Source: a virus | Virus record (IMG/VR): IMGVR_UViG_3300017754_001832 | Reading direction: 5' to 3' (one strand) | DNA: 64,000 bases | Shown: positions 1 through 64,000 of the stretch, piece by piece | How positions within the stretch are numbered: position 1 is the stretch's first letter | Layout: each line of letters opens with the position of its first letter | Notes under the pieces: model-generated | The model's input: only the letters and a program-made list of their open reading frames with translations | Databases searched by the model: none | Told to the model about the DNA's origin: nothing | Position numbers and translations under genes: made by a program

Positions 1-183
1 ACCCCCGGCACGCCACGCCTGAAGACGGGGCCCAGGGCGACCGGGCTGCCGGGCCGCCGGCCGCCCCCACGTCTGCACCCCTGCCCCACAACTCAGACGC
101 ACATAGCTTGTTAGTTGAGTGATACCCTGCACCCCACCCACCCCCACCCCCTGCACCCCCACCCCCTGCACCCACCCCACCCA

Positions 184-232
184 CCCCCTGTAGGGGATAG
201 CCTGCACCCACCCCCTGTAGGGGATAGCCTGC
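184..232 (+). repeat. Tandem direct repeat, 2 x 22 bp CCCCCTGTAGGGGATAGCCTGC with a 27-bp period
   Basis: Identical copies at 184-205 and 211-232. Each contains the short inverted repeat CCCCT-GT-AGGGG. Confidence 0.85.
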
Positions 233-252
233 CCCACCCTGCCCCCCATCAA

Positions 253-269
253 CCCCCCCCCCCCCCCCC
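253..269 (+). repeat. Homopolymer C17 tract
   Basis: 17 consecutive C counted across 253-269. Confidence 0.9.
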
Positions 270-952
270 ACCCCCTGCACCCCCACCCCCTGCACCCCGA
301 TCCGGACGGCGCCGCCCCTCCCGTTGATCTCCGCCAAGGGCCTGCCCCATGGCGCCGCGTTCGCGCCATTCTGGCGACGTTCGCAATTGCCTGGCTTTTG
401 TTAACTGCCCCTTCATGGGGCTATGCCTGCACCCACCCACTGCACCCACCCCACCCATGGCGGGCCTGCACCCTGACTGCAGTCAGCACGTCACCCCATG
501 GGGGCACGCTCTACAGGGGGCAGGGTGCAGGGGCAGGCCGCCGCTCTGGCGTGGCGTGGATCAACCCCGCCCCATGGCATGGCCCTTGCTCCCTTCTCCC
601 TGTCTGCACCCACTGCCTGACTCGTGGTTCCCCACCACACTAGAGATAGGCAGGGACAAGCAGTCACCCCCGCAAGGCCCGCCCCTCACTAGGGCGGGCC
701 TTGTTCGTTGTGGCCTGCCCCTGCCCCACGTGGCCCGCTCTGGCGCGGCCTGCCCCTGCACCCCCGCCACGGGGCAGGCCCGATGCACGCTTGCCCTAAC
801 GCCGCGTTTCGCCGGGCTCGCCACTTTACCCGGCGGGCCTGGCTTTTCGTTAAGTGTAGAAAAGTGGCCGCAACTCAAAAGTTTCTTGTCTTGTTTACTT
901 GATCTTAAGGGGGGCTCGCGTAGTCTCTTCTTATCAGCAACGGAGTCGCCCG

Positions 953-1114
953 ATGAAAACCGCCCCCACCTTCGGAAAGAAAAAAGCCCCCGCCCCCGTC
1001 GCCACGGCTCGCCAGATTGCCGAGTCCGTCGCCCGTGAGTGGGTCGGGCACAAGGGCCCGCTTGATGCGGCCACGCTGCGCACCGTTGCGCGTCTGGCGT
1101 CGGAGTCGCTCTAA
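953..1114 (+). CDS. Hypothetical protein (53 aa)
   Basis: ATG 953 follows GGAG at 943-946. It is the tail of ORF 899..1114 and the first gene of the + strand block. Confidence 0.5.
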   Translation: MKTAPTFGKKKAPAPVATARQIAESVAREWVGHKGPLDAATLRTVARLASESL

Positions 1115-1248
1115 TGCTCACGCGCCGCGAAGTCTTCGTTATGCACCTTCAAATAGCTCTGGAAATGTCGCCGGTTATCGTGCTGGCGATTGTCCCGATG
1201 ATCCTAATGGCGTCGGGCCTCTGCTACCTCATGAACGCGGGAGTCTGA
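1114..1248 (+). CDS. Small membrane protein (44 aa), not in the ORF track
   Basis: Hand translation gives MLTRREVFVMHLQIALEMSPVIVLAIVPMILMASGLCYLMNAGV. TAATG overlap with the upstream gene. Ends in the junction GGGAGTCTGATATG. Confidence 0.45.
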   Translation: MLTRREVFVMHLQIALEMSPVIVLAIVPMILMASGLCYLMNAGV

Positions 1249-1249
1249 T

Positions 1250-1378
1250 ATGGCGCCGCGTACCGTCATCGGGACTCTTTGGCTTCTCGCGTTGCTCGCC
1301 ATCGGCGGAGTCGTTCTCGCCATCGGTTACGGCTTCGTGGGTCTTTTCAATCTCTGCAACAAACAAACGGGAGTCTGA
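1250..1378 (+). CDS. Small membrane protein (42 aa), not in the ORF track
   Basis: Hand translation gives MAPRTVIGTLWLLALLAIGGVVLAIGYGFVGLFNLCNKQTGV. It has the same GGGAGTCTGATATG junction at both ends. Confidence 0.45.
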   Translation: MAPRTVIGTLWLLALLAIGGVVLAIGYGFVGLFNLCNKQTGV

Positions 1379-1379
1379 T

Positions 1380-1562
1380 ATGCGCTGGAATGATTGCTTC
1401 GAGTCGGATGAAGTCACCACGGCCAAACGCAAGGCCCGCGAAGAGGTGGCGGCCATATTCGCCGACCTTGAGTCCGACATGCTCGAAACGTTGAACGAGA
1501 TTCGCGGCGCCCTTGGAAAGCATGCGCTGCAATCGCTCGCCGACATCCGCGACGCGGCCTAG
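1380..1562 (+). CDS. Hypothetical protein (60 aa)
   Basis: ATG 1380 follows GGGAG. It is the tail of ORF 1017..1562 (MRWNDCFESDEV...). Confidence 0.55.
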   Translation: MRWNDCFESDEVTTAKRKAREEVAAIFADLESDMLETLNEIRGALGKHALQSLADIRDAA

Positions 1563-1565
1563 CCC

Positions 1566-1907
1566 ATGTCATCCGTTACCTTGTGGAGCAAAAACGGAGT
1601 CGCCGCTCGCTGGAATAAGGGCGCCGCTCACACTGTAGAAACGGCCACTAGCTCCCGCGCATATCCGAACGAAGAGGCCGCGATAAGAGCGGCCAAACGC
1701 AAGGCGGCCAAGGCCGCGAAACAGGAAAGGACTCCGCCCATGTTCAAGCTCGAATATCGCGACCTCAACGCGGCCAACGTCAACTGGCGTTCATGGTCTA
1801 GCATGACATGGGACTCGCGTGAGGCCGCCGAACGTTTCAAGAAACAGGCGGAGATTGCATCGGCGCGCGACTCCCTTGCTCACGTCTACCGAGTCGTGCC
1901 CGCTTAA
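1566..1907 (+). CDS. Hypothetical protein (113 aa)
   Basis: ORF track. Protein-like composition. Tightly packed after the upstream gene. Confidence 0.6.
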   Translation: MSSVTLWSKNGVAARWNKGAAHTVETATSSRAYPNEEAAIRAAKRKAAKAAKQERTPPMFKLEYRDLNAANVNWRSWSSMTWDSREAAERFKKQAEIASARDSLAHVYRVVPA

Positions 1908-1952
1908 TCGCCCCCACATCGCCCCACATTCGCAAGTCAAAGGATTCCCAAC

Positions 1953-3200
1953 ATGTCTAACCGCCCTTTCCCGCTCATGCTCGAAGCCTTCCCCGCGTTC
2001 GATCAATCCACGCTCCCGCCTATCCCGTTGCAGTGGGTTGACATGTCATGGCGCGGCGCCCGCTTCTCTGACTCGTGCCCGCAATTCGGCGCCACGCCAG
2101 AGGCCCTAGCGGGAACGGGAGTCGTGGTTGTCATCAATTGGGAAGACCGTTGCGGATGCGGACAAGACTATGTCGCAGTGCTGTATGATTGCGCTGGCGA
2201 GTGCGTCGAAGAGTGGGGCGGGGATGATTGGACCGAATGCCTTCACGCGGTCTCACGGCTTCGCAGGAAATGGGCGCCACTGCTTGCCGCGAACATTCGC
2301 GAAGCGGAGGAGGCCGAACGCAAGGCCGCCGCGCAACGTGAGGCAATCGCCAGAGCGGAGAAGGCCGCCGCAACGCCGCGCGCTCTTGTGGAGTTTCCCG
2401 ACTATCCCGCCGACTCGCTCCCGCCCCTGCCTACTGACACGCTCTGGCATGACGAGTCGTGGCATAATGACATGTGCCCCTGCTATCACTCCGCCGACGG
2501 ATTCGGCGTGTGGATTGACTGGCCCGAGTCGAAGGATCGGGAGTTGATCGGCTCTAAGCGTTTCTGTGTTTTCGACTATGAAGAAAACGCGCGCGGCATG
2601 AGCAAGGCCCGCGACTCGTTTGAGTGTGACACATGGGAGGAGGTTCTAGCCTTCATCAACGCCGCGCGCGAAAGTCTCGGCGCCGACATCGCCAAGGGAT
2701 TCGGCGATGACATACAAGAGGCCGCCGCGTGGATTGCAGCGATGCACAAGGCGGGCAAGGCGTTCCATTGGGAAGACTCGCCCTATGACATAATCGAAAC
2801 AGTGAGCGGAAAACGCACGTTCACGGATGCGGAGTCTATCATCGTGAACGCATGCCGACTCCGTCTCTATGACTTCACGTGGCCCGCCGACTCGTGCCCG
2901 TGTGGCGTGTCGCTGGCGCTCATGTCAAAGGAAACGATAGACGGCATGTGCGCCGAATATACGAAGCTACTCGAACGCTTCGAGTTGCCTAGCATGTCGG
3001 CGGACGAATTATATTTTGAGATCGGCGCCGTTATTGAGGGACTCGAGTCTGCCTTCATCACGCCAGAGCGCGCGGCCAAGGGCGGACTAGAAGAGGCGAT
3101 GAAGCACGTCCGCAGTTTTTCCGTTGATTGGGAAGACCGAGTCGACTCGTTTCAAACCGTGAAAGACGCATTCCCCGCGCTTCGTTCGCTGATCTACTGA
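1953..3200 (+). CDS. Hypothetical protein (415 aa), rich in Trp, Cys and Asp/Glu-Ser
   Basis: ORF track. RBS AAGGATTC lies upstream of the ATG. Many in-frame GAS-TCN codon pairs. Confidence 0.75.
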   Translation: MSNRPFPLMLEAFPAFDQSTLPPIPLQWVDMSWRGARFSDSCPQFGATPEALAGTGVVVVINWEDRCGCGQDYVAVLYDCAGECVEEWGGDDWTECLHAVSRLRRKWAPLLAANIREAEEAERKAAAQREAIARAEKAAATPRALVEFPDYPADSLPPLPTDTLWHDESWHNDMCPCYHSADGFGVWIDWPESKDRELIGSKRFCVFDYEENARGMSKARDSFECDTWEEVLAFINAARESLGADIAKGFGDDIQEAAAWIAAMHKAGKAFHWEDSPYDIIETVSGKRTFTDAESIIVNACRLRLYDFTWPADSCPCGVSLALMSKETIDGMCAEYTKLLERFELPSMSADELYFEIGAVIEGLESAFITPERAAKGGLEEAMKHVRSFSVDWEDRVDSFQTVKDAFPALRSLIY

Positions 3201-3238
3201 GACCCTAGACTGCAGTCATCAACACAAGGAATCCGAAC

Positions 3239-3700
3239 ATGACTCACACTCCCGCCGCGCCAGAGATTGTCGCCGCGCGTCGACTCGTTCGCGACGCATG
3301 CCACGAACTAGGCGCCCTTCCGAATCACGTCTCGCACTGGAATCCGATCCGACTCGCCATGGCCGCCGACAACGTGCGAGCGGGCCTCACAACGCTAGGC
3401 CACAAGCTGGCGCCGAACGAAGAGGCCGCCTATTGGCGCCAGTGCGCAGAGCATGCGGAGGAACGCGCGGCGCTTCTCTCCCTCTTCACGGCTCGCCTAT
3501 TGGCGGAGACTCATGATTGGGCGTGGAGCCTTTGCGGCGAACGTGAAGGACTCGACTCGTTGCGCGCGGATTGCCTCACGGCTCTACAGGCTCACGCCGA
3601 ATCAGGCGGCGCCACAACGGGCGATTTTCTGGCGTTGCTGGAGTCGCTCAAGTCTGAGTCCCTGCCCCACTTGAAACAGGCGGCCAATGCGAGCCGCTAA
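3239..3700 (+). CDS. Hypothetical protein (153 aa)
   Basis: ORF track. RBS AAGGAATC upstream. Confidence 0.7.
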   Translation: MTHTPAAPEIVAARRLVRDACHELGALPNHVSHWNPIRLAMAADNVRAGLTTLGHKLAPNEEAAYWRQCAEHAEERAALLSLFTARLLAETHDWAWSLCGEREGLDSLRADCLTALQAHAESGGATTGDFLALLESLKSESLPHLKQAANASR

Positions 3701-3788
3701 ACTGATAATCCCCGCCGCTCTGTTTCTCGTTTGCGTCGCAGTGCAATGCACTGCGGCGCCTTCCCTGTTTCAATAGAAGGAGTCGCAC

Positions 3789-4019
3789 GTGAAGAATCGT
3801 TACGCTTATACGTTCGATGACGCGGGCCTAAACACAATCGGCGCCGCGTTGCATGTCTACATGACGCGGCCACACTTCGCGGAATTTCCAGACGAAGCCA
3901 AGCAACGCGCGCGGCGGATATACGCCAACGTCTCAGACGTTCGGCGGCCTTCGTTCCTTATCCCTCAACCCGACTCATGCGGATTCAATCTCGCATCCGT
4001 CGCCAGCTTCTCAGAATAG
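3789..4019 (+). CDS. Hypothetical protein (76 aa), GTG start
   Basis: ORF track. Preceded by AGGAGTCGCACGTG, the same string as the next gene. Confidence 0.6.
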   Translation: MKNRYAYTFDDAGLNTIGAALHVYMTRPHFAEFPDEAKQRARRIYANVSDVRRPSFLIPQPDSCGFNLASVASFSE

Positions 4020-4028
4020 GAGTCGCAC

Positions 4029-4424
4029 GTGCTTTCAATTGTTGCCCCTAAGAAGGTCCGAGTCTCGAAGGAAGGAGTCGCCGCATTCAATGCGCAGTGG
4101 CCCTGTAGCGAGTTGGACTCAGGCCGCGCTTATTGGTTCGAGTTTGACTCGGATGCAAACCTAATCGACTCAGACGTGCCCGAACATTCCGACGGCGCCG
4201 CCGCGCTCGCCATGTCGCAGGATTGCGAGCGTTGGCTATTCAACGAAGAGTGGCCCGATTGGGCGCCGGAAGACGCGCCGACTCCGATTGCTGAAACTGC
4301 GGCGGAGGAAGGTGCAAGGCATGCGCTCGAAGCTCTGGCCTATCTCGACTCCGACATCACGCCAGAGCAACGCGCGGCGCTCGCATCGCTCAAACAATGG
4401 GCCGAGTCGATCATCCGCGAATAG
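4029..4424 (+). CDS. Hypothetical acidic protein (131 aa), GTG start
   Basis: ORF track. Preceded by AGGAGTCGCACGTG. Asp/Glu-rich. Confidence 0.65.
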   Translation: MLSIVAPKKVRVSKEGVAAFNAQWPCSELDSGRAYWFEFDSDANLIDSDVPEHSDGAAALAMSQDCERWLFNEEWPDWAPEDAPTPIAETAAEEGARHALEALAYLDSDITPEQRAALASLKQWAESIIRE

Positions 4425-4429
4425 TCGAA

Positions 4430-4463
4430 ACGTCAAAACCTGGAAATTGCGAAAGAAGGAATC
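4430..4463 (+). promoter_or_regulatory. Conserved intergenic element, copy 1 (ACGTCAAAACCTGGAAATTGCGAAAGAAGGAATC)
   Basis: Near-identical to 5102-5135 and related to 6026-6061. Ends in an RBS-like AAGGAATC 5 nt before the ATG. Confidence 0.6.
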
Positions 4464-4468
4464 AACGC

Positions 4469-5101
4469 ATGACTCGTTATATCAAACTCTCCGCCGAAAC
4501 ATACGCGCGACTCAACTATGCACTAGCAGACGCCAGCGACGCGCGCCGCTCTGAGATCAACGCGACGCGAGACTCTGAGATCATCACAAGCAACGAGTCG
4601 GCGATTGCCGCTAACAACGTGGCCGCCGATCAACTGACTCAAGCGTGGAACGCGGGCAATCGACTCCCGACTCAATGCGCCACGCTCGAAGCGGAAAAAG
4701 AAACGCGCGAACGCATGCCCGGCGAACGCACGAATCGCGACCGCTCTAACCGCGCGGCGGATGCACTGCGCAAATACAACGGGAGCGACTCACGTGAAGA
4801 CGGAGTCGAAGGCGACTCGGAAATGCTCGCCGACATGCTAGGCGATTTGCGCCATTGGGCGCGGCTTCGCGGCGTTGACTTCGACGCATGCGCGGCGCGC
4901 GGCTTCGCAATGTCAGAGATGGAAAGAGTCGAAGACTTCGACGAAGAAGAAGAAGAAGACGAAGAGAATCCGCAACGCCGCGCGCTTCGCGAGATGATCC
5001 GACTCGCGTCTTCTCTTCGCGCCGCGAAGAACGAACGCGACCGCAAGCAATGGCGCGAATCGCTTTTCGCTTTCACTGAGACCGCGCGCGACACGCTCTA
5101 A
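4469..5101 (+). CDS. Hypothetical protein (210 aa) with an acidic EEEEEDEE tract
   Basis: Internal ATG of ORF 4397..5101, chosen because it follows AAGGAATC (MTRYIKLS...). Confidence 0.65.
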   Translation: MTRYIKLSAETYARLNYALADASDARRSEINATRDSEIITSNESAIAANNVAADQLTQAWNAGNRLPTQCATLEAEKETRERMPGERTNRDRSNRAADALRKYNGSDSREDGVEGDSEMLADMLGDLRHWARLRGVDFDACAARGFAMSEMERVEDFDEEEEEDEENPQRRALREMIRLASSLRAAKNERDRKQWRESLFAFTETARDTL

Positions 5102-5135
5102 ACGCCAAAACCTGGAAATTGCGAAAGAAGGAATC
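5102..5135 (+). promoter_or_regulatory. Conserved intergenic element, copy 2
   Basis: ACGCCAAAACCTGGAAATTGCGAAAGAAGGAATC, one mismatch to copy 1. Confidence 0.6.
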
Positions 5136-5140
5136 GAGCA

Positions 5141-6016
5141 ATGAAACTGCACCCCGAAGAACGCAAGGCCCGCGATGAAGTGGCCGTGTATGGATTGCGC
5201 CAGCGACTCAAACGCCACAAAGAAAAGACGGAAGGCGCAATTGAAAAGCGCCGCGCCGCGCTCGCGCCCTATGTGAAGGACTCCGCATTGTTGGAGTCGC
5301 GCGTCGCCGATCCGTCGGACTCGTATCTCGCCAGCTTGTGGCCGCTAGACTGGCGCGAATCCGCGCGGCTCGAAGCGCGGCGCCGGTTTGCGTTCGGCGA
5401 GTCCACGCCGACTCCAATGCCCGCCGACGGGCAACGCTTCGTTGAGAATATCGACTCGGCGTTCCGTAGCTGGCGCTATGTTCGCGACATCACACGCGGC
5501 CACTATATGCGCAGCGTCGATTCCGATTGGTATTGCGACTCGGACGGCCATAGGGTGGGGCGGGCAATCGTGGCCCGTCTCTCACATGGCCGATTCATCG
5601 GCGGAGTCAAATTTGAAGAACGCTCTTACAAGGACTCGGGCGCCTTGTTTGACTTTCGCGACATCACAAGCGGAGAAGAGACAGAGGCCGCAATCTCCGC
5701 CGCGCGCTTGTGCGAGCGTGTCGCCGAAAAAGAGCGCGACTATAACGAAGCGTGGCAAGCTGGCGCGGAATGCGTCGCGCTTCGCGAAGAGGTGGAGTCG
5801 ACGCGCGGCGAATTGCTGGAGTCGTTGGCTGAAATGCGCGCGGCTCGCAAGGCTCTGAAACAATCCGGAGTCGAGCAACTGCCTAGCGTCTGCAACGCCA
5901 TGCGCTCGCACGTTCGCGCGGGCCTTCGTGGAATTGCCCGCGCCAGAAAACGAGTCGAGGAACTACGGGAACGCTTCGAGCGTGAACCGGGATTCGCCGA
6001 CTCGTTCAATAGCTAG
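5141..6016 (+). CDS. Hypothetical protein (291 aa)
   Basis: ORF track. Follows element copy 2. Confidence 0.7.
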   Translation: MKLHPEERKARDEVAVYGLRQRLKRHKEKTEGAIEKRRAALAPYVKDSALLESRVADPSDSYLASLWPLDWRESARLEARRRFAFGESTPTPMPADGQRFVENIDSAFRSWRYVRDITRGHYMRSVDSDWYCDSDGHRVGRAIVARLSHGRFIGGVKFEERSYKDSGALFDFRDITSGEETEAAISAARLCERVAEKERDYNEAWQAGAECVALREEVESTRGELLESLAEMRAARKALKQSGVEQLPSVCNAMRSHVRAGLRGIARARKRVEELRERFEREPGFADSFNS

Positions 6017-6025
6017 AACTACACA

Positions 6026-6061
6026 ACGTCAAAAACCTGGAAACGAAGAGAAGAGAGAATC
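6026..6061 (+). promoter_or_regulatory. Conserved intergenic element, copy 3 (degenerate)
   Basis: ACGTCAAAAACCTGGAAACGAAGAGAAGAGAGAATC. The core CAAAAACCTGG also recurs at 7881-7891. Confidence 0.45.
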
Positions 6062-6064
6062 ACA

Positions 6065-7657
6065 ATGGGTTACGGTAACGGGACTCGCACTAGCCATTTT
6101 GCGTCATCGGCGAATCGCTATCGCGACGGCGCCAAGGTCGCGCAATCTTTCCACAACGCGCAATGCGGCCACGTCTGGCGCCAAGGCGTTCAAGACTTCG
6201 GACGATCAAGCAACGGGAATCTATTCTTTCACCACGCGCGACTCTATTCCTATGGGCGTCACTTCGTCGTCGCTATCCTGACTCCGGATGGCCGCGCGCT
6301 TGTGAACGCCGACTCGTCAAGCGTCACCACGTCAGGCCATCAAACCGACGCGCGACGCGCGCTAGGGTGGGGCGGTTACGCCAGCGTGCCCGACCTTACC
6401 GCGCTAGTCGAAAAGACTCCTTTTGGCCTATGGTGCGACTATCACACGCGCGCGGCCGGCGGCGACAAGATCGACTCGGGCAATCTGGAGTCGCTCAAAC
6501 GCGGCGCCCGCGTGGCCGTGGTGGAATATGTCACGCGCGAAGCGTACCGACTCGAAGACGAAGGAGTCGGCGTTGCGTTGCTGGCGCTTGTCGGAGTCGA
6601 AGACGCGCCGACTCGTTTCGCTCGCATGCTCGCCACGTCGAAGAAGAAACAGGAGTCGATAAAGGCAGACGCAGAGAAGAAGCGCCGCGACTATTACCTA
6701 GGCGTTGCGTCTCGCGTCGCGAACATGAGCGAGACAGAGCGCGCGGAATATCTGGCGAGTCGACTCCCGCGTTCCGTTGTGACCTCAGAGCATGAGATAG
6801 CGAAAGAACGAGTCAAGCTCCACCGGGCGCGCGGTTACGCCAAGGCCGCGAAGCGGACAAAGCAGGCCGCCGCAGTCTCGGCAATGATTCGCGACATCGA
6901 CTCCGCGCTCAAGAAAAAGCGCGCGGGCCTTGATCGCTGGCAAGCCCGGCGCGGACTCGCAAACGCAATTGGCGCATATCGTGAAGGCTTGGCCCGCATT
7001 GCGCGCGGCGGAGTCTATCCGGATGGCCCATGGGACTCCGCATGGCGCGCGGAGTCGTTCGTCGAAGCCGTGGCCTATGTCGCGCGCAACGTCAAAACGC
7101 TGCGGCCTGAGAATCGCGAGACCCTGGAAAACGCGGCGCGACTCCTCACGCAAGGACTCGCCGCGTGGAAAGAACGGGAACGCGAAGAGGCAGACGAACG
7201 CGAACGAGTCCGCGTGGCGGAACGTTTCGCCAAGCAGGCAGACGCTCGCCGGGCTTGGCTTGCTGGCGAGCGTGTGGAGTCCTACTTGCTCCACGGACTC
7301 ACGGATGAAACAGGCGGCGCCCTGCTTCGAGCAATCGGAGTCGAGCGTGACGAGTCGGGCGCCATTATCGCGGGAACGCTCGAAACGTCACAACGTGCGA
7401 GCGTGCCCCTGCCTCACGCTATCCGCGCTTTCCGCTTCCTGAAACGCTGCAAGGAGTCCGGTCGCGCGTGGCATAAGAACGGCCACGCAATCCGAGTCGG
7501 GCATTTCCAGATTGACTCCATTGAGCCGTCCGGAAATTTCCGCGCGGGATGCCACCGCATCAATTGGGCGGAGGTGGAGCGTCTGGCGCTGGCGCTTGGC
7601 GTGTTTGACGTGGCGAGCGATGACGGCGCCCTAGAGCCGTCGCACGTTGCGGCCTGA
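6065..7657 (+). CDS. Hypothetical protein (530 aa)
   Basis: ORF track. Protein-like composition. I did not recognise a family. Confidence 0.75.
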   Translation: MGYGNGTRTSHFASSANRYRDGAKVAQSFHNAQCGHVWRQGVQDFGRSSNGNLFFHHARLYSYGRHFVVAILTPDGRALVNADSSSVTTSGHQTDARRALGWGGYASVPDLTALVEKTPFGLWCDYHTRAAGGDKIDSGNLESLKRGARVAVVEYVTREAYRLEDEGVGVALLALVGVEDAPTRFARMLATSKKKQESIKADAEKKRRDYYLGVASRVANMSETERAEYLASRLPRSVVTSEHEIAKERVKLHRARGYAKAAKRTKQAAAVSAMIRDIDSALKKKRAGLDRWQARRGLANAIGAYREGLARIARGGVYPDGPWDSAWRAESFVEAVAYVARNVKTLRPENRETLENAARLLTQGLAAWKEREREEADERERVRVAERFAKQADARRAWLAGERVESYLLHGLTDETGGALLRAIGVERDESGAIIAGTLETSQRASVPLPHAIRAFRFLKRCKESGRAWHKNGHAIRVGHFQIDSIEPSGNFRAGCHRINWAEVERLALALGVFDVASDDGALEPSHVAA

Positions 7658-7667
7658 TAGGGGCAGG

Positions 7668-7823
7668 GTGCGAGTCTTGTGGCCGCTCTATGTGGCCGCC
7701 TTGCTCGCATCCCTCACGCTTGCCGCGTTGGCGCTGGCGTTGTGGGGCTGTCTCAAGTGGTGGCGTGAATTGATCGGCGCCGCGATTCTCTATTGGCTGA
7801 TATTGGGGCGGAGTAGACACTAG
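7668..7823 (+). CDS. Possible small membrane protein (51 aa), GTG start
   Basis: Hand translation gives VRVLWPLYVAALLASLTLAALALALWGCLKWWRELIGAAILYWLILGRSRH. Lies just before the terminator. Confidence 0.35.
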   Translation: MRVLWPLYVAALLASLTLAALALALWGCLKWWRELIGAAILYWLILGRSRH

Positions 7824-7840
7824 CCCCCGAAACGAACGAA

Positions 7841-7871
7841 GGCCCGCCGGATCATCCGGCGGGCCTTTTTC
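7841..7871. terminator. Rho-independent terminator between convergent genes
   Basis: Perfect 11-bp stem GGCCCGCCGGA/TCCGGCGGGCC, 3-nt loop, then TTTTT on the + strand. Confidence 0.8.
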
Positions 7872-7930
7872 ATTGCACCCCAAAAACCTGGCCCGCGTCT
7901 GCCCGGCGAAAAGAACGCGCGCGGCGGGCC

Positions 7931-8326
7931 TCAGACGGGGGCAGGATAGGCTTTCCAGCTTAGTTGCCAGTGCGGGCCATCCTGAAACGTGCGCCAATCT
8001 CCGCCCCACTCAATCGCGACTCCTTCGAGCCGCGCGGCTTCCTTCATCCCCTCCGCAATTTTCCGGATCACGGGCCAGCTATAATCAGGGGCGCCCGCAA
8101 TCCATCCGCAAACGTCTATTGCGTGGCCCGTGAGATGGCGGGAGCGGAGAGTCTTGCTTGCTCCCGCCGCGACTAGCTGGCGCTGGCGTGCGAGCGTCCT
8201 AAGCCCCTCTGTAACCCTGACATCTACGGCGCCCGTTTGCGCCAGATACCGAGTCAGGACTCGGACTAGGTCGGGATGCACCCCCGCCAGCTTTTCACGG
8301 GATGACTTGCCTAATTTGAACGCCAT
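7931..8326 (-). CDS. Peptidase M15 family endolysin (L-Ala-D-Glu or D-Ala-D-Ala peptidase type), 131 aa
   Basis: Internal ATG of ORF 7931..8650 (MAFKLGKSS...). Motifs SRHLTGHAIDV and GGDWRTFQDGPHWQL fit the M15 metal-binding pattern. Confidence 0.85.
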   Translation of the reverse strand: MAFKLGKSSREKLAGVHPDLVRVLTRYLAQTGAVDVRVTEGLRTLARQRQLVAAGASKTLRSRHLTGHAIDVCGWIAGAPDYSWPVIRKIAEGMKEAARLEGVAIEWGGDWRTFQDGPHWQLSWKAYPAPV

Positions 8327-8483
8327 GGCGTGGACTCCGGATACGGGCGCCGCCGGGTAAGGTGACGCTAGGTTATGCTCCGGACGAGCATATGGGGCGC
8401 CCGGCGCGTGCGCGCCTGGGTGCGCGCGTGCGCGTACACTACGGGAATGACTCGTGTAGTGCAACGCCAGGCCGGCCGGGCTC

Positions 8484-8574
8484 GGGAATTTTGGGACTTT
8501 GGATTCATTCTGGGAATTTTGGGGCGCCAGCGTCAATTTTTTACAGTTCCGAATCGAGCCGGGGAATTTTGGGG
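8484..8574 (+). repeat. Three direct copies of GGGAATTTTGGG(G/A), operator-like
   Basis: Copies at 8484-8496, 8512-8524 and 8562-8574, in the divergent region between the endolysin and the middle operon. Confidence 0.7.
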
Positions 8575-8614
8575 CTTTCGAGTCAAGTTTTGAAAATATC
8601 AAGTCAGCCCCCGC

Positions 8615-8643
8615 TTGACTTGCAGATCGGGGGTCGGCATAAA
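8615..8643 (+). promoter_or_regulatory. Sigma-70-like promoter, possibly giving a leaderless mRNA
   Basis: TTGACT (8615-8620), 17-nt spacer, CATAAA (8638-8643). The ATG at 8650 has no SD. Confidence 0.4.
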
Positions 8644-8649
8644 CGGCCA

Positions 8650-8850
8650 ATGGGAAAGCCAGTAACGCACTACGCCTACGTCCGGACGGGGATGTTCGGT
8701 TCGGACACCACGATCACGGGCTCTGCCTGCGGTCGGGAGACGGGCCTCGAAGTCGGCATCAACTCCGACGACGATCTCGACAAGGTCACGTGCAAGCTGT
8801 GCCTCAAACATCCTCGGTATCTCAAAGCGAAAGCAGCAGCAGCCAAATGA
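8650..8850 (+). CDS. Hypothetical small Cys-containing protein (66 aa)
   Basis: Internal ATG of ORF 8362..8850 (MGKPVTHYAY...). Contains C..C...CxxC. Confidence 0.5.
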   Translation: MGKPVTHYAYVRTGMFGSDTTITGSACGRETGLEVGINSDDDLDKVTCKLCLKHPRYLKAKAAAAK

Positions 8851-9275
8851 ACACCCCGATCCTGCCCACCAAGCGTCAACTCGACGAGCGCGACTTCTTC
8901 ATGCGCCGCCACGAGAACAACATCGAACACGCCTCGCCGGCTCTGCTCTCCACCATCGACCAGAACATGCCGCCGCCGGTCATCGTGAACTCCATCAAGA
9001 CGATGGACAACCTCATGGTGGGCCTCGGCCCTCGCATGATGCTGATGATGATGGCGGACACCTGCATGGGCCTCATCACCAACTCGCCGCCGGTAGATAA
9101 GCGGGCGATGGAGATCGAACTCGGCTCGTGGAACCGCGCGCTCTACATGCTGGCGAACCACCCGACGAAGTATCTGGAGATGGCGCAGGAGTTCGAGTTG
9201 CTGCGCGCCGTGAAGATGCGCGACGAGGTCGAGCCCGGCGACGTGGTTTCGGAAAAACCGAAAACGGATTCCTGA
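8847..9275 (+). CDS. Hypothetical protein (142 aa)
   Basis: ATGA overlap with the upstream gene (MNTPILPTKRQL...). Confidence 0.6.
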   Translation: MNTPILPTKRQLDERDFFMRRHENNIEHASPALLSTIDQNMPPPVIVNSIKTMDNLMVGLGPRMMLMMMADTCMGLITNSPPVDKRAMEIELGSWNRALYMLANHPTKYLEMAQEFELLRAVKMRDEVEPGDVVSEKPKTDS

Positions 9276-9318
9276 AAACGAATCTCTGAAAACGAATCTG
9301 ATTTTATGAATCTGATTC
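9268..9318 (+). repeat. Tandem CTGAAAACGAATCT x2 with five GANTC sites in an AT-rich spacer
   Basis: Repeat copies at 9272-9285 and 9286-9299. GANTC sites start at 9268, 9280, 9294, 9308 and 9314. Confidence 0.75.
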
Positions 9319-9359
9319 TACGAAGCGACGAAACGAAAAGCGACTGAGGGGAAGCGACT

Positions 9360-10148
9360 TTGGGTTATCTGTTTGACCGAGCGATCCGGATCAGCCACGA
9401 CACGGGCAAGCAGTGCCCGGTCGCCGAGGGACGTGCCGTCTACGTGATGGAGAACGCCGCTCGGGAAGCCGCCGCCCACATCTTCGCCGGCATGGCGTCC
9501 GAACAGTTGATCCGCTTCCTGTTCCTCCCGTTCCCCGAACTCTGCATGGAGTGGCGCCACGAGGACGAGCAGGTCTGCGTGCTGATCGAAGAGTCGAAGG
9601 CCACCAACTCGAAGACGGGCGAGGAGTTCGACTCGGTCACGGTCGCGATCCTCGTCGAGAACGAGGCAGGCCGTCAGTGGCAGGCGTCGATGTATTACGT
9701 CCGCGCGGTGAACAGCAACGGCAACATCCCGTGGGATGAATCGCCCGCAGCGAAAGCGATCCCCGAGAACAAGCGGATGTCGAGCGACGCGCACAAGAAC
9801 CTGATGGCAGAGATCATCGTCCAGGTCGCGCTCCTCAACGCGCCAAACCTCCGCACCGCCGAGGCGCGCGACATGAGCAAGCTCAACAAGGCTCGCGCGA
9901 AGAAGGGACAGCCCTTGCTGTGCGGCCACACCGTGATCCGCCCGGCCGCAGAGACCCGTGAGTGGCTGCGCGCAAACGCCGACGTGGACCGCAAGCCCGC
10001 CATGCAGCATTGGGTCAAAGGCCACCTCCACACCTACTGGACAGGCCCCAAGACCGAACAGCAGAAGCCCGTCATCAAGCTCCTGGCTCCGCACAAGCGC
10101 GGCAACCCGGAGCGGGGTGAGAAACCCCAAAGGTACATCGTCACATGA
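9360..10148 (+). CDS. Hypothetical protein (262 aa), TTG start
   Basis: ORF track. GAGGGG lies upstream. Composition is protein-like, unlike the antisense ORF 9318..10130. Confidence 0.65.
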   Translation: MGYLFDRAIRISHDTGKQCPVAEGRAVYVMENAAREAAAHIFAGMASEQLIRFLFLPFPELCMEWRHEDEQVCVLIEESKATNSKTGEEFDSVTVAILVENEAGRQWQASMYYVRAVNSNGNIPWDESPAAKAIPENKRMSSDAHKNLMAEIIVQVALLNAPNLRTAEARDMSKLNKARAKKGQPLLCGHTVIRPAAETREWLRANADVDRKPAMQHWVKGHLHTYWTGPKTEQQKPVIKLLAPHKRGNPERGEKPQRYIVT

Positions 10149-10828
10149 ACTCTTTTCAGAAACGTGCGGCAGCCGACAAGCGCAAGCCGCCCATCACAAC
10201 CAAGATGACGGCGGAGGAGTATCTGCGCCGTCAGAACGCCCGCCCTCCGTTGGAGCCGGTGTGCGAGGGGTTCCTGTTGACCGGCGTGGGATACTGCACG
10301 CTCCGCGAAGTCTGGGAGGGTCGGGGACTCAACAAGAAAGGTGCGTCTCTAACTGACAGAACAAAGGCCGTCCAAGCCTTGATCGCGAAGCACCCCGAGA
10401 TCACGCTAGCCTTGCTCACGATAGGAGCCCAAGTCGCCGTGGGCGAGATCAGGGCTACTGAATCGCAGAACAAGATGCGGGCCGCGATGAACCAGCCGGA
10501 ACGGGCCAAGCACCTGCACAATAAACGATCCGCGACTGTTAAACGGCGGCAGGCGGAGGACTCGGTCGCCCTCACGAAGATCGCAGCGTTCGACCGGATC
10601 GTTGAGATGCTTGACCACCAGAAGGTCGGCGACAAGATGCTCGGAGACTGCCGCAAGTCTGATCTTCTTCGCGAGGCCGTTCGTCTCGACACAATTTCAG
10701 ACGAGGCGAAACTGCGAGCATCCTTCTACCGCCAACTCGCCAAAATGATCGGAGACAAGACAGTTCGCGGCGCACAGGACCGTGGCGGCATCGTTGCCCT
10801 CCTGACCCACACCTTTCAGGACGCTTGA
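10145..10828 (+). CDS. Hypothetical protein (227 aa)
   Basis: ORF track. ATGA overlap with the upstream gene. Confidence 0.7.
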   Translation: MNSFQKRAAADKRKPPITTKMTAEEYLRRQNARPPLEPVCEGFLLTGVGYCTLREVWEGRGLNKKGASLTDRTKAVQALIAKHPEITLALLTIGAQVAVGEIRATESQNKMRAAMNQPERAKHLHNKRSATVKRRQAEDSVALTKIAAFDRIVEMLDHQKVGDKMLGDCRKSDLLREAVRLDTISDEAKLRASFYRQLAKMIGDKTVRGAQDRGGIVALLTHTFQDA

Positions 10829-10829
10829 C

Positions 10830-11084
10830 ATGAGCATTCGTTGGACCCTCTGGACTGCCGGCGCAGCCTACCGCCTTTGGGTGGGTCTGATGATCGGCGC
10901 CGCGATCATGGGTGGCTGCGCCTCGCCGCCCAAATACAATTGTGCGTACTGGACACAGTTCGAGCCTGACATGCAGGCGAAAAGGGAGTATTGCTTTCCC
11001 GACTGCCCGTCCTGCGGCCCTGTGATCCGCAGCCGGAACCCCTACGAAGGACTCAAGCGCGATGTCGAGCCACAAGGAACTTGA
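10830..11084 (+). CDS. Putative lipoprotein (84 aa)
   Basis: N-terminal hydrophobic segment ending in the lipobox-like IMGGC. Confidence 0.55.
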   Translation: MSIRWTLWTAGAAYRLWVGLMIGAAIMGGCASPPKYNCAYWTQFEPDMQAKREYCFPDCPSCGPVIRSRNPYEGLKRDVEPQGT

Positions 11085-11265
11085 TTGGATTATCGAGCGG
11101 GCGCCCGTCACGAAGGCTATTCGCCGGGCACAAGACCTCTCGATCAACTTCTACTACCGGGCCGACATCGGCATGTCGGAACTCATGGATGCCTGCCACA
11201 GCATCTTCTATGCGCGCCTGGTCGAGGTGGACACGAAGCACTACGGCTGCGTGCAGGAGATGTGA
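11062..11265 (+). CDS. Hypothetical protein (67 aa)
   Basis: ORF track. Confidence 0.5.
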   Translation: MSSHKELDWIIERAPVTKAIRRAQDLSINFYYRADIGMSELMDACHSIFYARLVEVDTKHYGCVQEM

Positions 11266-11474
11266 TGAGCTACGCCGCACAAGTCAGAACCATGACCGCG
11301 TCCGAGCGGTTCGAGCTAGTCAACGCACTGCTCGCGATCTCGATCCAGCGCCACGGCCCGTTGGTGATCTCCCGAGCGGATGTCGCTCTCGAACTCATGG
11401 GGGCCGCGCACAAGACGGTCTACATCAAAGACCTGCCCAACGGCGACTTCGAGGTGATGGTTCACAAGCAATGA
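11265..11474 (+). CDS. Hypothetical protein (69 aa)
   Basis: ATG overlaps the upstream TGA (MSYAAQVRTM...). Confidence 0.5.
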   Translation: MSYAAQVRTMTASERFELVNALLAISIQRHGPLVISRADVALELMGAAHKTVYIKDLPNGDFEVMVHKQ

Positions 11475-12088
11475 CCCGGCGCGAGCAGATCGAAGCGAAG
11501 ATCGCGGCCCGATCCCACTACGAGGATCGCGGATACGAGACGCCATGCCGTATCTGGGATGGCCCCAAGAGCGGCGACCCCGAGAAGACGCGGGGCCACG
11601 GCTACGGGCGCATGAACCTCGACGGCGCAACTGTTGCAGTTCACATCGCCGCGTGGGTCAACGTGAACGGCCTGATCCCGCCGCGAAAACAACTCGACCA
11701 TTTGTGCCATCAACGGGACTGCTGCGAGGAGCGACACTTGAAGCTGAAGACGCACAAGCAGAATCAGCGCAACAAGAAACCGAAGCTCTCCCTCGTCGAG
11801 GTTGACCTGGCCCACATCGAACAGCGCGTGGTCGCGGCGATGATGGATGCGAAGCCCCTGCACCGGATGCCCGGCCAGCACGAGCCGGTCGAATACGGCC
11901 ACACGATCACAGGCCGTATGCGCCGGGCCAACCCGAACCCGTGGGGTGGCTACAACGAGAACGTGCCGGCGCCTGACGGCTTCGACCCGACGAACCCGAG
12001 TGACTCCTCCTACAAGGACCAGGTCATCGGTCACGACATACCCGCAGACCGGCTTCCGCCGGCCGCGCCTATGGTGGAAGACGAATGA
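11471..12088 (+). CDS. HNH homing endonuclease (205 aa)
   Basis: ATGA overlap with the upstream gene. Motif LDHLCHQRDCCEERHL is typical of HNH_3-type nucleases. Confidence 0.8.
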   Translation: MTRREQIEAKIAARSHYEDRGYETPCRIWDGPKSGDPEKTRGHGYGRMNLDGATVAVHIAAWVNVNGLIPPRKQLDHLCHQRDCCEERHLKLKTHKQNQRNKKPKLSLVEVDLAHIEQRVVAAMMDAKPLHRMPGQHEPVEYGHTITGRMRRANPNPWGGYNENVPAPDGFDPTNPSDSSYKDQVIGHDIPADRLPPAAPMVEDE

Positions 12089-12372
12089 AAACGAAGAAGC
12101 CCAAAGAGCCGTTGCCTGTCCCTGAGAAGGCGACCTCCTGCATGATGACCTCGATCCCGAAGTCAGCCGGCGTGTTCTGGACGCCTGGCATCGGCTACCG
12201 CGAGAAGTATTACCAGCCGACCGCGCTGGTACTCTACTTCGACGGATTCGGCCTGCGCCGCGTCTACATCAACCAGAGGGGCCAACATTGCGTGAAGATC
12301 AATCGGCGCCATCGCCGAGTCGACATCGCAACCATGTCCCTCATCCAGCCAAAGGTGCCTGATGCGAATTGA
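12085..12372 (+). CDS. Hypothetical protein (95 aa)
   Basis: ORF track. ATGA overlap. Confidence 0.55.
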   Translation: MKTKKPKEPLPVPEKATSCMMTSIPKSAGVFWTPGIGYREKYYQPTALVLYFDGFGLRRVYINQRGQHCVKINRRHRRVDIATMSLIQPKVPDAN

Positions 12373-12568
12373 AGTCTTCAACGCCTCGAAGAAGCACATC
12401 TGGACGCTCGAAGTCGGCTTCCCTGTGCCTCGCATCGGCGAGACCATCACCTTCAGCGAGCCCTACCCGAACCGCAACCCGCATCGCGTGATCCACGTCC
12501 ACTATGTCGCCGTCTCTGGCATCGGACAGTCGCACGCGGAGATTTTAATCAACGAGGAAGCACCATGA
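12362..12568 (+). CDS. Hypothetical protein (68 aa)
   Basis: ORF track. Confidence 0.5.
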   Translation: MRIEVFNASKKHIWTLEVGFPVPRIGETITFSEPYPNRNPHRVIHVHYVAVSGIGQSHAEILINEEAP

Positions 12569-12903
12569 GAATTGCAACCAAGCTCGGCCTTGCGGAGTGG
12601 TTCGAGAAACAAGCTGCCGATGAGGAGCGAAGACTCGCTCAAGGCCATCCCTACGCGGACCTCTACCGGGACCGCGTGGAGCAGTATGTCCACAACTGCC
12701 GCACCGCCGCCTACGCGATCCGCAAGCTCACCACCGAGCAGGAGATCGACATGCTCGAATGGCAGGCCGGCGGGCCTGACGGATCGGGAATCGAGTCCTA
12801 CGACAACCCGATCAAGATCGTGCGCCCGGTCGCCGAGATCGAGCCGCCGACGAAGCGTTCGTGGATCGACAACTTCCGTGATCCGCTCTGGGACTACGGC
12901 TGA
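12565..12903 (+). CDS. Hypothetical protein (112 aa)
   Basis: ORF track. ATGA overlap. Confidence 0.6.
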   Translation: MRIATKLGLAEWFEKQAADEERRLAQGHPYADLYRDRVEQYVHNCRTAAYAIRKLTTEQEIDMLEWQAGGPDGSGIESYDNPIKIVRPVAEIEPPTKRSWIDNFRDPLWDYG

Positions 12904-13148
12904 TGCCGTATCGTCCATTGAAGGGGCGCCCCGACCCCGAAGAGATCGCGGAGGCCATCAGGTGGCTCCAGAAGAACGATGTCGATGACGATTCCGGCCG
13001 GGCGTGCGGGAAGGTCGCGGTCCTCCTCCAGAGCATCCGGAAGAAAGACCTCAAGAGGATCGAGGAGAGCATCACGCTCGACACGATCCGGGCCTCGGGG
13101 CTTGGCGAACTCCTCGGGGTGCTGGATTCCGAGGGAAAACTCGGGTAG
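12903..13148 (+). CDS. Hypothetical protein (81 aa)
   Basis: ORF track. Confidence 0.55.
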   Translation: MPYRPLKGRPDPEEIAEAIRWLQKNDVDDDSGRACGKVAVLLQSIRKKDLKRIEESITLDTIRASGLGELLGVLDSEGKLG

Positions 13149-13220
13149 GGGAAATTCAACCTTTTCTGACCCGCAAAAAATTATTGACGAATTGCCGATG
13201 GAAACGAGTCTCGAAACCTA

Positions 13221-13613
13221 ATGGCGGCCCGCTCTAAAACTCCCAAGCTCGACGCTGCCGTGGCCTGGCTCGCACAGGCGAAGAAGGGCGAGCGTATGGA
13301 GGTCTGGCGTGGTCATCTCGACCGTGCCTGCGCCACCCCCGAGTCCAACATGAGCAACGCGCAGCGGCGGACCCACCAAGCCGCCGCGCGCAAGGCCCGC
13401 AAGCTGGGGAAGAAGCGGCCCGACCCGCCCGATCCATACGCCAAGGTCCGCGAGGAAGCCCGACTCATGATCGAGTGGCTTGAGCGCAATGAGCTTCGCG
13501 GTCTGATCGAGATCAAGATCACGGTGATGGATGCGAAGCTGCACGACCGCATCTACGAAGTCGAGTGCGCGGTCCAACGCAACGGGCTTGCAGCGGTGAG
13601 GGCACGTCGATGA
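13221..13613 (+). CDS. Hypothetical protein (130 aa)
   Basis: ORF track. Confidence 0.6.
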   Translation: MAARSKTPKLDAAVAWLAQAKKGERMEVWRGHLDRACATPESNMSNAQRRTHQAAARKARKLGKKRPDPPDPYAKVREEARLMIEWLERNELRGLIEIKITVMDAKLHDRIYEVECAVQRNGLAAVRARR

Positions 13614-14728
13614 TCCCAGCATACTACAACGAGTTCGACGAGTTCGCTGCGCAGTGGCTCCGCAACCTCATCGCGGCAGACAAGATCGCGCCCGGCGAAG
13701 TCGACTCACGCGATCTCTGGGACGTTGCGCCCGATGATCTCAAGGGCTTCGGCCAAGTCCACCTCTGCGCCGGCATCGGCATCTGGTCGCACGTCATACG
13801 ACAACTAGGAGTCCCTGATGACTACCCAATCTGGTCCGCATCCTTCCCTTGCCAGCCTTTCAGCGCGGCAGGTCAAGGACTTGGGTTTGCTGACGAGCGG
13901 CACCTATGGCCCGCCGGGCTTCACGTCATTCGAGAGCGACGCCCTGTCCGCATCGTTGGCGAACAGTCTTCAGCGAAAGCTGGACTCGCTTGGATGGAGC
14001 TTGTTCAAGCTGATCTGGAAGCCGAGGGCTATGCCGTCGGGCGGACAGATATATGCGCTGCGGGGTTCGGCGAGGCCCCAGGAAGATCGTACCATATTCG
14101 TCAACGACTCTATTGGGGTGCTGCGCAGTTGGCCGACGCCGACAAGCCGCGATCACAAAGACGGCGCGTCAATCGGGACGGCGGAGACGAATGGCTTGCT
14201 CGGGCGGGTGGCTTGGCTAGCAGGCTGGCCGACAGCGGTAGCCTCCGACGAGAAGTGGCGCTACTCCAATCAGGACGCAGCACTTCGCAGGGCAGCGAGC
14301 GGCAAGCAGATGTGTCTGGAGTCGACGGCCCATCTCGCGGCGCCATTGAGTGGGTGGGCGAGCCCGACGGCATCCGACGGCTCCGGTGGACGAACGAAGA
14401 AAACCAAGGGCGGGGGCGGGGCCTACGTGGACGCACAGGCGAGGCTGGCGGGGTGGCCGACACCTCTGGCGGCGCCGACGGGCCCGGCGAGCCACGGGCA
14501 GAGCAGCGGCAAGTATCGGGAGAAGGTTCTGGAGCTAGTCGGCGATCCGTCGATCTCATCCTCTGCAACGACCCCGAAGGTCCGGTTTACAGGCCGGTTG
14601 AGGTCGGGACATTCCCGCTGGCTTCAACGGATACCCACCGAGTGGGCCAACTATCTGCCTACGGCAACGCGCTCGACACGGAAGCCGCCAAAGCCTTCTT
14701 CGGGGCGTGGATCGAGCACGCCCCGTAG
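13610..14728 (+). CDS. DNA (cytosine-5) methyltransferase (372 aa)
   Basis: ATGA overlap start (MIPAYYNEFD...). Motifs FPCQPFSAAG (motif IV), ADERHLWP, IVGEQ, HIRQRLYW and the C-terminal GTFPLA...RVG...YGNAL (motif X). Confidence 0.85.
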   Translation: MIPAYYNEFDEFAAQWLRNLIAADKIAPGEVDSRDLWDVAPDDLKGFGQVHLCAGIGIWSHVIRQLGVPDDYPIWSASFPCQPFSAAGQGLGFADERHLWPAGLHVIRERRPVRIVGEQSSAKAGLAWMELVQADLEAEGYAVGRTDICAAGFGEAPGRSYHIRQRLYWGAAQLADADKPRSQRRRVNRDGGDEWLARAGGLASRLADSGSLRREVALLQSGRSTSQGSERQADVSGVDGPSRGAIEWVGEPDGIRRLRWTNEENQGRGRGLRGRTGEAGGVADTSGGADGPGEPRAEQRQVSGEGSGASRRSVDLILCNDPEGPVYRPVEVGTFPLASTDTHRVGQLSAYGNALDTEAAKAFFGAWIEHAP

Positions 14729-14753
14729 GAAACTTGATCGGATTCTGGGTTGA
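13818..14753 (+). CDS. ORF in the +1 frame, fully overlapping the C5-MTase gene (311 aa). Carries GWPTPxxxD repeats and an SRWLxxxPxEW tail.
   Basis: Own SD (AGGAG, 13807-13811) 6 nt before ATG 13818. Host-gene GC3 falls from about 82% to about 54% exactly here. See findings. Confidence 0.5.
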   Translation: MTTQSGPHPSLASLSARQVKDLGLLTSGTYGPPGFTSFESDALSASLANSLQRKLDSLGWSLFKLIWKPRAMPSGGQIYALRGSARPQEDRTIFVNDSIGVLRSWPTPTSRDHKDGASIGTAETNGLLGRVAWLAGWPTAVASDEKWRYSNQDAALRRAASGKQMCLESTAHLAAPLSGWASPTASDGSGGRTKKTKGGGGAYVDAQARLAGWPTPLAAPTGPASHGQSSGKYREKVLELVGDPSISSSATTPKVRFTGRLRSGHSRWLQRIPTEWANYLPTATRSTRKPPKPSSGRGSSTPRRKLDRILG

Positions 14754-14819
14754 CTCCCTGATTATTGCCACCCCAAGCCCCGTGGTGTAAGGGTCTATGG
14801 CTAACCCGGAGGACGCAAC

Positions 14820-15158
14820 ATGAGCACGACCGTCGCAGTCTACGGCGAGGACAAACACGTTGGCGGTCTTCCCGTGGGCAACCCCGAGTTCCGATACGAC
14901 GACGTGCTCGGCGCACAGGACTCCAACAGCAACACATGGCCCACTGATTCGCTGGTGCGGATCACCACGCCGCGTCGCCTGACGCGCCTCGTCATTATCG
15001 AGACGGACACGCCGCTCGAAGTCGCTGTGACCTACATGAATGAGACGCCTGACTCGGTCGTCGCCATGCCTGTTCGACCTGCCACGGGTGGCCGCGTCGC
15101 CTACTCGCTCATCGTCGAAGGCGGCCGGGCTAAAGTCTGGACCCGGAGGATCGACTAA
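14820..15158 (+). CDS. Hypothetical protein (112 aa), probably virion-associated; carries DSNS
   Basis: GGAGG RBS. Contains QDSNSN. Translationally coupled to the fibre-like gene. Confidence 0.65.
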   Translation: MSTTVAVYGEDKHVGGLPVGNPEFRYDDVLGAQDSNSNTWPTDSLVRITTPRRLTRLVIIETDTPLEVAVTYMNETPDSVVAMPVRPATGGRVAYSLIVEGGRAKVWTRRID

Positions 15159-16618
15159 TGGGAGCGTTTAGCTACTCCTCTGCCGGCGCCGGAATCCTGC
15201 CCGAGGGCTCGGTGTCTGACGCCGAACTCGCGATCATGGTCGCGCTCTCGATCAAGGGCAACCCGACGAACGCCTCCGCTTCGCCGCAGGACATCGTGGC
15301 GTCTGCCAACGGGCAGTTCCTCGGACGCACCTCAGACGCGCTGTCTTTCCAGGCGATCACGGGCGCTCTCGTATCGAACACCCCCTCGGGAAACCTTGTC
15401 GGGGTTACGGTGCAGGCGGCAATCGACGAGCTTGAGGCGGGTAAGGCAAAGCTGGCATTCAACAACACCTATACTGCAAACACCCACACATACAACTTCA
15501 CGAGCAACGGCTCGCTCTCGCTCAACGGCGATGACGTGACTTGCACCATCACGCAGACGCGGTTCGGGAACAACGCTACCAGCCCGATCATCAACAGCCG
15601 CAAGGCGCGTGGCTCACAGACCACCCCTCTCGTTGTCGCCACGAACGACAGCGCGGGGGTTTACAACTTCACATTCTACGATGGGAGCGGGTACACCACT
15701 GGCGCGCGTCTGACATCCAACGTTATCGAAACTACGCCGTCTTCTACGGCAATGGCGACGCGACCGCGCTTCCTCGCTTGCGCGGTGGGCTCTACGACTC
15801 TCTCCGATCTTGTGGCGTGGGACCACACCAACGGGCAGACGATGTTCGGCACGTCCAACATCGTGATCGACGCCAACCGCATCCTGCGTCCACGCTCCTA
15901 CACGATCTCCACGCTCCCGACGATCACGACGACGGGCATCATCCATTGCTCGGACCTCGGCCCGACGGCGAGTTCGGCAGGCTCGGGCCTGCTCATGTCG
16001 AACGGAACCAATTGGGTTCGCGTATCGCAATCGGGCGTCGAGTCCATCGCCAGCGATGCGGCCTACGACGCGACCTGGCAGTATCTCACGAACGCCCCGA
16101 CCATCCGTGGCGCGGCTTCCATGACCGCAGACCGCACGTACACCCTTGGCACGACTAACGTCGTCGTGGGTGCCCGCGTTCGTGTGGCGAGGCTCAACAC
16201 GAGCGCGTTCAACTGGTCGATTGTCGGCCTGACGACGGCGGTCCTCGCGCGCTCGGGCGATTGGGTCGAGTTCGAGTATTCTCTCGCGGGGTGGATTCTC
16301 ACCGCGCACAACCTCTCGAAGCCGTCCGGTGTCGCCACGATCTCCACAGACGCAAACCACACCGCGACCTACAGCGTTTACGGCGGCGCCGATCACGTGC
16401 GCGGCAACGCCACCTTGACGGCGACCCGCACCTACACGCTTGGCACGACGGGTGCAAAGAACGGCGACCGAGTCACGATCACACGTCTCGGAACAGGCGC
16501 GTTCAATTGGGACATTGTCGGAAGCACCACGGTCTCCCTGACCGCCACGAAGCAGTGGGTCACATTTGAATACGACGGCAGTGCATGGAACATGGCTGCC
16601 GGCGGGACCATCCCCTAA
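15158..16618 (+). CDS. Tail-fibre-like protein (486 aa) with a duplicated C-terminal domain
   Basis: Ser/Thr/Gly/Asn-rich. Has TVQAAIDELE. Two repeats of about 95 aa (DRTYTLGTTN...WVEFEY and TRTYTLGTTG...WVTFEY). Confidence 0.6.
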   Translation: MGAFSYSSAGAGILPEGSVSDAELAIMVALSIKGNPTNASASPQDIVASANGQFLGRTSDALSFQAITGALVSNTPSGNLVGVTVQAAIDELEAGKAKLAFNNTYTANTHTYNFTSNGSLSLNGDDVTCTITQTRFGNNATSPIINSRKARGSQTTPLVVATNDSAGVYNFTFYDGSGYTTGARLTSNVIETTPSSTAMATRPRFLACAVGSTTLSDLVAWDHTNGQTMFGTSNIVIDANRILRPRSYTISTLPTITTTGIIHCSDLGPTASSAGSGLLMSNGTNWVRVSQSGVESIASDAAYDATWQYLTNAPTIRGAASMTADRTYTLGTTNVVVGARVRVARLNTSAFNWSIVGLTTAVLARSGDWVEFEYSLAGWILTAHNLSKPSGVATISTDANHTATYSVYGGADHVRGNATLTATRTYTLGTTGAKNGDRVTITRLGTGAFNWDIVGSTTVSLTATKQWVTFEYDGSAWNMAAGGTIP

Positions 16619-16631
16619 GAGGAATACGGAA

Positions 16632-17099
16632 ATGAAAATCGAGAACCGGGTCGTCTCTTTCTACGCCCAAATCCACGACGTGAACGCACCCGAGCGCGGC
16701 TTCGGCTACCACGTCAATTACGTCGAGGTGAAGACCTACGACGACGGCGAGGTGGTCATCAGCGGCGAACGGCAATGCAATGCCGCACGCGCTCTCGAAC
16801 TCGGCCTCGATCTTGGGCCGTCGCTCGCGGCGCTCAACCTCACGGCGCAAGCGGTCGCAGAGGAAAGCCACCAGCGCGCGGAGAAGGCGGAGGAGGCTGT
16901 TGCGGAGAAGCAGGCCGAGGTAGATCGCAATCAGGCGCTCGCCCTTGAGGCCATCCGGCAGCGCGATCTCGCCCTCGCCACGGTTAGCGCGGCACAGGTC
17001 GTCGCGGAAGTCTCAGCGGAGGCTGCGGTCGGGGCCCCTGCCGCCGAGGAGAAGTCCGAGTCCCTCATCAGCAAATTGACGCTGGGATTGTTTGGATAG
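16632..17099 (+). CDS. Hypothetical coiled-coil protein (155 aa)
   Basis: Internal ATG after GAGGAA (MKIENRVVSF...). Ala/Glu-rich C-terminal half. Confidence 0.6.
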   Translation: MKIENRVVSFYAQIHDVNAPERGFGYHVNYVEVKTYDDGEVVISGERQCNAARALELGLDLGPSLAALNLTAQAVAEESHQRAEKAEEAVAEKQAEVDRNQALALEAIRQRDLALATVSAAQVVAEVSAEAAVGAPAAEEKSESLISKLTLGLFG

Positions 17100-17210
17100 G
17101 CGCTTGACACAGGATTCATCTGAGTTCATGTTCGGCCCGTGGCGAGCAGGGTGAGAGTCCCCCGACCCGTGCAACCCACACCCTTTCCAGGGGTTGACCT
17201 CCCTAAACTC

Positions 17211-17245
17211 GGCCCGGCGGGAAACCGTCGGGCCTTCCCTTTTTA
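17211..17245 (+). terminator. Rho-independent terminator
   Basis: Stem GGCCCGGCGG/CCGTCGGGCC with one G-U pair, GAAA loop, then TTCCCTTTTT. Confidence 0.7.
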
Positions 17246-17267
17246 TGAGAGCCAGAGGGGATGACCG

Positions 17268-17510
17268 TTGCAAGACAAACCGCGCGATCCGCTGATGAGA
17301 CTCACCGATAACAAGGCGCGTCTTTCGCAGTTCAAGGTTGTTTCCGGCGGAGTCATCAAGCCTGCACCCAAGCCAACCCGGCCGCCGAGCAAGCTCCGCC
17401 GCCTGTTGTGGTGGGTGGGGTTCTTCATCCTCACCGTTTCTATTCCATGGTTCACAGGGCTCACGCTGATCTTCAGCGGGGCTTGGGACTTTCTAACCAG
17501 AGGGCACTAA
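17268..17510 (+). CDS. Membrane protein (80 aa), TTG start
   Basis: ORF track. C-terminal hydrophobic helix LLWWVGFFILTVSIPWFTGLTLIF. Confidence 0.5.
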   Translation: MQDKPRDPLMRLTDNKARLSQFKVVSGGVIKPAPKPTRPPSKLRRLLWWVGFFILTVSIPWFTGLTLIFSGAWDFLTRGH

Positions 17511-17513
17511 CCT

Positions 17514-17906
17514 ATGCACAGACCATCGACTGCACGACTCGCCATGCTCGGGGCGGCCTTCGGGTCGCTCATGGCTGCGGCGAAGAACGCATCCGCCGAG
17601 ATCAATCAGGCGGCAGAGGCGTTCAACCTCGAAGAGTTCCAATCGTCGCTCGCGGCGAAAGGCTACCCGGTCCACGCGCACCAGAAGTCGCACACGGCGT
17701 TCCTCAATCAGGAAAGCCGCCGGCCGTCAGAAGCGTACAAGGCGCGTCAGAAGATGCGGCGCCGGTATGACAACGGCCTGCCTGTTCCGCCGGATGTCGA
17801 GGCCGCGTACAAGCGGCACGAGGCAGAGCGTGCGGACATCGCCCGCCGTCGCGCCTTCTACGATCAGCACCCGTCGGTGCGCGCTCGCTTCGCGGTGTCC
17901 GCTTGA
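17514..17906 (+). CDS. Hypothetical secreted or membrane protein (130 aa)
   Basis: Signal-peptide-like N-terminus (ARLAMLGAAFGSLMAAA). Confidence 0.55.
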   Translation: MHRPSTARLAMLGAAFGSLMAAAKNASAEINQAAEAFNLEEFQSSLAAKGYPVHAHQKSHTAFLNQESRRPSEAYKARQKMRRRYDNGLPVPPDVEAAYKRHEAERADIARRRAFYDQHPSVRARFAVSA

Positions 17907-18436
17907 ACGAGCTTGCCATCATCGGGGGCATCGCCCTCGGCACCGCACTCCTGACAGCCATCGCTGCGTCACGAGTCGGCTTCCTGATCGGCAAGACACA
18001 CGGCTTCCTCGAAGGGCAGTCGTCGATCATCAACCCCATCATCGACCGCGTCGCCAAGGGCGAGGAAGAGATCACCGTCGGCATCTATCAGGCCACATCG
18101 CTGCGGACCTGGTACGGCCCGATGCCGGGCACGGTCCACGGGTTCAACCACCTCGCGTTCAAGCTCGCTGGCGAGACCGGCGAGTTCATGGAGCACGTCG
18201 GCAAGGCGCTGCGCGACGACCCCGGCACGCTCGAAGACTTCCACAATGGCTTCGTGAAGTTCACGCCAGAGCGTCGCAAGGCGCTGCTGAAGGAACTCGG
18301 CGATGTGCTCTGGTACATCACGGTCCTCGCGAAGGAACTCAACTCCAGCCTGATCGAGGTGATGGCGATGAACGTCATCAAGCTCCGTGACAGGCACGCA
18401 CGCGGCAAGATGAAAGGTTCGGGCGATGACAGGTAA
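17903..18436 (+). CDS. MazG-like nucleotide pyrophosphohydrolase with an N-terminal hydrophobic helix (177 aa)
   Basis: KLAGETGEFMEH and ELGDVLWYITVLA...NVIKLRDR match the MazG core. TTG start. The N-terminus reads IIGGIALGTALLTAIAA. Confidence 0.7.
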   Translation: MNELAIIGGIALGTALLTAIAASRVGFLIGKTHGFLEGQSSIINPIIDRVAKGEEEITVGIYQATSLRTWYGPMPGTVHGFNHLAFKLAGETGEFMEHVGKALRDDPGTLEDFHNGFVKFTPERRKALLKELGDVLWYITVLAKELNSSLIEVMAMNVIKLRDRHARGKMKGSGDDR

Positions 18437-18914
18437 GCTCGGAAACAAGGGCCACGAGGACATGCTCGGTACGCCGAAGGAACGGCTCACCTCGAAGGAC
18501 ACGAACCCGAAGGACGCCGTCGGCGTGGCGAAGGTTTCGGAGTCCTGCATCCCGCAAGGGGTCATCGGCGAACTCGCCATCGCCATGCAGGAGGGCGCTC
18601 GCAAGTACGGGCGCCACAACTACCGGATCGCCGGGGTTCGCGCCTCGGTCTACTTCGATGCTCTCATGCGCCACAGCAAGGCGTGGTGGGAGGGCGAGGA
18701 CAACGATCCGGAGTCGGGCGCGAGCCACATCACCAAGGCCATCGCGACCCTCGTGGTCCTCCGCGATGCCATGATGAACGGCAAGATGACCGACGACCGC
18801 CCGCCGCCGATGACCGACCCCGATTGGCAGCGAAAACTCAACGAACTTGCGAAAGGGCTCATCGAGAAGTATCCAGATGCCAAGCCCGCCTACACTCGCG
18901 AACCCCAGGAGTAG
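18426..18914 (+). CDS. Putative dATP/dGTP diphosphohydrolase-like protein (DUF5664-like), 162 aa
   Basis: EGARKYGRHNYR ... HITKAIATLVVLRD resembles that N-terminal domain family. This comes from memory of the family only. Confidence 0.45.
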   Translation: MTGKLGNKGHEDMLGTPKERLTSKDTNPKDAVGVAKVSESCIPQGVIGELAIAMQEGARKYGRHNYRIAGVRASVYFDALMRHSKAWWEGEDNDPESGASHITKAIATLVVLRDAMMNGKMTDDRPPPMTDPDWQRKLNELAKGLIEKYPDAKPAYTREPQE

Positions 18915-18919
18915 CCGTC

Positions 18920-20794
18920 ATGGCCGTCAAGCCCAAGTCACCGCAGATCACCAAAGCCCAACTCCAGAAGTGGGTGAACCTCGTAAACCGGCTTGACGGC
19001 AACGTCTCACGCGCGGCGGAAGAAGCAGGCATCTCCGCCCGCCAACTCAAGCGCCACCTCGACACCTGCAAGAAACGCGGCGTCGTTCCGCCGAAGCCCT
19101 TCAACCCCCAGAACGCCATCCGATCAACCGACATCGCCGACGACGAACTGCACGATGTCTGGAACGTCTACGAGCGATACGGATACGACGCACAAGCGAC
19201 CGCCGAAGCTCTCGGCATCCACGAGTCCTCCCTCCGCAACCGCATCAAGAAAGCGCAGCACAAGTTCGGCTACGTGAAGAAGTCCCTCGGGGTGACTCAC
19301 GCGCAGGCCGCCGCGCCGCTGCCGCTCCCCGACGCCGGCAAGATCAACTACTTCATGCTGACGACGGCGCAGAACAACACCAAGGTCCACGACGCAACGT
19401 GGGCTTCGGGCATCAACCTCGCGAAGCACTACGACGCCGAGATCAAGGTCTCGACCTTCACCTACATCGGCAACGAGGAAGGCTCGCAGAAGCGCGGGCA
19501 CGAGAAGTCGGGCGAGGCCATGGGCCGCAAGGTCGAGGACCGCTGGTATGATCCGCGCGTCGTCCCGTACATCTCCGACGAGTTCCAACAGCTTGCGCCG
19601 GGTCTCGTGTGGTGCGGCCACTCCAACACACTGCCGACCGCGTCCGACCCGCTCCGTGGCACGCAGTCTCTCAATGGCCGTGCGTCTGGTGTCTGGCCCC
19701 ACACGCGGATCGAGATGCGCCCGGTCGCCACGGCTGCCGGTGAAGCCACCAAGTTCAACTTCACGACCGGCGCCGTCACGCTGCGCAACTACATCCAGAA
19801 GCGGGCCGGCATCGCGGCGGAGTTCTACCACTGCTTCGGCTTCCTGCTCGTCGCCGTCGACTCGAACGGCAATTGGTGGTGCCGCCAACTCAACGCCGAT
19901 AGCGAAGGCAACATCTACGACCTCGACCTGCTCGCGACTCCCGAAGGCGTGTTCGAGTGGATCGACGAGAAGAAGGGCGGCCTCGAAGGTCTGGTCTATG
20001 GCGACATCCACCGCTCGAAGATCGACGAGACGATCCGCGATGCGACGTGGGGCCCCGGCGGCCTCGTGGACTTCCTCAAGCCCAAGGTGCAGGTCTTCCA
20101 CGACCTCCTCAACTTCAACCCGTCGCACCACTCGCGCAAAGACCCGCACGAGATGTATAAGCAGCGCAAGCGCGCTGAAGACCTGGTGTACGGCGAGATC
20201 GAGGGCGACGGCTCGTTCCTCGATTGGACGCACCGCCCGTGGTCGCGCGAAGTCGTGGTCGACTCCAACCACCACCGTCACCTCGACCGCTTCCTGAAGG
20301 AAGTCGATTGGCGTGACGACCTCAACAATGCGCGCGTCATCCTCGACATGAACCTCGCGTGGCTCGACGCCATCGACAAGGGCGAGGAAGAGGACTTCCT
20401 TGCCTACGAGTGGCAGATCAGGAAGATGGGCTACGGCAAGCACGCCCACTTCATGAACCTCACCAGCGAGAAGCCCGAGAAGCTGAGCCTCGTGCTCTGC
20501 AAGGGCAACGGCGGGGGTATCGAGGTCGGCGCGCACCACGGGGATCGCGGGCCGAACGGCGCACGCGGCACGCCGCAGAACCTATCGAAGATGGGCCGCA
20601 AGAATGTCATCGGCGACAAGCACTCGCCGGGCATCTGGGGTGGCACCTACGTTGCAGGCATGACCGGCAAGCCGCGTCAGGGCTACAACATCGGGCCGGG
20701 CTCGTGGGCTGCCGCGCACGTGCCGATTTACCCGAACGGAAAGCGGCAAGTCCTGTTGTTCTGGAAAGGCATGCCGCACGAACCGCGCGGTTAG
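18920..20794 (+). CDS. Large hypothetical protein (624 aa) with two N-terminal HTH-like segments and His-rich phosphoesterase-like motifs
   Basis: AGGAG RBS. NVSRAAEEAGISARQLKRHL and AEALGIHESSLRNRIKKA. YGDIH, FHDLLN and DSNHHRH appear in the order of calcineurin-like motifs. Confidence 0.7.
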   Translation: MAVKPKSPQITKAQLQKWVNLVNRLDGNVSRAAEEAGISARQLKRHLDTCKKRGVVPPKPFNPQNAIRSTDIADDELHDVWNVYERYGYDAQATAEALGIHESSLRNRIKKAQHKFGYVKKSLGVTHAQAAAPLPLPDAGKINYFMLTTAQNNTKVHDATWASGINLAKHYDAEIKVSTFTYIGNEEGSQKRGHEKSGEAMGRKVEDRWYDPRVVPYISDEFQQLAPGLVWCGHSNTLPTASDPLRGTQSLNGRASGVWPHTRIEMRPVATAAGEATKFNFTTGAVTLRNYIQKRAGIAAEFYHCFGFLLVAVDSNGNWWCRQLNADSEGNIYDLDLLATPEGVFEWIDEKKGGLEGLVYGDIHRSKIDETIRDATWGPGGLVDFLKPKVQVFHDLLNFNPSHHSRKDPHEMYKQRKRAEDLVYGEIEGDGSFLDWTHRPWSREVVVDSNHHRHLDRFLKEVDWRDDLNNARVILDMNLAWLDAIDKGEEEDFLAYEWQIRKMGYGKHAHFMNLTSEKPEKLSLVLCKGNGGGIEVGAHHGDRGPNGARGTPQNLSKMGRKNVIGDKHSPGIWGGTYVAGMTGKPRQGYNIGPGSWAAAHVPIYPNGKRQVLLFWKGMPHEPRG

Positions 20795-20802
20795 AGGGAA
20801 GC

Positions 20803-21288
20803 ATGAACCATATTGCAATGATCGTCGCCCATCAGTTCGTCACGAACAAAGAGCGCGTTGAATACGTCCGGAAGATCACCGCCGACTTCGAGGAGCGCAG
20901 GCCGCGCGGATACGCGGCGACCGGGTGCCTGCTTGAACCCGTCTACGGCGCCGCCATCGTGGCGTTCAACGACATCCCGACTGCAGTCGAGAGCGACTAC
21001 TCGTCGACTCCTCGCGGCGTTGAGCGGGCGCCGAAGTTCGCCGCGCTCGGGCACGCCGAGGTCAACGCCATCGCGTTCGCGGCCTACGCCGGCACTGCGA
21101 CGGCGGGCGCCACGATGTCGCTGGCCTGGTTCCCGTGCATCAACTGCGCGGCAGCCATCGTGAAGGCAGGCATCAAGCGTGTCGTCGCGACCGAGCCGAA
21201 CTACGACTACAAGCCCGAGCAATACGACTTCCGTGGCGCTCGAAAGATTCTGGAAGACGCAGGCGTCATCGTCTGCTTCGAGAAGTAG
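20803..21288 (+). CDS. dCMP/cytidine deaminase family zinc enzyme (161 aa)
   Basis: HAEVNAI and PCINCAAAIVKAGIKRVV (H-A-E ... P-C-x-x-C). TAGAGGGAA RBS. Confidence 0.8.
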   Translation: MNHIAMIVAHQFVTNKERVEYVRKITADFEERRPRGYAATGCLLEPVYGAAIVAFNDIPTAVESDYSSTPRGVERAPKFAALGHAEVNAIAFAAYAGTATAGATMSLAWFPCINCAAAIVKAGIKRVVATEPNYDYKPEQYDFRGARKILEDAGVIVCFEK

Positions 21289-21297
21289 GAGACTCCA

Positions 21298-21597
21298 ATG
21301 GCCTCGGGCCAATTCGTTTTGAACGGAACTGAGAAGCAAGCGGAGGTGTTCGATGTCATCCTCGGCGAGCGCGACTACCAAGACCAGCAGCAGGGCAACG
21401 CCAAACGTCACGAAGGGCAACCGCCGATGACGCCCGGTGAATACCTCCTGTGCATGGAGAAGTGCCTACAGGACGCCCGCACCGAATGGTACAAGCCCGA
21501 TGGCGGCAAGTCCTGCCTCGACTTCGTTCGCAAGGTCACGGCTCTTGGCGTAGGCTGCATGGAGCTTCACGGCGCTCCTCGTCGGGAGGGCTTCTGA
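21298..21597 (+). CDS. Hypothetical protein (99 aa), possibly all-alpha NTP-pyrophosphohydrolase-like
   Basis: ILGERDYQDQQQG ... TPGEYLLCMEKCL is weakly reminiscent of MazG-superfamily phage proteins. Confidence 0.5.
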   Translation: MASGQFVLNGTEKQAEVFDVILGERDYQDQQQGNAKRHEGQPPMTPGEYLLCMEKCLQDARTEWYKPDGGKSCLDFVRKVTALGVGCMELHGAPRREGF

Positions 21598-21878
21598 TGT
21601 CGGCCACCAAACCGAACGCAGGCAATCGAGGCATCAACGGCGATGCCAAAGAGAAGGTGAAGCGGTTCGTCTCCCGCATCCGCAAGCTCAAGGCCGAGCA
21701 GGCGGAGATCGGCGAAGAGGTGAAGAACATCTACGCCGAGTGCAAGTCCAACGGATACGACGCAGCGGCCATCCGCGAGTTGATCTCGGAGATGGAGAAG
21801 CGCGAGAAGAACCCTGAAAAGTGGGAAGCGAAAGAGGACATGAAAGATGTCCTCCGCGTCGCGCTGGGAATGGTCTGA
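21597..21878 (+). CDS. gapR: GapR-like DNA-binding protein (DUF2312), 93 aa
   Basis: KVKRFVSRIRKLKAEQAEIGEEVKNIYAECKSNGYDAAAIRELI aligns with the GapR core as I recall it (...RVERLEVEKAEIMEQIKEVYAEAKGNGFD...). Confidence 0.75.
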   Translation: MSATKPNAGNRGINGDAKEKVKRFVSRIRKLKAEQAEIGEEVKNIYAECKSNGYDAAAIRELISEMEKREKNPEKWEAKEDMKDVLRVALGMV

Positions 21879-22042
21879 TGCGCTGGGAAAGAATCTACCT
21901 GATTGCGTGCCCGACGGTCGGCCTCCACGCCGTGACACGTCGCGCACGCCTCGGGTGGGTCACGATCTACCGCGATCTCGACCGCAAGGTGAAACGCATG
22001 TGGACCGTCCTCAAACCTGAAACCTGCCCGAGAGAAGCATGA
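21878..22042 (+). CDS. Hypothetical protein (54 aa)
   Basis: ATG overlaps the upstream TGA. It is the tail of ORF 21821..22042. Confidence 0.35.
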   Translation: MRWERIYLIACPTVGLHAVTRRARLGWVTIYRDLDRKVKRMWTVLKPETCPREA

Positions 22043-22587
22043 TGGACTTCAACGTCGTCCAGTGGCTCGGCGAGAACGTCGCGAAGGTGCTGCCCTTCCG
22101 CACGATCTACTCGTATGAGCGCGGGGTCCGCTGGACGATGGGGAAGAACCCGAAGGAACTGAAGCCCGGCCTCCGCTGGTGCCTCTACTTCTTCCACCGC
22201 GTCGAGCAGTTCGCCGTCGTCGAGCAGATCATCAACCTGCCAACGCAGTCGGTCGTGACCGCTGACGGCCGGGCGGTCTGCTTCTCGGCCAACATCTCTA
22301 TCGTGATCGACGACGCGGTGAAACACTACTGCGACGTGCAGAACTTCGAGCAGTCGGTTCGCGATCTCGCCATGGGCCACCTGTTCGAGCGCGTCTCTCA
22401 GCAGCGGATGGAAGACCTCGTGAAGCGCGAGACGACGAAACGACTCGAGTCGTCGCTCGAAGGCACCCTGACGACCCGCCTCCGCGATTGGGGGACTCGA
22501 GTCGTCGGCGTGAACTTCACCGACTTCGTGCCTGTCCGAAACCAATTCCGGCTGTTCCAGGATCAGCCCACAACCAAGGTGCTTTAA
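22039..22587 (+). CDS. SPFH/band-7 domain protein (182 aa)
   Basis: General resemblance to the prohibitin/HflC-like fold (..RTIYSYERGVRWTMGK...LPTQSVVTADG..). Confidence 0.55.
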   Translation: MMDFNVVQWLGENVAKVLPFRTIYSYERGVRWTMGKNPKELKPGLRWCLYFFHRVEQFAVVEQIINLPTQSVVTADGRAVCFSANISIVIDDAVKHYCDVQNFEQSVRDLAMGHLFERVSQQRMEDLVKRETTKRLESSLEGTLTTRLRDWGTRVVGVNFTDFVPVRNQFRLFQDQPTTKVL

Positions 22588-22859
22588 TGGGCCTCGCCGA
22601 ACTCCTGAAGATCATGGACAGCGGAGGCGTGAGCCTCGTCCAGCTTCAGAGCTACAAGCCCACCACGGGCAAGTTCTACGCAGCCACCGTCGGGTGGTTC
22701 GTCAGCGGCGCGTGGCGTTCCTCGTGCGCCAACGGGCCGACACAGGAAGCCGCGCTGGAGCTTGCCATGCGGTCGACCGGGCTGTTCGAGGACTTCCCTG
22801 TGATCCGGATCGAAGCGCCTGCAAGGCGCCGCCGCAGCGCCGAGGACTTGCTGGCATGA
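22587..22859 (+). CDS. Hypothetical protein (90 aa), paralogue A
   Basis: Ends ...RRRSAEDLLA. Its 3' end GAGGACTTGCTGGCATGA is shared with the next gene. Confidence 0.55.
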   Translation: MGLAELLKIMDSGGVSLVQLQSYKPTTGKFYAATVGWFVSGAWRSSCANGPTQEAALELAMRSTGLFEDFPVIRIEAPARRRRSAEDLLA

Positions 22860-23128
22860 AGGACCACCTCACCCTCGAAGAACTCCTCGACAAGCTCGAC
22901 GAGGAAGGAGTCACGGTTGCCGAGGCAAAGAGCCGCCGCAACATCGGCCCCGGCCGGTGGCACGTCTACGTCGAGAACGACAAGGGCACGTTCGCCGGAG
23001 TCGGATCGAGCTTCCGCGAAGCCCTGACACAGGCCGCAGGGAATGCCGGCGCCATCACCGGCCGGCGCTCCATGATCGACGAGGACCGCCCGAAGAAGCG
23101 CAAACGCCGTGAGGACTTGCTGGCATGA
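22856..23128 (+). CDS. Hypothetical protein (90 aa), paralogue B
   Basis: Ends ...KRKRREDLLA. Same length and 3' end as the upstream gene. Confidence 0.55.
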   Translation: MKDHLTLEELLDKLDEEGVTVAEAKSRRNIGPGRWHVYVENDKGTFAGVGSSFREALTQAAGNAGAITGRRSMIDEDRPKKRKRREDLLA

Positions 23129-23343
23129 TTATCTGTCTCAGGAAGGATGTCGCGTGGCTACACATCCGAACCAACAGAGGCCGCGGATTCGCGCGCCGAG
23201 TGAAGCACTTCGGCAAAGTTTTCCGAGTCGAGAAATACACGTGGAGCCGGGCCACCGGAGGGCCTGCGGACTACGTCATTAAAGACATGTGGGCGGGACC
23301 GCTGGTCCTCATCCTCGAACACTGGAGACAGACCGATGCGTAA
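23125..23343 (+). CDS. Hypothetical protein (72 aa)
   Basis: ORF track. ATGA overlap. Confidence 0.5.
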   Translation: MIICLRKDVAWLHIRTNRGRGFARRVKHFGKVFRVEKYTWSRATGGPADYVIKDMWAGPLVLILEHWRQTDA

Positions 23344-23626
23344 GAAGAAGAAGCCCACGCTCAACGAGACCGAGCGCCTGGCTCGCGAGGACGCCGCGCT
23401 CGCCGTCATCAAGGCCAACCGCAAGCCTCTGCCGTTCGGCGAAGAGGTGATGCAGGGCTTCGAGGGCATGAGCCGCCATCGCATCAGCCAGTTCATGGCG
23501 CGTGAACGGATGCGCGCCGAGGCCGAGGAGAAGCGGGGCCGCACCGACCGCGCCAACGATGCCCGCTGGAATATGGCTCGCGCCAAGCAGGCGCTCAAGT
23601 TCATCGACGCACAGGCCGCAGCATGA
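23336..23626 (+). CDS. Hypothetical basic protein (96 aa)
   Basis: ORF track. Confidence 0.55.
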   Translation: MRKKKKPTLNETERLAREDAALAVIKANRKPLPFGEEVMQGFEGMSRHRISQFMARERMRAEAEEKRGRTDRANDARWNMARAKQALKFIDAQAAA

Positions 23627-24291
23627 AGATCGCAGCACTCCCGCCGGGTCCGTTCGGCCTTATCTACGCCGACCCGCCATGGCGCGTCGAGACCTACAGC
23701 GAGAAGGGCCGCAACCGGCTGCCCGACGGCGATGTGGGCCACTACCAGACGATGACGCTCGACGACATGAAGTCGATGCCGGTCGCCGATGTCGCGGCGA
23801 AGGACTGCATGCTGGTGATGTGGGTGATCGACACGCACATTCCGCAGGCGCTCGAACTCGGCGCGGCGTGGGGCTTCACCTACAAGACCACGGCGTTCTA
23901 TTGGGCCAAGCTCCGCAAGCTCGGCGCCGACGGGAAACCCGGCCGCGAAGCGAAGACTCCCGAGAAGGAGTTCCCCGCCGGCATGGGATACTGGACCCGG
24001 GCGAACCCGGAGCAGGCGTTCCTGTTCACCCGAGGCAAGCCGCAGCGGATCGACAAGGGCGTGCCCAAGCTGATCCCCTTCGACGACTACCCACAGGTGG
24101 TCGCGGCCAACCGGCGCGAGCACAGCCGCAAGCCCGACGAGGTCTACGACCGCGTCAACCGGCTGATCGGCGACGTGCCCAAGCTCGAACTGTTCGCCCG
24201 CACCTCCGCACCCGGCTGGACCGCATGGGGCAACGAGGTCGGGAAGTTCGATACGAAACCCCGCAGATCGAGGACCGATTTGCTGGGATAA
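23623..24291 (+). CDS. MT-A70 family N6-adenine DNA methyltransferase (222 aa)
   Basis: Catalytic IYADPPWR (DPPW) near the N-terminus. Conserved ...EHSRKPDEVY... near the C-terminus. Confidence 0.85.
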   Translation: MKIAALPPGPFGLIYADPPWRVETYSEKGRNRLPDGDVGHYQTMTLDDMKSMPVADVAAKDCMLVMWVIDTHIPQALELGAAWGFTYKTTAFYWAKLRKLGADGKPGREAKTPEKEFPAGMGYWTRANPEQAFLFTRGKPQRIDKGVPKLIPFDDYPQVVAANRREHSRKPDEVYDRVNRLIGDVPKLELFARTSAPGWTAWGNEVGKFDTKPRRSRTDLLG

Positions 24292-24409
24292 AGCTCACAG
24301 GCTTGAGGCTGGACCCGCCTCGGGCGATAAGGCCGGTACGTCGGAGCCTCCGGACTCCCACCCTCACCCACGGGCTTCTAATCGAGCCTGCACGTAATAG
24401 GAGAGTAGC

Positions 24410-25000
24410 ATGTCCCAGATCGGCGAAAGAGCCCCCGTCACCTTCGGGTACGTCGGGACGTGGTCGGGCAAGCAGGTTTGGCTTGATGCCGACAAATACA
24501 CCGACGAGTCGATCTGCCTGCGGGACATCCTGCACAGCCTGCCCCATGTGAACCGCTACATGGGCGGCACGCGGGCGCCGGTCTCCACGGGCCAGCACAC
24601 GGTCGCCTTCGCCAAGGCGGTCGAGCGCGCCGGCCTCGGGGAGATGCACGTCCGGTGGGCCCTGATCCACGACATGCCCGAGTACGTGATCGGCGACATC
24701 CCGCGCCCCTTCAAGAAACAGATGCCGATGATCCAGGCGCTCGACGACCGCATCCTGCTCACGCTCTCGCGCCGCTACGATCTGCCCGAGCAGATGCCCG
24801 ACATCCTCCACGAGTGGGACCAGCGCATGTGCAGGCACGAGATGGACGCTGCGGGCAATCCGGACTTGCCGCTCGAACTCCAGTGGTGGAAGCTGCTCGA
24901 CGCCGTGCCGACCGTCTACGACGTGGACCTTCGCCCGCGTTCGGCGGTCGCGGTGCGGATCGAGCTTCGCGCCATGTGCAAGCAGTATGGGATTGTGTGA
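24410..25000 (+). CDS. HD-domain phosphohydrolase (YfbR-like 5'-deoxynucleotidase type), 196 aa
   Basis: H...HD...D pattern: STGQHTVAF, ALIHDMPEYVIGDIP. AGGAGAG RBS. Confidence 0.7.
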   Translation: MSQIGERAPVTFGYVGTWSGKQVWLDADKYTDESICLRDILHSLPHVNRYMGGTRAPVSTGQHTVAFAKAVERAGLGEMHVRWALIHDMPEYVIGDIPRPFKKQMPMIQALDDRILLTLSRRYDLPEQMPDILHEWDQRMCRHEMDAAGNPDLPLELQWWKLLDAVPTVYDVDLRPRSAVAVRIELRAMCKQYGIV

Positions 25001-25260
25001 TGACCAAGACCTACTTCGGAGAGCGTAGACCGCGTGTGGCTGCGCTGATAATCGGCGTCGTGTGGGGAGCCATCATGGTCCTCTCGCTCGCTCTGGTCTT
25101 CGGATGTACCGCGACGCCGGCCGTCGTGATCGACGAGAGGCCGATTGTCATGATCGTCCGTCAGTATGTGCTTGTGCCGCTCGTGCAGCCGCCAGACCCT
25201 AGCTGCGGGGGCATCGAGAACTGCTGGTATGAGGAGCCCACTGAAGAGGGGCCGATCTGA
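25000..25260 (+). CDS. Putative lipoprotein (86 aa)
   Basis: Hydrophobic N-terminus ending in LVFGC (lipobox-like). ATG overlaps the upstream TGA. Confidence 0.5.
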   Translation: MTKTYFGERRPRVAALIIGVVWGAIMVLSLALVFGCTATPAVVIDERPIVMIVRQYVLVPLVQPPDPSCGGIENCWYEEPTEEGPI

Positions 25261-25270
25261 TGTTACGATT

Positions 25271-25305
25271 CGTCGGCAGTTGCGGATAAGTGCCGACGGT
25301 TTGTC
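25271..25305. terminator. Hairpin between convergent + and - strand blocks
   Basis: 8-bp stem CGTCGGCA/TGCCGACG, 12-nt loop, then GTTTGTC. Confidence 0.4.
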
Positions 25306-25639
25306 AGCCGCCGCGCGCCATGGCTGCGAAGGCTTCCTTGGCGGCGATCAGGATCACCGACACAACGAACGCCACCCCGGCCGCGACGGATGCCATGCTG
25401 GCCTTCCACGACGTGCGGGTGTGTTCGAGGCTCGTGACTCGTTTGGTGACGCTATCGTGCCGCGTCTGTGTTTCGAGGACGTGAGCGTCCTGCGTGGTCT
25501 TCATGTTCCCGACCCGCTCGACCAGCGTCGCGCCCTGAAGCCCCAAGGAATCCACCTTGAGGTCCACTGCGCTTAGCTGGCCTTCGATCCGTGCGAGAGC
25601 GGATGCGATCTGAGCGGCGTCGGTCACGTGAAGCTCCAT
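25304..25639 (-). CDS. Coiled-coil protein with a C-terminal transmembrane anchor (111 aa)
   Basis: ORF track. C-terminal VAAGVAFVVSVILIAA. Last gene of the late strand. Confidence 0.6.
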   Translation of the reverse strand: MELHVTDAAQIASALARIEGQLSAVDLKVDSLGLQGATLVERVGNMKTTQDAHVLETQTRHDSVTKRVTSLEHTRTSWKASMASVAAGVAFVVSVILIAAKEAFAAMARGG

Positions 25640-25842
25640 CAGCCTGCGGCGACGTTGACGAGGAGATCGCGGGCTTCCGCATACTTCGCGGAGTTCGCGG
25701 CGATCTGTTTGGCGAGCGCGTCTTTCAGGGCAGCTTCGTCGTCAGACGAGAGCGTGCCCTTGATCGACGCAACGAGGCTGGGGATCGCGGCTGCGATCTC
25801 CTGGCCGGCGGAGATCAGTGCGAGGATGGTCTTGAGGTCCAT
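25639..25842 (-). CDS. Hypothetical protein (67 aa)
   Basis: AGGAGG RBS. ATGA overlap downstream. Confidence 0.55.
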   Translation of the reverse strand: MDLKTILALISAGQEIAAAIPSLVASIKGTLSSDDEAALKDALAKQIAANSAKYAEARDLLVNVAAG

Positions 25843-25852
25843 GGTGATCCTC

Positions 25853-26215
25853 CTACAGGCCGGCGGCTTTGAGGGCCGCCGTCAGTTGGGCGAGCGCCGC
25901 GAACACCGCAGCCGTGGTGTCAGACGCTTCGAGAGCGGCGCCATCAGCGTAGAGCTTACGGGCCTTCTTCACAGCGGCTTCCACATTGTCGAGGAGCGGG
26001 ACGAGCTTCGCGGCTGCGTCTTGGTCGATGAGACCAGAGCGGCCGGCGATGATGACCCGGTCGAGCGCGAAGCCGTAGAGGTCTTCGAGCGTGAGCAGGG
26101 CCTTCTCGTCGTAGGTCGCGACCTGCTCGTTCTGAGTCAGGCCAGCGAGTTGCGCGCAACCTGCTGCCGAGAACGGCAGCAGGGCGAGCGCGAGGGCGAG
26201 CGCGATCTTTTTCAT
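25853..26215 (-). CDS. Lipoprotein (120 aa), possible outer-membrane spanin component
   Basis: Internal ATG (MKKIALALALALLPFSAAGC...), a classic lipobox. Ends with TAG. Confidence 0.6.
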   Translation of the reverse strand: MKKIALALALALLPFSAAGCAQLAGLTQNEQVATYDEKALLTLEDLYGFALDRVIIAGRSGLIDQDAAAKLVPLLDNVEAAVKKARKLYADGAALEASDTTAAVFAALAQLTAALKAAGL

Positions 26216-26226
26216 TGGGTGATGTC

Positions 26227-26439
26227 CTACTGCGGCTTCACGCCCATCGGCGTGGTCGTGACCGCGCGGAGGGCGACGTTGAGGGCAGCCCAGGCCGCGA
26301 TCAGCGCGTCTTCCGCGTTGTCGAGACCGAGGCCGAGGCCAGCGAGGGCTTTCACCGCCTCGTCGCCCCACAGCACGCCGGCCACAGCGATGGCGACGTT
26401 GAAGGCGACGGTGCGGTAGCCACGGAATTTCTTCAGCAT
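26227..26439 (-). CDS. Small membrane protein (70 aa), possible holin
   Basis: Two hydrophobic segments. GGAG RBS. Ends with TAG. Confidence 0.45.
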   Translation of the reverse strand: MLKKFRGYRTVAFNVAIAVAGVLWGDEAVKALAGLGLGLDNAEDALIAAWAALNVALRAVTTTPMGVKPQ

Positions 26440-26458
26440 GGTAGTTCTCCGGTTCGTC

Positions 26459-26509
26459 TGAGGTCACAGGTTGCGACCGCTTGAGACCACAAGCTGTGAC
26501 CTCAAGCGG
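26459..26509 (-). promoter_or_regulatory. Two mutually exclusive hairpins in an intergenic spacer
   Basis: Stem A pairs 26459-26469 with 26494-26504 (11 bp). Stem B pairs 26477-26485 with 26501-26509 (9 bp). They share 26501-26504. Confidence 0.4.
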
Positions 26510-26525
26510 ATTGAACGTCAACTCG

Positions 26526-26747
26526 TTAGCCCGGATCGCCCGTGAAGAACTGGCTGTTCGAGTCGTTGAGGCCGGTCTGGACCGCCAGCACGTCAGCTTC
26601 GAGAGCAGTGACGCGAGCGGCGACGGCGGCGAGCGCGGTGTCGATCAGGCCGAAGCCGGTGCGAACCGAGTTCTGGAGCGCGACATGCCCGTAGACGGAC
26701 AGCGGCAGGGAGTAGTTTGCGGTGACGGGCGGGGTGACGGCGGCCAT
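26526..26747 (-). CDS. Small fibre-associated protein (73 aa) carrying DSNS
   Basis: AGGAG RBS. Coiled-coil ALAAVAARVTALEADVLAVQ. Contains LNDSNSQ. Confidence 0.6.
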   Translation of the reverse strand: MAAVTPPVTANYSLPLSVYGHVALQNSVRTGFGLIDTALAAVAARVTALEADVLAVQTGLNDSNSQFFTGDPG

Positions 26748-26833
26748 GGGACTTCTCCTGAGTTTGGGCCGCTTTGTCGCGGCACCTTCGATGCCCCAAG
26801 AGATAGCGGATCAGAGGCCCGCAGTGCAACCCC

Positions 26834-27562
26834 TCAGTCGGGCAGCCGGAAACACTGCTCCAGCGGCTCATACGGAGCCTCTGGGATGCCCGGCTCGGTC
26901 GCCCGCACCACCGGAACCCCCAGCGTCGCGAGCTTCAGGACGACCTGCGTGAGGCTCGCGGCGAACTTCGGGTAGTTGGCGGCAAGGGTCTTGCGCTTGT
27001 GCTTGTCGTGCCACTGCGTCGCACCGTCCTTGCCCATCTGCATGTCGATCCCGAATAGGACTATTTTCCTAGCCCCGAGGTGATAGGCGAGGTTCACCGC
27101 CTGCGTCCCTGAGTCCCATCCGTGCAGGATCGAGGGCGTCGTCGAGAAGTTCCTCCGGTCACGCCAGTAGCGGAAGATGCGGGGGTGGTTCACGGTCGCC
27201 ACGTCCGAGGTCGCGGTCGAGATCGGGCCCTCGAACTTCGCGAGCACGTCCTTGCTGTTCCACTGCCACCACGAGGCGTCAGCGAAGTGCAGCCAATCGG
27301 CCCACGGCGCGATCTCGTAGCTCTGGTTCACGGCGATGCTTGCGCTCTGCTTCGCGACCGAGATGTCGAAGCCCTTCAGCGACGGCCCGCCGCCGATGAT
27401 CGACACGACCTGTCCCTCGAAGATGCGAGCGTGCGTGTGAGGCTGGATGCCTCGCGGCGCGTGCGGGTTGTGGCCTGGCTTGATCCGCCCGGCGAACGCC
27501 GCGTGCTTCTTCTCTGCCGCCGCGAGCGCCTTGCGCACTCGCCATGGAACGCCGTCCTTCAT
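26834..27562 (-). CDS. DUF115 / Maf-like (MptE-like fold) putative glycosyltransferase (242 aa)
   Basis: IIGGGPSL glycine loop, SIAVNQ, ARKIVLFGIDM. Same pattern as the 55645..56265 product. Lies next to the tail-fibre genes. Confidence 0.5.
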   Translation of the reverse strand: MKDGVPWRVRKALAAAEKKHAAFAGRIKPGHNPHAPRGIQPHTHARIFEGQVVSIIGGGPSLKGFDISVAKQSASIAVNQSYEIAPWADWLHFADASWWQWNSKDVLAKFEGPISTATSDVATVNHPRIFRYWRDRRNFSTTPSILHGWDSGTQAVNLAYHLGARKIVLFGIDMQMGKDGATQWHDKHKRKTLAANYPKFAASLTQVVLKLATLGVPVVRATEPGIPEAPYEPLEQCFRLPD

Positions 27563-28884
27563 TACGTCACCACAAAGATCAATCCGGAGTTGGTGGAGTC
27601 GACCGCGCCGCCGCCCGATCCATCTGTCATCGCGAGAGCCATGAACAGGAAGGCCGTGCCGGGCGCCGTCGTGAAGTCGAGATCGAAGCCGTCGCTCGTG
27701 AACGCATCGAACTCCGCAGCGAGGATTCCGTCAACGGTCGGGTCGCCGAGCGTGAGCAGGCTGCCGTCGCTGTTGCTGTAGTTGATCGAGTTCGACGGGT
27801 CCACGCCGTTCTGGCTCGCCAGCGAATACATGCCCGGCTCGGCTGCGGTGTAGACCGACATGTAGCTCGTGGCGTTGTTCGCGTCCGGACCCGATGGCGT
27901 GTTGATCGTGGTCGAGCCGCCGCCGGCCAGCACGAGGATGTCAGGCGTGAAGCCGACACCCGTGTAGCTCTGCACGCCGGTCGATGTCTTGGTGAGGAAG
28001 TCGTCGAGGTGGAAGTCCACGCCGGGCGCCTTGATCGCGAGCGCCGACATGATGATGCTGGAGTGCGAGGCCGACGGCGTGACGCTGTAGCCGCTCGCGT
28101 CGTAGTCGCCGATGGTGACTTGCGCACCAAGGGTCGGAGACGTGCCTCCATTGAGGAAGACCGCGATCCGGTTGTCGAGCATGCAGAAGTTCGAGCGGTT
28201 GACCGTGAGCGTGCCAGAGCCATCGCGCCGGCCAATGCAACGCTGCGTGTTCGAGCCGTCGTTGAGTCCGATGCCGAACGTGAACAGGCCGAAGCCGGCG
28301 CTGCTCGACGAGAGGCCAGTTGCCGATCTGGCGCAGTGCGCCGCGAACACGATGTCAGGCTCGAAGCCCGGCGCGGTCTGGTCGAGAGCAGACGTGCCCG
28401 TGCCGAGGTCGATATTATTGAGGTGCGCCTGGCAGTCCGATCCGCCGAACACGATGAGCGTGAACTGCCTCGTGTTGCCGAGCGAGATCGGCGCGTTGGT
28501 GAAGTCGAGGCTCACCTCGTCCACGTCGACTCCGGTGAGGTAGACTTCCCAATTCTGACTGAAGGTGCCGCCCGTGTAGACGAGCCGGTTCTCGTATCGC
28601 GTGTTGGATGATTGGACGGAGTTTCCGTCCTGAATAATCATCTTGTGCTCGGCATGTTTCGAGGAGTCGATTGCGCTGTTGCTATCGTCCACGGCCACCG
28701 CGAAGCCGACCGACATCTCAGGCCCGGTCGAAGTGGAGAGCGCCGTGCCTGCCGTCCCGTTGGCCGGGTCGTGCGAGTTCGAGATGAGGACCACCGCAAC
28801 AGGAATCTCGCCGCCCATATCCACGGCGAAGTCCACGACGCCTTTTGCGGCCTGCGTGAAGGTGACGACTGCGACCCTTGCCAT
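27562..28884 (-). CDS. Virion structural protein (440 aa), fibre or baseplate-associated
   Basis: Ser/Thr/Gly/Asp-rich. Internal duplication. Contains VDDSNSA. Position in the tail module. Confidence 0.7.
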   Translation of the reverse strand: MARVAVVTFTQAAKGVVDFAVDMGGEIPVAVVLISNSHDPANGTAGTALSTSTGPEMSVGFAVAVDDSNSAIDSSKHAEHKMIIQDGNSVQSSNTRYENRLVYTGGTFSQNWEVYLTGVDVDEVSLDFTNAPISLGNTRQFTLIVFGGSDCQAHLNNIDLGTGTSALDQTAPGFEPDIVFAAHCARSATGLSSSSAGFGLFTFGIGLNDGSNTQRCIGRRDGSGTLTVNRSNFCMLDNRIAVFLNGGTSPTLGAQVTIGDYDASGYSVTPSASHSSIIMSALAIKAPGVDFHLDDFLTKTSTGVQSYTGVGFTPDILVLAGGGSTTINTPSGPDANNATSYMSVYTAAEPGMYSLASQNGVDPSNSINYSNSDGSLLTLGDPTVDGILAAEFDAFTSDGFDLDFTTAPGTAFLFMALAMTDGSGGGAVDSTNSGLIFVVT

Positions 28885-29807
28885 TAGCCGATCCTCGAAC
28901 CCATGAGCGTGATCGAGATGCCGAGCAGCGCACCGAGCGATGCCGGCGCGACGATGCCAAGCCGATCACCAGCGGCGAACGAAGTGGCGCTGGCGAACGT
29001 GAAGACGCCCGTCTGCGATCCGCCGTCGAACGTCAGCGTGCCGATGCTCGATCCGTTCTTCTGGATGTCGAAGGCGATGCTGGCCGAGTTGGAGTCATCC
29101 GTGGTCGGGGTCTCCGCCCACGACTGCGATCCCGTGAGGTTGATCGGCAGGATGAACGGGCGGCTCGCCACGTAGGTCACGCGGCGGTTGGCGTCGCCCG
29201 ATCCACCGACGAAGAAGAACGCGGGGTCGAGGACGCGGAGTCGACCGTAGAGGTCGTCCAGTGCGCCCTGCACCGTGGTCTCATCAGAGTTCGAGTCGCC
29301 GCCGTCGCCCGAGTTGTAGGTCACGCTCGAAGCGTCAGGCGTGCCGCCGACCGAACGGATGCGCGCATAGAGATCGTCGAGCGCGTCGCCGACGTTCGTC
29401 TCTGCCGAGTTGGAGTCTCCCGTGTCGCCCGCATCGTATCCGATGTCCGTGGCGACCAGCGTGCCCGAGCCCGCGATAGCGACCCACGCGGCGCCGTTGA
29501 AACGGTACTTCGTGGAGTCACCGATGTTCCAGACCTCCCACCCTTCGAGCGGCGTGATGTAGGACCACGCGGCGCCGAAGTAGTAGATGATCGAGTTCGC
29601 GGCTCCAGAGTTGGAGTCTTCCGCAGACAGGATGTGACGGTCGCCCTCGGTCGGGGCGTCCGGAAGCTCCGTGACGAAGCTGAAGACCACCGGCTGCGTG
29701 AGCACGGAGAGCTTGGTGAGGTCGGCTGTATAGCCGGGCCCCCAGCCATCCTCGCCGATGCTGTAGCCGACTGATAGTCCAAGACCGGGTGCGCTGGATG
29801 CGGGCAT
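28884..29807 (-). CDS. Tail-fibre-like protein (307 aa) with four DSNS motifs
   Basis: Repeats GDSNSAETNVGDALDDLYARI and GDSNSDETTVQGALDDLYGRL, plus EDSNSG and DDSNSA. Confidence 0.7.
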   Translation of the reverse strand: MPASSAPGLGLSVGYSIGEDGWGPGYTADLTKLSVLTQPVVFSFVTELPDAPTEGDRHILSAEDSNSGAANSIIYYFGAAWSYITPLEGWEVWNIGDSTKYRFNGAAWVAIAGSGTLVATDIGYDAGDTGDSNSAETNVGDALDDLYARIRSVGGTPDASSVTYNSGDGGDSNSDETTVQGALDDLYGRLRVLDPAFFFVGGSGDANRRVTYVASRPFILPINLTGSQSWAETPTTDDSNSASIAFDIQKNGSSIGTLTFDGGSQTGVFTFASATSFAAGDRLGIVAPASLGALLGISITLMGSRIG

Positions 29808-29809
29808 GA

Positions 29810-32119
29810 TTAGGCTCCTCCGCCGAAGGTATATCCGAAGTTGAGGCCAAAGCCACCATAACCAACTCGGATCAGAAGGTCGTGGCCCTGAATGCTTTCA
29901 TTGCCGTCCGCGTCCACCGCCTTGACGTTGACGCGGATCAGGGTCTTGCCGGCGTAGTCGTAGGGGTTGAGCACGTAGCTCTCGCCCGTGATCCCTGCGT
30001 GCGTGGCGATCAGGACATCGCTCGCGCTGTAGATGCGGACAGTGGTCGTCACCCCGGCCGGCGGAGTGAGGCCGTCGTCATCCCACCCATAGACCGTGGT
30101 CTCTTCCATGTCGCGGTTGCGGAGCGCCCATGTGATGGTGATGTCGCCGTCTGCCTCGGCCACCGCGATCAGGTCGATCTCGCCGAACCCCGTCCCGTTG
30201 GCGCGCACCTTGGCGGGCCGGATCGGATCGGTCGGACGGTTGCTGACGGTGACAGGGATCGCCGTGGCGTCGTCGATGGCGAGCGTGCCGAGCGAGGTCT
30301 TGGGCAGCACCTTGTAGTTCACCGTCTGCCCGTCAGCGAGCGCCGTGGCGTCACCGAACTGCACCGTGGATGACAGGAACCAGATTTCCGTGCCGGCATC
30401 CCACGCCTTGGGAGTGGTGTCGAGCATGCCGCGCTTCACCGTCCACACGTTGTTCGAGTCGATCTCGGACAGGAAGGCGATCTCCTGCTCGTCCTCGTCG
30501 CCGCCGATCAGCACGAAGCCGTCGATCTCCGGGCCGGTGCCTGCCGTGGCGGTGCCGAACTCGATCTGCGATTCAGACTCCGCGTCGAGCGCGTCCACCA
30601 AGGTCGAGCGACCCGTGAGCATGCGCTCGCCGAGGTTGCCATACTCCACGGTGCCGCCGAGCGTCGTCTGCTCGCTCCAGAGTTCATAGCGCGAAGTGTC
30701 GCCATCCGTCTGCGTCGCCAGGATCGCGGCGAAGCTCTCGTCAGGATCAGGGAACGCGCCCGAAAACTGCGCGATGAAGAACGCGGGCATCGTGAAGGTC
30801 TTCGTGAACGGAGCCTCGGAAGGCGTCGCGCCGTCCGTGTGCAGCGTCTCGGGCGGAGCATAGTACGCACCAACGCGGAAGCCGAAGATGTCTTCTATCA
30901 GCGTGAGCCTGATCTTCGAGTCGGTCGTCTTGCCATAGTCCACGGAGCCGATGCGGAAGATCACGCTGTAGAGGCCGAGCGCCGCGTTCGAGACCTTGAT
31001 GACGCCGCCGGGCACGATCTGCGGATTGGTCGTGCGGAAGATTTCAAGCTCGCACGTCGCCAGCGGGGCAGACGCGGTCTGCGTGTCACGCACCGCCAGC
31101 TTCGTCGCCAGGTCCGCGCTGCGCACGCCATAGTAGTCGCGGTTGTCCGAGACCACGGCGCCCTGTGCGATCACGTTGCCGAGGTCTTGCCACGAGACGG
31201 TGGCCTTGTCCTCGTTGAGCGGGTTCGTGAAGCTGACGACGATCTCGTTGATCGTCTCGCCCCATGACTTCCGCTGGAAGTTGGTGAGCTTGGCGTTCGA
31301 CTCATCGAACTCCGGAAGCGTCGCGATGTCGTAGTCTGCACGCAGGAGCTTGATGTGGAACAGGCCGTCGGCCGGGTCCGTGTAAACGGTCGCCTGAATG
31401 TGGTCGAGGACTTCGCTGATGAAGCTCTCGGGAGTGTCCTGCTCGAACCACCCCATGCTCAAACCGAAGCCCTCGTCGGTGAGGGTCTGCGCCGCGTCGA
31501 TGAAGGATGCAGTGTGGATGCCCGCAGCAGAGCCGCCCATGAGGTTCGGGTCCACGAGCACGTCGTAGATGATATGGATCGGGTTGCAGTCGTCGCCGAT
31601 CATGGCGGTGTCTGCCGGCAGCACGCCAGCGGTGTATTCGGGCTCGCCCGTCACCTTGACCCACGCGGTCTTCAGGTAGGGGTTGTTGTATCCCCACACG
31701 AAGCCGGGAAGCGTGTAGCCCGGCGTGCCCGGCACGAGCGGGATGCCGTATGCGGTGCGAACGATCTCCGTGCCACCGACGAGGGTGGCGTTGCCGGTCA
31801 TGAAGACGGAGGCGAAGCCACGAAAGCCAGGGCAGGTGTCAGTCGTCCGACCAAGGCGGGCCGCCAACTCCTCGGGGATGGTCTGCGTTTCGTCGCCGGG
31901 CAGGAAGAACACGCTGCCTTCGACGCCGCCTTCTTTCTGGTTGCCGCCGAAGAGGTCGGGCTTGTTGAGGTCGATCACCTCCATGCTGGAGATGTCGCCT
32001 TCCCATGCCAGCTTCTCGCCGAAGTACAGGCCGCGCAGACGCACCGGCCCCAGACACACCCCGAAGTGCGTCGAGAGCCGGTACTCGGCAACCCTCATCT
32101 TCTGTGACTTACCGCCCAT
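29810..32119 (-). CDS. Host-specificity (lambda J / GTA g15-like) protein, main part (769 aa)
   Basis: Start MGGKSQKMRVAEYRLSTHFGVCLGPV... resembles the segment just after the GGGKGG loop of J/g15-like proteins. Size and position also fit. Confidence 0.75.
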   Translation of the reverse strand: MGGKSQKMRVAEYRLSTHFGVCLGPVRLRGLYFGEKLAWEGDISSMEVIDLNKPDLFGGNQKEGGVEGSVFFLPGDETQTIPEELAARLGRTTDTCPGFRGFASVFMTGNATLVGGTEIVRTAYGIPLVPGTPGYTLPGFVWGYNNPYLKTAWVKVTGEPEYTAGVLPADTAMIGDDCNPIHIIYDVLVDPNLMGGSAAGIHTASFIDAAQTLTDEGFGLSMGWFEQDTPESFISEVLDHIQATVYTDPADGLFHIKLLRADYDIATLPEFDESNAKLTNFQRKSWGETINEIVVSFTNPLNEDKATVSWQDLGNVIAQGAVVSDNRDYYGVRSADLATKLAVRDTQTASAPLATCELEIFRTTNPQIVPGGVIKVSNAALGLYSVIFRIGSVDYGKTTDSKIRLTLIEDIFGFRVGAYYAPPETLHTDGATPSEAPFTKTFTMPAFFIAQFSGAFPDPDESFAAILATQTDGDTSRYELWSEQTTLGGTVEYGNLGERMLTGRSTLVDALDAESESQIEFGTATAGTGPEIDGFVLIGGDEDEQEIAFLSEIDSNNVWTVKRGMLDTTPKAWDAGTEIWFLSSTVQFGDATALADGQTVNYKVLPKTSLGTLAIDDATAIPVTVSNRPTDPIRPAKVRANGTGFGEIDLIAVAEADGDITITWALRNRDMEETTVYGWDDDGLTPPAGVTTTVRIYSASDVLIATHAGITGESYVLNPYDYAGKTLIRVNVKAVDADGNESIQGHDLLIRVGYGGFGLNFGYTFGGGA

Positions 32120-32309
32120 TGCGAACCCTCTTCGCTTCGACAACCTTGCGCGCGAGTGCGTCACCCGCAGCGATCAAGTCAGCCGCAGGTAATCCTTCGC
32201 GCAAAAACGCCTTGAAGTCCAATCCGTGAAGCTCGAACCATTTGCGGGCGCCCTTCACGCAGAAGCCGGCAGCCCGAATGTCCGCAATGTGTATGCGTTC
32301 TTCGGACAT
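32109..32309 (-). CDS. Small protein (66 aa) inserted inside the host-specificity gene
   Basis: TAATG overlap upstream. The downstream ATG lies 8 nt before its stop. MSEERIHIADIRAAGFCVKGARKWFELHGLDF... Confidence 0.6.
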   Translation of the reverse strand: MSEERIHIADIRAAGFCVKGARKWFELHGLDFKAFLREGLPAADLIAAGDALARKVVEAKRVRNGR

Positions 32310-32557
32310 TACTTCTTCCCTCCGCCGGTCTTCACCTCGAACTCCCGCACGTTCTTATCGCCGTACCAGAGCAGGTTGATCCCCTTGACCGTGAGTGTGC
32401 CCCAGACGCGCGGCATCGGCTTCCCTGCCTCGGCGACGGGGTTCTCCAGGTCTTTCGCGGACTCTGTCTTCGGGCCCTTGGGCTTGGGCAGGATGAGTTG
32501 CGCCGCGACCGAGATCGCGATGGCGATGAGGATTTGAATGACCCACTGATATACCAT
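32309..32557 (-). CDS. Host-specificity protein, N-terminal fragment (82 aa)
   Basis: N-terminal TM helix, then PKPKGPK...PMPRVWGTLTVKGINLLWYGD...KTGGGKK, as in J/g15 N-termini. Confidence 0.65.
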   Translation of the reverse strand: MVYQWVIQILIAIAISVAAQLILPKPKGPKTESAKDLENPVAEAGKPMPRVWGTLTVKGINLLWYGDKNVREFEVKTGGGKK

Positions 32558-32560
32558 GCG

Positions 32561-33439
32561 TCACCCGTATGTGTTGACTTGGCCGCCGACCGGATTCGCA
32601 ACAGGAATCCAAGGGCAGCCGCCGAAGTTGTGGATGTTCGAGTGCAGGGCCGTGCAGTGATCCATCTGGTGATTGCACCCGAGGGAGATGCGAACGGCCT
32701 GCGTGGTGAGCAACGTCGTCGGGCCCGTCATGTAGACCGTGTAGCCGTTCGACGACTCCGCCACCTCAAGCACGGTCCTGATCTCGACGTTGCCGGCCGG
32801 CGTCGTCCATTCGATGACACCGCCCTTGAAGTTCTCGATCATGCTCTCCGGTGCGAAGCCATCGGGCAGCCCAAGCTCCACGGCGTTCTCGACTACGGAG
32901 TTCGGGATCACGGTGAAGGTGGCCGCCGCCTTGTTCGCGTTGCACGCCTTCGGCCCGGTCGTGTAGAGCGTGTGCGTGCAGGTGAGTTGGAAGTTCCGGC
33001 GGAGCGCCACGCGCCGCAGCGAGGTCGCCAGAGGTTCGCACGTGAGCACGCACTGATGCGACCCATCGCCTTCGTGCTTGCCGTTGAGCACCCTGCCAAT
33101 CCAGATCGAGCGCCACTCGGTGTCCGCCTCGGACAGGTGGCCGCGCATGATGGTCATGGAGATCGGATACGACGGAGGATATGCGCGATAGAGTTGCGCG
33201 ATAGCCGCCGTCGTGGGCACGCGGAGTTCGAGGCTCTTGCGGTCGAGCGTGCCGCTCGCGCTGATCTTCCCGGCGGAGACCGGAATCGGTTCGTAGGTCA
33301 CGCCATCCTTGACGATGGCCTGCTCCGCGTCCGTGTAGCCGTACACCGAGAGAGTCCCGACACCATACCTGAAGAGGATCAGGTTGACGGGCATCCCGTG
33401 CTCGCGGCTCTCGTCATACTCGTCATAGGCGTTCGTCAT
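32561..33439 (-). CDS. DUF2163 / BR0599-type distal tail protein (GTA g13-like), 292 aa
   Basis: Internal ATG with ATGA overlap. C-terminal CNHQMDHCTALHSNIHNFGGCPWIP matches the conserved Cys/NFGG signature. Confidence 0.75.
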   Translation of the reverse strand: MTNAYDEYDESREHGMPVNLILFRYGVGTLSVYGYTDAEQAIVKDGVTYEPIPVSAGKISASGTLDRKSLELRVPTTAAIAQLYRAYPPSYPISMTIMRGHLSEADTEWRSIWIGRVLNGKHEGDGSHQCVLTCEPLATSLRRVALRRNFQLTCTHTLYTTGPKACNANKAAATFTVIPNSVVENAVELGLPDGFAPESMIENFKGGVIEWTTPAGNVEIRTVLEVAESSNGYTVYMTGPTTLLTTQAVRISLGCNHQMDHCTALHSNIHNFGGCPWIPVANPVGGQVNTYG

Positions 33440-35211
33440 CAGACGATCTCCGAGTTCGATTGGTCGTCGCCATCCTTGGCGACCCACGGTTGAGTTTGCA
33501 CAGTGAAGCTGACCTGGCAAACTTCATCCGTCAGGAACTCGAAGGTCGCCTGATCGGTGGCGAAGCGCCACAGCGTCACCCAGCAAATCTTGTCGATGTC
33601 TGCGAGGTCGATGTCCTGCCCAATCGTCTCGGTGAGTTGGATGGTGCTCTGCCCTTCTCCGGTCGAGTCGAGTTCGGCGAAGATGTCCGCGATCTGCTTG
33701 TAGACGATGGTGCCGTCGAGCAGGACAATCGCGATGCCGGCGCCATAGCGCACCGGGTCTTCGGCGTAGGTGCCCGCGAAGTCGACTCCGTCCACCACAA
33801 TGATGTCGTCGCCCGAGAGCATGTCCTGCGCGGCGTCGATGTCATACTCCCACGTCGGCATGTAGAACTCGCGGCACTGGCCGGCGCAACGGAAGAAGAA
33901 CTTCCGCAGCATCTCCGATTGCTCGAAGTCGCGGCCTGTGTAGTTGAGCACGAGACGGCGCTGCTGGAAGTCCTGATCCGCGATGCGGTCCACACGACCG
34001 ACATCGAAGTTGATGAAGATCGTCGGGTGGAAGTCCAGCGTCTCGGGCGGGTCGGCCCAATTCGGCTTCTCCAGCCACAGTTCCCGGTTGTCGAACGTGT
34101 AGAGCGGCGAGGATGTGGGCTCGATTGCCTGCGTGCCCGGCCGCACGAAGAAGTTCGGCGTGATCGTCTGCACCGTGTTGGTGAGCATGTTGCCGCCCGT
34201 CTCGTCGCCAATGAAGGCCGAGAGCGCGGGGAATATCTTGGTGCCGACGGGCCACTCGATCTCGTCGTCCGACTTGAAGAGGACCAGAGGCGCGCTGTTG
34301 GAGTCCTCGCTCTGCAAGTCGATGCGGCGCAGAGACCAATTCGTTCCATCGTAGAGGATGACGTAGGCGTTGGTCTCCGCCAGCCACCACGGGATGTCGC
34401 CGTCGATGTACGCCTCAAGACCGTTCGCCGGGATCACGGCGGAGGTCGTGACATAGCGCGTCATCTCAGGAACGAAGAACCGACCGCGCTGGTTGCCGGT
34501 CATCAGGCGTTGATACTCGCGACGCTCTGCGCGCTTGAGCGCGATCTCGAACTCCAGAGACATACGCGGCGTCTGGCGATACTGGATGCGCTGCTCGCGC
34601 CCGTTCGCCGAGGAGATGACCTCGGTGCGGAACTCGTATTGGATCGTGTAGGACGACGACCAATTAGGACGGTATTCCCAGACCTGATCGGTGAGCGTCG
34701 GCGTGCGGAAGCCCGTCACGTCGAGCGTCAGGATGTCGCCGAGGTTGAAGGCCAGTGTGAAGGAGTCGGACAGGACCGTCGATCCATCGCCAAGCGCCGT
34801 GAACGCGAGGGTTTGAATCTGCAAGGCACTGAGGTTCACAGGAACCGAGCCATCGTAGGAGACCTCGGTCCCGATAGCCGGCGTCACCGTGTTGAGCACG
34901 GCGTCATCGAAGTAGGCGTTCCACACCTGCACGTTGATCGTCGTGTCCGCAGCGAAGGTGCCGTAGGCCAGTTCGCTCGGGATCAGGTAGAAGCGGAAGT
35001 AGAAGTCATCGAACATCGTGAACTGGCGCGAGCCGGTGCGCGTCTCGCCGAGTTCCTGCACCATGAAGTAGTTCGTCCCTGGTCCGAGGACAGAGGACGC
35101 CGTGTCCTCGCCATGGATGCGGGCGCCGGATTGCACGCCGCCAGCGACGCCGGTTGCAGCATTGCCCGGCGTCGTGAAGGTCTCCATGAGAGGCTGGATC
35201 GAGCTAGCCAT
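33439..35211 (-). CDS. Distal tail / baseplate protein (590 aa)
   Basis: Position between the tape-measure-proximal genes and DUF2163. Contains EDSNSA. C-terminus reads DDQSNSEIV. Confidence 0.7.
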   Translation of the reverse strand: MASSIQPLMETFTTPGNAATGVAGGVQSGARIHGEDTASSVLGPGTNYFMVQELGETRTGSRQFTMFDDFYFRFYLIPSELAYGTFAADTTINVQVWNAYFDDAVLNTVTPAIGTEVSYDGSVPVNLSALQIQTLAFTALGDGSTVLSDSFTLAFNLGDILTLDVTGFRTPTLTDQVWEYRPNWSSSYTIQYEFRTEVISSANGREQRIQYRQTPRMSLEFEIALKRAERREYQRLMTGNQRGRFFVPEMTRYVTTSAVIPANGLEAYIDGDIPWWLAETNAYVILYDGTNWSLRRIDLQSEDSNSAPLVLFKSDDEIEWPVGTKIFPALSAFIGDETGGNMLTNTVQTITPNFFVRPGTQAIEPTSSPLYTFDNRELWLEKPNWADPPETLDFHPTIFINFDVGRVDRIADQDFQQRRLVLNYTGRDFEQSEMLRKFFFRCAGQCREFYMPTWEYDIDAAQDMLSGDDIIVVDGVDFAGTYAEDPVRYGAGIAIVLLDGTIVYKQIADIFAELDSTGEGQSTIQLTETIGQDIDLADIDKICWVTLWRFATDQATFEFLTDEVCQVSFTVQTQPWVAKDGDDQSNSEIV

Positions 35212-36281
35212 TACGCACCCGCAGAGTTCGAGTCTTCCTCACCAACAGCGTAGGCGTAGCCCACCCACAGCGAGGTCTCGAACTCTGGCGGGTTCGAGCC
35301 GCTGCCGGTCGACTCGGGCATCGTGACTTCGGAGCGGCGCGCGTGCGAGGGGAAGACCCGCCACAGCATACCGCCGACGATGATCTCTGCACCCGGCTGG
35401 AGGTCTTGCATGTGGACGTGGCGAACGCCGGCCGGGCGACCGATCGGTCGGAACTCCACATCGCCGACGATGGGGTCCGCGTTGTAGAGGTTGATCGGCG
35501 AGAGCGTGTTGAGGCTCGCGAACGGCGAGCGACCGCGTGCCAGATAACCATCGTTGATCGCGTCGTTGTAGCCGCCGATCACACCGTTCACCGGGAAGCT
35601 CAGCAGGGGCGTGCTGCTCGTCGCAGTCGAGCCCACGAAGAAGCGCCACGGGTAGGCGTTGTCCGCGTGATCCACATGCACGCCGCCACTCTCCGCCGCA
35701 GCCCTGCGGCTCTGACGGCCCGAGAAGAGGTACTTCATGTCGAGGTCGTAGTAGACTCGAGTCGAAGAGGAGTTGCCGGGTCCATCGGTGGCCGAGATGC
35801 ACTCGCCGCCCTGATAGTCGCCGACCTTCTCCATGTTGCCGATATACATGTGCCGGTAGAGGTTCGAGCCATACTCCACGATGATCGCGATGTAGGGCTC
35901 GGGGGTGAGCGCCCCGATCAGGTGGACTTGCGTCGGCAGAACGACGGCCGGCGATCCTGCACCGACGACCGGCGACGCGAAGATCGCGGAGCCCGCCTGC
36001 AATGCGGTCACAGCGGAGTTCGATTCGGAGTCGTACTGATACGCCGCACAGGTGAGGGTGTGCGTGCTGCCGGCCACCGAGGCGGTGACTTGGAACGGGA
36101 TCGCATCGCTCGCCTCGAAGGCCGAGTTCGATCCGGAGTTCGAGTCGCCGCCCTGCGGCCTGCGGAGGATCGGTTGCGTGGGAGTGGTGAGGTCCGTCTC
36201 CCATCCGATCAATGCTGCGAACGTGCCGACCAGAGCCGGCACGTCCGTAATCGCGCTGATGGAGTTTACTTGGTATGTCAC
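35211..36281 (-). CDS. Virion structural protein (356 aa), GTG start
   Basis: GTGA overlap. Contains GDSNSGSNSA and DSESNSA. C-terminus EEDSNSAGA. Architecture resembles the 36278..37342 product. Confidence 0.7.
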   Translation of the reverse strand: MTYQVNSISAITDVPALVGTFAALIGWETDLTTPTQPILRRPQGGDSNSGSNSAFEASDAIPFQVTASVAGSTHTLTCAAYQYDSESNSAVTALQAGSAIFASPVVGAGSPAVVLPTQVHLIGALTPEPYIAIIVEYGSNLYRHMYIGNMEKVGDYQGGECISATDGPGNSSSTRVYYDLDMKYLFSGRQSRRAAAESGGVHVDHADNAYPWRFFVGSTATSSTPLLSFPVNGVIGGYNDAINDGYLARGRSPFASLNTLSPINLYNADPIVGDVEFRPIGRPAGVRHVHMQDLQPGAEIIVGGMLWRVFPSHARRSEVTMPESTGSGSNPPEFETSLWVGYAYAVGEEDSNSAGA

Positions 36282-37342
36282 GAGTTGGACTCCTCGTTCG
36301 CGATGAATGCACTGTTACTATCTTCTGGCCCGCGTGTCACGGCGAACCAATTTCCAAGTGCGGTGCGGAAGGTGTTCTGGAAGACGATGTGGACGGAGTT
36401 CTCCGCCTGGATCACATTCTCGATTGTCTGGCCTCGGCCGGGCACGCGGTAGACGCCATCCAGCACGCCGAAGGTCTGGTCGCTCGGGCTGGCCTGCGTG
36501 AGCGTGAAAGGGGTGAGCGTGAAGCTATCGCCATACGCCACCTGCTCACGCTTGCTCACGTCCTCGTAGCCGTACTCGCCGCTGCCCGAGTTCGATTGCA
36601 CAGAGTTGAGGACCGCGCCGAGCCCGAGGCCAACGCCGAAGAACGCCGGGCCGATGCAGGCCGGCGCCGACGTGTCATTCTTCGAGACCTTCAGCCAGTT
36701 GCCAGAGGGATCGAGCATCCACGCGCTCGGCATGTAGCCGCTCGACCCGGTCGACGAGTTGCTGTTGGAGAAGCAGAAGGCGGAGTGATCGTCGGAGACC
36801 GAGGAGTGCGAGGTCGACTCCGAGGAGCCGCCCGATCCACACGAGCCGCCGATGAACATCGGATAGGTGTAGACCGTGGGGTCCGCGTAGGGGAGGAAGA
36901 AGCCGGCATACATCGTCTCGTAGACCGTGCCGACCTGGACAACGATGATGAAGCGACGACCGTTCGCGATGAACCAATAGCGCATCGTGTTCGGGCGCGT
37001 GAACATCTTGACCGGATACGGGGTCATGTTGACGTGCAGGTCGTAGCTGGCAGCCGACTCCACGATGCCCGTGCAGCCGCGCATGTACCACGTGCTCACA
37101 TCGCCAGCGACGTTCGAGTCATCGCGCTTCATCGCCACATAGACAGACGCATCTGCCGCGAGGCCGGGGCCACGCAGCACGACGCCGAGAGCGGCGTCTG
37201 CGGAGTCGCTGTTGGAGTCGGAACCCCATGCGATCTCCCAATTCTGTCCGAGGGCCACGAGTTCCGCGTCCGTCGTGATGAACGAGATGAACTTGTCCCA
37301 AAGATCGGCGTGATTGGTCGCCGTGCCTGTCTGGTAAGCCAT
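36278..37342 (-). CDS. Virion structural protein (354 aa)
   Basis: Contains SDSNSD, QSNSG, SNSNS and EDSNSA. C-terminus EESNS. Lies directly downstream of the tape measure gene. Confidence 0.7.
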   Translation of the reverse strand: MAYQTGTATNHADLWDKFISFITTDAELVALGQNWEIAWGSDSNSDSADAALGVVLRGPGLAADASVYVAMKRDDSNVAGDVSTWYMRGCTGIVESAASYDLHVNMTPYPVKMFTRPNTMRYWFIANGRRFIIVVQVGTVYETMYAGFFLPYADPTVYTYPMFIGGSCGSGGSSESTSHSSVSDDHSAFCFSNSNSSTGSSGYMPSAWMLDPSGNWLKVSKNDTSAPACIGPAFFGVGLGLGAVLNSVQSNSGSGEYGYEDVSKREQVAYGDSFTLTPFTLTQASPSDQTFGVLDGVYRVPGRGQTIENVIQAENSVHIVFQNTFRTALGNWFAVTRGPEDSNSAFIANEESNS

Positions 37343-40300
37343 TAGCTGAGTGCTCCGTTCACGGCTGTTTTGTTATCGCGGATGTAGTTCATGAAGGCTT
37401 GCTGCCCCACCGGGCTGTTGAGGCCCGCTTGGATGAAGTCAGCCGCGTCCACGAAGTTGTTGATGACGGGTCGCTTGTCTCCACCACCACCGCCAATGCC
37501 CGCATTCTTGATGTGACGCGGGTTGTTCTCGGTGACGACCTCTTCGCCCTTCTGGAGGATCGCGGCGACCTCATTCTTGCGAAGGCCCGGCAGACCGCCA
37601 TTGTGGAAGCGGCCCGCGTTGCGGAACAGGGAGGCCGGCACGGTGCGCTTCTGGAGGCCCGCCCCCGCGATACCGCCACCGTGCGCGATGCCTGCCACTG
37701 CCGAGGCAGCAGCCGCAGCCGCGATAGCCGCAGCAGCCGCAGCACCCGCCGTCGTGATCGCGGCTGCCAGAGACAGGCCGGTGGCCGTCAGAGCAGCGCC
37801 CGCCGTCGTTCCCGCAGTGGTGATGCCGACCGCCGTCGTCGTTCCCGCCGTCGTGACCGAAGTTGCTGCGGTCACACCAGCAGTCGTCAGGGACGCGGAG
37901 ATCGTGGCAGCCGCAGCCGTTGCGGCCGGGTTGAGTGAAGCCACGCCGCTCGCCACGCCATCAAGCAGGCCGCCGATGGGCGTGTTCTGGAGCGCGTTGA
38001 GGACGGCCTGCTGCGCGATCATCTCTGCGATCTTCAGCAGGAAGTCCGCGCCAAACTGGAGGGCCGCGTCTCGGATGTTGCGGAAGACCTTCTCCCACCG
38101 CTCACCCTCGTCGATGCCTTTGCCGATAGCCGCGCCAGCCGCGAGGATGGCGTCAACAGCACCGCTGCCGAACGCATCACGCACCTGCTGCTTGATCTCC
38201 AGCAGCTTGATCTGTTGTTCCGAGAGTTCGACGTTGACCCGAGTCAGGGCCGCGATTGCCTTCTCGTCGCCGAGGGCACGCGCCAGAGCCAGCGCCTCTT
38301 CTTTCGCGGCGAGGATTTTGACTCGCATCTCTTCGAGCGCGGCAGTACGGCCTTGCGTCTCCTCGGCGGAGAGGGCGCCACCTTCGCTGAGTTTGTTGAA
38401 CTCCTCCAGAGCTTCCTGGCGCTGACGCTCCAGAGCGCGGACATCTTCGACCGCGTCCTTCAGCTTCTTCTCGGCACGCTCGCGTTCGATGATCTGCGAA
38501 GTGACGGCAGCCCATGCCTGTCCTTCTTTCGAGAGCAGGTCGATGTTCTGCTGGATCGCCAGACGTTCGACTTCCTGTTGGACAGTCGTCTCTTCGCCGA
38601 GCAACTTCCGCAGTTCCGCCTGCTGTTCCAGAACGGAGTTGTGGACGCGCTCTGCCTCGGTCGCGTCGAAGAGTGCGCCAACGCTGGCGCGCAACGCATC
38701 CTCTTGCGTCTGCGTGAACTTGAGGCCGTCCTCTTGCGCCTTTTGCTTCGCAGCGAAGATGGCCTTCTCGATCTCCTGATCGCGCAGCGACTTGCCGACG
38801 AGGGTTGCCTCGAAGCGACGGAGGTCGATGCTGCGCTGGAGTTCGTCGTTGAACTCTTTCTGCGGATCGCGAGGAGGCTTGTCACGCTTCGCGGCCTTGG
38901 CGTCTTCAGCCGCGAACTCTTTCTCAAGCTGAGCGCGGGCCGCCGCGATGAGTTCGAGACGGCGCTTCACTTCCGCCGGGTCTTGGATGCCGAGCAGGGA
39001 CTTGCCGCCAGCGTCGCTGAGCTTCTGCCGTTTGGCATCGCGCTCGCGCTGCTTGGCGATCTCGGGCAGGAACGACTCAACCTCAGACAGAGCAGCCGCC
39101 GCTTGGTCCGCGACACGGCGTTGCTCCGCGAGAGCGTCGGTGGTGCGCTTGATGGAGCCGGTCGTCGTGTCGTAGCTCAGACCGAGGCGCGCAATGGTGC
39201 GGTCGATGTCGATGGTCGAGTCGCCAAGCTGCTTCGTGATGATGGCCTGCCGACCCATCGCTTGCTCGACTTCGCTGGCCTTGTCGGTGACGCCGATGAG
39301 GCTCGATGCGAAACCCTGGATCGCATTCGCAGCGGGACCGTCCAGTGTGTCGCTGACCTTCCGGACTTCCGCCTGGAACTCGCTGATCGTCAGCTTGCCT
39401 TGGATGAACTTGCTCGCCAGAGCGCCGAGCTTCTGCGCGGCCTCTTCACCGACGACGCCGCTGTTCATGCGCGCGAAGTCTGCCACCACGTCGAACGCGG
39501 CCTTGCGCGATTCGTCGCGCAGCTTCACGTATTCGTTCGCGAGGTCGTCGAGGTTCTTGCGAGCGCGCAGTGCGTCAGTCGCAACGAGCGTTGCATTGAA
39601 CGCCCGGCCGGCGCGCTCTGCTTCGTTGGTTTCCGCCGTGTAGGAGTCGAGTTGGCGCGTGTGCTCGTCGAGCGCGGTGGTAGCGCCATCGACCTTGGTC
39701 GCCATGTCGAAGAACATGCCGCCGAGCAGGGATACCGCAGTGAACGCGAGAGCCAGAGGGCCGAGAGCCCTGATCGCCGTGATCGCGGCGGTGGCAAGAG
39801 AGCGAAGCGCGATGCCTGCGGCTGCGCTCGCTGCTGCGAACGTCTTGCTGGCCGTACCCGAGAAGATAAGAGCCCTGCCCATGGTGAGGGCCGAAGCTGC
39901 GGCGACTCGAACCGCAAGATTGAACCCTGCGACGGCGTTCTGCGCGGACACCATCGTCACGACCTGCGCACGCTCGGCAGCCGTCAGCGCCAGAACTTCC
40001 TTGGTGGTGAAAGCCGTGGCTGCCGCGTTTGCGCGCAAGCCCGCAGTGAACTCCGTGAAGAACTTCGCAACCTTGAGCGCGATGAGCCCGGCGAAGACAG
40101 GCTTCAACGCACTCGCGACCTTCACGACCTCGGTGATGGCCTTGACTGCGTTTCCAAGCAGGGCGCCGAGTTGCAGGAAGAAGTCGCGGCCTTCGCGCGA
40201 TTTGAATCCTTCGTTGAGTTGCTTCAGCGACTCTTGCAGCGCGTCAGCGAAGCCACCTTCCGCCACCTTCTGCTGCGCCTGAAGCAGGTTGTTCGAGAAG

Positions 40301-42327
40301 CGGTCGATCTCGGTCGTGACCGTGTTGAGCGCAGCCGGCAGCGCACCACCAAAGCGGCGCGTCAGTTCGTCGGCGAACTTGAGCAGGGTCTCTTCAGACG
40401 CCGCGACCTCGCCGCGCCGGATCATCTTGTCCAGTTCGGCAGTCGAGACACCGAGGGCGTCAGCGAAGATGTTGAACGCGCCGGGCAGTCGGTCGCCCAA
40501 CTGCCTGCGAAGTTCTTCCATCGACACCGTGCCCTTCGACACGATCTGTTGCAGGGCGAGGAAGGTGCCTTCGAGTTCTTCGGTCGAGACCTTGTTGACG
40601 CGCGCTGCCTCGGCAACGGACGTGAAGATTTTCCGAGTCGACTCGGCAGAGAAGTTCGCCGCGTTCGTCGCGATGGCGAAGCGGCCATACTCCTGCGACA
40701 AGACCTGGAAGCTCAGACCGAGGCGATCCGCTTCCTGCGAGATGAAGCGAAGCTCCTCACGCACGCGGTTCTGGTTGCCGTCGAACACCGCCGTCAGTCG
40801 AGACTGCGCAGCCTCCACGGAGCGGAGGGCGTTGATGACGCCACCAATGGCCGTGATGCCGGCGTAGAAGCCGACGAAGGCCGTGGTGAGGCCGAGCACC
40901 TGTCCGCGAAGGCGCTGGAAGATCGAGAGCGCGCGACGGCTCTGGTCGGTCGATTGAGCGATGCCGCCTGCCGCCTGGCGTGCTGCCGGCCCGAGCGCGG
41001 TGAACGCACCAGCGAGAGACCGCACGTCCTGCCCGAGGATGCTCGCCACGAGGGAGAGCCTGCGCTGAGCGTTGACCTGTTGGTCGATAGCCAGCGCGGC
41101 AGACACGGCCTGCTGACGCGACTCCTGATCCGCCGCGATCTTGGCCCGCTCGGCTGCCGCCGCTTCCTTCAGCTTCACGCTGAGCGCGGAGAGTGCCTGA
41201 GTCTGGTTGCGCCATTCCTGCCCGGCGCCTTGCGCGTTGATCCGCGCCGCCAGAAGCTCGGCAGCAAGAGCCGCCGTCGGTTGTGCGGTCGCCGCCATCT
41301 CGGCCTTGAGGCGCTTCAGTTCGGCGCTGGCCTGCTGGAACGCGGCGCGAGCCTCGTTGACGGCTTGCTCCTGCGCACGGAAGGCGTTGACAGGCGCGTT
41401 CGCTGCGGCCCCCGCAGCCGTGGAGGCCCGCACGGCGGCCTGCTGGCGTGCCAGTGCGTCGGACACCTTCTGGATCGCCACGGCCACACGCGCGCTCTCT
41501 GCGGCGATAGCCTCCTGCTTCAGTTCCACCTGCCCGAGAGCGGCTGCTGCCGAAGTCGCGGAGGTCTTCACCTCGGCGAGCGCGGCCTGCGCCTGCTTTA
41601 CGGCAGCCGTTTCTTCCCCGGCCGCTGATGTCAGCTTCGCGAATTGATCCGTGACGCGCGCCAGATCGCGCTCGGCGAGTCGGGCTTGGCCCGAGAGCGA
41701 GGAGAACGCCTGCCCGGCGATCCGGACGTTGGCCTGCTGTTGCTGCACCACGGAGTTCTGGCGCGTCTGCGCCTCGATCAGGGCGACGAGCGAGTTGGCT
41801 TGTTGACGGACTGCGTCGCGTGCCTGATCGCTCGCGCCCTTCTGCGCGCGGAGAGCGACGACGAGTTGCTGGTAGCGATCCTTCGCCTTCTCGACCTCGG
41901 CATTGAGGGAGGCTTGCTCGCCGCGTGCGGATGCCAGATCGGCCTGCGAACGCTTCAGCGCGGCGCCGGCCTGCCGCGTGGCCGAGTCAAGCTCGGCGAA
42001 TTTGTCCGCCGTGGCTCCTGCGCGCTGGCCCGTCTCCAGAAGGCGCTGCTGCGTCTGCGCAAGCTCGACCTCCATGCGCTCCACGTTCTTCGTGGTGCGG
42101 TCGAAGTTGGAGGCCAGACGGTTGAGGCTCGTGAGCCCGGCCGCGTTGGCTTGCAGACTCTTCAGTTCGGAGGAGAGCTTGCCGAGGGCCGTGTTCGCGA
42201 TAGCGCCAGACTTGCTGAGCCCGCTCTGCGCCTTCGCCAGGTCGTTGATTGAACCAACGATTCCATCGACCGCAGCCTTCGCTTGGTCGCGCGCCTTGAT
42301 AATAAGCTCGACCTCACGCTTCGCCAT
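37342..42327 (-). CDS. Tail tape measure protein (1661 aa)
   Basis: Very long Ala/Gln/Glu/Leu-rich coiled coil with hydrophobic stretches. Lies after the G/GT chaperone pair. Confidence 0.9.
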   Translation of the reverse strand: MAKREVELIIKARDQAKAAVDGIVGSINDLAKAQSGLSKSGAIANTALGKLSSELKSLQANAAGLTSLNRLASNFDRTTKNVERMEVELAQTQQRLLETGQRAGATADKFAELDSATRQAGAALKRSQADLASARGEQASLNAEVEKAKDRYQQLVVALRAQKGASDQARDAVRQQANSLVALIEAQTRQNSVVQQQQANVRIAGQAFSSLSGQARLAERDLARVTDQFAKLTSAAGEETAAVKQAQAALAEVKTSATSAAAALGQVELKQEAIAAESARVAVAIQKVSDALARQQAAVRASTAAGAAANAPVNAFRAQEQAVNEARAAFQQASAELKRLKAEMAATAQPTAALAAELLAARINAQGAGQEWRNQTQALSALSVKLKEAAAAERAKIAADQESRQQAVSAALAIDQQVNAQRRLSLVASILGQDVRSLAGAFTALGPAARQAAGGIAQSTDQSRRALSIFQRLRGQVLGLTTAFVGFYAGITAIGGVINALRSVEAAQSRLTAVFDGNQNRVREELRFISQEADRLGLSFQVLSQEYGRFAIATNAANFSAESTRKIFTSVAEAARVNKVSTEELEGTFLALQQIVSKGTVSMEELRRQLGDRLPGAFNIFADALGVSTAELDKMIRRGEVAASEETLLKFADELTRRFGGALPAALNTVTTEIDRFSNNLLQAQQKVAEGGFADALQESLKQLNEGFKSREGRDFFLQLGALLGNAVKAITEVVKVASALKPVFAGLIALKVAKFFTEFTAGLRANAAATAFTTKEVLALTAAERAQVVTMVSAQNAVAGFNLAVRVAAASALTMGRALIFSGTASKTFAAASAAAGIALRSLATAAITAIRALGPLALAFTAVSLLGGMFFDMATKVDGATTALDEHTRQLDSYTAETNEAERAGRAFNATLVATDALRARKNLDDLANEYVKLRDESRKAAFDVVADFARMNSGVVGEEAAQKLGALASKFIQGKLTISEFQAEVRKVSDTLDGPAANAIQGFASSLIGVTDKASEVEQAMGRQAIITKQLGDSTIDIDRTIARLGLSYDTTTGSIKRTTDALAEQRRVADQAAAALSEVESFLPEIAKQRERDAKRQKLSDAGGKSLLGIQDPAEVKRRLELIAAARAQLEKEFAAEDAKAAKRDKPPRDPQKEFNDELQRSIDLRRFEATLVGKSLRDQEIEKAIFAAKQKAQEDGLKFTQTQEDALRASVGALFDATEAERVHNSVLEQQAELRKLLGEETTVQQEVERLAIQQNIDLLSKEGQAWAAVTSQIIERERAEKKLKDAVEDVRALERQRQEALEEFNKLSEGGALSAEETQGRTAALEEMRVKILAAKEEALALARALGDEKAIAALTRVNVELSEQQIKLLEIKQQVRDAFGSGAVDAILAAGAAIGKGIDEGERWEKVFRNIRDAALQFGADFLLKIAEMIAQQAVLNALQNTPIGGLLDGVASGVASLNPAATAAAATISASLTTAGVTAATSVTTAGTTTAVGITTAGTTAGAALTATGLSLAAAITTAGAAAAAAIAAAAAASAVAGIAHGGGIAGAGLQKRTVPASLFRNAGRFHNGGLPGLRKNEVAAILQKGEEVVTENNPRHIKNAGIGGGGGDKRPVINNFVDAADFIQAGLNSPVGQQAFMNYIRDNKTAVNGALS

Positions 42328-42772
42328 AGCGGTTGCCCTTCGAGACGTTTTCCAGCGCCGGAAGGTACTGGAGGTTGTTCAAAACATGCAGCCCCGAGAC
42401 GTTTTTCCCACGCAACGGGACAATGTGATCTACGTGATACCCCAAAGGACAGGCTTCGTAAAATCGCTCTATGGCTTTTAGATCGGCCCACGCGGGGGTC
42501 TGCTGAGACAAGCACGCACGGCGCTTGGCTTCCTTGGCGTTTTTCTTTCCGGGGTTGTTCCTCGCCCATGCGGCGATGGCGGCCCGATCCTTGGCTTTTT
42601 GTTCTTCGGATCGAGCCGCTTTAGACGCACGGACGCGGTCGGGGTGTCGCTGCCTGTATCGTTTGGCAGCCTCTCGTTTAGCCTCCGGGTTGCGGGCGGC
42701 CCAACCGTCTGCGGGGTTGCGCCGTTTCCACTCGCGTTGGGCCGCCCGCTGTTTGCTGATGTCGCGCGCCAT
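42314..42772 (-). CDS. HNH endonuclease (152 aa)
   Basis: HVDHIVPLRGKNVSGLHVLNNLQYLPALENVSKGN. Basic repeat-rich N-terminus. Wedged between the chaperone and tape measure genes. Confidence 0.8.
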   Translation of the reverse strand: MARDISKQRAAQREWKRRNPADGWAARNPEAKREAAKRYRQRHPDRVRASKAARSEEQKAKDRAAIAAWARNNPGKKNAKEAKRRACLSQQTPAWADLKAIERFYEACPLGYHVDHIVPLRGKNVSGLHVLNNLQYLPALENVSKGNRYGEA

Positions 42773-43179
42773 TAGCCTAGGATGTCTTGGTCTGAGCGTC
42801 TTTTGACGGGAGGAGGCAGGCGCGGATCGCGGCGTCCCTTGGTCGGGATGATCGCGGGCTTCGCGGTCTGCGTCTTCGTCTCCGCCGGCTCTTGCCCCTT
42901 CGATCCTCCACCGAGGTCGTTGAGCATTTTCTGAAAGCCCTTGGCGCCCTTCTTATCCATCACGGAGATGATCGCGCCCTGAGTCAGGACGGCGTTCGTG
43001 ATGAGTGCATCGTTGATGCGCTTCGTCAGGCGAGCCGCCTCTTGCCATACGGCGTAGAGGGGCCACCTGTCCGCGTCAGGGAAGCCGTGGGCCTTCAGGA
43101 GGCCGACTGTATTCCAGACACCATCGAGCCAGACGCGGAGGTTCGCAGGGCGCTCACGAGACCGTTGACGCCCCCGAAC
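42772..43179 (-). CDS. T-like extension frame of the tail assembly chaperone, reached by a -1 frameshift
   Basis: The -1 frame is open across the G stop and reads ...NLRVWLDGVWNTVGLLKAHGFPDADRWPLYAVWQEAARLTKRIN...DQDILG. The candidate slip region TTCGGGGGC (43171-43179) is not a canonical heptamer. Confidence 0.55.
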   Translation of the reverse strand, partial: VRGRQRSRERPANLRVWLDGVWNTVGLLKAHGFPDADRWPLYAVWQEAARLTKRINDALITNAVLTQGAIISVMDKKGAKGFQKMLNDLGGGSKGQEPAETKTQTAKPAIIPTKGRRDPRLPPPVKRRSDQDILG

Positions 43180-43664
43180 AGGCTGGTCACGGTCTCGATC
43201 AACTCCCCCACACCGCCATGATCCTCCAGCGTCAGCCGGGCGACCTCTTGGATGATCTTGAGTTGGACAGGGACCGGGAGGCGCTTCGCCACCTCGAACG
43301 CCTTGGTCTGGTCTGCGTCGTCGGTGACGAGCACAACCATGTCGGCGATGAGGTCGGGGAACTGCTCGACGAGTTGCAGGAGGATCGGGCCGAGATCGAG
43401 CGCGCTCTCCTCGACCGTGGTCGGGTCAACACCCTTGGCTACCGCAGCGTCGTGGATCAGCGTGTCGGCGTGAACCTTGTTGGCGATGGTGCGCTCGAAG
43501 ATCATCACCATGGTCGGGCCGTGGACCCGCATGAGTTTGACGAGGTCGCCTGCGGACAGGCCGCGCACTTGGATGTTCTGCTCGGGCTTGTCGCCCTTGG
43601 CCTTGCGGATGGTGATCTCGGCGGTTTCAAAGCCGATGGACGAAAGCTGACTGACGGACTTCAT
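43095..43664 (-). CDS. Tail assembly chaperone (gpG-like), 189 aa
   Basis: Internal ATG after AGAAGAGGG (MKSVSQLSSIGFE...). Position between the major tail and tape measure genes. Confidence 0.7.
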   Translation of the reverse strand: MKSVSQLSSIGFETAEITIRKAKGDKPEQNIQVRGLSAGDLVKLMRVHGPTMVMIFERTIANKVHADTLIHDAAVAKGVDPTTVEESALDLGPILLQLVEQFPDLIADMVVLVTDDADQTKAFEVAKRLPVPVQLKIIQEVARLTLEDHGGVGELIETVTSLFGGVNGLVSALRTSASGSMVSGIQSAS

Positions 43665-43748
43665 ATTTACCCTCTTCTGAAACGAGCCGGGGCCCGTAGC
43701 ATCTTGTGCCACGGGCCCCGGAAGATTGCAACCCAACTTCTACCTGTC

Positions 43749-44588
43749 TTAGGCGTAGGCGGGTCGGCCAAGGGCGTAGATCGCCGCGTAGCTGGTGGGC
43801 TTCAGGATTTCGACCTGGAACGGGATGACGTTCCACTCGTCCGACTTCAGCGCGTAGTCTCCGTTCGGGGAGACCTTGATCCACGGGAAGAAGTAGTCGA
43901 TGTCGTCGCCGACCGGGTTGAAGGCGATGAACTGCATCGCGCCTTCGACCGGCTCCGAACCCGAGAGGATGCGGTTGTAGGTCGAGGGACGGATCGTGTA
44001 CGTGACCTGAAGGTCCGTGCCGTCCGCGATGCCACCGCCAACGATGACGTACAGGCGGCCCGTCTCCGGATCGACCGTGTAGTCCGTGCCGTAGACGAAC
44101 TCCGTGTTGCCCGCCGAGTTCGAGTCGTTCTCGACAACCGTGAAGGCGCCGCCCGAGTTCGAGTCGGTGTCGCCACCGGCCACGAGGCCCTTCGCGCCGG
44201 CAGGGCGCGTGGTCGAGATGCCAAGCTGGTAGTAGAGGCCCTGCTCGACATCGTTGACTTCTTCGGCGGTGATCGTCGCACCAGCTTCCGTCACGACTTC
44301 TTCCTCGCCGAAGAAGAAGATGGCGACGTTCTTGATGTCGATGTTGTCGGTCGTGAAGGTGCCCGAGCGGTTGACCTGGAGAGCAATGCTCTCGTCCTTC
44401 TCGCGGATGCCGTGATCCGAGTTGAAGTGGTCGAGAACCTCTTGCTCGATGGTGAGCGAGAACTCCGGTGTGTTCCCGATATACCGGAAACCCTTTGGGG
44501 TTTGGGTGCCCGTGACAAAGCGGGCGAAACTGATTTCGCCACGACCCAGCGTGTAGTTGTTAGTGACAATGCCTTCGGTGGCGGCCAT
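43749..44588 (-). CDS. Major tail (tube) protein, gpV position (279 aa)
   Basis: Internal ATG after AGGAG (MAATEGIVTNNY...). Lambda-order synteny. Contains TDSNSG and NDSNSA. Confidence 0.75.
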   Translation of the reverse strand: MAATEGIVTNNYTLGRGEISFARFVTGTQTPKGFRYIGNTPEFSLTIEQEVLDHFNSDHGIREKDESIALQVNRSGTFTTDNIDIKNVAIFFFGEEEVVTEAGATITAEEVNDVEQGLYYQLGISTTRPAGAKGLVAGGDTDSNSGGAFTVVENDSNSAGNTEFVYGTDYTVDPETGRLYVIVGGGIADGTDLQVTYTIRPSTYNRILSGSEPVEGAMQFIAFNPVGDDIDYFFPWIKVSPNGDYALKSDEWNVIPFQVEILKPTSYAAIYALGRPAYA

Positions 44589-44665
44589 GGTGGTATCTCC
44601 TGCTGGCGGTGGTCCGTGTTCCTTACGTGTTACAGCCTCGCTGGCGTTGAAAGTCAACGCCTCAC

Positions 44666-45220
44666 TTAGCTGTACGGATTCTCCAAGTCCTCGGCGATCT
44701 TCAGCCGTATCGCGAGCCAGAAGTACGCCTTGCCCGAGACTTCATCCGGAGGGCGGCAGACCGGGCTCCCGATCTGCATTGAGATGACCCCCGGCTTACC
44801 ATTGGCCCCGCGAACACTCAACAGGGCAGGCCCAACGCCGGCCGGCGAGCGGCCCTGATCCAGCCGCTTCTTCTCTTTCGCGAGGCAGCGGCACACGTCG
44901 GCCACCAGAAGGTAGGCCGGATCGGTGGGGTTCGCCTTGTCGTCTTTGCAGAACCCCTGGATCGAGATGTCCCAATCGCCGGTCGAGTAGGGGGAGGATG
45001 CCGCAGAGTCGACCTGATCGTTGGCGATAGGCGTCTCCAGAATGGCGATCATCGGCAGGGGGTCGTTCTCCCCGTAGATGTTGCGGCCACGGAAGACGCG
45101 GCCCGCCAGATCGTGGTGGTAGCCGGTCGGCCCCGAGTTGGAATCCTCGATAGCGATGGTCTCCAGAAGCTCAGTGAGCTTGCGCATGACGCGGAGGCGG
45201 AAGGGGTAGGTCTCGGTCAT
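44666..45220 (-). CDS. Tail terminator, gpU position (184 aa)
   Basis: Synteny. Contains IEDSNSG. Confidence 0.6.
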   Translation of the reverse strand: MTETYPFRLRVMRKLTELLETIAIEDSNSGPTGYHHDLAGRVFRGRNIYGENDPLPMIAILETPIANDQVDSAASSPYSTGDWDISIQGFCKDDKANPTDPAYLLVADVCRCLAKEKKRLDQGRSPAGVGPALLSVRGANGKPGVISMQIGSPVCRPPDEVSGKAYFWLAIRLKIAEDLENPYS

Positions 45221-45819
45221 CAGACGTTCTCCAGCCCGAGTTGTCTCAGGTATTCGGTTTCGAGCGCGTTGGCGATCTCGTCTTCCATGTCGGGCCAGAT
45301 GCCCTTGCGCCCGCTCGCGCCGATCAGGGCTTGTGCGACCGAAGGACCATAGAGGAGCCAGAGGCTCTTAGCCAGCCGGCGCGGTCTGTAGGCCCCCGAG
45401 GGCTTGCCCGGTGAGCGCACGGCCAGCATCGTCGACTCTCCGCCCGCCTTGCCTACGCCAAGCAGGAACGCGCCCGGCAGGGCTCGCTGGCCTCCGGGTT
45501 GGACCTCGACTTTGATCTTGCCCTTCTTCGCGTTCGTGTTGGTCACGAAGCGTGCGAGGCCCGTAGGCCGCGACGCGGCGGTGAGCTTGCCTTCGAGCTT
45601 CCCGGCGCCCGCTGAGAACTGCTCGATCTTGCCGTCCTGCCCCGTGAGGTAGCGGGCAGGAAAGGCCACCTGCTGCCGCAGCATGCGGCCCGAGCGGGCC
45701 CGTGCGTCACGCAGGGTGCGGTTGATCGCACGCTGTGCGGCGATCTGCGACTTCTTCGGGATGTCTTCGAGATCGCGGAGAGACTTGATGCCGAGGATCG
45801 TCACGGAGAGGTTGGACAT
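45220..45819 (-). CDS. Minor tail / tail completion protein, gpZ-like (199 aa)
   Basis: N-terminus SVTILGIKSLRDLEDIPKKSQIAAQRAINRT resembles the gpZ family. Synteny also fits. Confidence 0.65.
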   Translation of the reverse strand: MSNLSVTILGIKSLRDLEDIPKKSQIAAQRAINRTLRDARARSGRMLRQQVAFPARYLTGQDGKIEQFSAGAGKLEGKLTAASRPTGLARFVTNTNAKKGKIKVEVQPGGQRALPGAFLLGVGKAGGESTMLAVRSPGKPSGAYRPRRLAKSLWLLYGPSVAQALIGASGRKGIWPDMEDEIANALETEYLRQLGLENV

Positions 45820-46260
45820 TTACTCCTCCGGAGGAAGAGGCAGCCCGGCCGAGTCTGCGGAATCCTGGCGCGTGACGCGAGCCGTGATCGTTTCCTGATC
45901 GTGCGGCTCGACCACGTCGATGTAGTACGACTCGCCACTCGTGACGGAGATCACATCGCCGCGCGCCGGGCTGATGCCCGCGTCTTCGAGTTCGGTGCGC
46001 CAGAAGATAACCCTCGGGACCGAGTCGAACCGCTCTGCGCTGTTGAGTGATGTGCCGGCTTGATCGCCGAGCTTCATGCCCTTCTCGTGGATGCGAACTT
46101 CCACGACGGGCAGGCCGTGCATGTTGCCAGAGGTCGAGCCCGAGAACGACGTGCTGTTGGAGTCGTTCTCGGGTGATCCGCCGACGAGATAGACGGCGCG
46201 GACCTTCAAAGTCTGGTGGACCGTTTCGCGGGCCGCCCGTTTGATGTCGCGCCATCCCAT
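45820..46260 (-). CDS. Head-tail connector, gpFII position (146 aa)
   Basis: Synteny. Contains ENDSNST. Confidence 0.55.
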   Translation of the reverse strand: MGWRDIKRAARETVHQTLKVRAVYLVGGSPENDSNSTSFSGSTSGNMHGLPVVEVRIHEKGMKLGDQAGTSLNSAERFDSVPRVIFWRTELEDAGISPARGDVISVTSGESYYIDVVEPHDQETITARVTRQDSADSAGLPLPPEE

Positions 46261-46261
46261 C

Positions 46262-46657
46262 TCAGTCTACCTTCTTCGCTGCCCCATTGAGGCCGGCGCC
46301 GAGGTCGGTCAAGTCGCGACGACGGCGGGTGGTTGTGGTCTTCTGTTCTGCTGCGGCCTTGGCGTCTGCGCGAACCTTGTCCGCTGCTTCCTTCATGGCC
46401 TTCTTCACCGCGACCTTTTCCGCGAGGCCGGGGGTCTCGGCGTCGAGACGCATACGGCGGGTCTTCGGATTGACGCGGGGGAGTTTAGCGAGAAATTCCT
46501 TCGCCTCTTTCGAGTCTGCCATTGCGGCGAAACCCTGCGCGAGGAGCGACTCGGCTTCCTTGTCCACGATGTCGGCGATCTCTCCGCCGTAGAACTTCGT
46601 GGGTCCGTCTTTGCCCACCTCGGTCGAGGTGGTGCCAACGAATAGTGCGATCTGCAT
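46262..46657 (-). CDS. Hypothetical head-associated protein, gpFI position (131 aa)
   Basis: Synteny. Strong RBS within the shared 17-mer CAGCACTAGAGGGAACT. Confidence 0.55.
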   Translation of the reverse strand: MQIALFVGTTSTEVGKDGPTKFYGGEIADIVDKEAESLLAQGFAAMADSKEAKEFLAKLPRVNPKTRRMRLDAETPGLAEKVAVKKAMKEAADKVRADAKAAAEQKTTTTRRRRDLTDLGAGLNGAAKKVD

Positions 46658-46730
46658 GTAGTTCCCTCTAGTGCTGATGGACTAAGGGGGCGGCCCGAGA
46701 GCCACCCCCTGTCCGGTTGACCAACTCGGG

Positions 46731-47801
46731 TTAGGAGTTGGAGTCTTCTTCCACGACCCGAGCATGGAAGCTGCGGTTCGGGAACGGCGAGATGGCGAGC
46801 GGCGCCGACTGCGTCATGATGTTCATCGCGGACGGGTCTTGCTCGACCCACATCTTCGTGAACACCGGCTGAGCGATCAGGTTCTCGATCTCCAGGATCG
46901 CGCCGTAGGCCGACACGCCACCGTAATCGGCAGCCGTGATGACCAGGTCACGCGGGTTCATGATGTCCACGTGGTTGCCGCTGTTGTCCTCGTAGAAGTC
47001 CTCGTAGAGGACCAGCGTGAGGCCCGGCAGCGAGCCGACCACGGTCCACGGAGCATCCGGCGTGCGCGCTTGGATCAGCGAACGCGCGATGGAGTTGCCC
47101 TCGCCGCCACGGACGTTGGTGTCCATGAGTTCGAGCAGCTTCGTGTTCGAGCGCATGACGCGCCAGACTTCACGACCCATCGTGACAACCGAGCCGCGTC
47201 CGCCGAAGTCAGCGTTCGCCATCGCGTCGGTGTATTCCTGGAGTTGCGCCACGATGTCCGTGGTGGAGTCCCAGAGGCCGGTCGTCTTGATGTCCGTGAG
47301 CGCGGTGTCGCGGCCATAGTCAACTTCGACGGTCGGGCCGTCCTGATACTCGACCAGCACCTTGCCGTAGGTCACGGCTTGGAAAGCCATGATCTCCTGG
47401 CGCCGCTCGATGATCTTGCGGTGATGCTCAAGGATCGCGGCGATCTCCGCGTCGCGGTTCTGAGCCGGCGAGCGAGGCGAGTCGTCGTAGAGGTTGCCGG
47501 GGCGGCGCGTGAACTGCTCGCCGGGGATCACCGGGTCTTTCAGCTTGATATAGGCCGGGCTGAAGGACGCGGCGGTCGAGCCACGGCGCCGGTAGGACGG
47601 GCGGCCGGGGTTCTGCGGCAGAGAGAACGTCGCGACCTCGCGGTTGCCGACGATCTTTTCCCAGATGATCGCTTGCTTGTCCGACTGGAAGATGTTGGAC
47701 GAGAAGCCGCCGAGATTCCGCCAGTAGTTGCTGACGGTTTCGAGGCGCTGGTCGCGGAATACGCCCAGCAGCGCACGGGGGGAGAGAACTTCGAGAGACA
47801 T
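46731..47801 (-). CDS. Major capsid protein, lambda gpE family (356 aa)
   Basis: Size, position after the decoration protein and general gpE-like sequence. C-terminus VVEEDSNS. A hairpin follows the gene. Confidence 0.8.
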   Translation of the reverse strand: MSLEVLSPRALLGVFRDQRLETVSNYWRNLGGFSSNIFQSDKQAIIWEKIVGNREVATFSLPQNPGRPSYRRRGSTAASFSPAYIKLKDPVIPGEQFTRRPGNLYDDSPRSPAQNRDAEIAAILEHHRKIIERRQEIMAFQAVTYGKVLVEYQDGPTVEVDYGRDTALTDIKTTGLWDSTTDIVAQLQEYTDAMANADFGGRGSVVTMGREVWRVMRSNTKLLELMDTNVRGGEGNSIARSLIQARTPDAPWTVVGSLPGLTLVLYEDFYEDNSGNHVDIMNPRDLVITAADYGGVSAYGAILEIENLIAQPVFTKMWVEQDPSAMNIMTQSAPLAISPFPNRSFHARVVEEDSNS

Positions 47802-47840
47802 TGGGGCGGCCCTTTCTTATCGGCTGCTGGACGGCGGGGG

Positions 47841-48290
47841 TTAGGACGGGGTGCCGGGGGTTGCGGTTGCGATCTGATCGACGCCGAGGGGCGTGCGGTC
47901 GAGAGCGCGGCGGAGGAGGGCGAGAGACCACGAAGCATCTTTCGCGATGACATCGTAGTTGAAGACGCCGTCCGTGTAGTAGGACACGTCCGTCACGTCG
48001 GCGCCGACTTCCGAGTTGGAGTCGCTGCCGCCCGAGTTGGAGTCATCGACCGCCACGACGGCGGAGGTGATGCCAACCGGCTCTTGCGAGCCGTCGGTGG
48101 CCGTCTGGACGGACGGAACGATCAGGCCCGTGCCGGTGACGCGGCCAACGAGCGTGTTGACGGGGATGTCAACAGTCGTCTTGCCACGGCCAACCATGGT
48201 GGGGGCCTTGAACCACAGACCGTTCGTCTGCGTGAAGGTGTCCGAGCTTTGAACCGGGACGCCGGGCGGGTTTGAAGTGAGGGCGGTCAT
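47841..48290 (-). CDS. Head decoration protein, gpD-like (149 aa)
   Basis: Position between the protease and the capsid gene. Contains DDSNSGGSDSNSE. Confidence 0.7.
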   Translation of the reverse strand: MTALTSNPPGVPVQSSDTFTQTNGLWFKAPTMVGRGKTTVDIPVNTLVGRVTGTGLIVPSVQTATDGSQEPVGITSAVVAVDDSNSGGSDSNSEVGADVTDVSYYTDGVFNYDVIAKDASWSLALLRRALDRTPLGVDQIATATPGTPS

Positions 48291-48327
48291 GTGACTTACT
48301 CCGTGGGGGTCTCAGGGGCTCGGCGGC

Positions 48328-49644
48328 TTAGTGCTTCGCGGTTGACTTGGGCTCGCCGAAGCGAGCGGCGAGGACGCGGGCCGCAGCAGCCGCATCTTTC
48401 TGTTCGGCGGTCATCTGCTCCTGCGTTTCCGAAGCAGCAGCGCCAGGGCCTTTGCCGGCGTCCGCCATGAGCTTGTCGAAGGCCGGGTTGCCGCTGTTGG
48501 TCGCGGTGTCGGCTTTCGGCTCGACCTTGGCCTCTTCCGGCATCTTGCCGAGGAACGCCTTGGCCTGATCGACCGTCATGTCCGTGTCCATGGCGCACGC
48601 TTCAGCGGCGGCCGGGCGGGTCTTGGCTTCGTCCAGACCCTTGATCGCGACGATGCGCTGCTTGGCTTCGGCACGGGCGGTCGCGGCGGCAGCCGCAATG
48701 GCGGCATCGTGATCGGCCTGCGGGACGGTCTTGGCTTCGGTTGACATCCTAGTATCTCCTGTGTCGCCCATGAGGTGGGCCGCAAATTCACTCATCGCCT
48801 CATCGAAGGCGCCAATGGCGTCGGCGAGTTGTTCCGTTACAGCCTCACTGGCGGTGAAAGTCAACGCCTCAGTCTTGCGGACTTTTGCGTCGCTGATTCC
48901 ACGGTTGCGGGACACCTGCGAACAGAACACGCCGTAGGTCTCGTCGATGCGGGATTGGATGCGGTCTTTCGCACCTTCCGAGAGGGCCTGGTACGGGTTG
49001 CCGTCCACCTTGTGTTTACCCGCGTAAATGAAGGTGATCTCGACGCCTTCCATCTCCATCGCCTTGGCGAAGTTGATGTGCATCGTGACCACGCCAATCG
49101 AGCCCACGCCACCCGTGCGGGAGACCGTGATCCGCTCTGCGGCGGAGGCCACCGCGTAGCCGGCGGAATAGGCGTGCTCGTGCGAGAAGGCGCGGATCGG
49201 CTTGACCGAGCGCGCGGCGTAGATGCGGTCGCAAAGCTCGAAGCACCCCGCGACGTGGCCGCCGGGGGTGTCGCAGACGAGGGCGATGCCCTTCACTTCG
49301 GGATCGGCGAGGCCGCGTTCGAGGGCCTTCTGGATGTAGTAGTATCCGGTGGCATACGAGCCAGCGGCATACGGGAAGTTGTGGAGCAGCGCACCCTTGA
49401 CGGGGATGTGCAGGATGCCCGCCTTGACGGTGTAGGGCTTGTACGCGGACTGCCAATCACCGGCTTGCGGCCAGTAGTCGTCGTGCATCATGTCGCCGTT
49501 GGCCGCAGCCATCAGCGCCGGGAAGTGGGTGTCTGCCGCTAGAGCGCGAATGCAGGCCGTGATGCGGTTCGACTGATCCGGAGCGACGAGGATCGGATCG
49601 AAGTCACCGCCGACGAGCGTGGAGAGTGCGAGGGGCTGGCTCAT
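48328..49644 (-). CDS. S49 family head maturation protease / scaffold, gpC-like (438 aa)
   Basis: GIALVCDTPGGHVAG and HAYSAGYAVASAA (ClpP/SppA-type Ser). Ala/Glu-rich C-terminal scaffold-like half. Confidence 0.85.
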   Translation of the reverse strand: MSQPLALSTLVGGDFDPILVAPDQSNRITACIRALAADTHFPALMAAANGDMMHDDYWPQAGDWQSAYKPYTVKAGILHIPVKGALLHNFPYAAGSYATGYYYIQKALERGLADPEVKGIALVCDTPGGHVAGCFELCDRIYAARSVKPIRAFSHEHAYSAGYAVASAAERITVSRTGGVGSIGVVTMHINFAKAMEMEGVEITFIYAGKHKVDGNPYQALSEGAKDRIQSRIDETYGVFCSQVSRNRGISDAKVRKTEALTFTASEAVTEQLADAIGAFDEAMSEFAAHLMGDTGDTRMSTEAKTVPQADHDAAIAAAAATARAEAKQRIVAIKGLDEAKTRPAAAEACAMDTDMTVDQAKAFLGKMPEEAKVEPKADTATNSGNPAFDKLMADAGKGPGAAASETQEQMTAEQKDAAAAARVLAARFGEPKSTAKH

Positions 49645-51350
49645 TCGGTTACGTCCTTCTTCTTCTCTTTCTTCGCCGGGTCCGTTTCGTTCGAGTCACG
49701 CGCGTCGCCGCTGATGGCGTTCTGCATGTTCGGGTCTTGGTCTATCGGCATCAGATCGTATTCCTTGAGAAGTTCCTTCTCGCGTTTTTTCTGCTTTAGC
49801 ACGCGGCGCCAATCGGCGCCATATGTGCGCGCAAGCTCGCGCTCCAGCGTCGAGAGGTTGTTGTTGATCTTCAGGACCGAGGCTTGCGTTTCCTTCAGTT
49901 CGTCGATCTGGTCGCGGCCAACGCCGAGCCATTCGCACTGCGTGTAGGCATCGCGGTTCATGCCCTCGTAGAAGTCGGGCTTGCCCTTCATGGTCTCCAG
50001 AAGGCCCTTGCCGACGGCCTCCTCGAACCACAGGCGGTAGATGTAGGTCGCGAAGCGATCCGCCACCATCCGCTTGCGCGAGGACATCGTCTTGTCGGTC
50101 TGGTTGAGCGCGGCGCGCAGCGACGAGTAATTCGACTGCGACGTGTCGCGGCTGAGTTCTTCGTAGGACACGCCGAGGTTCGCCGCGATGTAGCGGAGCA
50201 GGGACGACTCGAACTCGGTGCCGAGCGGGCCACCCTTGCCGGCCGGGCGCAGTTCGAGCTTCTGGCCGGGGAACAGGTGCGGGATGCGAACGCCGTCGAT
50301 GGAGAGCGAGCGCGATCCACCGGAGTATTCGTTGACCGCGCCGAGGTAGTTCTCGGCCCACGTCACGAGGTTGTCGTCGTCGCCAGTTCCCAGAGCCTCA
50401 TACGCCTGGCTCGGAAGCTCGGCTTCGATGGAAGCCGCGAACGTCGCGTTGACGACCGCGTTCTGGAGGTTGATGTCGCGCCACTTCTTCGTGATCCGCA
50501 TCTCTTTGAGTGCGGACACGAGATCGGAGATGCCGCGCGTCTAGTCGATGCGCTGTTGCTCCATGATGTGGATGATGCGCTGGCGGCCCCATGCGGTGCG
50601 GGCCGGATAGTTCGACCACTTCGAGGCATCCTCGGGCCGGGACATCGCAACGTCTGACGGGTGCGCGTCGCGAATCCAATAGCTGATCGGAGCGCCATAG
50701 TAGTCACGCTCGACGCCGGCACGCAGGCGGCCCTGCGGCAGCCCACCATACGGGTTCGAGAGACGGTCGCTCTCGATCATCTGGATCGCGGTCTGATAGG
50801 GCCGCGCCATCGACGAGCGCATGTATTCGGCGGAGGCGAGGACTTCGCCGCTCGCGAGGTAGACGCCGACCGCAAGGCGCACGAGGCCCGTCAGCGTGTT
50901 GTGGCGCGAAGCGTCGGGCCAGTTGTCGGGGCTCTCTGCCCACAGACCGAACTTGCTCTCGACCTCTTCCTGAAATTCCTCTTCCCACTTCTCGTCCTTG
51001 ATGCCGAGAGCGAGCGCGTTCGGCTTGGCCGAAAGCATGAACATCGAGCCGACCACGCCGTCCCGGTGGAGGCGTTCGCCGGCTTGCACGTAAGCGTCGT
51101 TCCGCAGCACGTCGCGTGCCCGGCCGGTGGCTTCGTCCCGTTCGTCGAGGATGTCCGCGTCGGCGGAACGCAGGGCGGGCGACCAGAGGGCCAGGTCGCG
51201 GTTCGTCTTCGACGCGCCTTCATGCGCGCCGCCTACAAGGGCGAGGTCTCGGCCCGGCCGCACGCGAGAGGGTTGCGCGTTTGACCGGGACCGATCCTCT
51301 CCCGAGGGAGCTTCGATTCCGAGGATGTCTTCAATGCTGCGACGAGTCAT
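49641..51350 (-). CDS. Portal protein, lambda gpB family, interrupted by an in-frame TAG at 50541-50543
   Basis: The two track ORFs 49641..50519 and 50541..51359 share a frame, with 7 sense codons plus one TAG between them. SYEELSRDTSQSNYSSLRAAL is portal-like. ATGA start at 51350. Confidence 0.8.
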
Positions 51351-51583
51351 CCCATCCACACCTTGATCGGGCCAGAGCGCGTAGACACTTCGGCGAGTTG
51401 ATCCGTGAGTTCCTGAATGTAGGCTTTCAGCGCCGCACGGTTGGCCGGCGTGTATTCCACCCGCTCACCGTTCTGATCGACGACCACACGCGGCGCTCCG
51501 CCGACGACGAGGTTGTGATACGCGGTCTCGGCAGCGGTCTTGCGCGCCGTCAGAGTCGCTATTTGTGCGGATGTAAGCGCCAT
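51347..51583 (-). CDS. Head-tail joining protein, gpW-like (78 aa)
   Basis: Internal ATG after GAGGG (MALTSAQIATL...). Position between terminase and portal. Confidence 0.65.
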   Translation of the reverse strand: MALTSAQIATLTARKTAAETAYHNLVVGGAPRVVVDQNGERVEYTPANRAALKAYIQELTDQLAEVSTRSGPIKVWMG

Positions 51584-51645
51584 ATCTGAGCCCTCGGCAT
51601 GATTGCAAGCAATAACCTTGAGCCGCCCGGAATGCAACCGGACGG

Positions 51646-53721
51646 TCAAGCCATGGATTCTCCCAAGGCGGAGAGCTTCTTACGGGGCTTTGCCTTGCTC
51701 ACAAAGCCACCTGCGGCGGGGCCCGAGATCACGAGATCGTTGTGGTCCCATTCCTTGGCCCAACCCGGCGGTGTGTCCCAATCCATCGTCTCGCCACGGA
51801 TGCGCGCGTCGATCTGGAGAGACACGACGTAGTAGAGCAAGTCCCACGCTTCGTTGCGGCGACCCTTGCCGGTCGTCTCCCACCCTTTCGGTGTGCGGAC
51901 CTCGGCGGTCAACTGCGTGTAGAGCCAATCCTCGGCCCAACGAGGGAAGTGAACCATGCCGCCGCCGGGCTCGGTCCTGCCGAGCATCGCGTAGGCCGTG
52001 TCCTTCTGGAGGTTCGAGTTGATGAAGCCCACAGGGATGTCGCCGCGTGCGCCGGCCTTGCGATCCTTGCGCTGCGAATCCGGGTGATGGATTTTGTATC
52101 GCTGCGCAGTCTTCGACGGCTCGCCCTTCAGCAGTTGGAACCGTTTGTGGTGGCCGCCCGGGTGAGTGTCGCGGAGCCAGCGCCAGAAGTTGTAGGCGTT
52201 CGTCGTGACGCCTTCCTTACCGCCCGAGTCGCAGCCCACGAGCTTGATCTGCATGTGGCGGCCCGAACCATCGGCGAGCGGGTACGTGCGCTCGATCACC
52301 TGATCGACGAGCAGGTGCCAATCTTCAGGATACGCGGCGGGGTCGATGGGCTCGGGGTCGCCGTCCACGTCGAGTCGGAGCGACTTGCGAATCTTGAACA
52401 TGTCCACGTGCCAGACATCGCCACCAACGCCGAAGCCGTAGACATGCACGACGAAGGTCGAGCGCATGCCGGCCTGCACGTCGATGGTCGCCATCATGTA
52501 GCGGACACCGTGAGGCACGACCGGCTCGCGTTGTGAGCCACCCCAATCCTCGGCGCGTGCCTTCAGTTCCTCGGGCAGGCGCTCGGACATCAGCGCCTTC
52601 GGGATGTACGCCTCGCCCTGGTCCACGTTGACGGTGGACTTCAGTGATTGCTCGGAGCCGGTCTTCTCGTATTCCTCGCTCGCCTTCAGGAAGTTGAAGA
52701 CGAGGGTCTGCCATGTCGCGAACGCGGCGGCCGGGCCCTTGAGCCAGAAGCTCGCGATCTCGCTTCGCACCGGAGTCCCCGTGATGCGACCGTCCTGCTG
52801 CCAGACCTGCCCGTCGCGAATCCATTTGCCGCCGAGGTTGAGACGGTGCTTCTGCGAGTGCTGGATGTGCGTCAGGCAGTGCGGGCACTCCATGGTGGCG
52901 CGCTCGGACTTGAACACGTCGTCGCCTTCCTCGGGCCACTGAAGCAGGCTGAAGGACGGCTCGAACTTGCCACGGCAATCAGGGCACTCCCAGAACCAGC
53001 GGCGCCGGTCGCCACGGTTGAACAGCGAGAGGATGCCCTTGGTCGGCGGAGCTTCGTGCTTGCTGCTGGCGATCCACTTCGGGTTGTCCACCGTGAAGCC
53101 CGGCGAGGACTCCGCCACGGTCATGCCGAAGCGGCGGAACGTCGTCGCGCGTTTGCGTGCCAGATCGAAGGGCGAGCCTTCGCCGTCGATGTCCTCGGGC
53201 ATGCGGTCGTAGTCAGTGAGCCACAGGCGCGGGATCGGCTTACCCGAGAGTTCGGAGATCGCAGGGTGGCCGAGGGTGAGCAGCATCCCACTGCGGAACT
53301 GCGTGTCGAACACGTTCTCGTCGAGCGTCCTCTCGCGAAGCTGCGGCACGTCGCGATAGAGACGCGAGAGACGACGGAGCGAGAAGTCGCGGGCTGCCGT
53401 GTTCGTCGGGTTGATGATGAACATGTCTGCCGGATCGCAGATCGCGGAGTACGTGACCCAACTCAGGAATGGGTCGGTCTTACTGGCCTGCGCCGGGCCG
53501 ACAAACACTGCACCCGTGTATTCGTGGGAAGTCAGCGTGTCCTGAAACTCGACGCTGTAGGGCGCGATGCTGCGGATGTACGGGCCGACGTAGTTGCCGG
53601 GGTTGTCCATCCAGCGATACTTCTCGGCGGCCTCGGTGACAGACAGGCGCTCGGGCGGGCGCACGGTCTCAGCCGCAGAAGCGACCATGTCTTCGAGACA
53701 GAGGAACTTAGGCCCCTTCAT
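51646..53721 (-). CDS. terL: Terminase large subunit, lambda gpA family (691 aa)
   Basis: Walker A-like VFVGPAQASKTD. Size and synteny fit. Zinc-finger-like CPDCRGKF...CPHC. Confidence 0.9.
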   Translation of the reverse strand: MKGPKFLCLEDMVASAAETVRPPERLSVTEAAEKYRWMDNPGNYVGPYIRSIAPYSVEFQDTLTSHEYTGAVFVGPAQASKTDPFLSWVTYSAICDPADMFIINPTNTAARDFSLRRLSRLYRDVPQLRERTLDENVFDTQFRSGMLLTLGHPAISELSGKPIPRLWLTDYDRMPEDIDGEGSPFDLARKRATTFRRFGMTVAESSPGFTVDNPKWIASSKHEAPPTKGILSLFNRGDRRRWFWECPDCRGKFEPSFSLLQWPEEGDDVFKSERATMECPHCLTHIQHSQKHRLNLGGKWIRDGQVWQQDGRITGTPVRSEIASFWLKGPAAAFATWQTLVFNFLKASEEYEKTGSEQSLKSTVNVDQGEAYIPKALMSERLPEELKARAEDWGGSQREPVVPHGVRYMMATIDVQAGMRSTFVVHVYGFGVGGDVWHVDMFKIRKSLRLDVDGDPEPIDPAAYPEDWHLLVDQVIERTYPLADGSGRHMQIKLVGCDSGGKEGVTTNAYNFWRWLRDTHPGGHHKRFQLLKGEPSKTAQRYKIHHPDSQRKDRKAGARGDIPVGFINSNLQKDTAYAMLGRTEPGGGMVHFPRWAEDWLYTQLTAEVRTPKGWETTGKGRRNEAWDLLYYVVSLQIDARIRGETMDWDTPPGWAKEWDHNDLVISGPAAGGFVSKAKPRKKLSALGESMA

Positions 53722-54337
53722 CTTCGTCCACCTCTATCGAGGGGTCGGGCCCGTGGTCGAGCGCGCTCAGCGTGTTCTGATGCTTCGGCATCTCGACAAG
53801 AGCCCGGTAGAGGTCTTCACGGAGCGCGTCGACTCTGGCGATCAGGGCGAGGTACTGCTCGCGCGGCATCCCCGCTTCACGCTCCACGTCGTCGGCCCAC
53901 ACCTGCGTCGTCTGCTTGATCCGCTTGAACGCCTCGGCGAGGACCGAGAGCACGCTCTCGGTCGGCCAGAGTTCGCCGGCTGCCTGCTGATACTTGAGCC
54001 GTTTGTTTTCCGCGTCCCAGAACTCTTTGCGGAGCATCGGGGGAAGTTCCGTCGGGTTCATGGTCTTGATGTAGTCGCGGATGTCGAAGCGCGGCTTGAT
54101 GAGGTAGGAGAGCGCCAGCAGCGGGTCGTAGAGTTCGGAGCCCGACATCTTCCCGATGGCAGGGCAATCGCTCAGCCGTTTCTTGACGGTCTTGCGATCC
54201 ATGCGCGTGAAACCGCCAAGCCACGTGAGCGAGACCCCCTTGCGGAGCTTCGCCCAATCGGTCTCGACCGTTTCGCGCTCGACCTCCTCGGCTTCGTTGC
54301 CGAGCAGATCGTCGAGGTTGCGGCGGCTGCGCGCCAT
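53708..54337 (-). CDS. terS: Putative terminase small subunit (209 aa)
   Basis: Lies directly upstream of and overlapping terL. N-terminal HTH-like segment. Confidence 0.55.
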   Translation of the reverse strand: MARSRRNLDDLLGNEAEEVERETVETDWAKLRKGVSLTWLGGFTRMDRKTVKKRLSDCPAIGKMSGSELYDPLLALSYLIKPRFDIRDYIKTMNPTELPPMLRKEFWDAENKRLKYQQAAGELWPTESVLSVLAEAFKRIKQTTQVWADDVEREAGMPREQYLALIARVDALREDLYRALVEMPKHQNTLSALDHGPDPSIEVDEDEGA

Positions 54338-54909
54338 CAGACTTCACCCTTCATGTATCGGAGCACGGCTTCGATCTCCTCGACGGTGCCGTTGCCCTTT
54401 AACTCGTTAGCACGCCACGAGATTACACGCACGTTGCCTTTAACGTATCCGAGGGCGGGCACGATCTTGTCAAGACTCGGGCTGGTTGGGCAGTTACGCC
54501 CTCCGCCTACTTTTAGTTCGAGCCCAAGGACCGGACACCTCTCAGGGAGCACAATGTCTGAAGGCTCGATGTCGAAAGGAAGACCCGCTTCCTCCGCACG
54601 AGCCTTGGCCCCGCGCCACGTCACCTTCGCCCACTGTTCCGGCCTTCGGTATAACGAGTTCAACTGTTTCTTGACCTTCTCGCGAAAAGCAGGATCGGCT
54701 TCATACTTCTTAACGTGCCAATCGGCCCTACGGGTGTTATCTTTCTTGCGTTGAATTGGGTCAGCCTTCCGGCTGCGATCAACGGCTTTCTGTTTCTCTT
54801 GGCGGCTTGCCCACGCGGCAGGGTCCGCTTTGATAGCGGCGTACCTTTCCCTGTCTCGATCCGCGTCTCGCTTCGTTCGGGTTCTCACCGCCAGTGTTCC
54901 TTTATCCAT
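54337..54909 (-). CDS. HNH endonuclease, endonuclease VII-like (190 aa)
   Basis: CPVLGLEL...SPSLDKIVPALGYVKGNVRVISWRANELKGN. Next to the terminase genes, as in HNH-assisted packaging systems. Confidence 0.8.
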   Translation of the reverse strand: MDKGTLAVRTRTKRDADRDRERYAAIKADPAAWASRQEKQKAVDRSRKADPIQRKKDNTRRADWHVKKYEADPAFREKVKKQLNSLYRRPEQWAKVTWRGAKARAEEAGLPFDIEPSDIVLPERCPVLGLELKVGGGRNCPTSPSLDKIVPALGYVKGNVRVISWRANELKGNGTVEEIEAVLRYMKGEV

Positions 54910-55658
54910 GGGCTGATCGCCTGCCGCTCAGGCTTCCAGGGGCTATGGGGTCCGTTGCACTGCACGACTCGTGCCCCTGCCGGCAGGGGTCCACCCGTGG
55001 GCTCGTGCTTCAGTTGATCGACGAGATTGCGCTGGCGCCACGAGGCGTAGTGCCAGAGGTTACGCGGGCAGATGTCGTCGCGATAGCAGTAGAGGCCGTC
55101 CTCGCGAGTGATCTTCGTGATCTTGTGGTTGGCCTTGATCGCCAGCCACGCCTGATCGCTGCCGCCGTAGCGCAGGCCGCGACCCTTGACGTTGTTCTGC
55201 CAGAGGTTGCGGTCGAACTCGGTGAAGACCTCGGGAGCGACGCCGTGGTCCGCGATGACGATGGAGCCGTTCACCGGCTGCGGGCCAAGCTCGACGCCCG
55301 ACATGAGGAACGGCTCGGTGCGACCGAAGATCGGACTGCAGTCGTCAACGAGGACCATGTCGAGATCGAACCACGACCAGCGCGGCTCGGGGATGATGTT
55401 GCGGAACGAGTTGTCGAAGCACTTCAGACGAACGAGGCACTTGCCGCCTTGATCGGCGAGGTCATTCCACAGCGGCACGACCTGGTCGCCCTCTGCCTTG
55501 AAACGCTCGCGAGTCTTCTTCGAGTCGGAGATCACCACGATCCGGTACGGGATGTGGAGGTTCCGACCGAGCATGTTCTTCATTATCCGGATGTAGTCGT
55601 CGGAGAACTTGTCTCCCCACGACCACAGGATGATCGGCAGCACGTTAGGCGATGTCAT
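54885..55658 (-). CDS. Putative GT-A glycosyltransferase (257 aa)
   Basis: Internal ATG (MTSPNVLPIILWSWGDKF...). DxD-like WFDLDMVLVDD. GGSDQAWL. Confidence 0.45.
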   Translation of the reverse strand: MTSPNVLPIILWSWGDKFSDDYIRIMKNMLGRNLHIPYRIVVISDSKKTRERFKAEGDQVVPLWNDLADQGGKCLVRLKCFDNSFRNIIPEPRWSWFDLDMVLVDDCSPIFGRTEPFLMSGVELGPQPVNGSIVIADHGVAPEVFTEFDRNLWQNNVKGRGLRYGGSDQAWLAIKANHKITKITREDGLYCYRDDICPRNLWHYASWRQRNLVDQLKHEPTGGPLPAGARVVQCNGPHSPWKPERQAISPWIKEHWR

Positions 55659-56265
55659 GTTCTTGTCCCTCTGGGAGATATGGGTAGGCTTTGAGCGCGG
55701 AGTCGGGATTGAGGTTGTAGACAGCAACCCCACGTTTTTTGAGATCGGCAGGCTGGCGCGCGAGGCCCCACTGCTGGCGTTTGTAGCGATCATTCCAATC
55801 CTCAGTCAGCGTGCCCGTGAAGTGGCGTTCCTTGTTCGGGCCGGGCTTCACGTCCACGCCCACCAGAAGGATGCGGCGCGATCCACGGAGCACCGCGTAG
55901 TTGATGGCGAGCGCGGTCGTCGTGAATGTTCCGCGTAGTTCGGCCGGGTTCTTCGAGAGCCCGCCGCCGGCCACCTTCGGGATGAACCGGATGCGGTCGT
56001 CGTGAAGCTCGGGCGGCAGGGGCTTCGGGTCCGTGTAGAGGATCAGCGGCCCCTTGTAGCCAGACAGGTCTGGCGTGCGGCGCGCGTACCGATGATCGCC
56101 GATCATCAGCACCTCGGCGTGAGGCACCTTCAGGTAGCCGTCCTTGACCGCTATCGTCTTCAGGCCCGCGATGCGCTCGAAGTTGAACGAGTTCACCGAC
56201 GGGCCCGAGGCGACGATAGCGACCGTGCAGCCAGCCCAATCACGAGGGACGACGTGAGACTTCAT
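55645..56265 (-). CDS. DUF115 / Maf-like putative glycosyltransferase (206 aa)
   Basis: IVASGPSV glycine loop, TIAVKDG, SRRILLVGVDV. Parallels the 26834..27562 product. Confidence 0.5.
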   Translation of the reverse strand: MKSHVVPRDWAGCTVAIVASGPSVNSFNFERIAGLKTIAVKDGYLKVPHAEVLMIGDHRYARRTPDLSGYKGPLILYTDPKPLPPELHDDRIRFIPKVAGGGLSKNPAELRGTFTTTALAINYAVLRGSRRILLVGVDVKPGPNKERHFTGTLTEDWNDRYKRQQWGLARQPADLKKRGVAVYNLNPDSALKAYPYLPEGQEHDIA

Positions 56266-56831
56266 TCGTCAGTCGAACCGATGCCATCATTCTTGAACGG
56301 GCGCACGAGCACCGCGAGTTCAACGCCGATGCGCTTGGGCTTGATCGGATCAACCTCGACCACCTCGGCGAAGTGCTTCTTCAGGCGCTCCATCCACCAC
56401 TTCGTCGGCTTGACGATGAGGTGCGCGTTGCGACCGTCGGCGAGGGTCTTGTTCGCCAGGCGTTGCGAGATCACCAGCAGGCCGCGCACCTTAACGAGCG
56501 AGGCGATGTGCTCCAGCACGTTGTCGAGCATGTCCGGTTCTACGTGCTCCAGAACGTCGTTGCAGGTGACGAAGTCTGCCGGCTTCGGCATCTGCGGCGC
56601 GGTGACGGGGTCATAGCCCTGTGTCGCCACCATAGGCGCGCGGGCCGCGATCTCAGCGAGCAGGTTGCCCTTGCCGCAGCCGTAGTCGAGATACGAGAGG
56701 GCGCCGGCACCCGTCATGTAGTCGAGCACGCGGTCGGCCCACGCATCGCCCTTGCCGCCGTACTTCGCCTTGCGGCCATGAAGCTCAGCGTTGAGCGCGC
56801 GATACTGTTCGGAGATGAGTGGCTTGGTCAT
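56262..56831 (-). CDS. Class I SAM-dependent methyltransferase (189 aa)
   Basis: Motif I LDYGCGKG. Has DVLEHVEPDML. ATGA overlaps at both ends. Confidence 0.75.
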   Translation of the reverse strand: MTKPLISEQYRALNAELHGRKAKYGGKGDAWADRVLDYMTGAGALSYLDYGCGKGNLLAEIAARAPMVATQGYDPVTAPQMPKPADFVTCNDVLEHVEPDMLDNVLEHIASLVKVRGLLVISQRLANKTLADGRNAHLIVKPTKWWMERLKKHFAEVVEVDPIKPKRIGVELAVLVRPFKNDGIGSTDE

Positions 56832-57367
56832 TTGATCCTCGTGATGAGCACAGCAAGTTCGGATGCGGCTTTCGTCTCGTCGAGGATAGGAACCTCTTCG
56901 ATTCTGTAGGGGCCTGCGAAAGCGACGGCGATGGTCTGGAGCCACCACTCGCGCGGCTTCACCAGCGGGTGCGTGTCGCGCTTCTTCGGCGAGCGGTTGC
57001 GCAGCGAGATCGTGATGAGGGCGCCGTTGCGAGCGCAGCGGCGGATGTCGGTGAGGACCGCGTCATACATGCCGACCTCTACGTGCTCCATCACGTCGAT
57101 GCAGGTCACGAAGTCGGCGGGCATCGGCGTGATGTCGCCGAACGCAGGCTCATACGACGTGCCGGTGAAGTGCAGGCCGTCGGGGTGTTCGAGAACGTGG
57201 TACGCGAGGGCGCTTCGACCAGCGCCGTAGTCGAGGATCGACTCCGAGGCCGTCTGGTGCATGTAGGCCACGACACGGTCGGCCCATCGGTGCCCGATGA
57301 TGCCGAAGTTCGGGTCGCGGTCGTGCAGCGCCTTCAGACGCTTGCGGTGCTCGACGGTGATGGTCAT
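56828..57367 (-). CDS. Class I SAM-dependent methyltransferase, paralogue (179 aa)
   Basis: LDYGAGRS and DVMEHVEVGMY. Same architecture as the neighbouring gene. Confidence 0.7.
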   Translation of the reverse strand: MTITVEHRKRLKALHDRDPNFGIIGHRWADRVVAYMHQTASESILDYGAGRSALAYHVLEHPDGLHFTGTSYEPAFGDITPMPADFVTCIDVMEHVEVGMYDAVLTDIRRCARNGALITISLRNRSPKKRDTHPLVKPREWWLQTIAVAFAGPYRIEEVPILDETKAASELAVLITRIK

Positions 57368-58077
57368 TGCTTGTTCGCTCGCTGCGCTTCGATCTCTGCC
57401 GCCGCGTGGACCCACAGGTCTGCGAAGCGAACGCTCTTGTGGTTGTAGAACCACGGGCCACCGTTGGTGTAGTGGATGCCGGCCGGCGGCTGCGCGCTCT
57501 CCCACTCATACTCGCCTTCGAGCCAGTTCCACGTCTGCGGAACGCCGAGGATTTGATGTTCCGCGATCCAGTTGAAGCGGTGCAGGTCGGCGGCCTTGGC
57601 GCTGTTCACATACTCCGGTGTCAGTTGCCGACACTGCGGGTTGTTGAACAGCATCAGCGACGACCAATTCTTGCGGGGGTACGCGACCTGGGGCTGCCCA
57701 TCCATCTTGAAGGCGGCCTTGGGCGTGTAGTCGTGCTTCACGAGGGCGACGCCGTACTGCACCGGCTGCACCTTGTCCTGCTCGCCACGGACGAAGTCGA
57801 GGAGGCTCTTGATGTCGCGGGTGAAGAGGAAGTCGCAATCCACGAAGAGGGCCGTGCCCTTGTAGCCGCACAGGTAGGGCACGAGGAAGCGGGTGTGGGC
57901 GAACTCGGTCGAGGCGGGCTCGTCTGCCGGGCGGGTGTAGATACCCCGCTCCCGCAGCTTGTCCTGCTTCAGGCCGACGATGGCGAGCGGGATGGATGTG
58001 TGGGCGCGGAGCGAGGCAGCGCAGACCTCGAACGCGGCGTGTTCTCTGGCGTCGTAGCCGATGAAGACGTGTAGCAT
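57364..58077 (-). CDS. GT8-like glycosyltransferase (237 aa)
   Basis: Internal ATG (MLHVFIGYDARE...). DxD ALFVDCDFLF. KNWSSLMLFN. Confidence 0.6.
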   Translation of the reverse strand: MLHVFIGYDAREHAAFEVCAASLRAHTSIPLAIVGLKQDKLRERGIYTRPADEPASTEFAHTRFLVPYLCGYKGTALFVDCDFLFTRDIKSLLDFVRGEQDKVQPVQYGVALVKHDYTPKAAFKMDGQPQVAYPRKNWSSLMLFNNPQCRQLTPEYVNSAKAADLHRFNWIAEHQILGVPQTWNWLEGEYEWESAQPPAGIHYTNGGPWFYNHKSVRFADLWVHAAAEIEAQRANKQ

Positions 58078-58112
58078 GTCAGTTCCCTCTAGTGCTGCCT
58101 TATAGCGCGGCC

Positions 58113-59564
58113 CTACCGCAATCGCAACTCTCGGTCGATGTCTTCTTTCGTGATCCGGACCCGGCTCCTCAGATCGTCCTCTTCGGCCTGTTTTACGGCC
58201 TGGTTGTAGATCACGTCCTCGTCCCGCGTGCCCCGTGCGAGGATGTGGCGGATGTAGACGTGCGGGGCCTCTTGGCCGGGCCGAGGCAGACGCATGTTCA
58301 ACTGCCGGTAGGTCTCGCCCGATTCCTGTAGGCCGTACCAGATCAGGTTGTGGCCGCCGTACTGCATGTTGGTCCCGTGCGAGATGTTGCCGGGGTGGAC
58401 TGCGAGGTTCCTGATCTTGCCTGCGTTCCAATCTTTGATCGCGTTCTTCCCGTACTCGTCGAAGAAGACGACCTTCTTCCCGAACCGCTTCCTGATCGCT
58501 TCCTTGTCGAACTTGTAGCTCCACGCGATCAGGGCGTGGTGCCCGTCGAGATCGCGGATCATGTCTTCAAGCACGTTGAGTTTGTAGTCGTGAACGAAGA
58601 TCGCGTTTCCACGTTCGCGGTACATCGACCCGTTGGCCCACTGAAGCTGCTTGCTCGTGAGCACTGCGGCGTTGATCGCTTCGATGTCGCGCTTCTCATC
58701 GTAGTTCTCACGGGAGAATTTTTTATACTCGCGCATGAGCGACGGCGGGAAGTCTACCCACCGTGTCGTGAAGGGGTGCGTGATGACCGGCGGGAGCTTG
58801 ATGTGGTCCTCGGCGCGCAGCGAGATCATCAGGTCGGAGCACCTATCCATGATCTCGTCTTTGGCGCCGGGTCGAGGCTTCAGCGTGAAGCCGTTGTAGC
58901 TCTTGGAGAACCACCGCTCCTCGAAGTCGGATTTCTTGATGCCGAGTCGCTCGCCGCCGTCGAGCACGTACATGAGACCCCACATGTCGTGGACGCCTTC
59001 GGGAGACGGTGTGCCGCTCATCTCGATCACGCGCTCGCACATCTTGCGCGCACGCGCGAGGATGCCGAAGCGTGATAGCGGCTTCGAGCCTTTGCCGCCG
59101 CCGGCTCGTGTGGTGCGCTTGCGGCCTTCCTTCAGCATGGACGCTTCGTCGATGACGAGCGTGTTCCAGAACCACCCGTCTTCGCCGCCGATCACCTCCC
59201 AGAGCCACGCGAGGTTTTCCTTGTTGATGATGTGCAGGTCCACGTCCTTGTCGAGCGCGGCGAGACGTTCGGCCGGGGTGCCACACATCACCGCGTAGGT
59301 GATGCCGCGAAGGTGTCGCCATGTGGCGATCTCGGTCGGCCACGTATCGGTGGCGACGAGCAGCGGCGCGATGACGAGGCCGCGAAAACGCTTGCGGCGC
59401 TGCTGCTTCCGCTTCTCTTTGTCCTCGGCGACGAAGTCCAGCACGGCCTCGGTCTTGCCCAACGACATGTCGATGGCAAGCAGGGCCGAATCCATATCGT
59501 GACACTTCATGGTCGCGAAAAGCTGGTATCCACGTCGCTCGAAGTCAAAGCGGGTCTTAGGCAT
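58113..59564 (-). CDS. SNF2-family helicase (483 aa)
   Basis: Motif I-like MSLGKTE, DEAx box VIDEASMLK, and C-terminal helicase motifs. Confidence 0.85.
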   Translation of the reverse strand: MPKTRFDFERRGYQLFATMKCHDMDSALLAIDMSLGKTEAVLDFVAEDKEKRKQQRRKRFRGLVIAPLLVATDTWPTEIATWRHLRGITYAVMCGTPAERLAALDKDVDLHIINKENLAWLWEVIGGEDGWFWNTLVIDEASMLKEGRKRTTRAGGGKGSKPLSRFGILARARKMCERVIEMSGTPSPEGVHDMWGLMYVLDGGERLGIKKSDFEERWFSKSYNGFTLKPRPGAKDEIMDRCSDLMISLRAEDHIKLPPVITHPFTTRWVDFPPSLMREYKKFSRENYDEKRDIEAINAAVLTSKQLQWANGSMYRERGNAIFVHDYKLNVLEDMIRDLDGHHALIAWSYKFDKEAIRKRFGKKVVFFDEYGKNAIKDWNAGKIRNLAVHPGNISHGTNMQYGGHNLIWYGLQESGETYRQLNMRLPRPGQEAPHVYIRHILARGTRDEDVIYNQAVKQAEEDDLRSRVRITKEDIDRELRLR

Positions 59565-59859
59565 AGGGGCCGAGCTTCAGTGCTTTGCGGGCCTGGTCGT
59601 GCGTGTCGCAGACGTAGACGTGATGGCCTGCGGCCTTGAGTTCGCGGTGACGCTTCAACTGCCGGCCATCCGGCGGCTCGCCGACCTTTTTGTATTCGAT
59701 GATGACCGGCTGCGGGTGATCCTTGCGGAAGTGCCAACGGTCGGGGCAGCCCCCGATGCCGATGATCTGCATCTTCCACACGAGCCAGCCGGCACGCTCA
59801 GCTTCCCCGTCGGGGCCGCTGATGTCGAGTTCGAGCACGATTTCTTTGGGCGTCGCCAT
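59557..59859 (-). CDS. VRR-NUC domain nuclease (100 aa)
   Basis: Internal ATG (MATPKEIV...). GCPDRWHF...VIIEYKK (D...E-x-K). Confidence 0.7.
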   Translation of the reverse strand: MATPKEIVLELDISGPDGEAERAGWLVWKMQIIGIGGCPDRWHFRKDHPQPVIIEYKKVGEPPDGRQLKRHRELKAAGHHVYVCDTHDQARKALKLGPYA

Positions 59860-59861
59860 TA

Positions 59862-62003
59862 TCAGTCCTTGATCCAAACCTTGCCAATGCTCCCCTTGGC
59901 ATACAGGGGTAGTTCTTTCTCGGTGGCCCACGGCATGGGCTCACGCAAGCATTCTTCCATCGTCTTCAGCACCCACTCTGCCTTGCTCTCCTGCGCGATG
60001 GCAACGGGTTCGTCGTGGACGTGGAGGACGAGGCGACCGACGTTGCGCGGCACGCGCTTGCGGAAGCGCATCATCGAAGTCGCGAGGATGTCGCGCGAGA
60101 TGGCTTGGTCCGCGTTTTCCGTCAGTTTGCCGGGGTGCGTCTGGATGCGGACCCACTTGTTCTTGTCGTTGAGACCTTCGTAGGTCAGCGAAACTTTCTC
60201 TTTGGTCTTCTTCTTATTCGGTTCCTTGCACAGGAACTCGGGCAGGTACTTTTTCTGCTTCTCGCACCAGATCAGTTCCACGTCTTCGAGACGCGGGCGC
60301 ATGTAGCTCAAGCAGCGGCCCGAGGGCAGCCACATCTGGAGGAAGGGGCCGCTGCGGGCGAAGCGAACCGGGCCTGCCCACGCTTCCTTGTCCGTTTTCA
60401 TCGTGAGCTTGGCGGCCTTCTCGATCTCCCACCAATACGCGACGGCGTCCTCGTAGGTGTCGCGCCAGACACGCACCGAGTCGATGGCTTCCTGCGCGGT
60501 GAGCTTCACACCCATGTTCCACGCATAGCCGAGCAGGCCCGTGGCCTCCATCTCGCCGGTCTTGTGGTTCTCTTTCTCCTCACCAGCAGACAGCATGTAG
60601 CCGCAGCCAAGCACGCCCGGCTTCGCGACGGTACGCTTCTTCTTGTTGCCGGCGGCGACCTCCGCCGCGATTGCCTCGTAGGTGTCACCGTACATCTTCG
60701 TCGCGAAGTCGATGTAGGGATCGAGGTTGTTGCGGAAGACGTTGAGAATCTTCTGGTCGCCCGAGAGATAGCCGAGGACGCGGTTCTCGATAGCGTTCAA
60801 GTCAGCGGAGACCATGACCATGCCCTTCGGCGCCTGCACCGTCGGACGGATGCAGGTGGAGAGCATGTCGATGGGGCCGGGCTTCTGCACGTCCTTCCAC
60901 GACTTGTCGTAGACCAACTCAAGAGCTTCCGGTGTCAGGTGCTCCAGATGCTCGACGCAGACCTCTTGCAGCTTCTCCAGAGCCGGATGCGGCCGGGCTA
61001 GGTTCTGCGGCTGGATGAGTCGACCGGACCAACGCCAGGTGCGCTGCGCGCCCGCGAACTGCAAGCAGCCTTGAATGATGTCGTGGTCGAGATCGACCGC
61101 GCGCTCCATGGCGTAGTATTTGTCGGTCGAGGTCTTGGCGATCTCGGCGCGCATCGCGAGCACTTCCCGCACGGTGTCAGAGAGGCGCGTGTCCTCGGCG
61201 GCCTTCTTCACGTGCGCGGCCTGCATGTCACTGAAGCGATAGCCGTTGTCGTTGAGCCATTCGAGAAGCTGCGGGTTCGAGCGGGGGTTATCGACCCCGG
61301 TCAACTGCTTGATCCGCGCGTATCGCTTCGCCCTGATGTGCTCGACGAACTTGATGGCGTTCGTCACGACATTCATGTTGATCGGGATGCCGTCGTTGTT
61401 GATCTCGTAATCGAGGCACCACAAGTCCCACTCATGCTGCGGCAAGTCCCATTTGCGGATGCGGTTGTAGATGCCACGCTCCGCCGCGATGTCGGCGCGG
61501 TTGTATCCCTTGAACTCGTCCCACTCCTCGGGATCGGTGAGGTAGTCGGACCAGACCCACGGCTTGTGCTTGGTCGGCTTGCGAGGCTTGCAGAAACGGT
61601 TGATGAGCGCCTTGCCGCGCTGCTCTTTCTGGAGATCGAGCGGGAGGTCGAAGATCGGCCCGGCCATGCCGAGGCCGGTCGGCGCGGAGAGGCACATCGC
61701 CTGCGTCTGCGTGCAGCGCCACTCGTCGGGGAATATCTCGACGCCGCAGACCTCGCGCCAGACCGACATCTCCATTGATGCGTTCCACGAGCGTTTCTGC
61801 ACTTCGGGATCGCGGATCGCGTCACGCAGATCGCCGGGCATCTTCTCGCCCTCCGCCGGCACCCACTGTTCGATGGGGCCGTTGTCGAAGGCGTAGGCGA
61901 GCATCAGGACTTTGGTGGAGGGATCGCGCGCATAGCGGCGGGCGCCGACTTTCTTGATGTCGGAACGAGACTTGGTCTCGAAGTCATTGAAGAAGATCGT
62001 CAC
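59862..62003 (-). CDS. Family A DNA polymerase with 3'-5' exonuclease domain
   Basis: Exo I FFNDFETKS, motif A VSADLNAIENRVL, motif B RTVAKPGVLGCGYM, motif C LHVHDEPV. The GTG at 62003 is preferred (GTGA coupling); the track start is 62063. Confidence 0.85.
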   Translation of the reverse strand: MTIFFNDFETKSRSDIKKVGARRYARDPSTKVLMLAYAFDNGPIEQWVPAEGEKMPGDLRDAIRDPEVQKRSWNASMEMSVWREVCGVEIFPDEWRCTQTQAMCLSAPTGLGMAGPIFDLPLDLQKEQRGKALINRFCKPRKPTKHKPWVWSDYLTDPEEWDEFKGYNRADIAAERGIYNRIRKWDLPQHEWDLWCLDYEINNDGIPINMNVVTNAIKFVEHIRAKRYARIKQLTGVDNPRSNPQLLEWLNDNGYRFSDMQAAHVKKAAEDTRLSDTVREVLAMRAEIAKTSTDKYYAMERAVDLDHDIIQGCLQFAGAQRTWRWSGRLIQPQNLARPHPALEKLQEVCVEHLEHLTPEALELVYDKSWKDVQKPGPIDMLSTCIRPTVQAPKGMVMVSADLNAIENRVLGYLSGDQKILNVFRNNLDPYIDFATKMYGDTYEAIAAEVAAGNKKKRTVAKPGVLGCGYMLSAGEEKENHKTGEMEATGLLGYAWNMGVKLTAQEAIDSVRVWRDTYEDAVAYWWEIEKAAKLTMKTDKEAWAGPVRFARSGPFLQMWLPSGRCLSYMRPRLEDVELIWCEKQKKYLPEFLCKEPNKKKTKEKVSLTYEGLNDKNKWVRIQTHPGKLTENADQAISRDILATSMMRFRKRVPRNVGRLVLHVHDEPVAIAQESKAEWVLKTMEECLREPMPWATEKELPLYAKGSIGKVWIKD

Positions 62004-62143
62004 CGAGGACGGCCTCGTTTCGCTTCGGATTCGGGGGTGAGGGGTCTCACGTTGATCTCCCAATGCCGCAAGCGCCAGGCGGAGTACGCCTCGCGCTTCT
62101 CGGCATCAGTCGCCCCCTCCGGTAGTGAGGTCGGAGGGGGCAC
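62000..62143 (-). CDS. Possible small protein (47 aa), GTG start
   Basis: Hand translation gives VPPPTSLPEGATDAEKREAYSAWRLRHWEINVRPLTPESEAKRGRPR. GTGA overlap with the polymerase start. Spans a perfect 10-bp hairpin. Confidence 0.3.
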   Translation of the reverse strand: MPPPTSLPEGATDAEKREAYSAWRLRHWEINVRPLTPESEAKRGRPR

Positions 62144-62171
62144 TGAGTCGTCAACGTAGAACGGTTTGGGC

Positions 62172-63038
62172 TCAGAAGGGGATGTCATCGTCATCCCGAT
62201 TGCGGCTGCGGCGCGAACGCGGGGCGTCCTCGTCGTCATCGCGGTTGCGGCGCGAACGAGGAGCTTCCTCCTCGGCGTCGCGGTTACGGCGCGAACGAGG
62301 AGCTTCCTCCTCGGCGTCGAAGCGTTCGCGGCGACCGCGCGGAGCGTCGTCCTCATCGCGGTCGCGGTTGCGGCCACGCGGGGCGTCATCTTCGTCACGG
62401 CCACGGCGCGAGCGCGGGGCGTCGTCTTCATCACGATCACGGCCACGACCACGCATCGGGACATGGCTGCCCTCGTCGTCGTCTTCGTGTGCCTTGAACT
62501 TGCTGAGATCGGCGGCGCCTTTGCCGAACGCTTCGCCCTTGCGGAAATACTGGACGATCTCCAGCGAGGCGTTCACCTGGTCGTTCCACTCGTCGTAGGC
62601 GTAGATGCGAACGAGAGCGTTGACGTAGCACCCGCCGTAGGGCTTTCCGTCCTTCTCTTCCGCACGAGTCATGTCGGCGAGGAAGACCTGCGGCGCACTC
62701 TTGGCCGGCGCGGCGGCTTTCAGCAGCATGCAGCCCTGAAGCTCGTCCTTGTCGGTGTCATCACCATCCACGAGGCAGAGGTTCTGCTCCTGGATTTTCG
62801 GGGGGTTCTTGCCCCACTTGTCGGCGATCACGTCGTCGATTGCGTCCTCGATCTCCTCGATCAGCTTCTTGTGCTTCTTCTTGTCGAGGATGAAGCCGCA
62901 GGTGTAGCGCGGCTTGGAGTTCGGGTCGGCCTTGCCCTTCCGCTGGAAGGTGGTCGGCTCGAACAGGTGGGGGTGGGAGCAGCGAACGTCTTCGAGATAG
63001 ACTTCGACGTTCAAGTTTTTCTGACCTTTGGCGGCCAT
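62172..63038 (-). CDS. DUF2815-type ssDNA-binding protein with a repeat linker and DDDIPF tip (288 aa)
   Basis: N-terminus VYLEDVRCSHPHLFEPTTF...KPRYTCGFILDKKK fits DUF2815. The C-terminus ends DDDDIPF. Confidence 0.75.
   Translation of the reverse strand: MAAKGQKNLNVEVYLEDVRCSHPHLFEPTTFQRKGKADPNSKPRYTCGFILDKKKHKKLIEEIEDAIDDVIADKWGKNPPKIQEQNLCLVDGDDTDKDELQGCMLLKAAAPAKSAPQVFLADMTRAEEKDGKPYGGCYVNALVRIYAYDEWNDQVNASLEIVQYFRKGEAFGKGAADLSKFKAHEDDDEGSHVPMRGRGRDRDEDDAPRSRRGRDEDDAPRGRNRDRDEDDAPRGRRERFDAEEEAPRSRRNRDAEEEAPRSRRNRDDDEDAPRSRRSRNRDDDDIPF
62185..62460 (-). repeat. In-frame tandem repeats encoding about 6 copies of an acidic-APR(S/G)RR unit in the SSB tail
   Basis: A 31-nt string is exactly repeated at 62250-62280 and 62289-62319 (39-bp period). 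Peptide repeats RDEDDAPRSRRG and DAEEEAPRSRRNR. Confidence 0.85.
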
Positions 63039-63121
63039 GGGGTAGTCCTTTCACGGTTTCAACGGTTTCACAGATCAACGCCTTTCGGCGTGCGTGACAA
63101 TCGACCTACAGCTTTCTCAAG

Positions 63122-64000
63122 TCAACCCTCCTCTTCCTCATCTTCAAAATGCTCGGTGAAACGCTCGCGCATCGTCGCCATTGGTTTGCGCGGATCGGTG
63201 AGGGGCACCAGCACAGGTTTTCCCGGTGCTTGCACGACGTGCGGCTTCAGCTTGTCCTTGCCGCCCTTGCCGAGAACTTTCTGCGCGGTCGCAGGCGAGA
63301 TCAGCTTCTTCGGTTGGAATAGCTCGACATGCTCGGGCAGCGTGTCCTCCAGCCATTCTTCAGCGGCTTTCTCATCTGCCCACTGACGGATGCCGAGACG
63401 GCCCTCGACGACCTTCTTCCCGCCGCCATCCTTGCCCGCCATGCAGTCGTTGATGTGCGCTGCGTGCAGGCGCTTGAGCCACTGCGTGAGGGCGGGCGCC
63501 ATATCGAGGATGCGGGCGCGGTGTTCGGGGTCGAGCGTTTCGAGCGGCGGTAGCTCGGGCTCTTTGTGCGTGCGGCCTTGGAACTGCTTCAGCTTGAGCC
63601 GGGCCTTGTTGAGGTTCCACTCGTCGTATTCGCGGCAGTGGCCGTTGACCGCTGCCTTGCAGTATCCGCACTGCTTGTCGCCCGGCGTGCGCGGTGCGTC
63701 GGCGTCATAGGTCAAGGCACCCTTGTCCTTCACCTCGGCCATGAAGTCCATGAGTTCGTCGTAGGTGCAATACATCTCACCGCCGCCGCCCTCGTTGCGC
63801 GGCTGGTCGATGACGATGCGGAACAGCGGATCGGGCGCGTCCTTCGGCCAGATTTTCTTGGCGTACTGATCCCAGAAGCCGCCGGCATAGATGCGAAGCT
63901 GGCGGTTGCCCTCCGCGCGCACAGGCAGGCCCGCGCCATACTTCAGATCGCGGATCGTGATGAGGCCGCGCTTGACGTTGATGATGCCCACGTCGAGCGT
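63122..64000 (-). CDS. DUF2800 / PD-(D/E)XK Cas4-like nuclease, 5' end outside the window
   Basis: DLKYGAG...NRQLRIYAGG and the Cys cluster CGYCKAAVNGHCREY. The ORF runs off the window edge. Confidence 0.7.
   Translation of the reverse strand, partial: TLDVGIINVKRGLITIRDLKYGAGLPVRAEGNRQLRIYAGGFWDQYAKKIWPKDAPDPLFRIVIDQPRNEGGGGEMYCTYDELMDFMAEVKDKGALTYDADAPRTPGDKQCGYCKAAVNGHCREYDEWNLNKARLKLKQFQGRTHKEPELPPLETLDPEHRARILDMAPALTQWLKRLHAAHINDCMAGKDGGGKKVVEGRLGIRQWADEKAAEEWLEDTLPEHVELFQPKKLISPATAQKVLGKGGKDKLKPHVVQAPGKPVLVPLTDPRKPMATMRERFTEHFEDEEEEG

Follow-up and report, generated by a model that had tools for sequence, protein, structure and literature searches.

What is the function of the strand-asymmetric field of C-rich short repeats that opens the sequence of IMG/VR virus record IMGVR_UViG_3300017754_001832? 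A preliminary description of this stretch (64,000 nucleotides of one strand, hereafter the window) had proposed an origin, a packaging site or a terminal region with G-quadruplex (G4) potential. The field itself is readily recognized. The octamer CTGCACCC occurs 17 times in the 64-kb window against 2.4 ± 1.6 expected, a count reached in 0 of 100 shuffles; 12 copies on the + strand and one on the − strand fall within 73-763, exactly the direct and inverted copies first reported. With the relaxed motif CTGC[AC]CC, positions 1-960 contain 24 copies (20 on +, 4 on −), the rest of the window has 0.41 per kb, and no comparable second cluster exists elsewhere in it, only a three-copy group near 57579. 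The spacings between octamers are irregular (8, 46, 24, 15, 36, 27, 10, 36, 15, 52, 63...). From 61 to 300 there are 138 C and 33 G (C/G = 4.2), which bears out the asymmetry between strands, and the 17-nt homopolymer, also confirmed, is the sole run of at least 8 in 64 kb; the field is thus as singular within the window as initially stated. The tandem described as 2 x 22 bp, each copy with a short palindrome, is real, as is the palindrome (a small inverted repeat in each copy), but its unit is 27 bp (CACCCACCCCCTGTAGGGGATAGCCTG), present in 2.3 exact copies. Other tandems of the window include a 39-bp unit repeated 5.7 times at 62202-62423, close to the SSB gene (62172-63038) on the coding side of the − strand, and a 14-bp unit, GAAAACGAATCTCT, repeated 2.9 times at 9260-9299 directly upstream of the gene at 9360.

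Open reading frames overlap the field (349-1038 on +, 561-1121 on −), yet they are only mechanical. When aligned with the Logan contig L009, a relative whose neighbouring gene product is 76% identical and whose nucleotide alignment runs from position 524 onward, the window displays indels of 3, 2, 28, 12 and 2 nt, which disrupt any frame. The repeat region is therefore non-coding, in agreement with the lack of credible coding capacity noted at the outset. Segments 525-617 and 648-722 are ~98% identical to L009, exceeding the conservation of the adjacent coding DNA, and L009 retains the motifs of the window. These segments lie within or across the edge of a module (table 1) predicted to form three hairpins (z = −4.66), of which the third resembles a terminator; between the two sequences compared, window and L009, the stems are conserved and the apical loop is variable. 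Judged by conservation and predicted folding, this module may be a non-coding or small RNA, or a structured protein-binding element. An Rfam scan retrieved no family at gathering score, only sub-threshold matches, that to Thr_leader being attributed to the hairpin; a strict T-run scan did not call the terminator-like hairpin. The 14-bp palindrome that separates module and main array looks like an operator. Further repeat structure links the two sides of the module: the 19 nt at 523-541 recur in perfect inverted form at 745-763, and the copy arrangement of the promoter-proximal iteron block differs in L009 by a 28-nt indel. The putative early promoter corresponds to TTGCCA-N16-TACTCT in L009; a consensus promoter and terminator scan of the region found nothing and does not support it. 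A sigma-54 promoter reading of GCCTGGCTTTTGTTAA was rejected by hand because its −12 GC is out of register. Two copies of the element GCCTGGCTTTT(C)GTTAA are present, at 389-405 and 837-854, with a small hairpin (GCCCCTTCATGGGGC) after the first; they may represent duplication of a promoter or terminator cassette.

Table 1. Elements of positions 1-1114 of the window, with strand and basis of assignment.
Feature	Position	Strand	Basis
Cos-proximal unique GC-rich segment	1..60	+	Positions 1-8 compared with the phage Chi cos junction
Main array, 15 direct copies of the asymmetric octamer CTGC(A/C)CCC in CCCAC-type filler	73..473	+	Motif scan
Exact 27-bp tandem x 2.3, one iteron and CCCCT-GT-AGGGG per copy	178..239	+	Repeat search
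C17 homopolymer	253..269	+	Homopolymer scan
Perfect 14-bp palindrome CTGACTGCAGTCAG, between main array and conserved module	473..486	.	Read from sequence
Conserved structured element, three hairpins	505..715	+	L009 alignment, folding
Inverted iteron copies (GGGGGCAGGGTGCAGGGGCAGGCC)	516..541	−	Repeat search
Terminator-like GC hairpin, 12-13 bp, then TTGTTCGTT; kept in L009	672..704	+	Repeat search, alignment, folding
Promoter-proximal GGCCTGCCCC and CTGCACCC copies, inverted arm 771-780	712..781	+	Repeat search, motif scan
Putative early promoter TTGATC-N16-TAGTCT, then conserved RBS	899..926	+	Conservation in L009, inferred
First small gene of early operon; start and RBS kept in L009	953..1114	+	ORF list, alignment

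The window covers ~64 kb of the genome of a novel siphophage of the Casjensviridae (Chi-like), whose full length is ~68.5 kb. PHROG and Pfam scans identified a lambda-type large terminase (TerL, 51646-53721, −), a DUF1441 small terminase (TerS), a protease, the major head protein, a 1661-aa tape measure protein and tail proteins, together with a DNA polymerase, a helicase, an Enc34-type SSB and a DUF2800 exonuclease. TerL is 54% identical to that of Rhizobium phage RHph_X2_30, the other top matches listed being also Chi-like phages, and the terminase, structural and replication genes as well as gene order place the phage in Casjensviridae. No close nucleotide relative was found in phage records (INPHARED) or IMG/VR. 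IMG/VR searches with left-arm proteins, single or aligned, gave no matches, iteron-pattern scans of IMG/VR retrieved mostly coding repeats or unrelated phages, and metagenome and genome scans returned only the already-found relative plus short contigs, or nothing. Genes lie on the + strand from 953 to ~25 kb and on the − strand from 64 kb down to 25.5 kb; in each arm the coding strand is richer in C than in G and in A than in T. The cumulative GC skew is V-shaped and lowest at ~25 kb, the meeting point of the two convergent arms. This minimum follows the strand switch and is a codon and orientation effect, no origin signal; an inflection at the repeat field, which the preliminary description had suggested looking for, is not seen. 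GC skew was thus rejected as an origin marker.

Where does the field lie in the phage genome? Ends with a 12-nt 5' cos have been defined experimentally in Chi (PMC6498227), AH2 (PMC3483164) and the RcD cluster (PMC8601537). A common order is found in the three: Cro, primase, 0.5-0.7 kb of non-coding DNA, cos, 0.5-1 kb of non-coding DNA and the other arm. The start of the window, ACC/CCCGG (1-8; the slash marks the junction), matches the Chi cos junction ...GCGCACC/CCCGGG at 8 of 8 positions. In common orientation, the junctions read ...GCG[GCTCTGCGCACC]CCCGGGCC in Chi, ...GCG[GCTCAGCGCCCT]CCCGCC in AH2 and ...GAG[GCTCCGCGCCCC]CACCGG in DSS3-P1; similarly oriented, the window begins ACC/CCCGGCACGCC. 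In RcGingersnap, a second copy of the 12-nt cos overhang GGGACGCCGACC lies 17 nt upstream of the right end (L016:4700-4726 with L015:1-12). The 64-kb end of the window falls inside the exonuclease gene; with the remainder of this gene, Cro, a primase of 2.5 kb and a further ~0.5 kb, the total comes to ~68.5 kb, in agreement with the 68,473-bp contig on which a 100%-identical protein is recorded. In the closest relative, IMG/VR 3300017780_003691 (L011; exonuclease 86% identical), the contig stops 412 nt past the primase, ~20-30 nt after the A/T-rich motif that is kept across the family beside cos, on its primase side. We infer that position 1 lies at, or a few bases inside, cosN. Thus, positions 1-950 are very probably the non-coding DNA on the early-gene side of cos ("right end" in the Chi convention) of a ~68.5-kb Casjensviridae phage. 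Of the roles first proposed, that of terminal region is the one supported, by synteny and by likeness to defined cos junctions, and the field is part of the phage, not host flank. In phage JS26, the end beside the small early genes was inferred to be injected first, and the genes at that end are expressed within 5 min (10.64898/2025.12.19.695335). Since JS26 has the same gene order, the repeat region would be the leading, early-gene end, upstream of the early operon.

All the members of the family examined display two distinct, phage-specific short-repeat families, one on each side of cos. The primase-side and opposite motifs are, respectively, TTCGGACCT and, among others, CGCACGACGAGCACGG in AH2; CCTTGGACC and ATCACAGCGTTACGCA in RHph_X2_30; GTGTTCCA and GGCAGCCC (12 copies) in DSS3-P1; GTTACAAG and TGATATACGCGGCGTGCGT in Chi; CTCAGT or CTGAGCGG and GCTGCCCCGCCATG in RcGingersnap; and GTCCCAG (read by eye) and CCCCCTGCCCC in S-ESS1. 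The primase side of the 86% relative L011 has CTGTCAC nine times in 412 nt; that of the window phage falls outside the window, the other side carrying CTGC(A/C)CCC. The window array is a fresh example of a known feature, because relatives carry similar cos-end arrays. In Chi, AH2, DSS3-P1 and RHph_X2_30 the cosN-proximal sequence resembles that of the window (GCTCNGCGCNCC/CCCG), yet the motifs (TGATATACGCGGCGTGCGT, TTCGGACCT, GGCAGCCC and ATCACAGCGTTACGCA, for instance) are unrelated in sequence. A CTGCCCC/CCATGG-type core, on the other hand, is found at the same place and with the same polarity in the window phage, RcD and S-ESS1. RcD provides the nearest parallel: a genome of ~68 kb, like that of the window phage, with a non-coding end beside a 12-nt 5' cos, opposite the primase, made of short C-rich repeats that include this core and inverted copies near the terminus. 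Differences are also apparent. The RcD unit is a 62-70-bp composite tandem, not an 8-mer in CCCAC filler; its arrays also occupy internal intergenic sites; it has no C17 and a C/G of only 1.25-1.4; and its array-adjacent genes read toward cos, whereas those of the window read away. Arrays of the CTGCCCC type are also found in several gaps between genes of the accessory arm of RcGingersnap and RcCWillis, at distances of up to ~5 kb from cos. Each of these internal arrays precedes a promoter-like cassette that includes a 5'-UTR hairpin. The sense strand of these arrays is invariably the one that reads CTGCCCC, and the window array has the same polarity relative to the early operon. The C-rich array type is not tied to cos. 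The RcD right end has been described as repeat-rich with no function assigned (PMC8601537), and in the literature searched we found none assigned to the cos-flanking iterons of Chi, AH2, DSS3-P1 or RHph_X2_30.

Could one of the two arrays be the origin? Two RcD phages are informative. The primases of RcGingersnap and RcAqua, of the Prim-Pol/PriCT_2/VapE type, are 98-100% identical per 50-aa window over residues 1-700, and their divergence is confined to the C-terminus, in the last ~100 aa (47% identity in the last 36). The HTH proteins gp2 and gp4, encoded beside the primase, are identical. The primase-side flanks (L015:1-700 vs L139:1-700) are ~99% identical for 265 nt beside cos; beyond these, all primase-side iterons switch from CTCAGT in RcGingersnap to CTCACC in RcAqua, with ACTGAG becoming GGTGAG in the inverted copies. 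Both phages carry an identical right-end array. Since it stays constant while the primase-side iterons switch, the two arrays have different binders. Given this covariation with the primase C-terminus, the primase side is the most likely location of the origin-type iterons of the family; those of the present phage probably lie there too, outside the window. By analogy with P4 alpha, the primase-side iterons would be read by the C-terminus of the primase-helicase, with the caveat that the 3' end of the primase gene is physically linked to them. The P4 ori and crr, whose type I iterons are bound by the alpha primase-helicase, resemble the window array in having octamer iterons, direct and inverted, beside a primase-helicase gene; in Casjensviridae, however, the covariation points to the array across cos, and the primase is of a different type.

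It might still be argued that the window octamers are iterons for the primase-helicase or another initiator once the genome circularizes, serving as an origin or as a second cis replication region comparable to P4 ori plus crr. Circularization would place the array no more than ~1 kb from the primase gene, a single CTGCACCCC occurs on the primase side of relative L011, and the primase-side motif of AH2 is present on both sides of cos. In addition, unrelated IMG/VR phage contigs carry origin-like (A)ACTGCACCCC arrays with 10-11 or 22-bp spacing. These last arrays (L026:180-500, L039:280-400) include inverted copies, with an AT-rich stretch in L026; that the 9-mer is common to the window and to unrelated phages is probably a coincidence. 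In the window, conversely, the octamers lack helical phasing, neither an AT-rich block inside the array nor a clear unwinding element of that kind is seen, the GC-skew inflection lies at ~25 kb, and in RcD phages it is the opposite array that covaries with the initiator, the right-end array remaining unchanged. An origin on the early side, one of the functions first entertained, is therefore not the best fit, and we regard it as improbable.

Packaging deserves separate consideration, as the octamers might belong to an extended cos, either as boxes bound by TerS or as cosQ-like termination signals. A precedent exists in SPP1, where TerS binds different short boxes on either side of the cut. The window array begins 73 nt from the presumed cos, and those of DSS3-P1, RcGingersnap and S-ESS1 at 0-15 nt; the array sequences are phage-specific and orientation-biased relative to the end, and a DUF1441 TerS and a lambda-type TerL are both encoded. 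Like the window array, the R sites of lambda cosB and the pacL and pacR of SPP1 are short repeated protein-binding boxes adjoining the terminase cut, yet in far fewer copies and over a much shorter span. Lambda cosB has three R sites, on the first-packaged side, against 24 copies over 700 nt here, at an end presumed to be packaged last (from the JS26 inference and the position of the terminase genes toward the primase end). The primase-side end, nearest the terminase and head genes, is expected to be the first-packaged (cosB) end. In RcCWillis, moreover, the same array type is found as far as 5 kb from cos, and motif sharing among the phages is not paralleled by TerS similarity; a search by sequence found no solved TerS homologue. 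A terminase site, as had been proposed, is thus not the best fit for C-rich arrays that in RcD are found kilobases from cos, and a packaging role seems unlikely.

The composition of the field suggests a property of sequence or structure that needs no specific binder: a rut site, G4 or i-motif DNA, or Chi-like octamers. Besides the C/G of 4.2 and the C17, five of the six canonical − strand G4 motifs (G3+N1-7 x 4) of the window lie within 141-456, and the G4Hunter minimum is −3.52 in the field and −1.84 elsewhere. The G4 potential noted in the preliminary description is thus borne out at the sequence level, the extreme skew being peculiar to the window phage: in the arrays of relatives C/G is only 0.9-1.75, so this trait is not conserved. 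As a rut site, a C-rich, G-poor transcript would load Rho and stop read-through from the primase operon, a role that the inverted copies and strong hairpins do not suit. As Chi-like sites, 5'-GGGTGCAG-3' octamers on the strand ending 3' at the terminus would tame AddAB or RecBCD at the first-injected end. The orientation of the G-rich octamer would be the one that Chi requires for an enzyme entering from this end, yet the E. coli Chi octamer GCTGGTGG is absent from the ends of phage Chi. Because the skew is not common to relatives and Chi ends lack the Chi octamer, G4, rut and Chi-like roles do not provide a family-level explanation, and the chance that one of them accounts for the field appears slim. 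A bolder variant combines primase-side origin iterons with a first-injected, telomere-like G-rich 3' strand (GGGTGCAG, G4-prone, G17) that would protect or mark the leading end during slow injection, acting as a Chi-like decoy for AddAB or RecBCD or through a capping protein. If true, cos phages would have an end-protection strategy of a new kind; we consider this variant very improbable.

Several RcD records (OP0092xx) start inside the right-end repeat array, not at cos, and contig L009 breaks inside its array. As several deposited genomes start within the array, the RcD right-end repeats evidently break or misplace assemblies. The C17 could be slippage-prone or mis-assembled, and its length may be unreliable. 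Taken further, the field might be a largely non-functional, hypervariable satellite tolerated in terminal non-coding DNA and expanded by slippage or recombination, with the C17 and copy numbers possibly in part assembly artefacts. Copy number and arrangement do vary among relatives, and repeats have been linked with sequence and gene diversity (PMC8601537). Such a satellite is nonetheless difficult to reconcile with a defined 8-mer that stands amid unique spacers in both orientations, with the presence of such arrays, each with its own motif, in every family member examined, with a core common to distant phages and with the strong constraint on neighbouring unique segments. We therefore regard it as quite unlikely.

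Overall, it is plausible that the repeat array is bound by a protein, and we tentatively suggest, with confidence clearly below even, that the octamers are multi-copy sites recognized by a protein specific to the phage, with a role in regulating or insulating transcription of the early arm. Such a sequence-specific DNA-binding protein would control or insulate transcription into and out of this arm, beside the first-injected end; origin-type iterons and cosB-type sites would be found across cos, on the primase side and beyond the window. The proposed layout would lead from unique DNA through the main array, the structured module, the promoter-proximal iterons and the putative promoter (~899-926) to the operon that starts at 953 (table 1). 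The array would evolve by unit duplication and indels, a proposal that would account for the 27-bp tandem and the C-tract. Repeated regulatory elements oriented with transcription are known from the stoperators of mycobacteriophage L5 and from T4-type promoter-early stem-loop cassettes. Like the window array, these are asymmetric repeats or repeated cassettes, transcription-oriented and intergenic, in the accessory or early arm; they are, however, dispersed single sites, whereas the window has one dense cluster upstream of one promoter. Some observations fit less well. Most octamer copies are 130-850 nt upstream of the putative promoter, far for a simple operator, and the irregular iteron spacing and the last array of RcGingersnap, which follows the last gene with no promoter downstream, argue against a regulatory array. 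Among the window proteins tested, none matched a DNA-binding domain except a 703-aa protein at 18683-20794 (+; HTH_8/HTH_30). This protein has an N-terminal Fis/PucR-type HTH, its C-terminal 500 aa matching PHROG 1745 (DNA transfer protein); no other clear candidate for DNA binding was noticed in the left arm. As a whole, identity as the early end of cos combined with a regulatory binding array is the best explanation we can offer, at a confidence a little short of even.

Our analysis settles how this novel 68.5-kb Chi-like phage is oriented and where its physical end probably lies. The repeat field belongs to a family-wide feature, in which cos has a distinct iteron field on each side; in the literature searched, we found a functional characterization of neither. 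Since the primase-side iterons switch with the primase C-terminus in RcD phages, a concrete and testable origin assignment is now available for the family. The early-side arrays would be useful targets in phage engineering, where they might serve as safe sites or supply signals for packaging and expression.

Follow-up and report, generated by a model that had tools for sequence, protein, structure and literature searches.

GA(G/C)TC sites form a dense island in one operon of a Casjensviridae-like siphophage and recur in related phages

The results of this study demonstrated that a 7-kb operon in the 64,000-nucleotide stretch of viral DNA analysed here (the window) carries the word GA(G/C)TC (GASTC) at ca. 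6- to 6.5-fold above chance. The excess is specific to this word, symmetric on the duplex, maintained by selection on sites and on density, fitted to one operon and recurrent in related phages. Between 0.94 and ~8.3 kb, the block forms a single operon that runs rightward in a Casjensviridae-like siphophage; its accessory genes evolve fast and look like early or host-takeover genes. A literature search found no published description of such a GASTC-dense phage operon.

Exact counting of positions 901 to 7800 gave 130 GANTC starts, or one per 53.1 bp, clearly different from the rest of the window, where 194 sites in 57.1 kb (one per 294 bp) match the expectation from base composition. The original prediction, made by hand count, had put these values at about 130 sites and one per 300 bp; its 3 sites in the control stretch 10141-10800 were also recovered, and its estimate of about 100 GAGTC or GACTC became 105 (48 GAGTC and 57 GACTC on the plus strand). 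Dinucleotide-preserving shuffles of the region yielded only 37.8 ± 5.6 GANTC (maximum 59 in 1000 shuffles), and the density was reproduced neither by them nor by codon-preserving shuffles. While GASTC occurred 105 times against 16.3 ± 3.9 in dinucleotide shuffles (Poisson P ~1e-48 for at least 105), GAWTC occurred 25 times against 21.7. The excess is, thus, confined to the G/C-centred subset: every enriched site is also a GANTC site, as predicted, but the selected word is GA(G/C)TC. The top 6-mer in the island is CGACTC. In the core island (943-7676), the sites have a mean spacing of 65 bp and a largest gap of 293 bp, and no periodicity was found. No conservation was found in the site flanks beyond ±1, so a copied repeat does not account for the sites. 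The predicted limits of 901 to 7800 enclose the core, and the maximum-scoring segment (943-8580, 112 sites) runs slightly beyond the right edge.

More than 90% of the GASTC sites fall within coding sequence. The 12 island genes carry 101 GASTC, compared with 36.5 ± 4.3 in synonymous-codon shuffles and 15.9 ± 3.9 in codon-order shuffles, and the islands of phages R16L and DSS3-P1 gave the same outcome in both. Enrichment of Glu-Ser and Asp-Ser dipeptides, which had also been claimed, was evident from 55 such dipeptides against 22.0 ± 4.1 in amino-acid shuffles. The Asp/Glu codons preceding Ser were GAC (28), GAG (20), GAA (4) and GAT (1), so that GAA or GAT was used in only 5 of 53 pairs, although GAA is used most often for Glu in the rest of the block, and the following Ser was TCN in 52 of the 53. 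Codon choice and dipeptide excess support selection on the DNA word strong enough to shape codon choice as well as dipeptide content and amino-acid order. The claim that the sites are mostly in frame was half right: 50 of the 101 coding sites lie in frame 0 (Glu/Asp-Ser), and the others lie in frame 1 (37, read as NGA-STC with rare NGA codons) and frame 2 (14). Since each of the three frames is separately enriched, only half of the sites read Glu/Asp-Ser. On the coding strand, GAGTC and GACTC numbered 44 and 57 in the window, 25 and 21 in R16L, and 19 and 22 in DSS3-P1; both orientations being equally common, the signal is a duplex-DNA word.

Islands were also present in nine other phage genomes or contigs (R16L, DSS3-P1, S-ESS1, L012, L013, L015, L017, L018 and L019), and the observed/expected ratio of GASTC was 5.6 to 13 in the islands of the window and of all of these except L019. 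The island-bearing phages share almost no island proteins. When all 4- to 6-mers were screened without bias against synonymous shuffles in three independent islands, GASTC ranked first with a summed z of 36, the next unrelated word reaching ca. 13. In the comparison of the window with L012 (68% nucleotide identity), 31 of 66 GASTC sites (47%) were found at the aligned position, as against a background of 26% for identical 5-mers. Individual sites are under purifying selection with turnover, and the 35 losses and 27 gains relative to L012 indicate that density is maintained.

The island matches a single operon, flanked by a C-rich array on one side and a strong terminator on the other (Table 1). 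The leader is 83% identical to that of L012, compared with 68% over the orthologous island genes; a simple sigma-70 consensus scan detected no promoter in it, so that its promoter function is one that we infer. Relatives have C-rich 8-9-mer arrays of their own in the corresponding place, and the C-rich array beside the island is where nine independent assemblies or records terminate. This array could mark a physical end of the genome, serve as an origin or a regulatory iteron region, or be a mere assembly breakpoint.

Table 1 Features of the window in and around the GA(G/C)TC island
Feature	Position	Strand	Remarks
C-rich repeat array, non-coding, strand-asymmetric	1-900		C 44%, G 25%; adjoins island; 12 copies of CTGCACCC, 27-nt tandem pair 178-231, poly-C run 250-270
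Conserved leader of island operon	795-935	+	Terminator-like hairpin ~810-845, then promoter-like segment ~875-915
Core GA(G/C)TC island	943-7676		105 sites
Lower-density island tail	7677-8580		7 more GASTC; spans terminator, convergent M15 peptidase gene and next spacer
Five small island genes	953-1114, 1114-1248, 1250-1378, 1380-1562, 1566-1907	+	Gene calls on identical Logan contig L011; no known families found; 1566-1907 without Pfam or PHROG match
Island gene, 415 aa	1953-3200	+	14 GASTC; weak phrog_34896 match; L012 orthologue 61% identical
Island genes	3239-3700, 3789-4019, 4029-4424, 4469-5101	+	4469-5101 matches phrog_3963
Island gene, 291 aa	5141-6016	+	phrog_8188
Island gene, 530 aa	6065-7657	+	phrog_7247
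G+C-rich hairpin, 13-bp stem	7839-7867		Between island operon and convergent peptidase gene; marks operon end
M15-family peptidase (endolysin-like) gene	7931-8326	-	Convergent with operon, inside island tail
HNH_3 endonuclease gene	11471-12088		Near island
GapR-like DNA-binding protein, PF10073	21450-21878	+	Context only: alphaproteobacterial host marker
Phage MT-A70-family N6-adenine DNA methyltransferase	23623-24291	+	DPPW motif; possible methylator of the sites

Of the island proteins, only that of 530 aa has relatives that could be detected in several of the other phages. It has a beta domain at the N-terminus and an alpha/beta domain at the C-terminus, separated by ~280 helical aa. Its homologues also occur in the island-less phages L016, L020, L021 and RHEph01 (GANTC is avoided genome-wide in L016, L021 and RHEph01), and some islands, such as that of DSS3-P1, have no homologue. 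Gene and island are, thus, uncoupled in both directions, which rules out this protein as the cause of the island. Early expression or first entry of the block is plausible but unproven. Members of the family are encoded in the terminal repeat of phiCbK and, in T7-like RHEph01, within the pre-RNA-polymerase early region, and these positions, together with the many assemblies that end beside the island, point toward early expression or first entry; the lambda-type terminase genes, ~14 kb away around the circular map, point against it.

The closest isolates to the window infect Sinorhizobium, Ruegeria and Erythrobacter, and the GapR-like family is common to all alpha-hosted relatives, including S-ESS1 and a Loktanella phage, and absent from AchV4 and AH2. 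These facts indirectly bear out the earlier guess at the host, which is probably an alphaproteobacterium. Among phages with known hosts, strong islands occur in two alphaproteobacterial phages (Ruegeria DSS3-P1 and Erythrobacter R16L) and in S-ESS1, recorded as infecting Synechococcus. The island is absent from the syntenic Betaproteobacteria phages AchV4 and AH2; the AchV4 large terminase is as close to that of the window as the terminases of alpha-hosted phages are. Since Loktanella phage pCB2051-A has a 1-kb cluster only, RHEph01 no island and phiCbK just a relative rise, an alphaproteobacterial host is not sufficient. No phage gene family tracking island presence was found among the families compared. 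In AchV4, AH2 and phiCbK, GASTC is avoided and GAWTC is not (observed/expected ~0.5 and ~1 at the synonymous level), suggesting that agents telling the two apart may act on phages of other hosts.

Based on these results, we tentatively favour, while holding it short of probable, the reading that the block acts in cis as an array of methylatable sites coded by density and linked to the GANTC biology of Alphaproteobacteria. Single, unphased sites without an extended consensus suggest action by number and not by position, and such behaviour leads us to read the block as an array for a protein recognising duplex GA(G/C)TC. GANTC methylation is near-universal in Alphaproteobacteria, where GANTC is the hallmark N6-adenine target, and GcrA acts at promoters. 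Selection keeps a duplex GA(G/C)TC about every 65 bp through synonymous codons and amino-acid order. We infer that host CcrM, a phage methyltransferase or both would methylate the sites; the MT-A70-family enzyme of the window could do so. The methylated sites would jointly mark the operon for a reader sensitive to methylation state, which may be the GcrA-sigma70-RNA polymerase complex or another reader also sensing the central G:C pair. Under this scheme, how the operon is expressed or handled would depend on whether the DNA is parental and fully methylated or newly replicated, and on whether it belongs to phage or host.

The absence of the island from betaproteobacterial AchV4 and AH2 and from GANTC-avoiding phages is in favour of the methylation-dependent array, as is a mild rise of GAWTC in some islands (observed/expected 2.5 in L017, 1.6 in R16L and 1.5 in L013). 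Against it stand the intragenic position of most sites, while GcrA acts at promoters, the recorded Synechococcus host of S-ESS1, and the four phages compared (the window, S-ESS1, R16L and DSS3-P1), in which no GcrA homologue was found and the methyltransferases belong to different families. The strong central-base discrimination is a further difficulty. CcrM shows only a minor central-base preference in vitro (PMC3287173), and the preferred context of GcrA is YGAKTCK, with G or T at the centre (PMC4647560), a context found at 29% of island sites and 32% of sites outside islands. Neither protein, therefore, explains the G/C centre, and the CcrM/GcrA reading is not supported in the form originally given. 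CcrM variants that discriminate the central base do exist (PMC8919816), and GANTC methyltransferases are often encoded by phages of Alphaproteobacteria (PMC5537653).

It is also possible, if doubtful, that the sites are read by a GAGTC-specific protein unrelated to CcrM and GcrA, host- or phage-encoded (possibly by a fast-evolving island gene), which would coat, nick, modify or organise the block, for example to protect or amplify an accessory operon. If an asymmetric 5-bp site is read whichever strand it lies on, a strict G/C centre is the direct outcome, and PleI, MlyI and BstNBI, which are type IIS and nicking enzymes, have GAGTC as their site. The limitation of the trait to one siphophage subgroup, its lack in other alphaproteobacterial phages, the GASTC-only avoidance in AchV4, AH2 and phiCbK and the nearby HNH_3 gene also fit. 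However, none of the phage gene families follows the island, the HNH gene has no counterpart in DSS3-P1 or R16L, the island and the 530-aa protein can each occur without the other, and a word lying inside GANTC in phages of a GANTC-using class would be a coincidence.

A sponge or decoy that titrates CcrM, a HinfI- or PleI-type restriction enzyme or a defence sensor, perturbing the cell cycle or saturating defence, is improbable. The block adds 130 GANTC per genome, and far more from a replicating pool, to hosts whose relative Caulobacter has only 4542 in total (PMC4647560), and genomes methylating GANTC under-represent it about two-fold (PMC8919816). Such a sponge needs no confinement to one operon, CcrM hardly distinguishes the central base, and restriction sites would be lethal in DNA that has to stay intact; restriction pressure usually leaves depletion, as is seen in L016, L021, RHEph01, AchV4 and AH2.

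T4 RegB cuts GGAG in early transcripts, and by analogy GAGUC/GACUC might be a cleavage, pause or modification signal in mRNA, which we consider very improbable. The island matches one transcription unit exactly, and 42 of the 105 sites are GGAGTC, two of them over ribosome-binding sites (3780 and 4020). Nevertheless, this reading requires similar selection for two separate RNA words in each of three phages, whereas a reader of duplex DNA would be expected to favour a word and its reverse complement equally, and the DSS3-P1 island covers just the distal half of a longer same-strand gene run. Although the block has its own composition (GC3 ~0.69 compared with 0.8-0.9 elsewhere; CTAG not depleted), a functionless by-product of composition, codon usage, protein sequence, dispersed repeats or recent horizontal origin is scarcely credible, because dinucleotide, synonymous-codon and codon-order shuffles miss the counts by 13-23 standard deviations, the unconserved flanks exclude repeat copies, the same word is enriched in islands with unrelated proteins, and sites are conserved above background relative to L012.

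In the CcrM/GcrA system, m6A at GANTC is read by the GcrA-sigma70-RNA polymerase complex. The island resembles this system in that all its enriched sites are GANTC, strong islands occur in Ruegeria and Erythrobacter phages and S-ESS1, and phages of this class (e.g. RHph_X2_30 and phiCbK) often carry a GANTC methyltransferase or GcrA homologue; moreover, its top 6-mer is described as a critical element of the ftsZ and mipZ promoters (PMC3708114). It differs in that only the G/C-centred half is enriched, YGAKTCK is not favoured, ~100 sites lie inside genes over 7 kb where known regulatory sites are single and in promoters, and GANTC accumulates where host genomes deplete it. Like the Dam GATC clusters of E. 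coli oriC (with SeqA) and P1 pac, it packs a short palindromic target of a methyltransferase locally far more densely than chance would give, and its sites may act collectively; those clusters, however, are 150-300 bp of non-coding control DNA as against ~7 kb of coding sequence, and SeqA binding depends on how neighbouring GATC are spaced, whereas the island shows no phasing. We know of no SeqA-like reader in Alphaproteobacteria. Chi, USS/DUS and KOPS are likewise short DNA words under selection that is strong enough to skew the use of codons and peptides, but they are spread over whole bacterial genomes, GASTC being limited to one phage operon, and Chi and KOPS have a skewed orientation, unlike the island (48 to 57). 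With T7 class I genes, T5 first-step-transfer DNA, SPO1 and phiCbK terminal repeats and plasmid leading regions, the block shares small fast-evolving genes beside a probable genome end, and with the RHEph01 early region and the phiCbK repeat also the 530-aa family; to our knowledge, no dense single-pentamer array has been reported in such modules, and for the island early timing and first entry are no more than plausible. Finally, the words subject to restriction-site avoidance are of the same kind, short and palindromic or type IIS, and the relatives AchV4, AH2, L021 and RHEph01 show its classic depletion of GASTC or GANTC, but the sign in the island is opposite, with a 6.5-fold excess where avoidance would be expected.

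Exact counting found 130 GANTC starts in 901-7800 of the window (one per 53 bp), which is the number that the original prediction had reached by hand, and only 3 in the control stretch 10141-10800, as had also been reported. The remaining 57.1 kb carries 194 sites, i.e. one per 294 bp, in agreement with the earlier estimate of roughly one per 300 bp from base composition, and dinucleotide-preserving shuffles of the region gave 37.8 ± 5.6 sites, none of the 1000 shuffles exceeding 59. When the sites were divided by their central base, 57 GACTC, 48 GAGTC, 15 GAATC, and 10 GATTC were obtained; the ca. 100 GAGTC/GACTC sites estimated by hand are thus 105. The number of GA(G/C)TC sites (GASTC) was 6.5-fold higher than that in dinucleotide shuffles (16.3 ± 3.9; Poisson P ~1e-48), whereas 25 GA(A/T)TC sites (GAWTC) were observed against 21.7 ± 4.5 (ratio 1.2). 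Since GASTC is enriched and GAWTC is not, the enriched entity is GAGTC on either strand and not GANTC, the word that had originally been named.

The maximum-scoring segment spans 943-8580 and contains 112 GASTC sites; the excess is restricted to this segment of the 64 kb, and to one block in each relative. When all 4-, 5-, and 6-mers were compared with synonymous shuffles, GASTC was the top word in three independent islands (summed z 36); the other leading words all contain it or are contained in it, and words unrelated to it did not go beyond ca. 13. A maximal-order Markov expectation was uninformative for the island because the pentamer dominates its own sub-word counts. ATTGC/GCAAT was a second, weaker enriched word, with z of 4-5 against synonymous shuffles in the islands of the window, Erythrobacter phage R16L, and Ruegeria phage DSS3-P1; its density was 2- to 5-fold above the rest in 901-7800 of the window and in the islands of R16L (L003, 1-6000), phage S-ESS1, and Sinorhizobium phage RHph_X2_30. 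Besides, CGCCAG/CTGGCG was enriched in the islands of the window and R16L.

The coding sequences of the twelve island genes, which were called on the identical Logan contig L011, contain 101 of the 105 sites. Only 36.5 ± 4.3 GASTC were expected in these genes from synonymous-codon shuffles, which leave the proteins unchanged, and 15.9 ± 3.9 from codon-order shuffles; Asp/Glu-Ser dipeptides in the island proteins numbered 55 against 22.0 ± 4.1. Thus, the word has influenced which codons are used as well as the order of the amino acids, and the earlier claim that selection on the DNA word shapes the protein sequence is borne out. The Asp/Glu codons preceding Ser were GAC (28), GAG (20), GAA (4), and GAT (1), that is, 48 GAS versus 5 GAW, while Glu in the remainder of the block is encoded more often by GAA (95) than by GAG (62). 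Ser after Asp/Glu was encoded by TCN in 52 of 53 cases; elsewhere AGY accounts for 29 of 90 Ser codons. By reading frame, 50 sites were found in frame 0 (Glu/Asp-Ser; 27 expected from synonymous shuffles), 37 in frame 1 (NGA-STC, with rare NGA codons; 6.4 expected), and 14 in frame 2 (3.2 expected). The predicted enrichment of ES and DS dipeptides therefore stands, but the sites do not fall mainly in that frame, which holds only half of them (50/101).

On the coding strand of the twelve genes, GAGTC (44) and GACTC (57) were about equally frequent, as predicted for a reader of duplex DNA and not for an RNA signal. The + strand of the region carries 48 and 57, respectively, and a similar balance was seen in R16L and DSS3-P1. 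The sites are single and unphased, with a mean gap of 65 bp and, in the window, a gap CV of 0.79, which is a slightly more uniform distribution than chance would give (pooled CV of the islands, 1.04). No helical periodicity or regular spacing of the sites was detected, the spectrum containing only a weak 3-nt codon signal, and the flanks past ±1 were at background frequencies in four islands. At ±1, G/C occurred in 81-84%, which exceeds the third-position G+C of codons in the block (70%) only a little. The flanks therefore look like a GC3/coding effect, and an extended motif is not supported.

GASTC islands recurred in relatives, both among isolates and among contigs.

GASTC observed/expected in the island and in the rest of each locus, computed against dinucleotide shuffles
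Locus	Island	Rest
Window	6.5	0.74
Erythrobacter phage R16L	9.0	0.57
Ruegeria phage DSS3-P1	7.1	0.52
Phage S-ESS1	5.6	0.45
Contig L012 (closest relative)	6.6	1.08
Contig L013	7.7	0.38
Contig L015	7.4	0.45
Contig L017	13.0	0.60
Contig L018	6.3	0.55

Contig L019 also carries a GASTC island, and that of RHph_X2_30 is weak (observed/expected 2.8). GAWTC observed/expected in the islands averaged ca. 1.3; the raised values in L017 (2.5) and R16L (1.6) imply a small GANTC-wide component in some phages. The islands share almost no proteins, the window being linked to S-ESS1 and R16L by the family of the 530-aa protein alone and DSS3-P1 sharing none. Between the orthologous genes of the window and L012 (68% nucleotide identity), 31 of 66 sites (47%) were kept at the aligned position, compared with a background retention of 26% for identical 5-mers. 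In this comparison, 35 sites were lost and 27 gained, so that site density was kept. The retention together with the turnover indicates purifying selection on individual sites plus selection on density. Established here is a property of duplex DNA that acts in cis, is coded by GA(G/C)TC density, and is kept up in a single operon by selection.

The window represents 64 kb of a 68.5-kb metagenomic phage contig, and the island coincides with one rightward operon, none of whose proteins has a known function. The operon is preceded by a C-rich repeat array that also contains several long inverted repeats, and the promoter-like part of the conserved leader (875-915) shows no GANTC. GC3 of the block is ca. 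0.69, compared with 0.8-0.9 elsewhere in the window, and CTAG observed/expected is 1.04 in the block (901-8400) versus 0.26 in the rest, where it is four-fold depleted. The CTAG contrast between island and rest was alike in DSS3-P1, weaker in R16L, and in S-ESS1 seen in observed/expected only. CCGG and GATC are ca. 3-fold less dense in 901-8400 than in the rest of the window.

Features of the window in and around the island and elsewhere in the phage genome
Feature	Position	Strand	Remarks
C-rich repeat array	1-900		Precedes operon; non-coding; C 44%, G 25%; 12 copies of CTGCACCC
Perfect 27-nt tandem pair	178-231		Within C-rich array
Poly-C run	~250-270		Within C-rich array
Operon leader	795-935		83% identical to L012, versus 68% for orthologous island genes
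530-aa protein	6065-7657	+	phrog_7247
Terminating hairpin	7839-7867		13-bp stem; closes operon
262-aa protein	9360-10148	+	Just downstream of island; no Pfam match
HNH_3 endonuclease gene	11471-12088	+	
GapR-like DNA-binding domain protein	21450-21878	+	PF10073, E=6e-14
MT-A70-family adenine methyltransferase	23623-24291	+	222 aa; DPPW motif
Terminase genes	51.6-54.3 kb		

Precomputed annotations of L012 assign PF26125 (AcrVA2-like) to the 262-aa gene at the same position (7983-8771), which hints at anti-defence genes adjoining the island. The HNH_3 gene of the window, which lies in the middle region, has a 259-aa counterpart at a comparable place in L012.

Five metagenomic contigs terminate ca. 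0.3-1 kb from their own islands (L011, L012, L013 with L014, which has the same genes, L015, and L017), and L019 and the records of R16L, DSS3-P1, RHph_X2_30, and S-ESS1 terminate close beside theirs. In the window and the eight relatives examined, the sequence at the island-side end was G+C-rich, usually C-rich on one strand, and most of them had a lineage-specific 8-9-mer there in up to 12 copies (6-12 in the relatives). The C-rich repeat region could be a physical genome end or could equally be merely a repeat that breaks assemblies. Contig L016 continues across the island-side junction, and the position of the terminase genes would, by analogy with lambda, place cos elsewhere; the earlier suggestion that this DNA enters first is therefore no more than a possibility. 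The C-rich array could also be an origin or a regulator-binding array.

The 530-aa protein is the only island protein with wide homology. Its family occurs in S-ESS1, Erythrobacter phages, and Brevundimonas phages, and in the terminal repeats of phiCbK-like phages. Another member is gp004 of the T7-like Rhizobium phage RHEph01, whose gene precedes that of the RNA polymerase. The protein matched no Pfam family and had no relatives in viral_contigs. H36, W38, Y63, and T89 in the N-terminal domain and T441, S442, P448, G495, and C496 in the C-terminal domain are invariant in the family, and the C-terminal H451, H480, D484, and H497 are conserved in at least 90% of sequences. Judging from the sequence pattern, the C-terminal GHFxID...AGCHxINW might bind metal.

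Some relatives lack the island. The syntenic phages of Betaproteobacteria AchV4 (34 GASTC in 59 kb) and AH2 (30 in 50 kb) have none, and GASTC outside any island was below synonymous shuffles in AchV4 (0.55), AH2 (0.52), and 10-50 kb of phiCbK (0.56) with z of -3 to -4.6 and GAWTC at ca. 1. It seems that GASTC-specific pressure, or a codon-junction bias, acts in other hosts too. The 530-aa gene occurs without an island in contigs L016, L020, and L021 and in RHEph01, which has 39 GANTC in 43 kb. L016 and L021 are strongly depleted of GANTC over the stretch fetched, the first 14 kb of L021 containing a single site, and L020 simply has no island. The near-absence of GANTC in L021, RHEph01, and L016 suggests GANTC-directed restriction in their hosts. 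In the alpha-hosted Loktanella phage pCB2051-A, only a cluster of 9 GASTC was found in the last 958 bp (56000-56958), which may be a miniature or vestigial island. Since both beta-hosted and some alpha-hosted phages are islandless, an alphaproteobacterial host seems necessary among isolates, but not sufficient. A presence/absence screen of eight genomes found no phage gene family tracking the island; the GapR-like gene tracks host class only. As for other words, GTAC was absent from 50 kb of R16L and occurred once in 60 kb of S-ESS1 (76-98 expected), and the R16L island was nearly without GGCC (11 versus 65) and CATG (1 versus 5). These deficits are classic restriction-avoidance signatures.

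Other genes of the phage specify a large terminase of the lambda type, a major capsid protein of the E type, a family A DNA polymerase, an SNF2 helicase, and a single-strand-binding protein of the Enc34 type. The isolates closest to it in the large terminase (48-54% identity) belong to the Casjensviridae; their hosts are Sinorhizobium, Achromobacter, Ruegeria, Loktanella, and Burkholderia, and S-ESS1, recorded from Synechococcus, is one of them. GapR-like homologues were present in all alpha-hosted relatives examined and in S-ESS1, and not in the beta-hosted AchV4 and AH2. The GapR-like gene, the hosts of the nearest isolates, and the family distribution point to a probable alphaproteobacterial host of the metagenomic phage. 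Among 50,697 phage records, a near-identity search with the island and with 20 kb of the phage gave no match, and a genome_contigs scan gave only three, all phage-sized contigs binned into MAGs, from which no host was assigned. Despite its recorded host, S-ESS1 (KY249644.1) has a GASTC island, a GapR-like gene, and a member of the 530-aa family, as is typical of alphaproteobacterial phages; the culture may have been non-axenic and an alphaproteobacterium in it the true host.

In Alphaproteobacteria, the characteristic motif of DNA methylation is GANTC, and every GASTC site is a CcrM target. Because a selected word lying inside GANTC in phages of that class is unlikely to arise by chance, we prefer a model based on GANTC methylation. 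The island sites would be N6-methylated by CcrM and/or a phage methyltransferase, and the methylated sites would jointly mark the operon for a methylation-sensitive reader. GANTC-specific phage methyltransferases are common among phages of Alphaproteobacteria (PMC5537653). The closest relatives of the MT-A70 enzyme of the window come from S-ESS1 and from Rhodobacter, Vibrio, and Stx phages, those of the latter three being uncharacterised; the enzyme might be GANTC-like or non-specific in its target. No GcrA homologue was found in the window, S-ESS1, R16L, or DSS3-P1. In RHph_X2_30, the gene at 7562-8206, ca. 1.5 kb downstream of the weak GASTC island (1-6000), has been annotated as encoding a GcrA-like cell-cycle regulator.

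The known readers CcrM and GcrA, to which the original prediction had turned, do not fit well. CcrM has only a minor central-base preference (PMC3287173), and the unequal central bases (GASTC 6.5 versus GAWTC 1.2; 48 GAS versus 5 GAW before Ser) speak against a plain CcrM target array. GcrA prefers YGAKTCK at promoters (PMC4647560). In the pooled islands, 162 of 565 sites (29%) fitted YGAGTCK compared with 32% outside, GGAGTCG being the commonest context; as the sites lie inside genes and not within a sigma70 promoter, and the leader segment is free of GANTC, GcrA-dependent promoter elements of the known kind are not supported. Some natural homologues of CcrM methylate GAWTC and leave GASTC unmodified (PMC8919816). 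The GANTC centre can thus be read, and the island may reveal a reader that separates GASTC from GAWTC, a distinction already seen in those variants. We know of no GASTC-specific reader.

The main rival to the methylation model is that a GAGTC-specific protein unrelated to CcrM and GcrA, encoded by phage or host, reads the sites; it would account for the central base, but no candidate gene was found. A sponge or decoy role ranks lower, as does an RNA-level signal, against which the near-equality of the two words on the coding strand argues. A compositional artefact also ranks lower, with dinucleotide, synonymous-codon, and codon-order shuffles all falling short of the density. Returning to GANTC methylation, the most far-reaching interpretation, which we hold as possible rather than probable, is that the island would be a previously unrecognised cis element: a kilobase-scale, density-coded array of methylatable GA(G/C)TC in the coding sequence of an accessory or leading operon, coupling that operon to the alphaproteobacterial GANTC methylation/cell-cycle machinery or to a novel protein sensing the central G:C pair of GANTC. 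Such a protein would add to the GANTC epigenetic code a second layer, sensitive to the centre. That one operon has conserved an excess of 6- to 13-fold, paid for in codon and peptide choice, implies a strong, previously undescribed function. GASTC is a subset of GANTC, the epigenetic mark at the heart of the alphaproteobacterial cell cycle, and the island may therefore illustrate how phages connect to this machinery. The question is directly testable in the island-bearing DSS3-P1 and R16L, which have recorded isolate hosts. In practice, phages of this group might be recognised in sequence data by their island.

Full-text literature searches turned up no description of a phage with an island of GANTC or GAGTC, and other known systems were compared with it. 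GANTC is the HinfI site and GAGTC that of PleI, MlyI, and BstNBI, and phage genomes are known to avoid short restriction or methylation words. Restriction-site avoidance is a depletion, whereas the island is a 6.5-fold excess, the reverse sign, and GASTC in the rest of the window stands at 1.34 against synonymous shuffles, AchV4, AH2, and phiCbK being the genomes with a depletion. A Dam/SeqA-type cluster requires regular spacing or helical phasing in a short control region, unlike the unphased sites spread over ca. 7 kb of coding DNA, and Chi-like nuclease-attenuating sites require a strand bias with respect to the DNA end or the direction of replication, which the balanced GAGTC and GACTC lack. 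DNA uptake sequences and other genome-wide words do not match an excess limited to one block, nor does a dispersed repeat, iteron, or MITE match copies that share nothing past ±1. The Mom-type target SASNY is too degenerate, and no Mom-like gene was found among the proteins scanned; METTL3-like RNA methylation at GGACU fits only one of the two words, and T7-primase-type GTC sites were considered and rejected. GATC clusters, Chi sites, and uptake sequences are likewise over-represented functional DNA words, local or global, from which the island differs in scale, location, symmetry, and sign.

Follow-up and report, generated by a model that had tools for sequence, protein, structure and literature searches.

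The window, as we call the whole stretch of viral DNA analyzed here (64,000 nucleotides), carries a gene for a C5 DNA methyltransferase that is also open in a second frame of the same strand, and it raises the question of what this second frame encodes. Three answers were put forward in a preliminary description of the locus, namely, a real long overlapping gene pair, an enzyme whose synthesis needs frameshifting, and related database proteins that have been annotated in different frames. Our data support the first, through the conservation of the second frame, the suppression of synonymous change in the first, and frame-specific ratios of nonsynonymous to synonymous substitution (dN/dS, here omega). 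The explanation that best accounts for these data, and that we regard as likely, is a two-chain C5 cytosine DNA methyltransferase made from two overlapping same-strand frames; its expression, assembly, and activity are inferred, as we have no expression, proteomic, or activity data.

The first of the two reading frames, frame A, encodes a C5 DNA methyltransferase, which we designate the alpha chain. Its features are as follows.

13610..14728, + strand: frame A coding sequence, alpha chain, 372 amino acids (ATG at 13610, stop codon TAG at 14726-14728)
13763-13786, + strand: LCAGIGIW, motif I region
13844-13864, + strand: FPCQPFS, motif IV
13889-13912, + strand: ADERHLWP
14093-14116, + strand: HIRQRLYW, motif VIII
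14612-14674, + strand: FPLA...RVG...YGNA
14660-14671, + strand: motif X, YGNAL starting at 14660

Motifs I, IV, VI, VIII, and X are all found in frame A (LCAGIG, FPCQPFS, GEQ, HIRQRLYW, and YGNAL); in motif VI, EQV or EQS takes the place of ENV, and E118 is invariant. Across 84 homologues, the invariant columns are C81, Q82, E118, R164, R166, G352, and N353. Frame A matches Pfam PF00145 at 28.2 bits, above the 22-bit gathering cutoff, with only amino acids 71 to 118 aligned, and it matches phrog_363 at 4e-54. A Foldseek search with its predicted structure returned M.HhaI (E 8.6e-8) and M.HaeIII (E 1.4e-6) over approximately 176 to 200 columns. In this AF2 model, the pLDDT exceeds 90 for amino acids 1 to 185, falls below 50 for amino acids 188 to 311, and is moderate for amino acids 312 to 372. 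In this protein, a catalytic domain is followed by a spacer without constraint and by a C terminus that contains motif X. Between motifs VIII and X (14110-14510), it has no constrained target recognition domain (TRD) or variable region and no motif IX, the sequence there being hypervariable in length, with an omega of 0.95 and a model pLDDT below 50.

The second frame, frame B, lies at +1 relative to frame A and overlaps it over 911 nt, its stop codon falling 25 nt beyond that of frame A. It encodes a putative beta chain that has a helix-hairpin module at its N terminus, followed by four modules of the WPTP type and by a tail that resembles motif IX.

13806-13808, + strand: TAG, in-frame stop codon of frame B just upstream of its ATG
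13807-13811, + strand: Shine-Dalgarno sequence AGGAG, followed by a 6-nt spacer
13818-13820, + strand: ATG of frame B
13818..14753, + strand: frame B coding sequence, putative beta chain, 311 amino acids (ATG at 13818, stop codon TGA at 14751-14753)
13941-13994, + strand: helix of the beta N-module (model)
13995-14072, + strand: beta-hairpin of the beta N-module (model)
14127-14153, + strand: repeat SWPTPTSRD
14223-14249, + strand: repeat GWPTAVASD
14352-14378, + strand: repeat GWASPTASD
14451-14477, + strand: repeat GWPTPLAAP
14613-14645, + strand: motif-IX-like tail SRWLQRIPTEW
14658-14675, + strand: PTATRS, after the tail

Some stretches of nucleotides carry motif elements in both frames, giving the pairs FPLA/SRWL, RVG/EW, YGNA/TAT, and LADA/WPTP. 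All of these elements had been reported in the preliminary description, where the paired motifs were called frame-shift images of each other, and its reading frames, motifs, start signals, four repeats, and tail were all confirmed at their positions. Its match of the tail to a group of phage methylase-like proteins also held, and those proteins are frame B products of the same family.

Frame B has the initiation signals of a gene in its own right. Its Shine-Dalgarno sequence and ATG are embedded in the frame A codons CTA GGA GTC CCT GAT GAC, which, as had been claimed, include codons that are rare in this genome. In the long open reading frames (ORFs) of the window, CTA occurs 1.3 times per 1,000 codons versus 37 for the common synonym CTC, GGA 7.2 versus 55 for GGC, CCT 5.2 versus 26 for CCG, and GAT 13.3 versus 47 for GAC. 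Most relatives place the equivalent Shine-Dalgarno sequence and ATG 32 codons further upstream, on the invariant frame A residues R34-S35...D38, in the form AGG AGY ATT GAA GAT G. There, AGG encodes R34 in 30 of 82 loci (8% of Arg codons overall), and GAT encodes D38 in 61 of 78 loci, compared to 38% overall. Codon third positions were counted as well. G or C ends 54 of the first 100 overlapped codons in frame A and 71 of 100 in frame B, exactly as described before; ahead of the overlap, we count 52 of 69 frame A codons (75%), which differs slightly from the 51 of 62 (82%) given previously.

Relatives were gathered with frame A queries alone, yielding 83 viral loci (window included), 80 loci from bacterial genomes, and 80 loci from a second deep clade. 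A frame B homologue is present at +1 in 83/83, 80/80, and 80/80 of these, respectively, i.e., in 243/243 loci. The +1 frame is open for 255 to 421 codons in all 82 viral relatives, compared with only 34 to 118 codons for the +2 frame, and it persists at 33 to 45% GC, the GC fraction of the second deep clade reaching down to 0.33. Relatives in genome contigs were found when scanning with an alignment; a scan with the single window protein found none that were close. Frame B matches phrog_1008 and phrog_31772 has at least 1,484 homologues, and matches 20,743 representatives of 50% identity clusters; no match was obtained in Pfam, NCBIfam, or the PDB sequences. The preliminary description had stated that its proposal would be refuted if frame B had no homologues or if synonymous variation in frame A were unreduced across the overlap; frame B homologues proved to be widespread, and the variation is reduced.

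Selection on the two frames changes along the gene. Omega was determined per zone and frame from 20 disjoint sequence pairs, with bootstrap confidence intervals given in parentheses.

13610..13817, + strand: Zone 1, coding in frame A only (motif I region); omega A 0.07, omega B 0.93 (frame B as control)
13835..14100, + strand: Zone 2, dual coding; omega A 0.16 (0.11-0.21), omega B 0.45 (0.30-0.64)
14110..14510, + strand: Zone 3, beta WPTP modules; omega A 0.95 (0.85-1.06), omega B 0.29 (0.19-0.40)
14515..14660, + strand: Zone 4, dual coding; omega A 0.21, omega B 0.19
14661..14728, + strand: Zone 5, essentially frame A only (YGNAL motif X and C-terminal helix); omega A 0.07, omega B 0.62

Zone 2 contains motif IV (FPCQPFS), motif VI (GEQ), and the start of motif VIII of the alpha chain together with the N-module of beta, and Zone 4 contains the motif-IX-like tail of beta together with a conserved hairpin that precedes motif X in alpha (14549-14623) and RVG. 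Approximately 410 nt within the same-strand overlap of approximately 910 nt are thus under purifying selection in both frames. The synonymous-site profiles of both frames agree with these zones. The ratio of observed to expected synonymous-codon identity in frame A is 1.0 to 1.3 in Zone 1, 1.6 to 2.5 in Zone 2, and up to 3.0 in Zone 4, returning to 1.2 in Zone 5; in frame B, it is 2 to 3.2 in Zone 2, 1.03 to 1.3 in Zone 3, where synonymous sites are free, and up to 2.4 in Zone 4. Frame A synonymous sites are therefore suppressed over exactly the overlap and neither before nor after it, being saturated before the overlap, and the suppression inside it is seen in two independent clades. The end of frame B, which continues to 14753, is not conserved.

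Substitutions in Zone 3 are those of a sequence that codes in frame B. In the lineage of the window, represented by the loci L084 and L085 (87% and 85% nucleotide identity), which display the same zone pattern, changes that are nonsynonymous in A and synonymous in B number 37 of 91.5, versus 14.5 of 174 for those nonsynonymous in both. Even so, frame A has no stop codon across Zone 3 in any of the dereplicated loci (63/63), versus 0.6 to 7.7 stops in shuffled sequences. When the synonymous codons of frame B are shuffled, frame A stays free of stops in approximately 10% of the trials per locus, giving a summed log10 P of -84. We conclude that frame B is no shadow ORF but a second gene that codes for protein and is under purifying selection, its translation being inferred.

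What frame B encodes is indicated by a comparison with a phage enzyme that carries the same parts on a single chain. Amino acids 137 to 284 of beta align with amino acids 201 to 358 of gp76 of Mycobacterium phage Rita (hhalign E 6e-7), and the frame B protein of Paenibacillus phage Tadhana aligns at E 7e-13. Like the window, Rita gp76 has the catalytic motifs PCQPFS and DERHLWP, repeated (L/W)PTPxAxD modules, and an xFSxWxMGxPxxW segment followed by GNxV. Unlike in the window, all of these elements lie in one frame, which the catalytic motifs share with the LLPTP repeats and FSEWMMGWPAGW, immediately followed by IIGNGVVP; the +1 ORF over motifs IV to VIII is short (138 amino acids). In a single hhalign match, the beta tail SRWLQRIPTEW aligns to FSEWMMGWPAGW, directly before motif X of that enzyme. 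The WPTP modules and the tail are thus homologous to in-frame segments of Rita gp76, and frame B as a whole did not arise de novo, with the reservation that only one single-chain phage enzyme was compared. For the N-terminal module over motifs IV to VIII, the profile of frame B showed no significant match to the short +1 ORF of Rita (hhalign E 0.017, probability 2.6%). This module is the only part that looks like a true overprint, so that the term "overprinted," which had been applied to the whole of frame B, needs to be narrowed to it.

Whether the tail deserves the name motif IX is less certain. The assignment is a possibility that rests on position, pattern, and the one match to a single-chain phage enzyme, and no curated profile covers the segment. 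Chimeric A-B-A sequences produced no gain in Pfam matches at motifs IX and X, a region that Pfam misses even in the single-chain Rita gp76. A likeness of WPTPTTRDHKDG to the segment TLSARYYKDG of Dcm was considered and dropped, as the frame B profile had no hhalign match to E. coli Dcm.

Based on these data, we propose a model for a two-chain enzyme. In this scenario, alpha would provide the AdoMet-binding and catalytic large domain, with motifs I, IV (PCQ), VI (GEQ), VIII (RQR), and X (YGNA). In place of the variable region and motif IX of single-chain enzymes, it would contain only a spacer of approximately 130 residues that is unconstrained and predicted to be disordered, the sole demand on it being the absence of a stop codon, so that translation may reach motif X. 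Beta would be translated from its own Shine-Dalgarno sequence and ATG, which lie within the coding sequence of alpha. Its N-terminal helix and beta-hairpin, overprinted on motifs IV to VIII, would probably dock on alpha, its four WPTP-type modules are probably the target-recognition part, and its tail would supply the segment resembling motif IX. The two chains would then assemble into an active enzyme that methylates phage DNA. The predicted structures are compatible with this picture, alpha being modeled with confidence over amino acids 1 to 185 and not over 188 to 311, and beta only in the helix-hairpin (amino acids 38 to 85), with approximately 80% of its model below a pLDDT of 70 (mean, 56.4). 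The data show that the two ORFs exist and are conserved, that selection on each frame differs by zone, that initiation signals are present, and that frame B is homologous to in-frame methyltransferase segments. By contrast, it is inferred from sequence alone that both chains are translated, that they bind to each other, and that both are needed for methylation, and the same applies to the identity of the chain that reads DNA and to the biological role.

Related systems are known. In a paper of 2012 (PMC3404938), only M.AquI and M.EcoHK31I are named as C5 methyltransferases made of two polypeptides. M.EcoHK31I of E. coli HK31, which recognizes YGGCCR, is a heterodimer in which two chains are needed (Lee, Kam & Shaw 1995; PMC2836561, PMC3404938); its motif IX is found on the beta subunit, the coding sequence of which occupies another frame of the alpha gene, and N-terminal deletions of beta weaken its association with alpha (PMC2836561, PMC3404938). 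By analogy of layout, and not by sequence comparison, this is the closest known case and the only laboratory-studied enzyme known to be built this way. In the window, too, the small chain lies in a different frame within the gene of the large chain, and motifs I to VIII and X are present on alpha. The weaker association after N-terminal deletion of beta is paralleled by an N-module of frame B that is under constraint and predicted to fold, and the usability of alternative internal start codons in M.EcoHK31I is paralleled by an ATG in the window that differs from that of most relatives. There are also differences. The predicted TRD of M.EcoHK31I was assigned to alpha, whereas in the window, constraint between motifs VIII and X is confined to frame B, which holds the recognition-like WPTP modules; moreover, frame B is not wholly contained in the alpha gene, as it runs past the frame A stop codon. 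M.EcoHK31I is also part of a restriction-modification system, whereas no restriction enzyme was detected among the ten neighboring ORFs scanned in the window, and for this reason its enzyme looks like an orphan, anti-restriction methylase.

M.AquI (CYCGRG), a C5 methyltransferase likewise made of two subunits (Karreman & de Waard 1990; PMC3404938), represents a natural split into two chains within the variable region. Exactly this split, with motifs I to VIII on alpha and the rest, including motifs IX and X, on beta, is found in gp65/gp66 of Phanphagia and in two further relatives (L195 and L199). Their frames overlap by approximately 250 to 300 nt, compared with approximately 910 nt in the window, where the M.AquI type of layout, consecutive ORFs with motifs IX and X on beta, is absent; motif X is back in frame A, and beta is nested. 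A third type of precedent is the HNH endonuclease hidden out of frame in an actinophage DNA methylase gene, as in ShiLan (PMC11855218). As in the window, a second ORF occupies another frame of a phage methylase gene, and the reading in the host frame is a tolerated stop-free loop; the ShiLan-type element, however, is a mobile homing endonuclease insertion, whereas the second frame of the window is part of the methyltransferase and vertically conserved across the family. While the M.EcoHK31I and ShiLan precedents surfaced, a phage-wide alpha/beta overlap was not described in the full-text literature searched.

Among the alternatives to a two-chain enzyme, the one that survives best is that frame B is real but encodes something other than a methyltransferase subunit, such as an anti-restriction, DNA-binding, or regulatory protein. 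In its favor, frame B is predicted to be mostly nonglobular, no curated family was matched, and there are no interaction data. Against it, a genuine single-chain C5 methyltransferase contains segments homologous to the modules and the tail of frame B, the AquI-like Phanphagia gp66, L195, and L199 proteins carry motif X in the same frame too, frame A alone lacks a constrained variable region and motif IX, and the two frames co-occur in every locus. We therefore consider this explanation unlikely.

Considerably weaker is the proposal that a single chain is produced by recoding, through a +1 shift into frame B after motif VIII and a -1 shift back into frame A for motif X, which would restore the canonical order of motifs I to VIII, TRD, IX, and X. 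The order in the nucleotide sequence is indeed canonical, with motif VIII in frame A (14093-14116), the WPTP modules and motif-IX-like tail in frame B (14127-14645), and motif X in frame A (14660-14671), and a single-chain relative with the same elements exists in Rita gp76. However, the slippery sites that had been suggested as a check were absent, as neither an X_XXY_YYZ heptamer nor a homopolymer run occurs at the two junctions in any of the 82 loci. Frame B is furthermore selected upstream of the first putative shift, as seen from its omega in Zone 2, and both frames are constrained in Zone 4; frame A is stop-free across Zone 3, although a frameshifted product would leave this stretch of frame A unread; and frame B has its own conserved Shine-Dalgarno sequence and ATG. 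Recoding as the way to make the enzyme is thus very improbable and the requirement for frameshifting without support, although it is not excluded that a frameshift product is made in minor amounts in addition to alpha and beta.

Finally, a shadow ORF without a product, resulting from GC-rich composition and selection on frame A, is all but ruled out: although the window has 63% GC, at which long alternative-frame ORFs are common, and within-gene synonymous shuffling sometimes reaches a similar +1 length in GC-rich members, the +1 ORF persists in the GC-poor relatives, Zone 3 substitutions are like those of a sequence coding in frame B, and frame A synonymous sites go from saturated to suppressed at the overlap in both clades.

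Returning to the two-chain enzyme, a bolder reading can be entertained, for which, taken as a whole, we see as much reason to doubt as to believe. The overlapped alpha/beta arrangement may be the rule, and possibly the original condition, in a very large superfamily of C5 methyltransferases from phages and prophages, which spans phages of Proteobacteria, Firmicutes, Actinobacteria, and Cyanobacteria. Its core would be the +1 docking module over motifs IV to VIII, and the recognition modules and motifs IX and X would have been moved repeatedly between the chains by compensated frameshifts, which would account for the AquI-like, EcoHK31I-like, and near-single-chain layouts, the three that were seen. 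The WPTP modules, whose tandem copies in beta vary in number, may represent tandem recognition domains that confer multispecific protection.

Irrespective of this reading, the family offers a clean case of long dual coding across phyla in double-stranded DNA phages, in which zones that code in one frame alone (A or B) and zones that code in both serve as built-in controls. If the two-chain enzyme is real, the exception of the two-polypeptide C5 methyltransferase widens to thousands of sequence clusters. This bears on the prediction of methylation specificity and anti-restriction capacity in phages and on the design of split methyltransferases, and it implies for cloning that alpha alone may be inactive.

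In a search of plasmids, the only copies retrieved came from phage-plasmids; they were annotated in frame A and had no restriction-modification context around them. Database records as a whole are inconsistent, some annotating frame A, some frame B, and some both. The third of the answers put forward, annotation in different frames, is therefore correct as a consequence of the overlap. Gene callers choose either frame, and PGAP is without a beta model. In PHROGs, the frames are kept apart in different "DNA methyltransferase" families, and many of the "hypothetical proteins" in databases are beta chains.

Our data confirm that both the C5 DNA methyltransferase gene (frame A) and the ORF overlapping it in the +1 frame (frame B) are under selection, zone by zone; the dual coding proposed in the preliminary description is real and well founded. 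Re-reading the sequence, we recovered both ORFs with exactly the extents reported there:

13610-14728, plus strand: frame A, 372 aa, open throughout
13818-14753, plus strand: frame B, 311 aa, offset +1 from A, open throughout

All of the motifs that it had quoted were found where it had placed them, as were the AGGAG 6 nt before the frame-B ATG, the four GW(P/A)(T/S)P-type repeats of frame B, which read as (S/G)W(P/A)(T/S)(P/A) modules, and the frame-B tail (SRWLQRIPTEW...PTATRS). Codon usage counted in the window (63% GC) bears out the claimed rarity of the frame-A codons carrying this Shine-Dalgarno sequence (SD) and ATG (per 1,000: CTA, 1.3; GGA, 7.2; CCT, 5.2; GAT, 13.3). The GC3 values in the overlap were also reproduced (54/100 in frame A, 71/100 in frame B), while the frame-A value before the overlap held only in part, our recount giving 75% instead of 82%. 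Frame A reached the Pfam threshold for PF00145, with the match confined to motif IV, and frame B had no Pfam match; phrog_363 was matched by frame A and phrog_1008 and phrog_31772 by frame B, all named "DNA methyltransferase."

For 63 dereplicated loci, we compared observed with expected synonymous-codon identity among sequences sharing an amino acid, in the manner of synplot. Synonymous constraint in frame A begins at the same point as the window's frame-B ATG, and the profile taken with frame B as the reference complements that of frame A. In OLGenie-style counts, substitutions in 20 disjoint close pairs were sorted according to what they change in frame A and in frame B, with bootstrap intervals.

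Observed/expected synonymous-codon identity, by reference frame
Frame A, 13610-13820: 1.0-1.3
Frame A, about 13835-14100: 1.6-2.5
Frame A, 14480-14645: 1.7-3.0
Frame A, from 14660: 1.2
Frame B, 13809-14094: 2.0-3.2
Frame B, 14109-14514: 1.03-1.3
Frame B, 14514-14700: 1.7-2.4

dN/dS (omega) in selection zones Z1 to Z5 (bootstrap intervals in parentheses)
Z1, 13610-13817: A 0.07; B 0.93
Z2, 13835-14100: A 0.16 (0.11-0.21); B 0.45 (0.30-0.64)
Z3, 14110-14510: A 0.95 (0.85-1.06); B 0.29 (0.19-0.40)
Z4, 14515-14660: A 0.21; B 0.19
Z5, 14661-14728: A 0.07; B 0.62

The same zoned pattern is seen between the window and two metagenomic relatives, L084 (87% nucleotide identity) and L085 (85%). Against L084, A-synonymous changes are much fewer in Z2 (5.5/62.8) than in Z1 (20/41.7), and in Z3 changes synonymous in B and nonsynonymous in A number 37/91.5, versus 14.5/174 for those nonsynonymous in both. 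The Z3 amino acids of frame A are neutral, yet every locus (63/63) lacks a frame-A stop there; when the synonymous codons of B were shuffled, 0.6 to 7.7 stops appeared on average, and the chance of no stop averaged 0.10 per locus (summed log10 P, -84). Frame A must therefore be read through Z3. In a second clade, related to the enzyme of Paenibacillus phage Tadhana, synonymous constraint likewise sets in at the start of the +1 ORF (ratio of 0.95 to 1.06 before A codon 55 and 1.5 to 2.1 after about codon 61).

To prevent circularity, loci for the co-occurrence test were retrieved by frame-A information alone, and every one carried a frame-B homolog at +1:

Set 1: 83 loci (80 viral contigs and 3 phage records) plus the window; frame-B match E of 1e-14 to 1e-47
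Set 2: 80 bacterial-genome loci, prophages of alpha-, beta-, gamma-, and deltaproteobacteria and others; at least 224 open codons
Set 3: 80 viral contigs carrying relatives of the Tadhana enzyme; GC of 0.33-0.60; frame B always +1

The third set forms a deeply divergent clade with canonical motif order. Open length was 255 to 421 codons in the +1 frame versus 34 to 118 in the +2 frame, and in L246, a contig of 33% GC, frame 0 and frame +1 stay open together for ~620 nt (~200 codons), with 35 stops in +2. A frame-B profile matched 20,743 representatives of 50%-identity clusters at a cutoff of E <= 1e-3; tightening the cutoff to E <= 1e-30 left 8,358. In annotated phages, both proteins matched the same loci of distant phages by tblastn, one frame apart, and the annotation is inconsistent: only A is called in Aeromonas phage AeroV_348, only B in Burkholderia phage phiBtTUL1a, and both, as overlapping coding sequences, in Xanthomonas phage PhiXhv-28, Escherichia coli phage K1G, and Tadhana.

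The AF2 model of the frame-A product has a confident Rossmann-type domain (aa 1-185; pLDDT above 90) that matches M.HhaI and M.HaeIII by Foldseek, a disordered stretch (aa 188-311; pLDDT below 50), and a hairpin with helices at moderate confidence (aa 312-372). Across 84 homologs, the catalytic residues are invariant at both ends and the center is hypervariable, 60 to 250 residues long, with an abundance of R, G, E, and D. The AF2 model of the frame-B product is of low confidence except over aa 38-57, a helix, and aa 63-85, a beta-hairpin, which together make up the segment ...LGWSLFKLIWKPRAMPSGGQIYALRGSA. Beyond this segment, the family consensus reads GWPTPTTRDHKDG and more LAGWPTP modules, followed by SGGQLNPAHSRWLMGLPxEWDDCAPTATRS. 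Residues 137 to 284 of B align with aa 201 to 358 of Mycobacterium phage Rita gp76 (hhalign probability of 92%; E, 6e-7), a single-chain enzyme; there, LLPTPxAxD repeats and APAFSEWMMGWPAGW lie immediately before IIGNGVVP, in one frame with the PCQPFS, ENV, and RRER motifs. The B profile also aligned with the Tadhana frame-B protein, across hairpin, modules, and tail (hhalign E, 7e-13). These matches place in frame B the equivalents of the variable region and of the motif-IX-like segment; everything else sits in frame A. The tail is motif IX by position and pattern, a label that no curated profile confirms.

In most relatives, the frame-B start signal reads AGG AGY ATT GAA GAT G (AGGAG-N8-ATG), written over A's invariant R34-S35-I36-E37-D38. 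The R34 codon is AGG in 30/82 loci, whereas AGG makes up 8% of the Arg codons across the genes, and D38 is GAT in 61/78, versus 38% overall. The window has lost this site, with GAC in place of GAT and a frame-B stop (TAG, 13806-13808) immediately 5' of the AGGAG/ATG that serves as its start; the same downstream ATG also occurs in several relatives.

We consider a two-chain enzyme, alpha from frame A and beta from frame B, the best explanation and a likely one, although its assembly, specificity, and any anti-restriction role are inferred, without expression or activity evidence. In this scenario, alpha would be the catalytic large domain, with a spacer that need only stay open, and beta, starting internally, would supply a docking module, recognition modules, and motif IX. 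It is unlikely that beta is made but has no part in methylation, given its homology to in-frame methyltransferase segments and its presence with A at every locus. Even less probable is a double programmed frameshift yielding one chain: both frames are constrained in Z2 and Z4, frame A is open through Z3, and an SD and ATG are dedicated to frame B. The slippery-site check suggested in the preliminary description was negative as well: from the IX-like tail to motif X, frame B contains no X_XXY_YYZ heptamer in any of 82 loci, and neither frame junction has a homopolymer run in any of them. A shadow ORF without a product is refuted by the evidence of selection and by the loci of low GC content.

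The literature searched describes two C5 methyltransferases that naturally consist of two chains, M.AquI, with motifs I to VIII on alpha and IX and X on beta, and M.EcoHK31I (PMC3404938). In the latter, alpha carries I to VIII, X, and the predicted target-recognition domain, beta carries IX, and both chains are required; deletions from the beta N terminus weaken association with alpha, and beta can start at internal Met codons (PMC2836561). The window pair shares the M.EcoHK31I architecture, although common descent is not established, and differs in that the sole constrained sequence between VIII and X lies in beta and that no restriction enzyme was matched among the ten adjacent ORFs scanned. 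The hidden out-of-frame ORF on record for actinophage methylases, the ShiLan HNH, is of another kind. The two-frame locus is a variant of a known, very rarely documented type with unusually clean comparative evidence; we found no description of a phage-wide alpha/beta overlap in the literature searched, and the layout is spread far wider than that literature suggests.

An EcoHK31I-like layout, in which beta ends straight after IX and the pre-X segment and X are read in an alpha frame that is kept open, is found in the window, K1G, Tadhana, L246, and Synechococcus phage Ssp-JY42. Mycobacterium phage Phanphagia is AquI-like: gp65 comprises motifs I to VIII and then a stop, overlapping by 250 nt the +1-frame gp66, which holds the hairpin, two LLPTP modules, IX, and X. 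Loci L195 and L199 are also AquI-like, with frame A full of stops beyond motif VIII. Rita gp76 is nearly single-chain, its alpha bearing nearly all elements; a 138-aa +1 ORF over motifs IV to VIII resembles the beta N-terminal module (helix and hairpin) plus two modules, without significant similarity. The +1 module overprinted on motifs IV to VIII is the element common to both split layouts and is merely suggested in Rita.

Several loci deserve mention in their own right. The Rita +1 ORF (1547-1963, against frame A at 1198-2490) has two LLPTP-type modules where frame A is junk-like, and three more lie downstream in frame A, placing such modules in both frames; it has a near-identical match (99% amino acid identity) in phage Jarcob, whose methylase is annotated as two genes. 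An unannotated +1 ORF of Ssp-JY42 (1022-1636), within an annotated 276-aa methyltransferase, looks like a minimal beta chain, its elements being a hairpin, just one LWPTPTA module, and LNPTWVEWLQGLPTGW. In Gordonia phage Bibwit, the annotated methylase gene (448-2157) is joined from two pieces and encloses a LAGLIDADG endonuclease gene, another type of interruption in this family. In the closest metagenomic relatives, frame B is called and frame A dropped (L084, 3001-3936; L085, 181-1116; L086, 1236-2168; L087, 1094-2026), which in L084 leaves an uncalled gap of ~200 nt upstream. A 36% GC viral contig (L238) has a frame-A stop exactly at the motif IV catalytic Cys (GGFP*, ~1268), conceivably a sequencing error, pseudogene, or recoding; apart from this stop, frame A remains open as far as 2048, and frame B is open from 1182 to 1995. 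Frame B also stays open where frame A is interrupted in L037 (stop at 1743), L091 (ends at 1791), and L151 (ends at 1251), which might be pseudogenes, assembly errors, or AquI-like layouts.

The ten adjacent ORFs scanned are phage-like; among them are a DNA transfer protein and an HNH endonuclease (10991-12088; phrog_1872; E, 9e-28), the latter encoded ~1.5 kb upstream of the methyltransferase. The stop of a 130-aa ORF (13221-13613), which has no PHROGs match, overlaps the frame-A start codon (ATGA, 13610-13613), which suggests translational coupling. Farther downstream, a 309-aa ORF (20359-21288) with a dCMP-deaminase-like match at its C terminus shares ~435 nt, in a different frame, with the 3' end of the 703-aa "DNA transfer protein" ORF (18683-20794); the true start of the 309-aa ORF probably lies further downstream.
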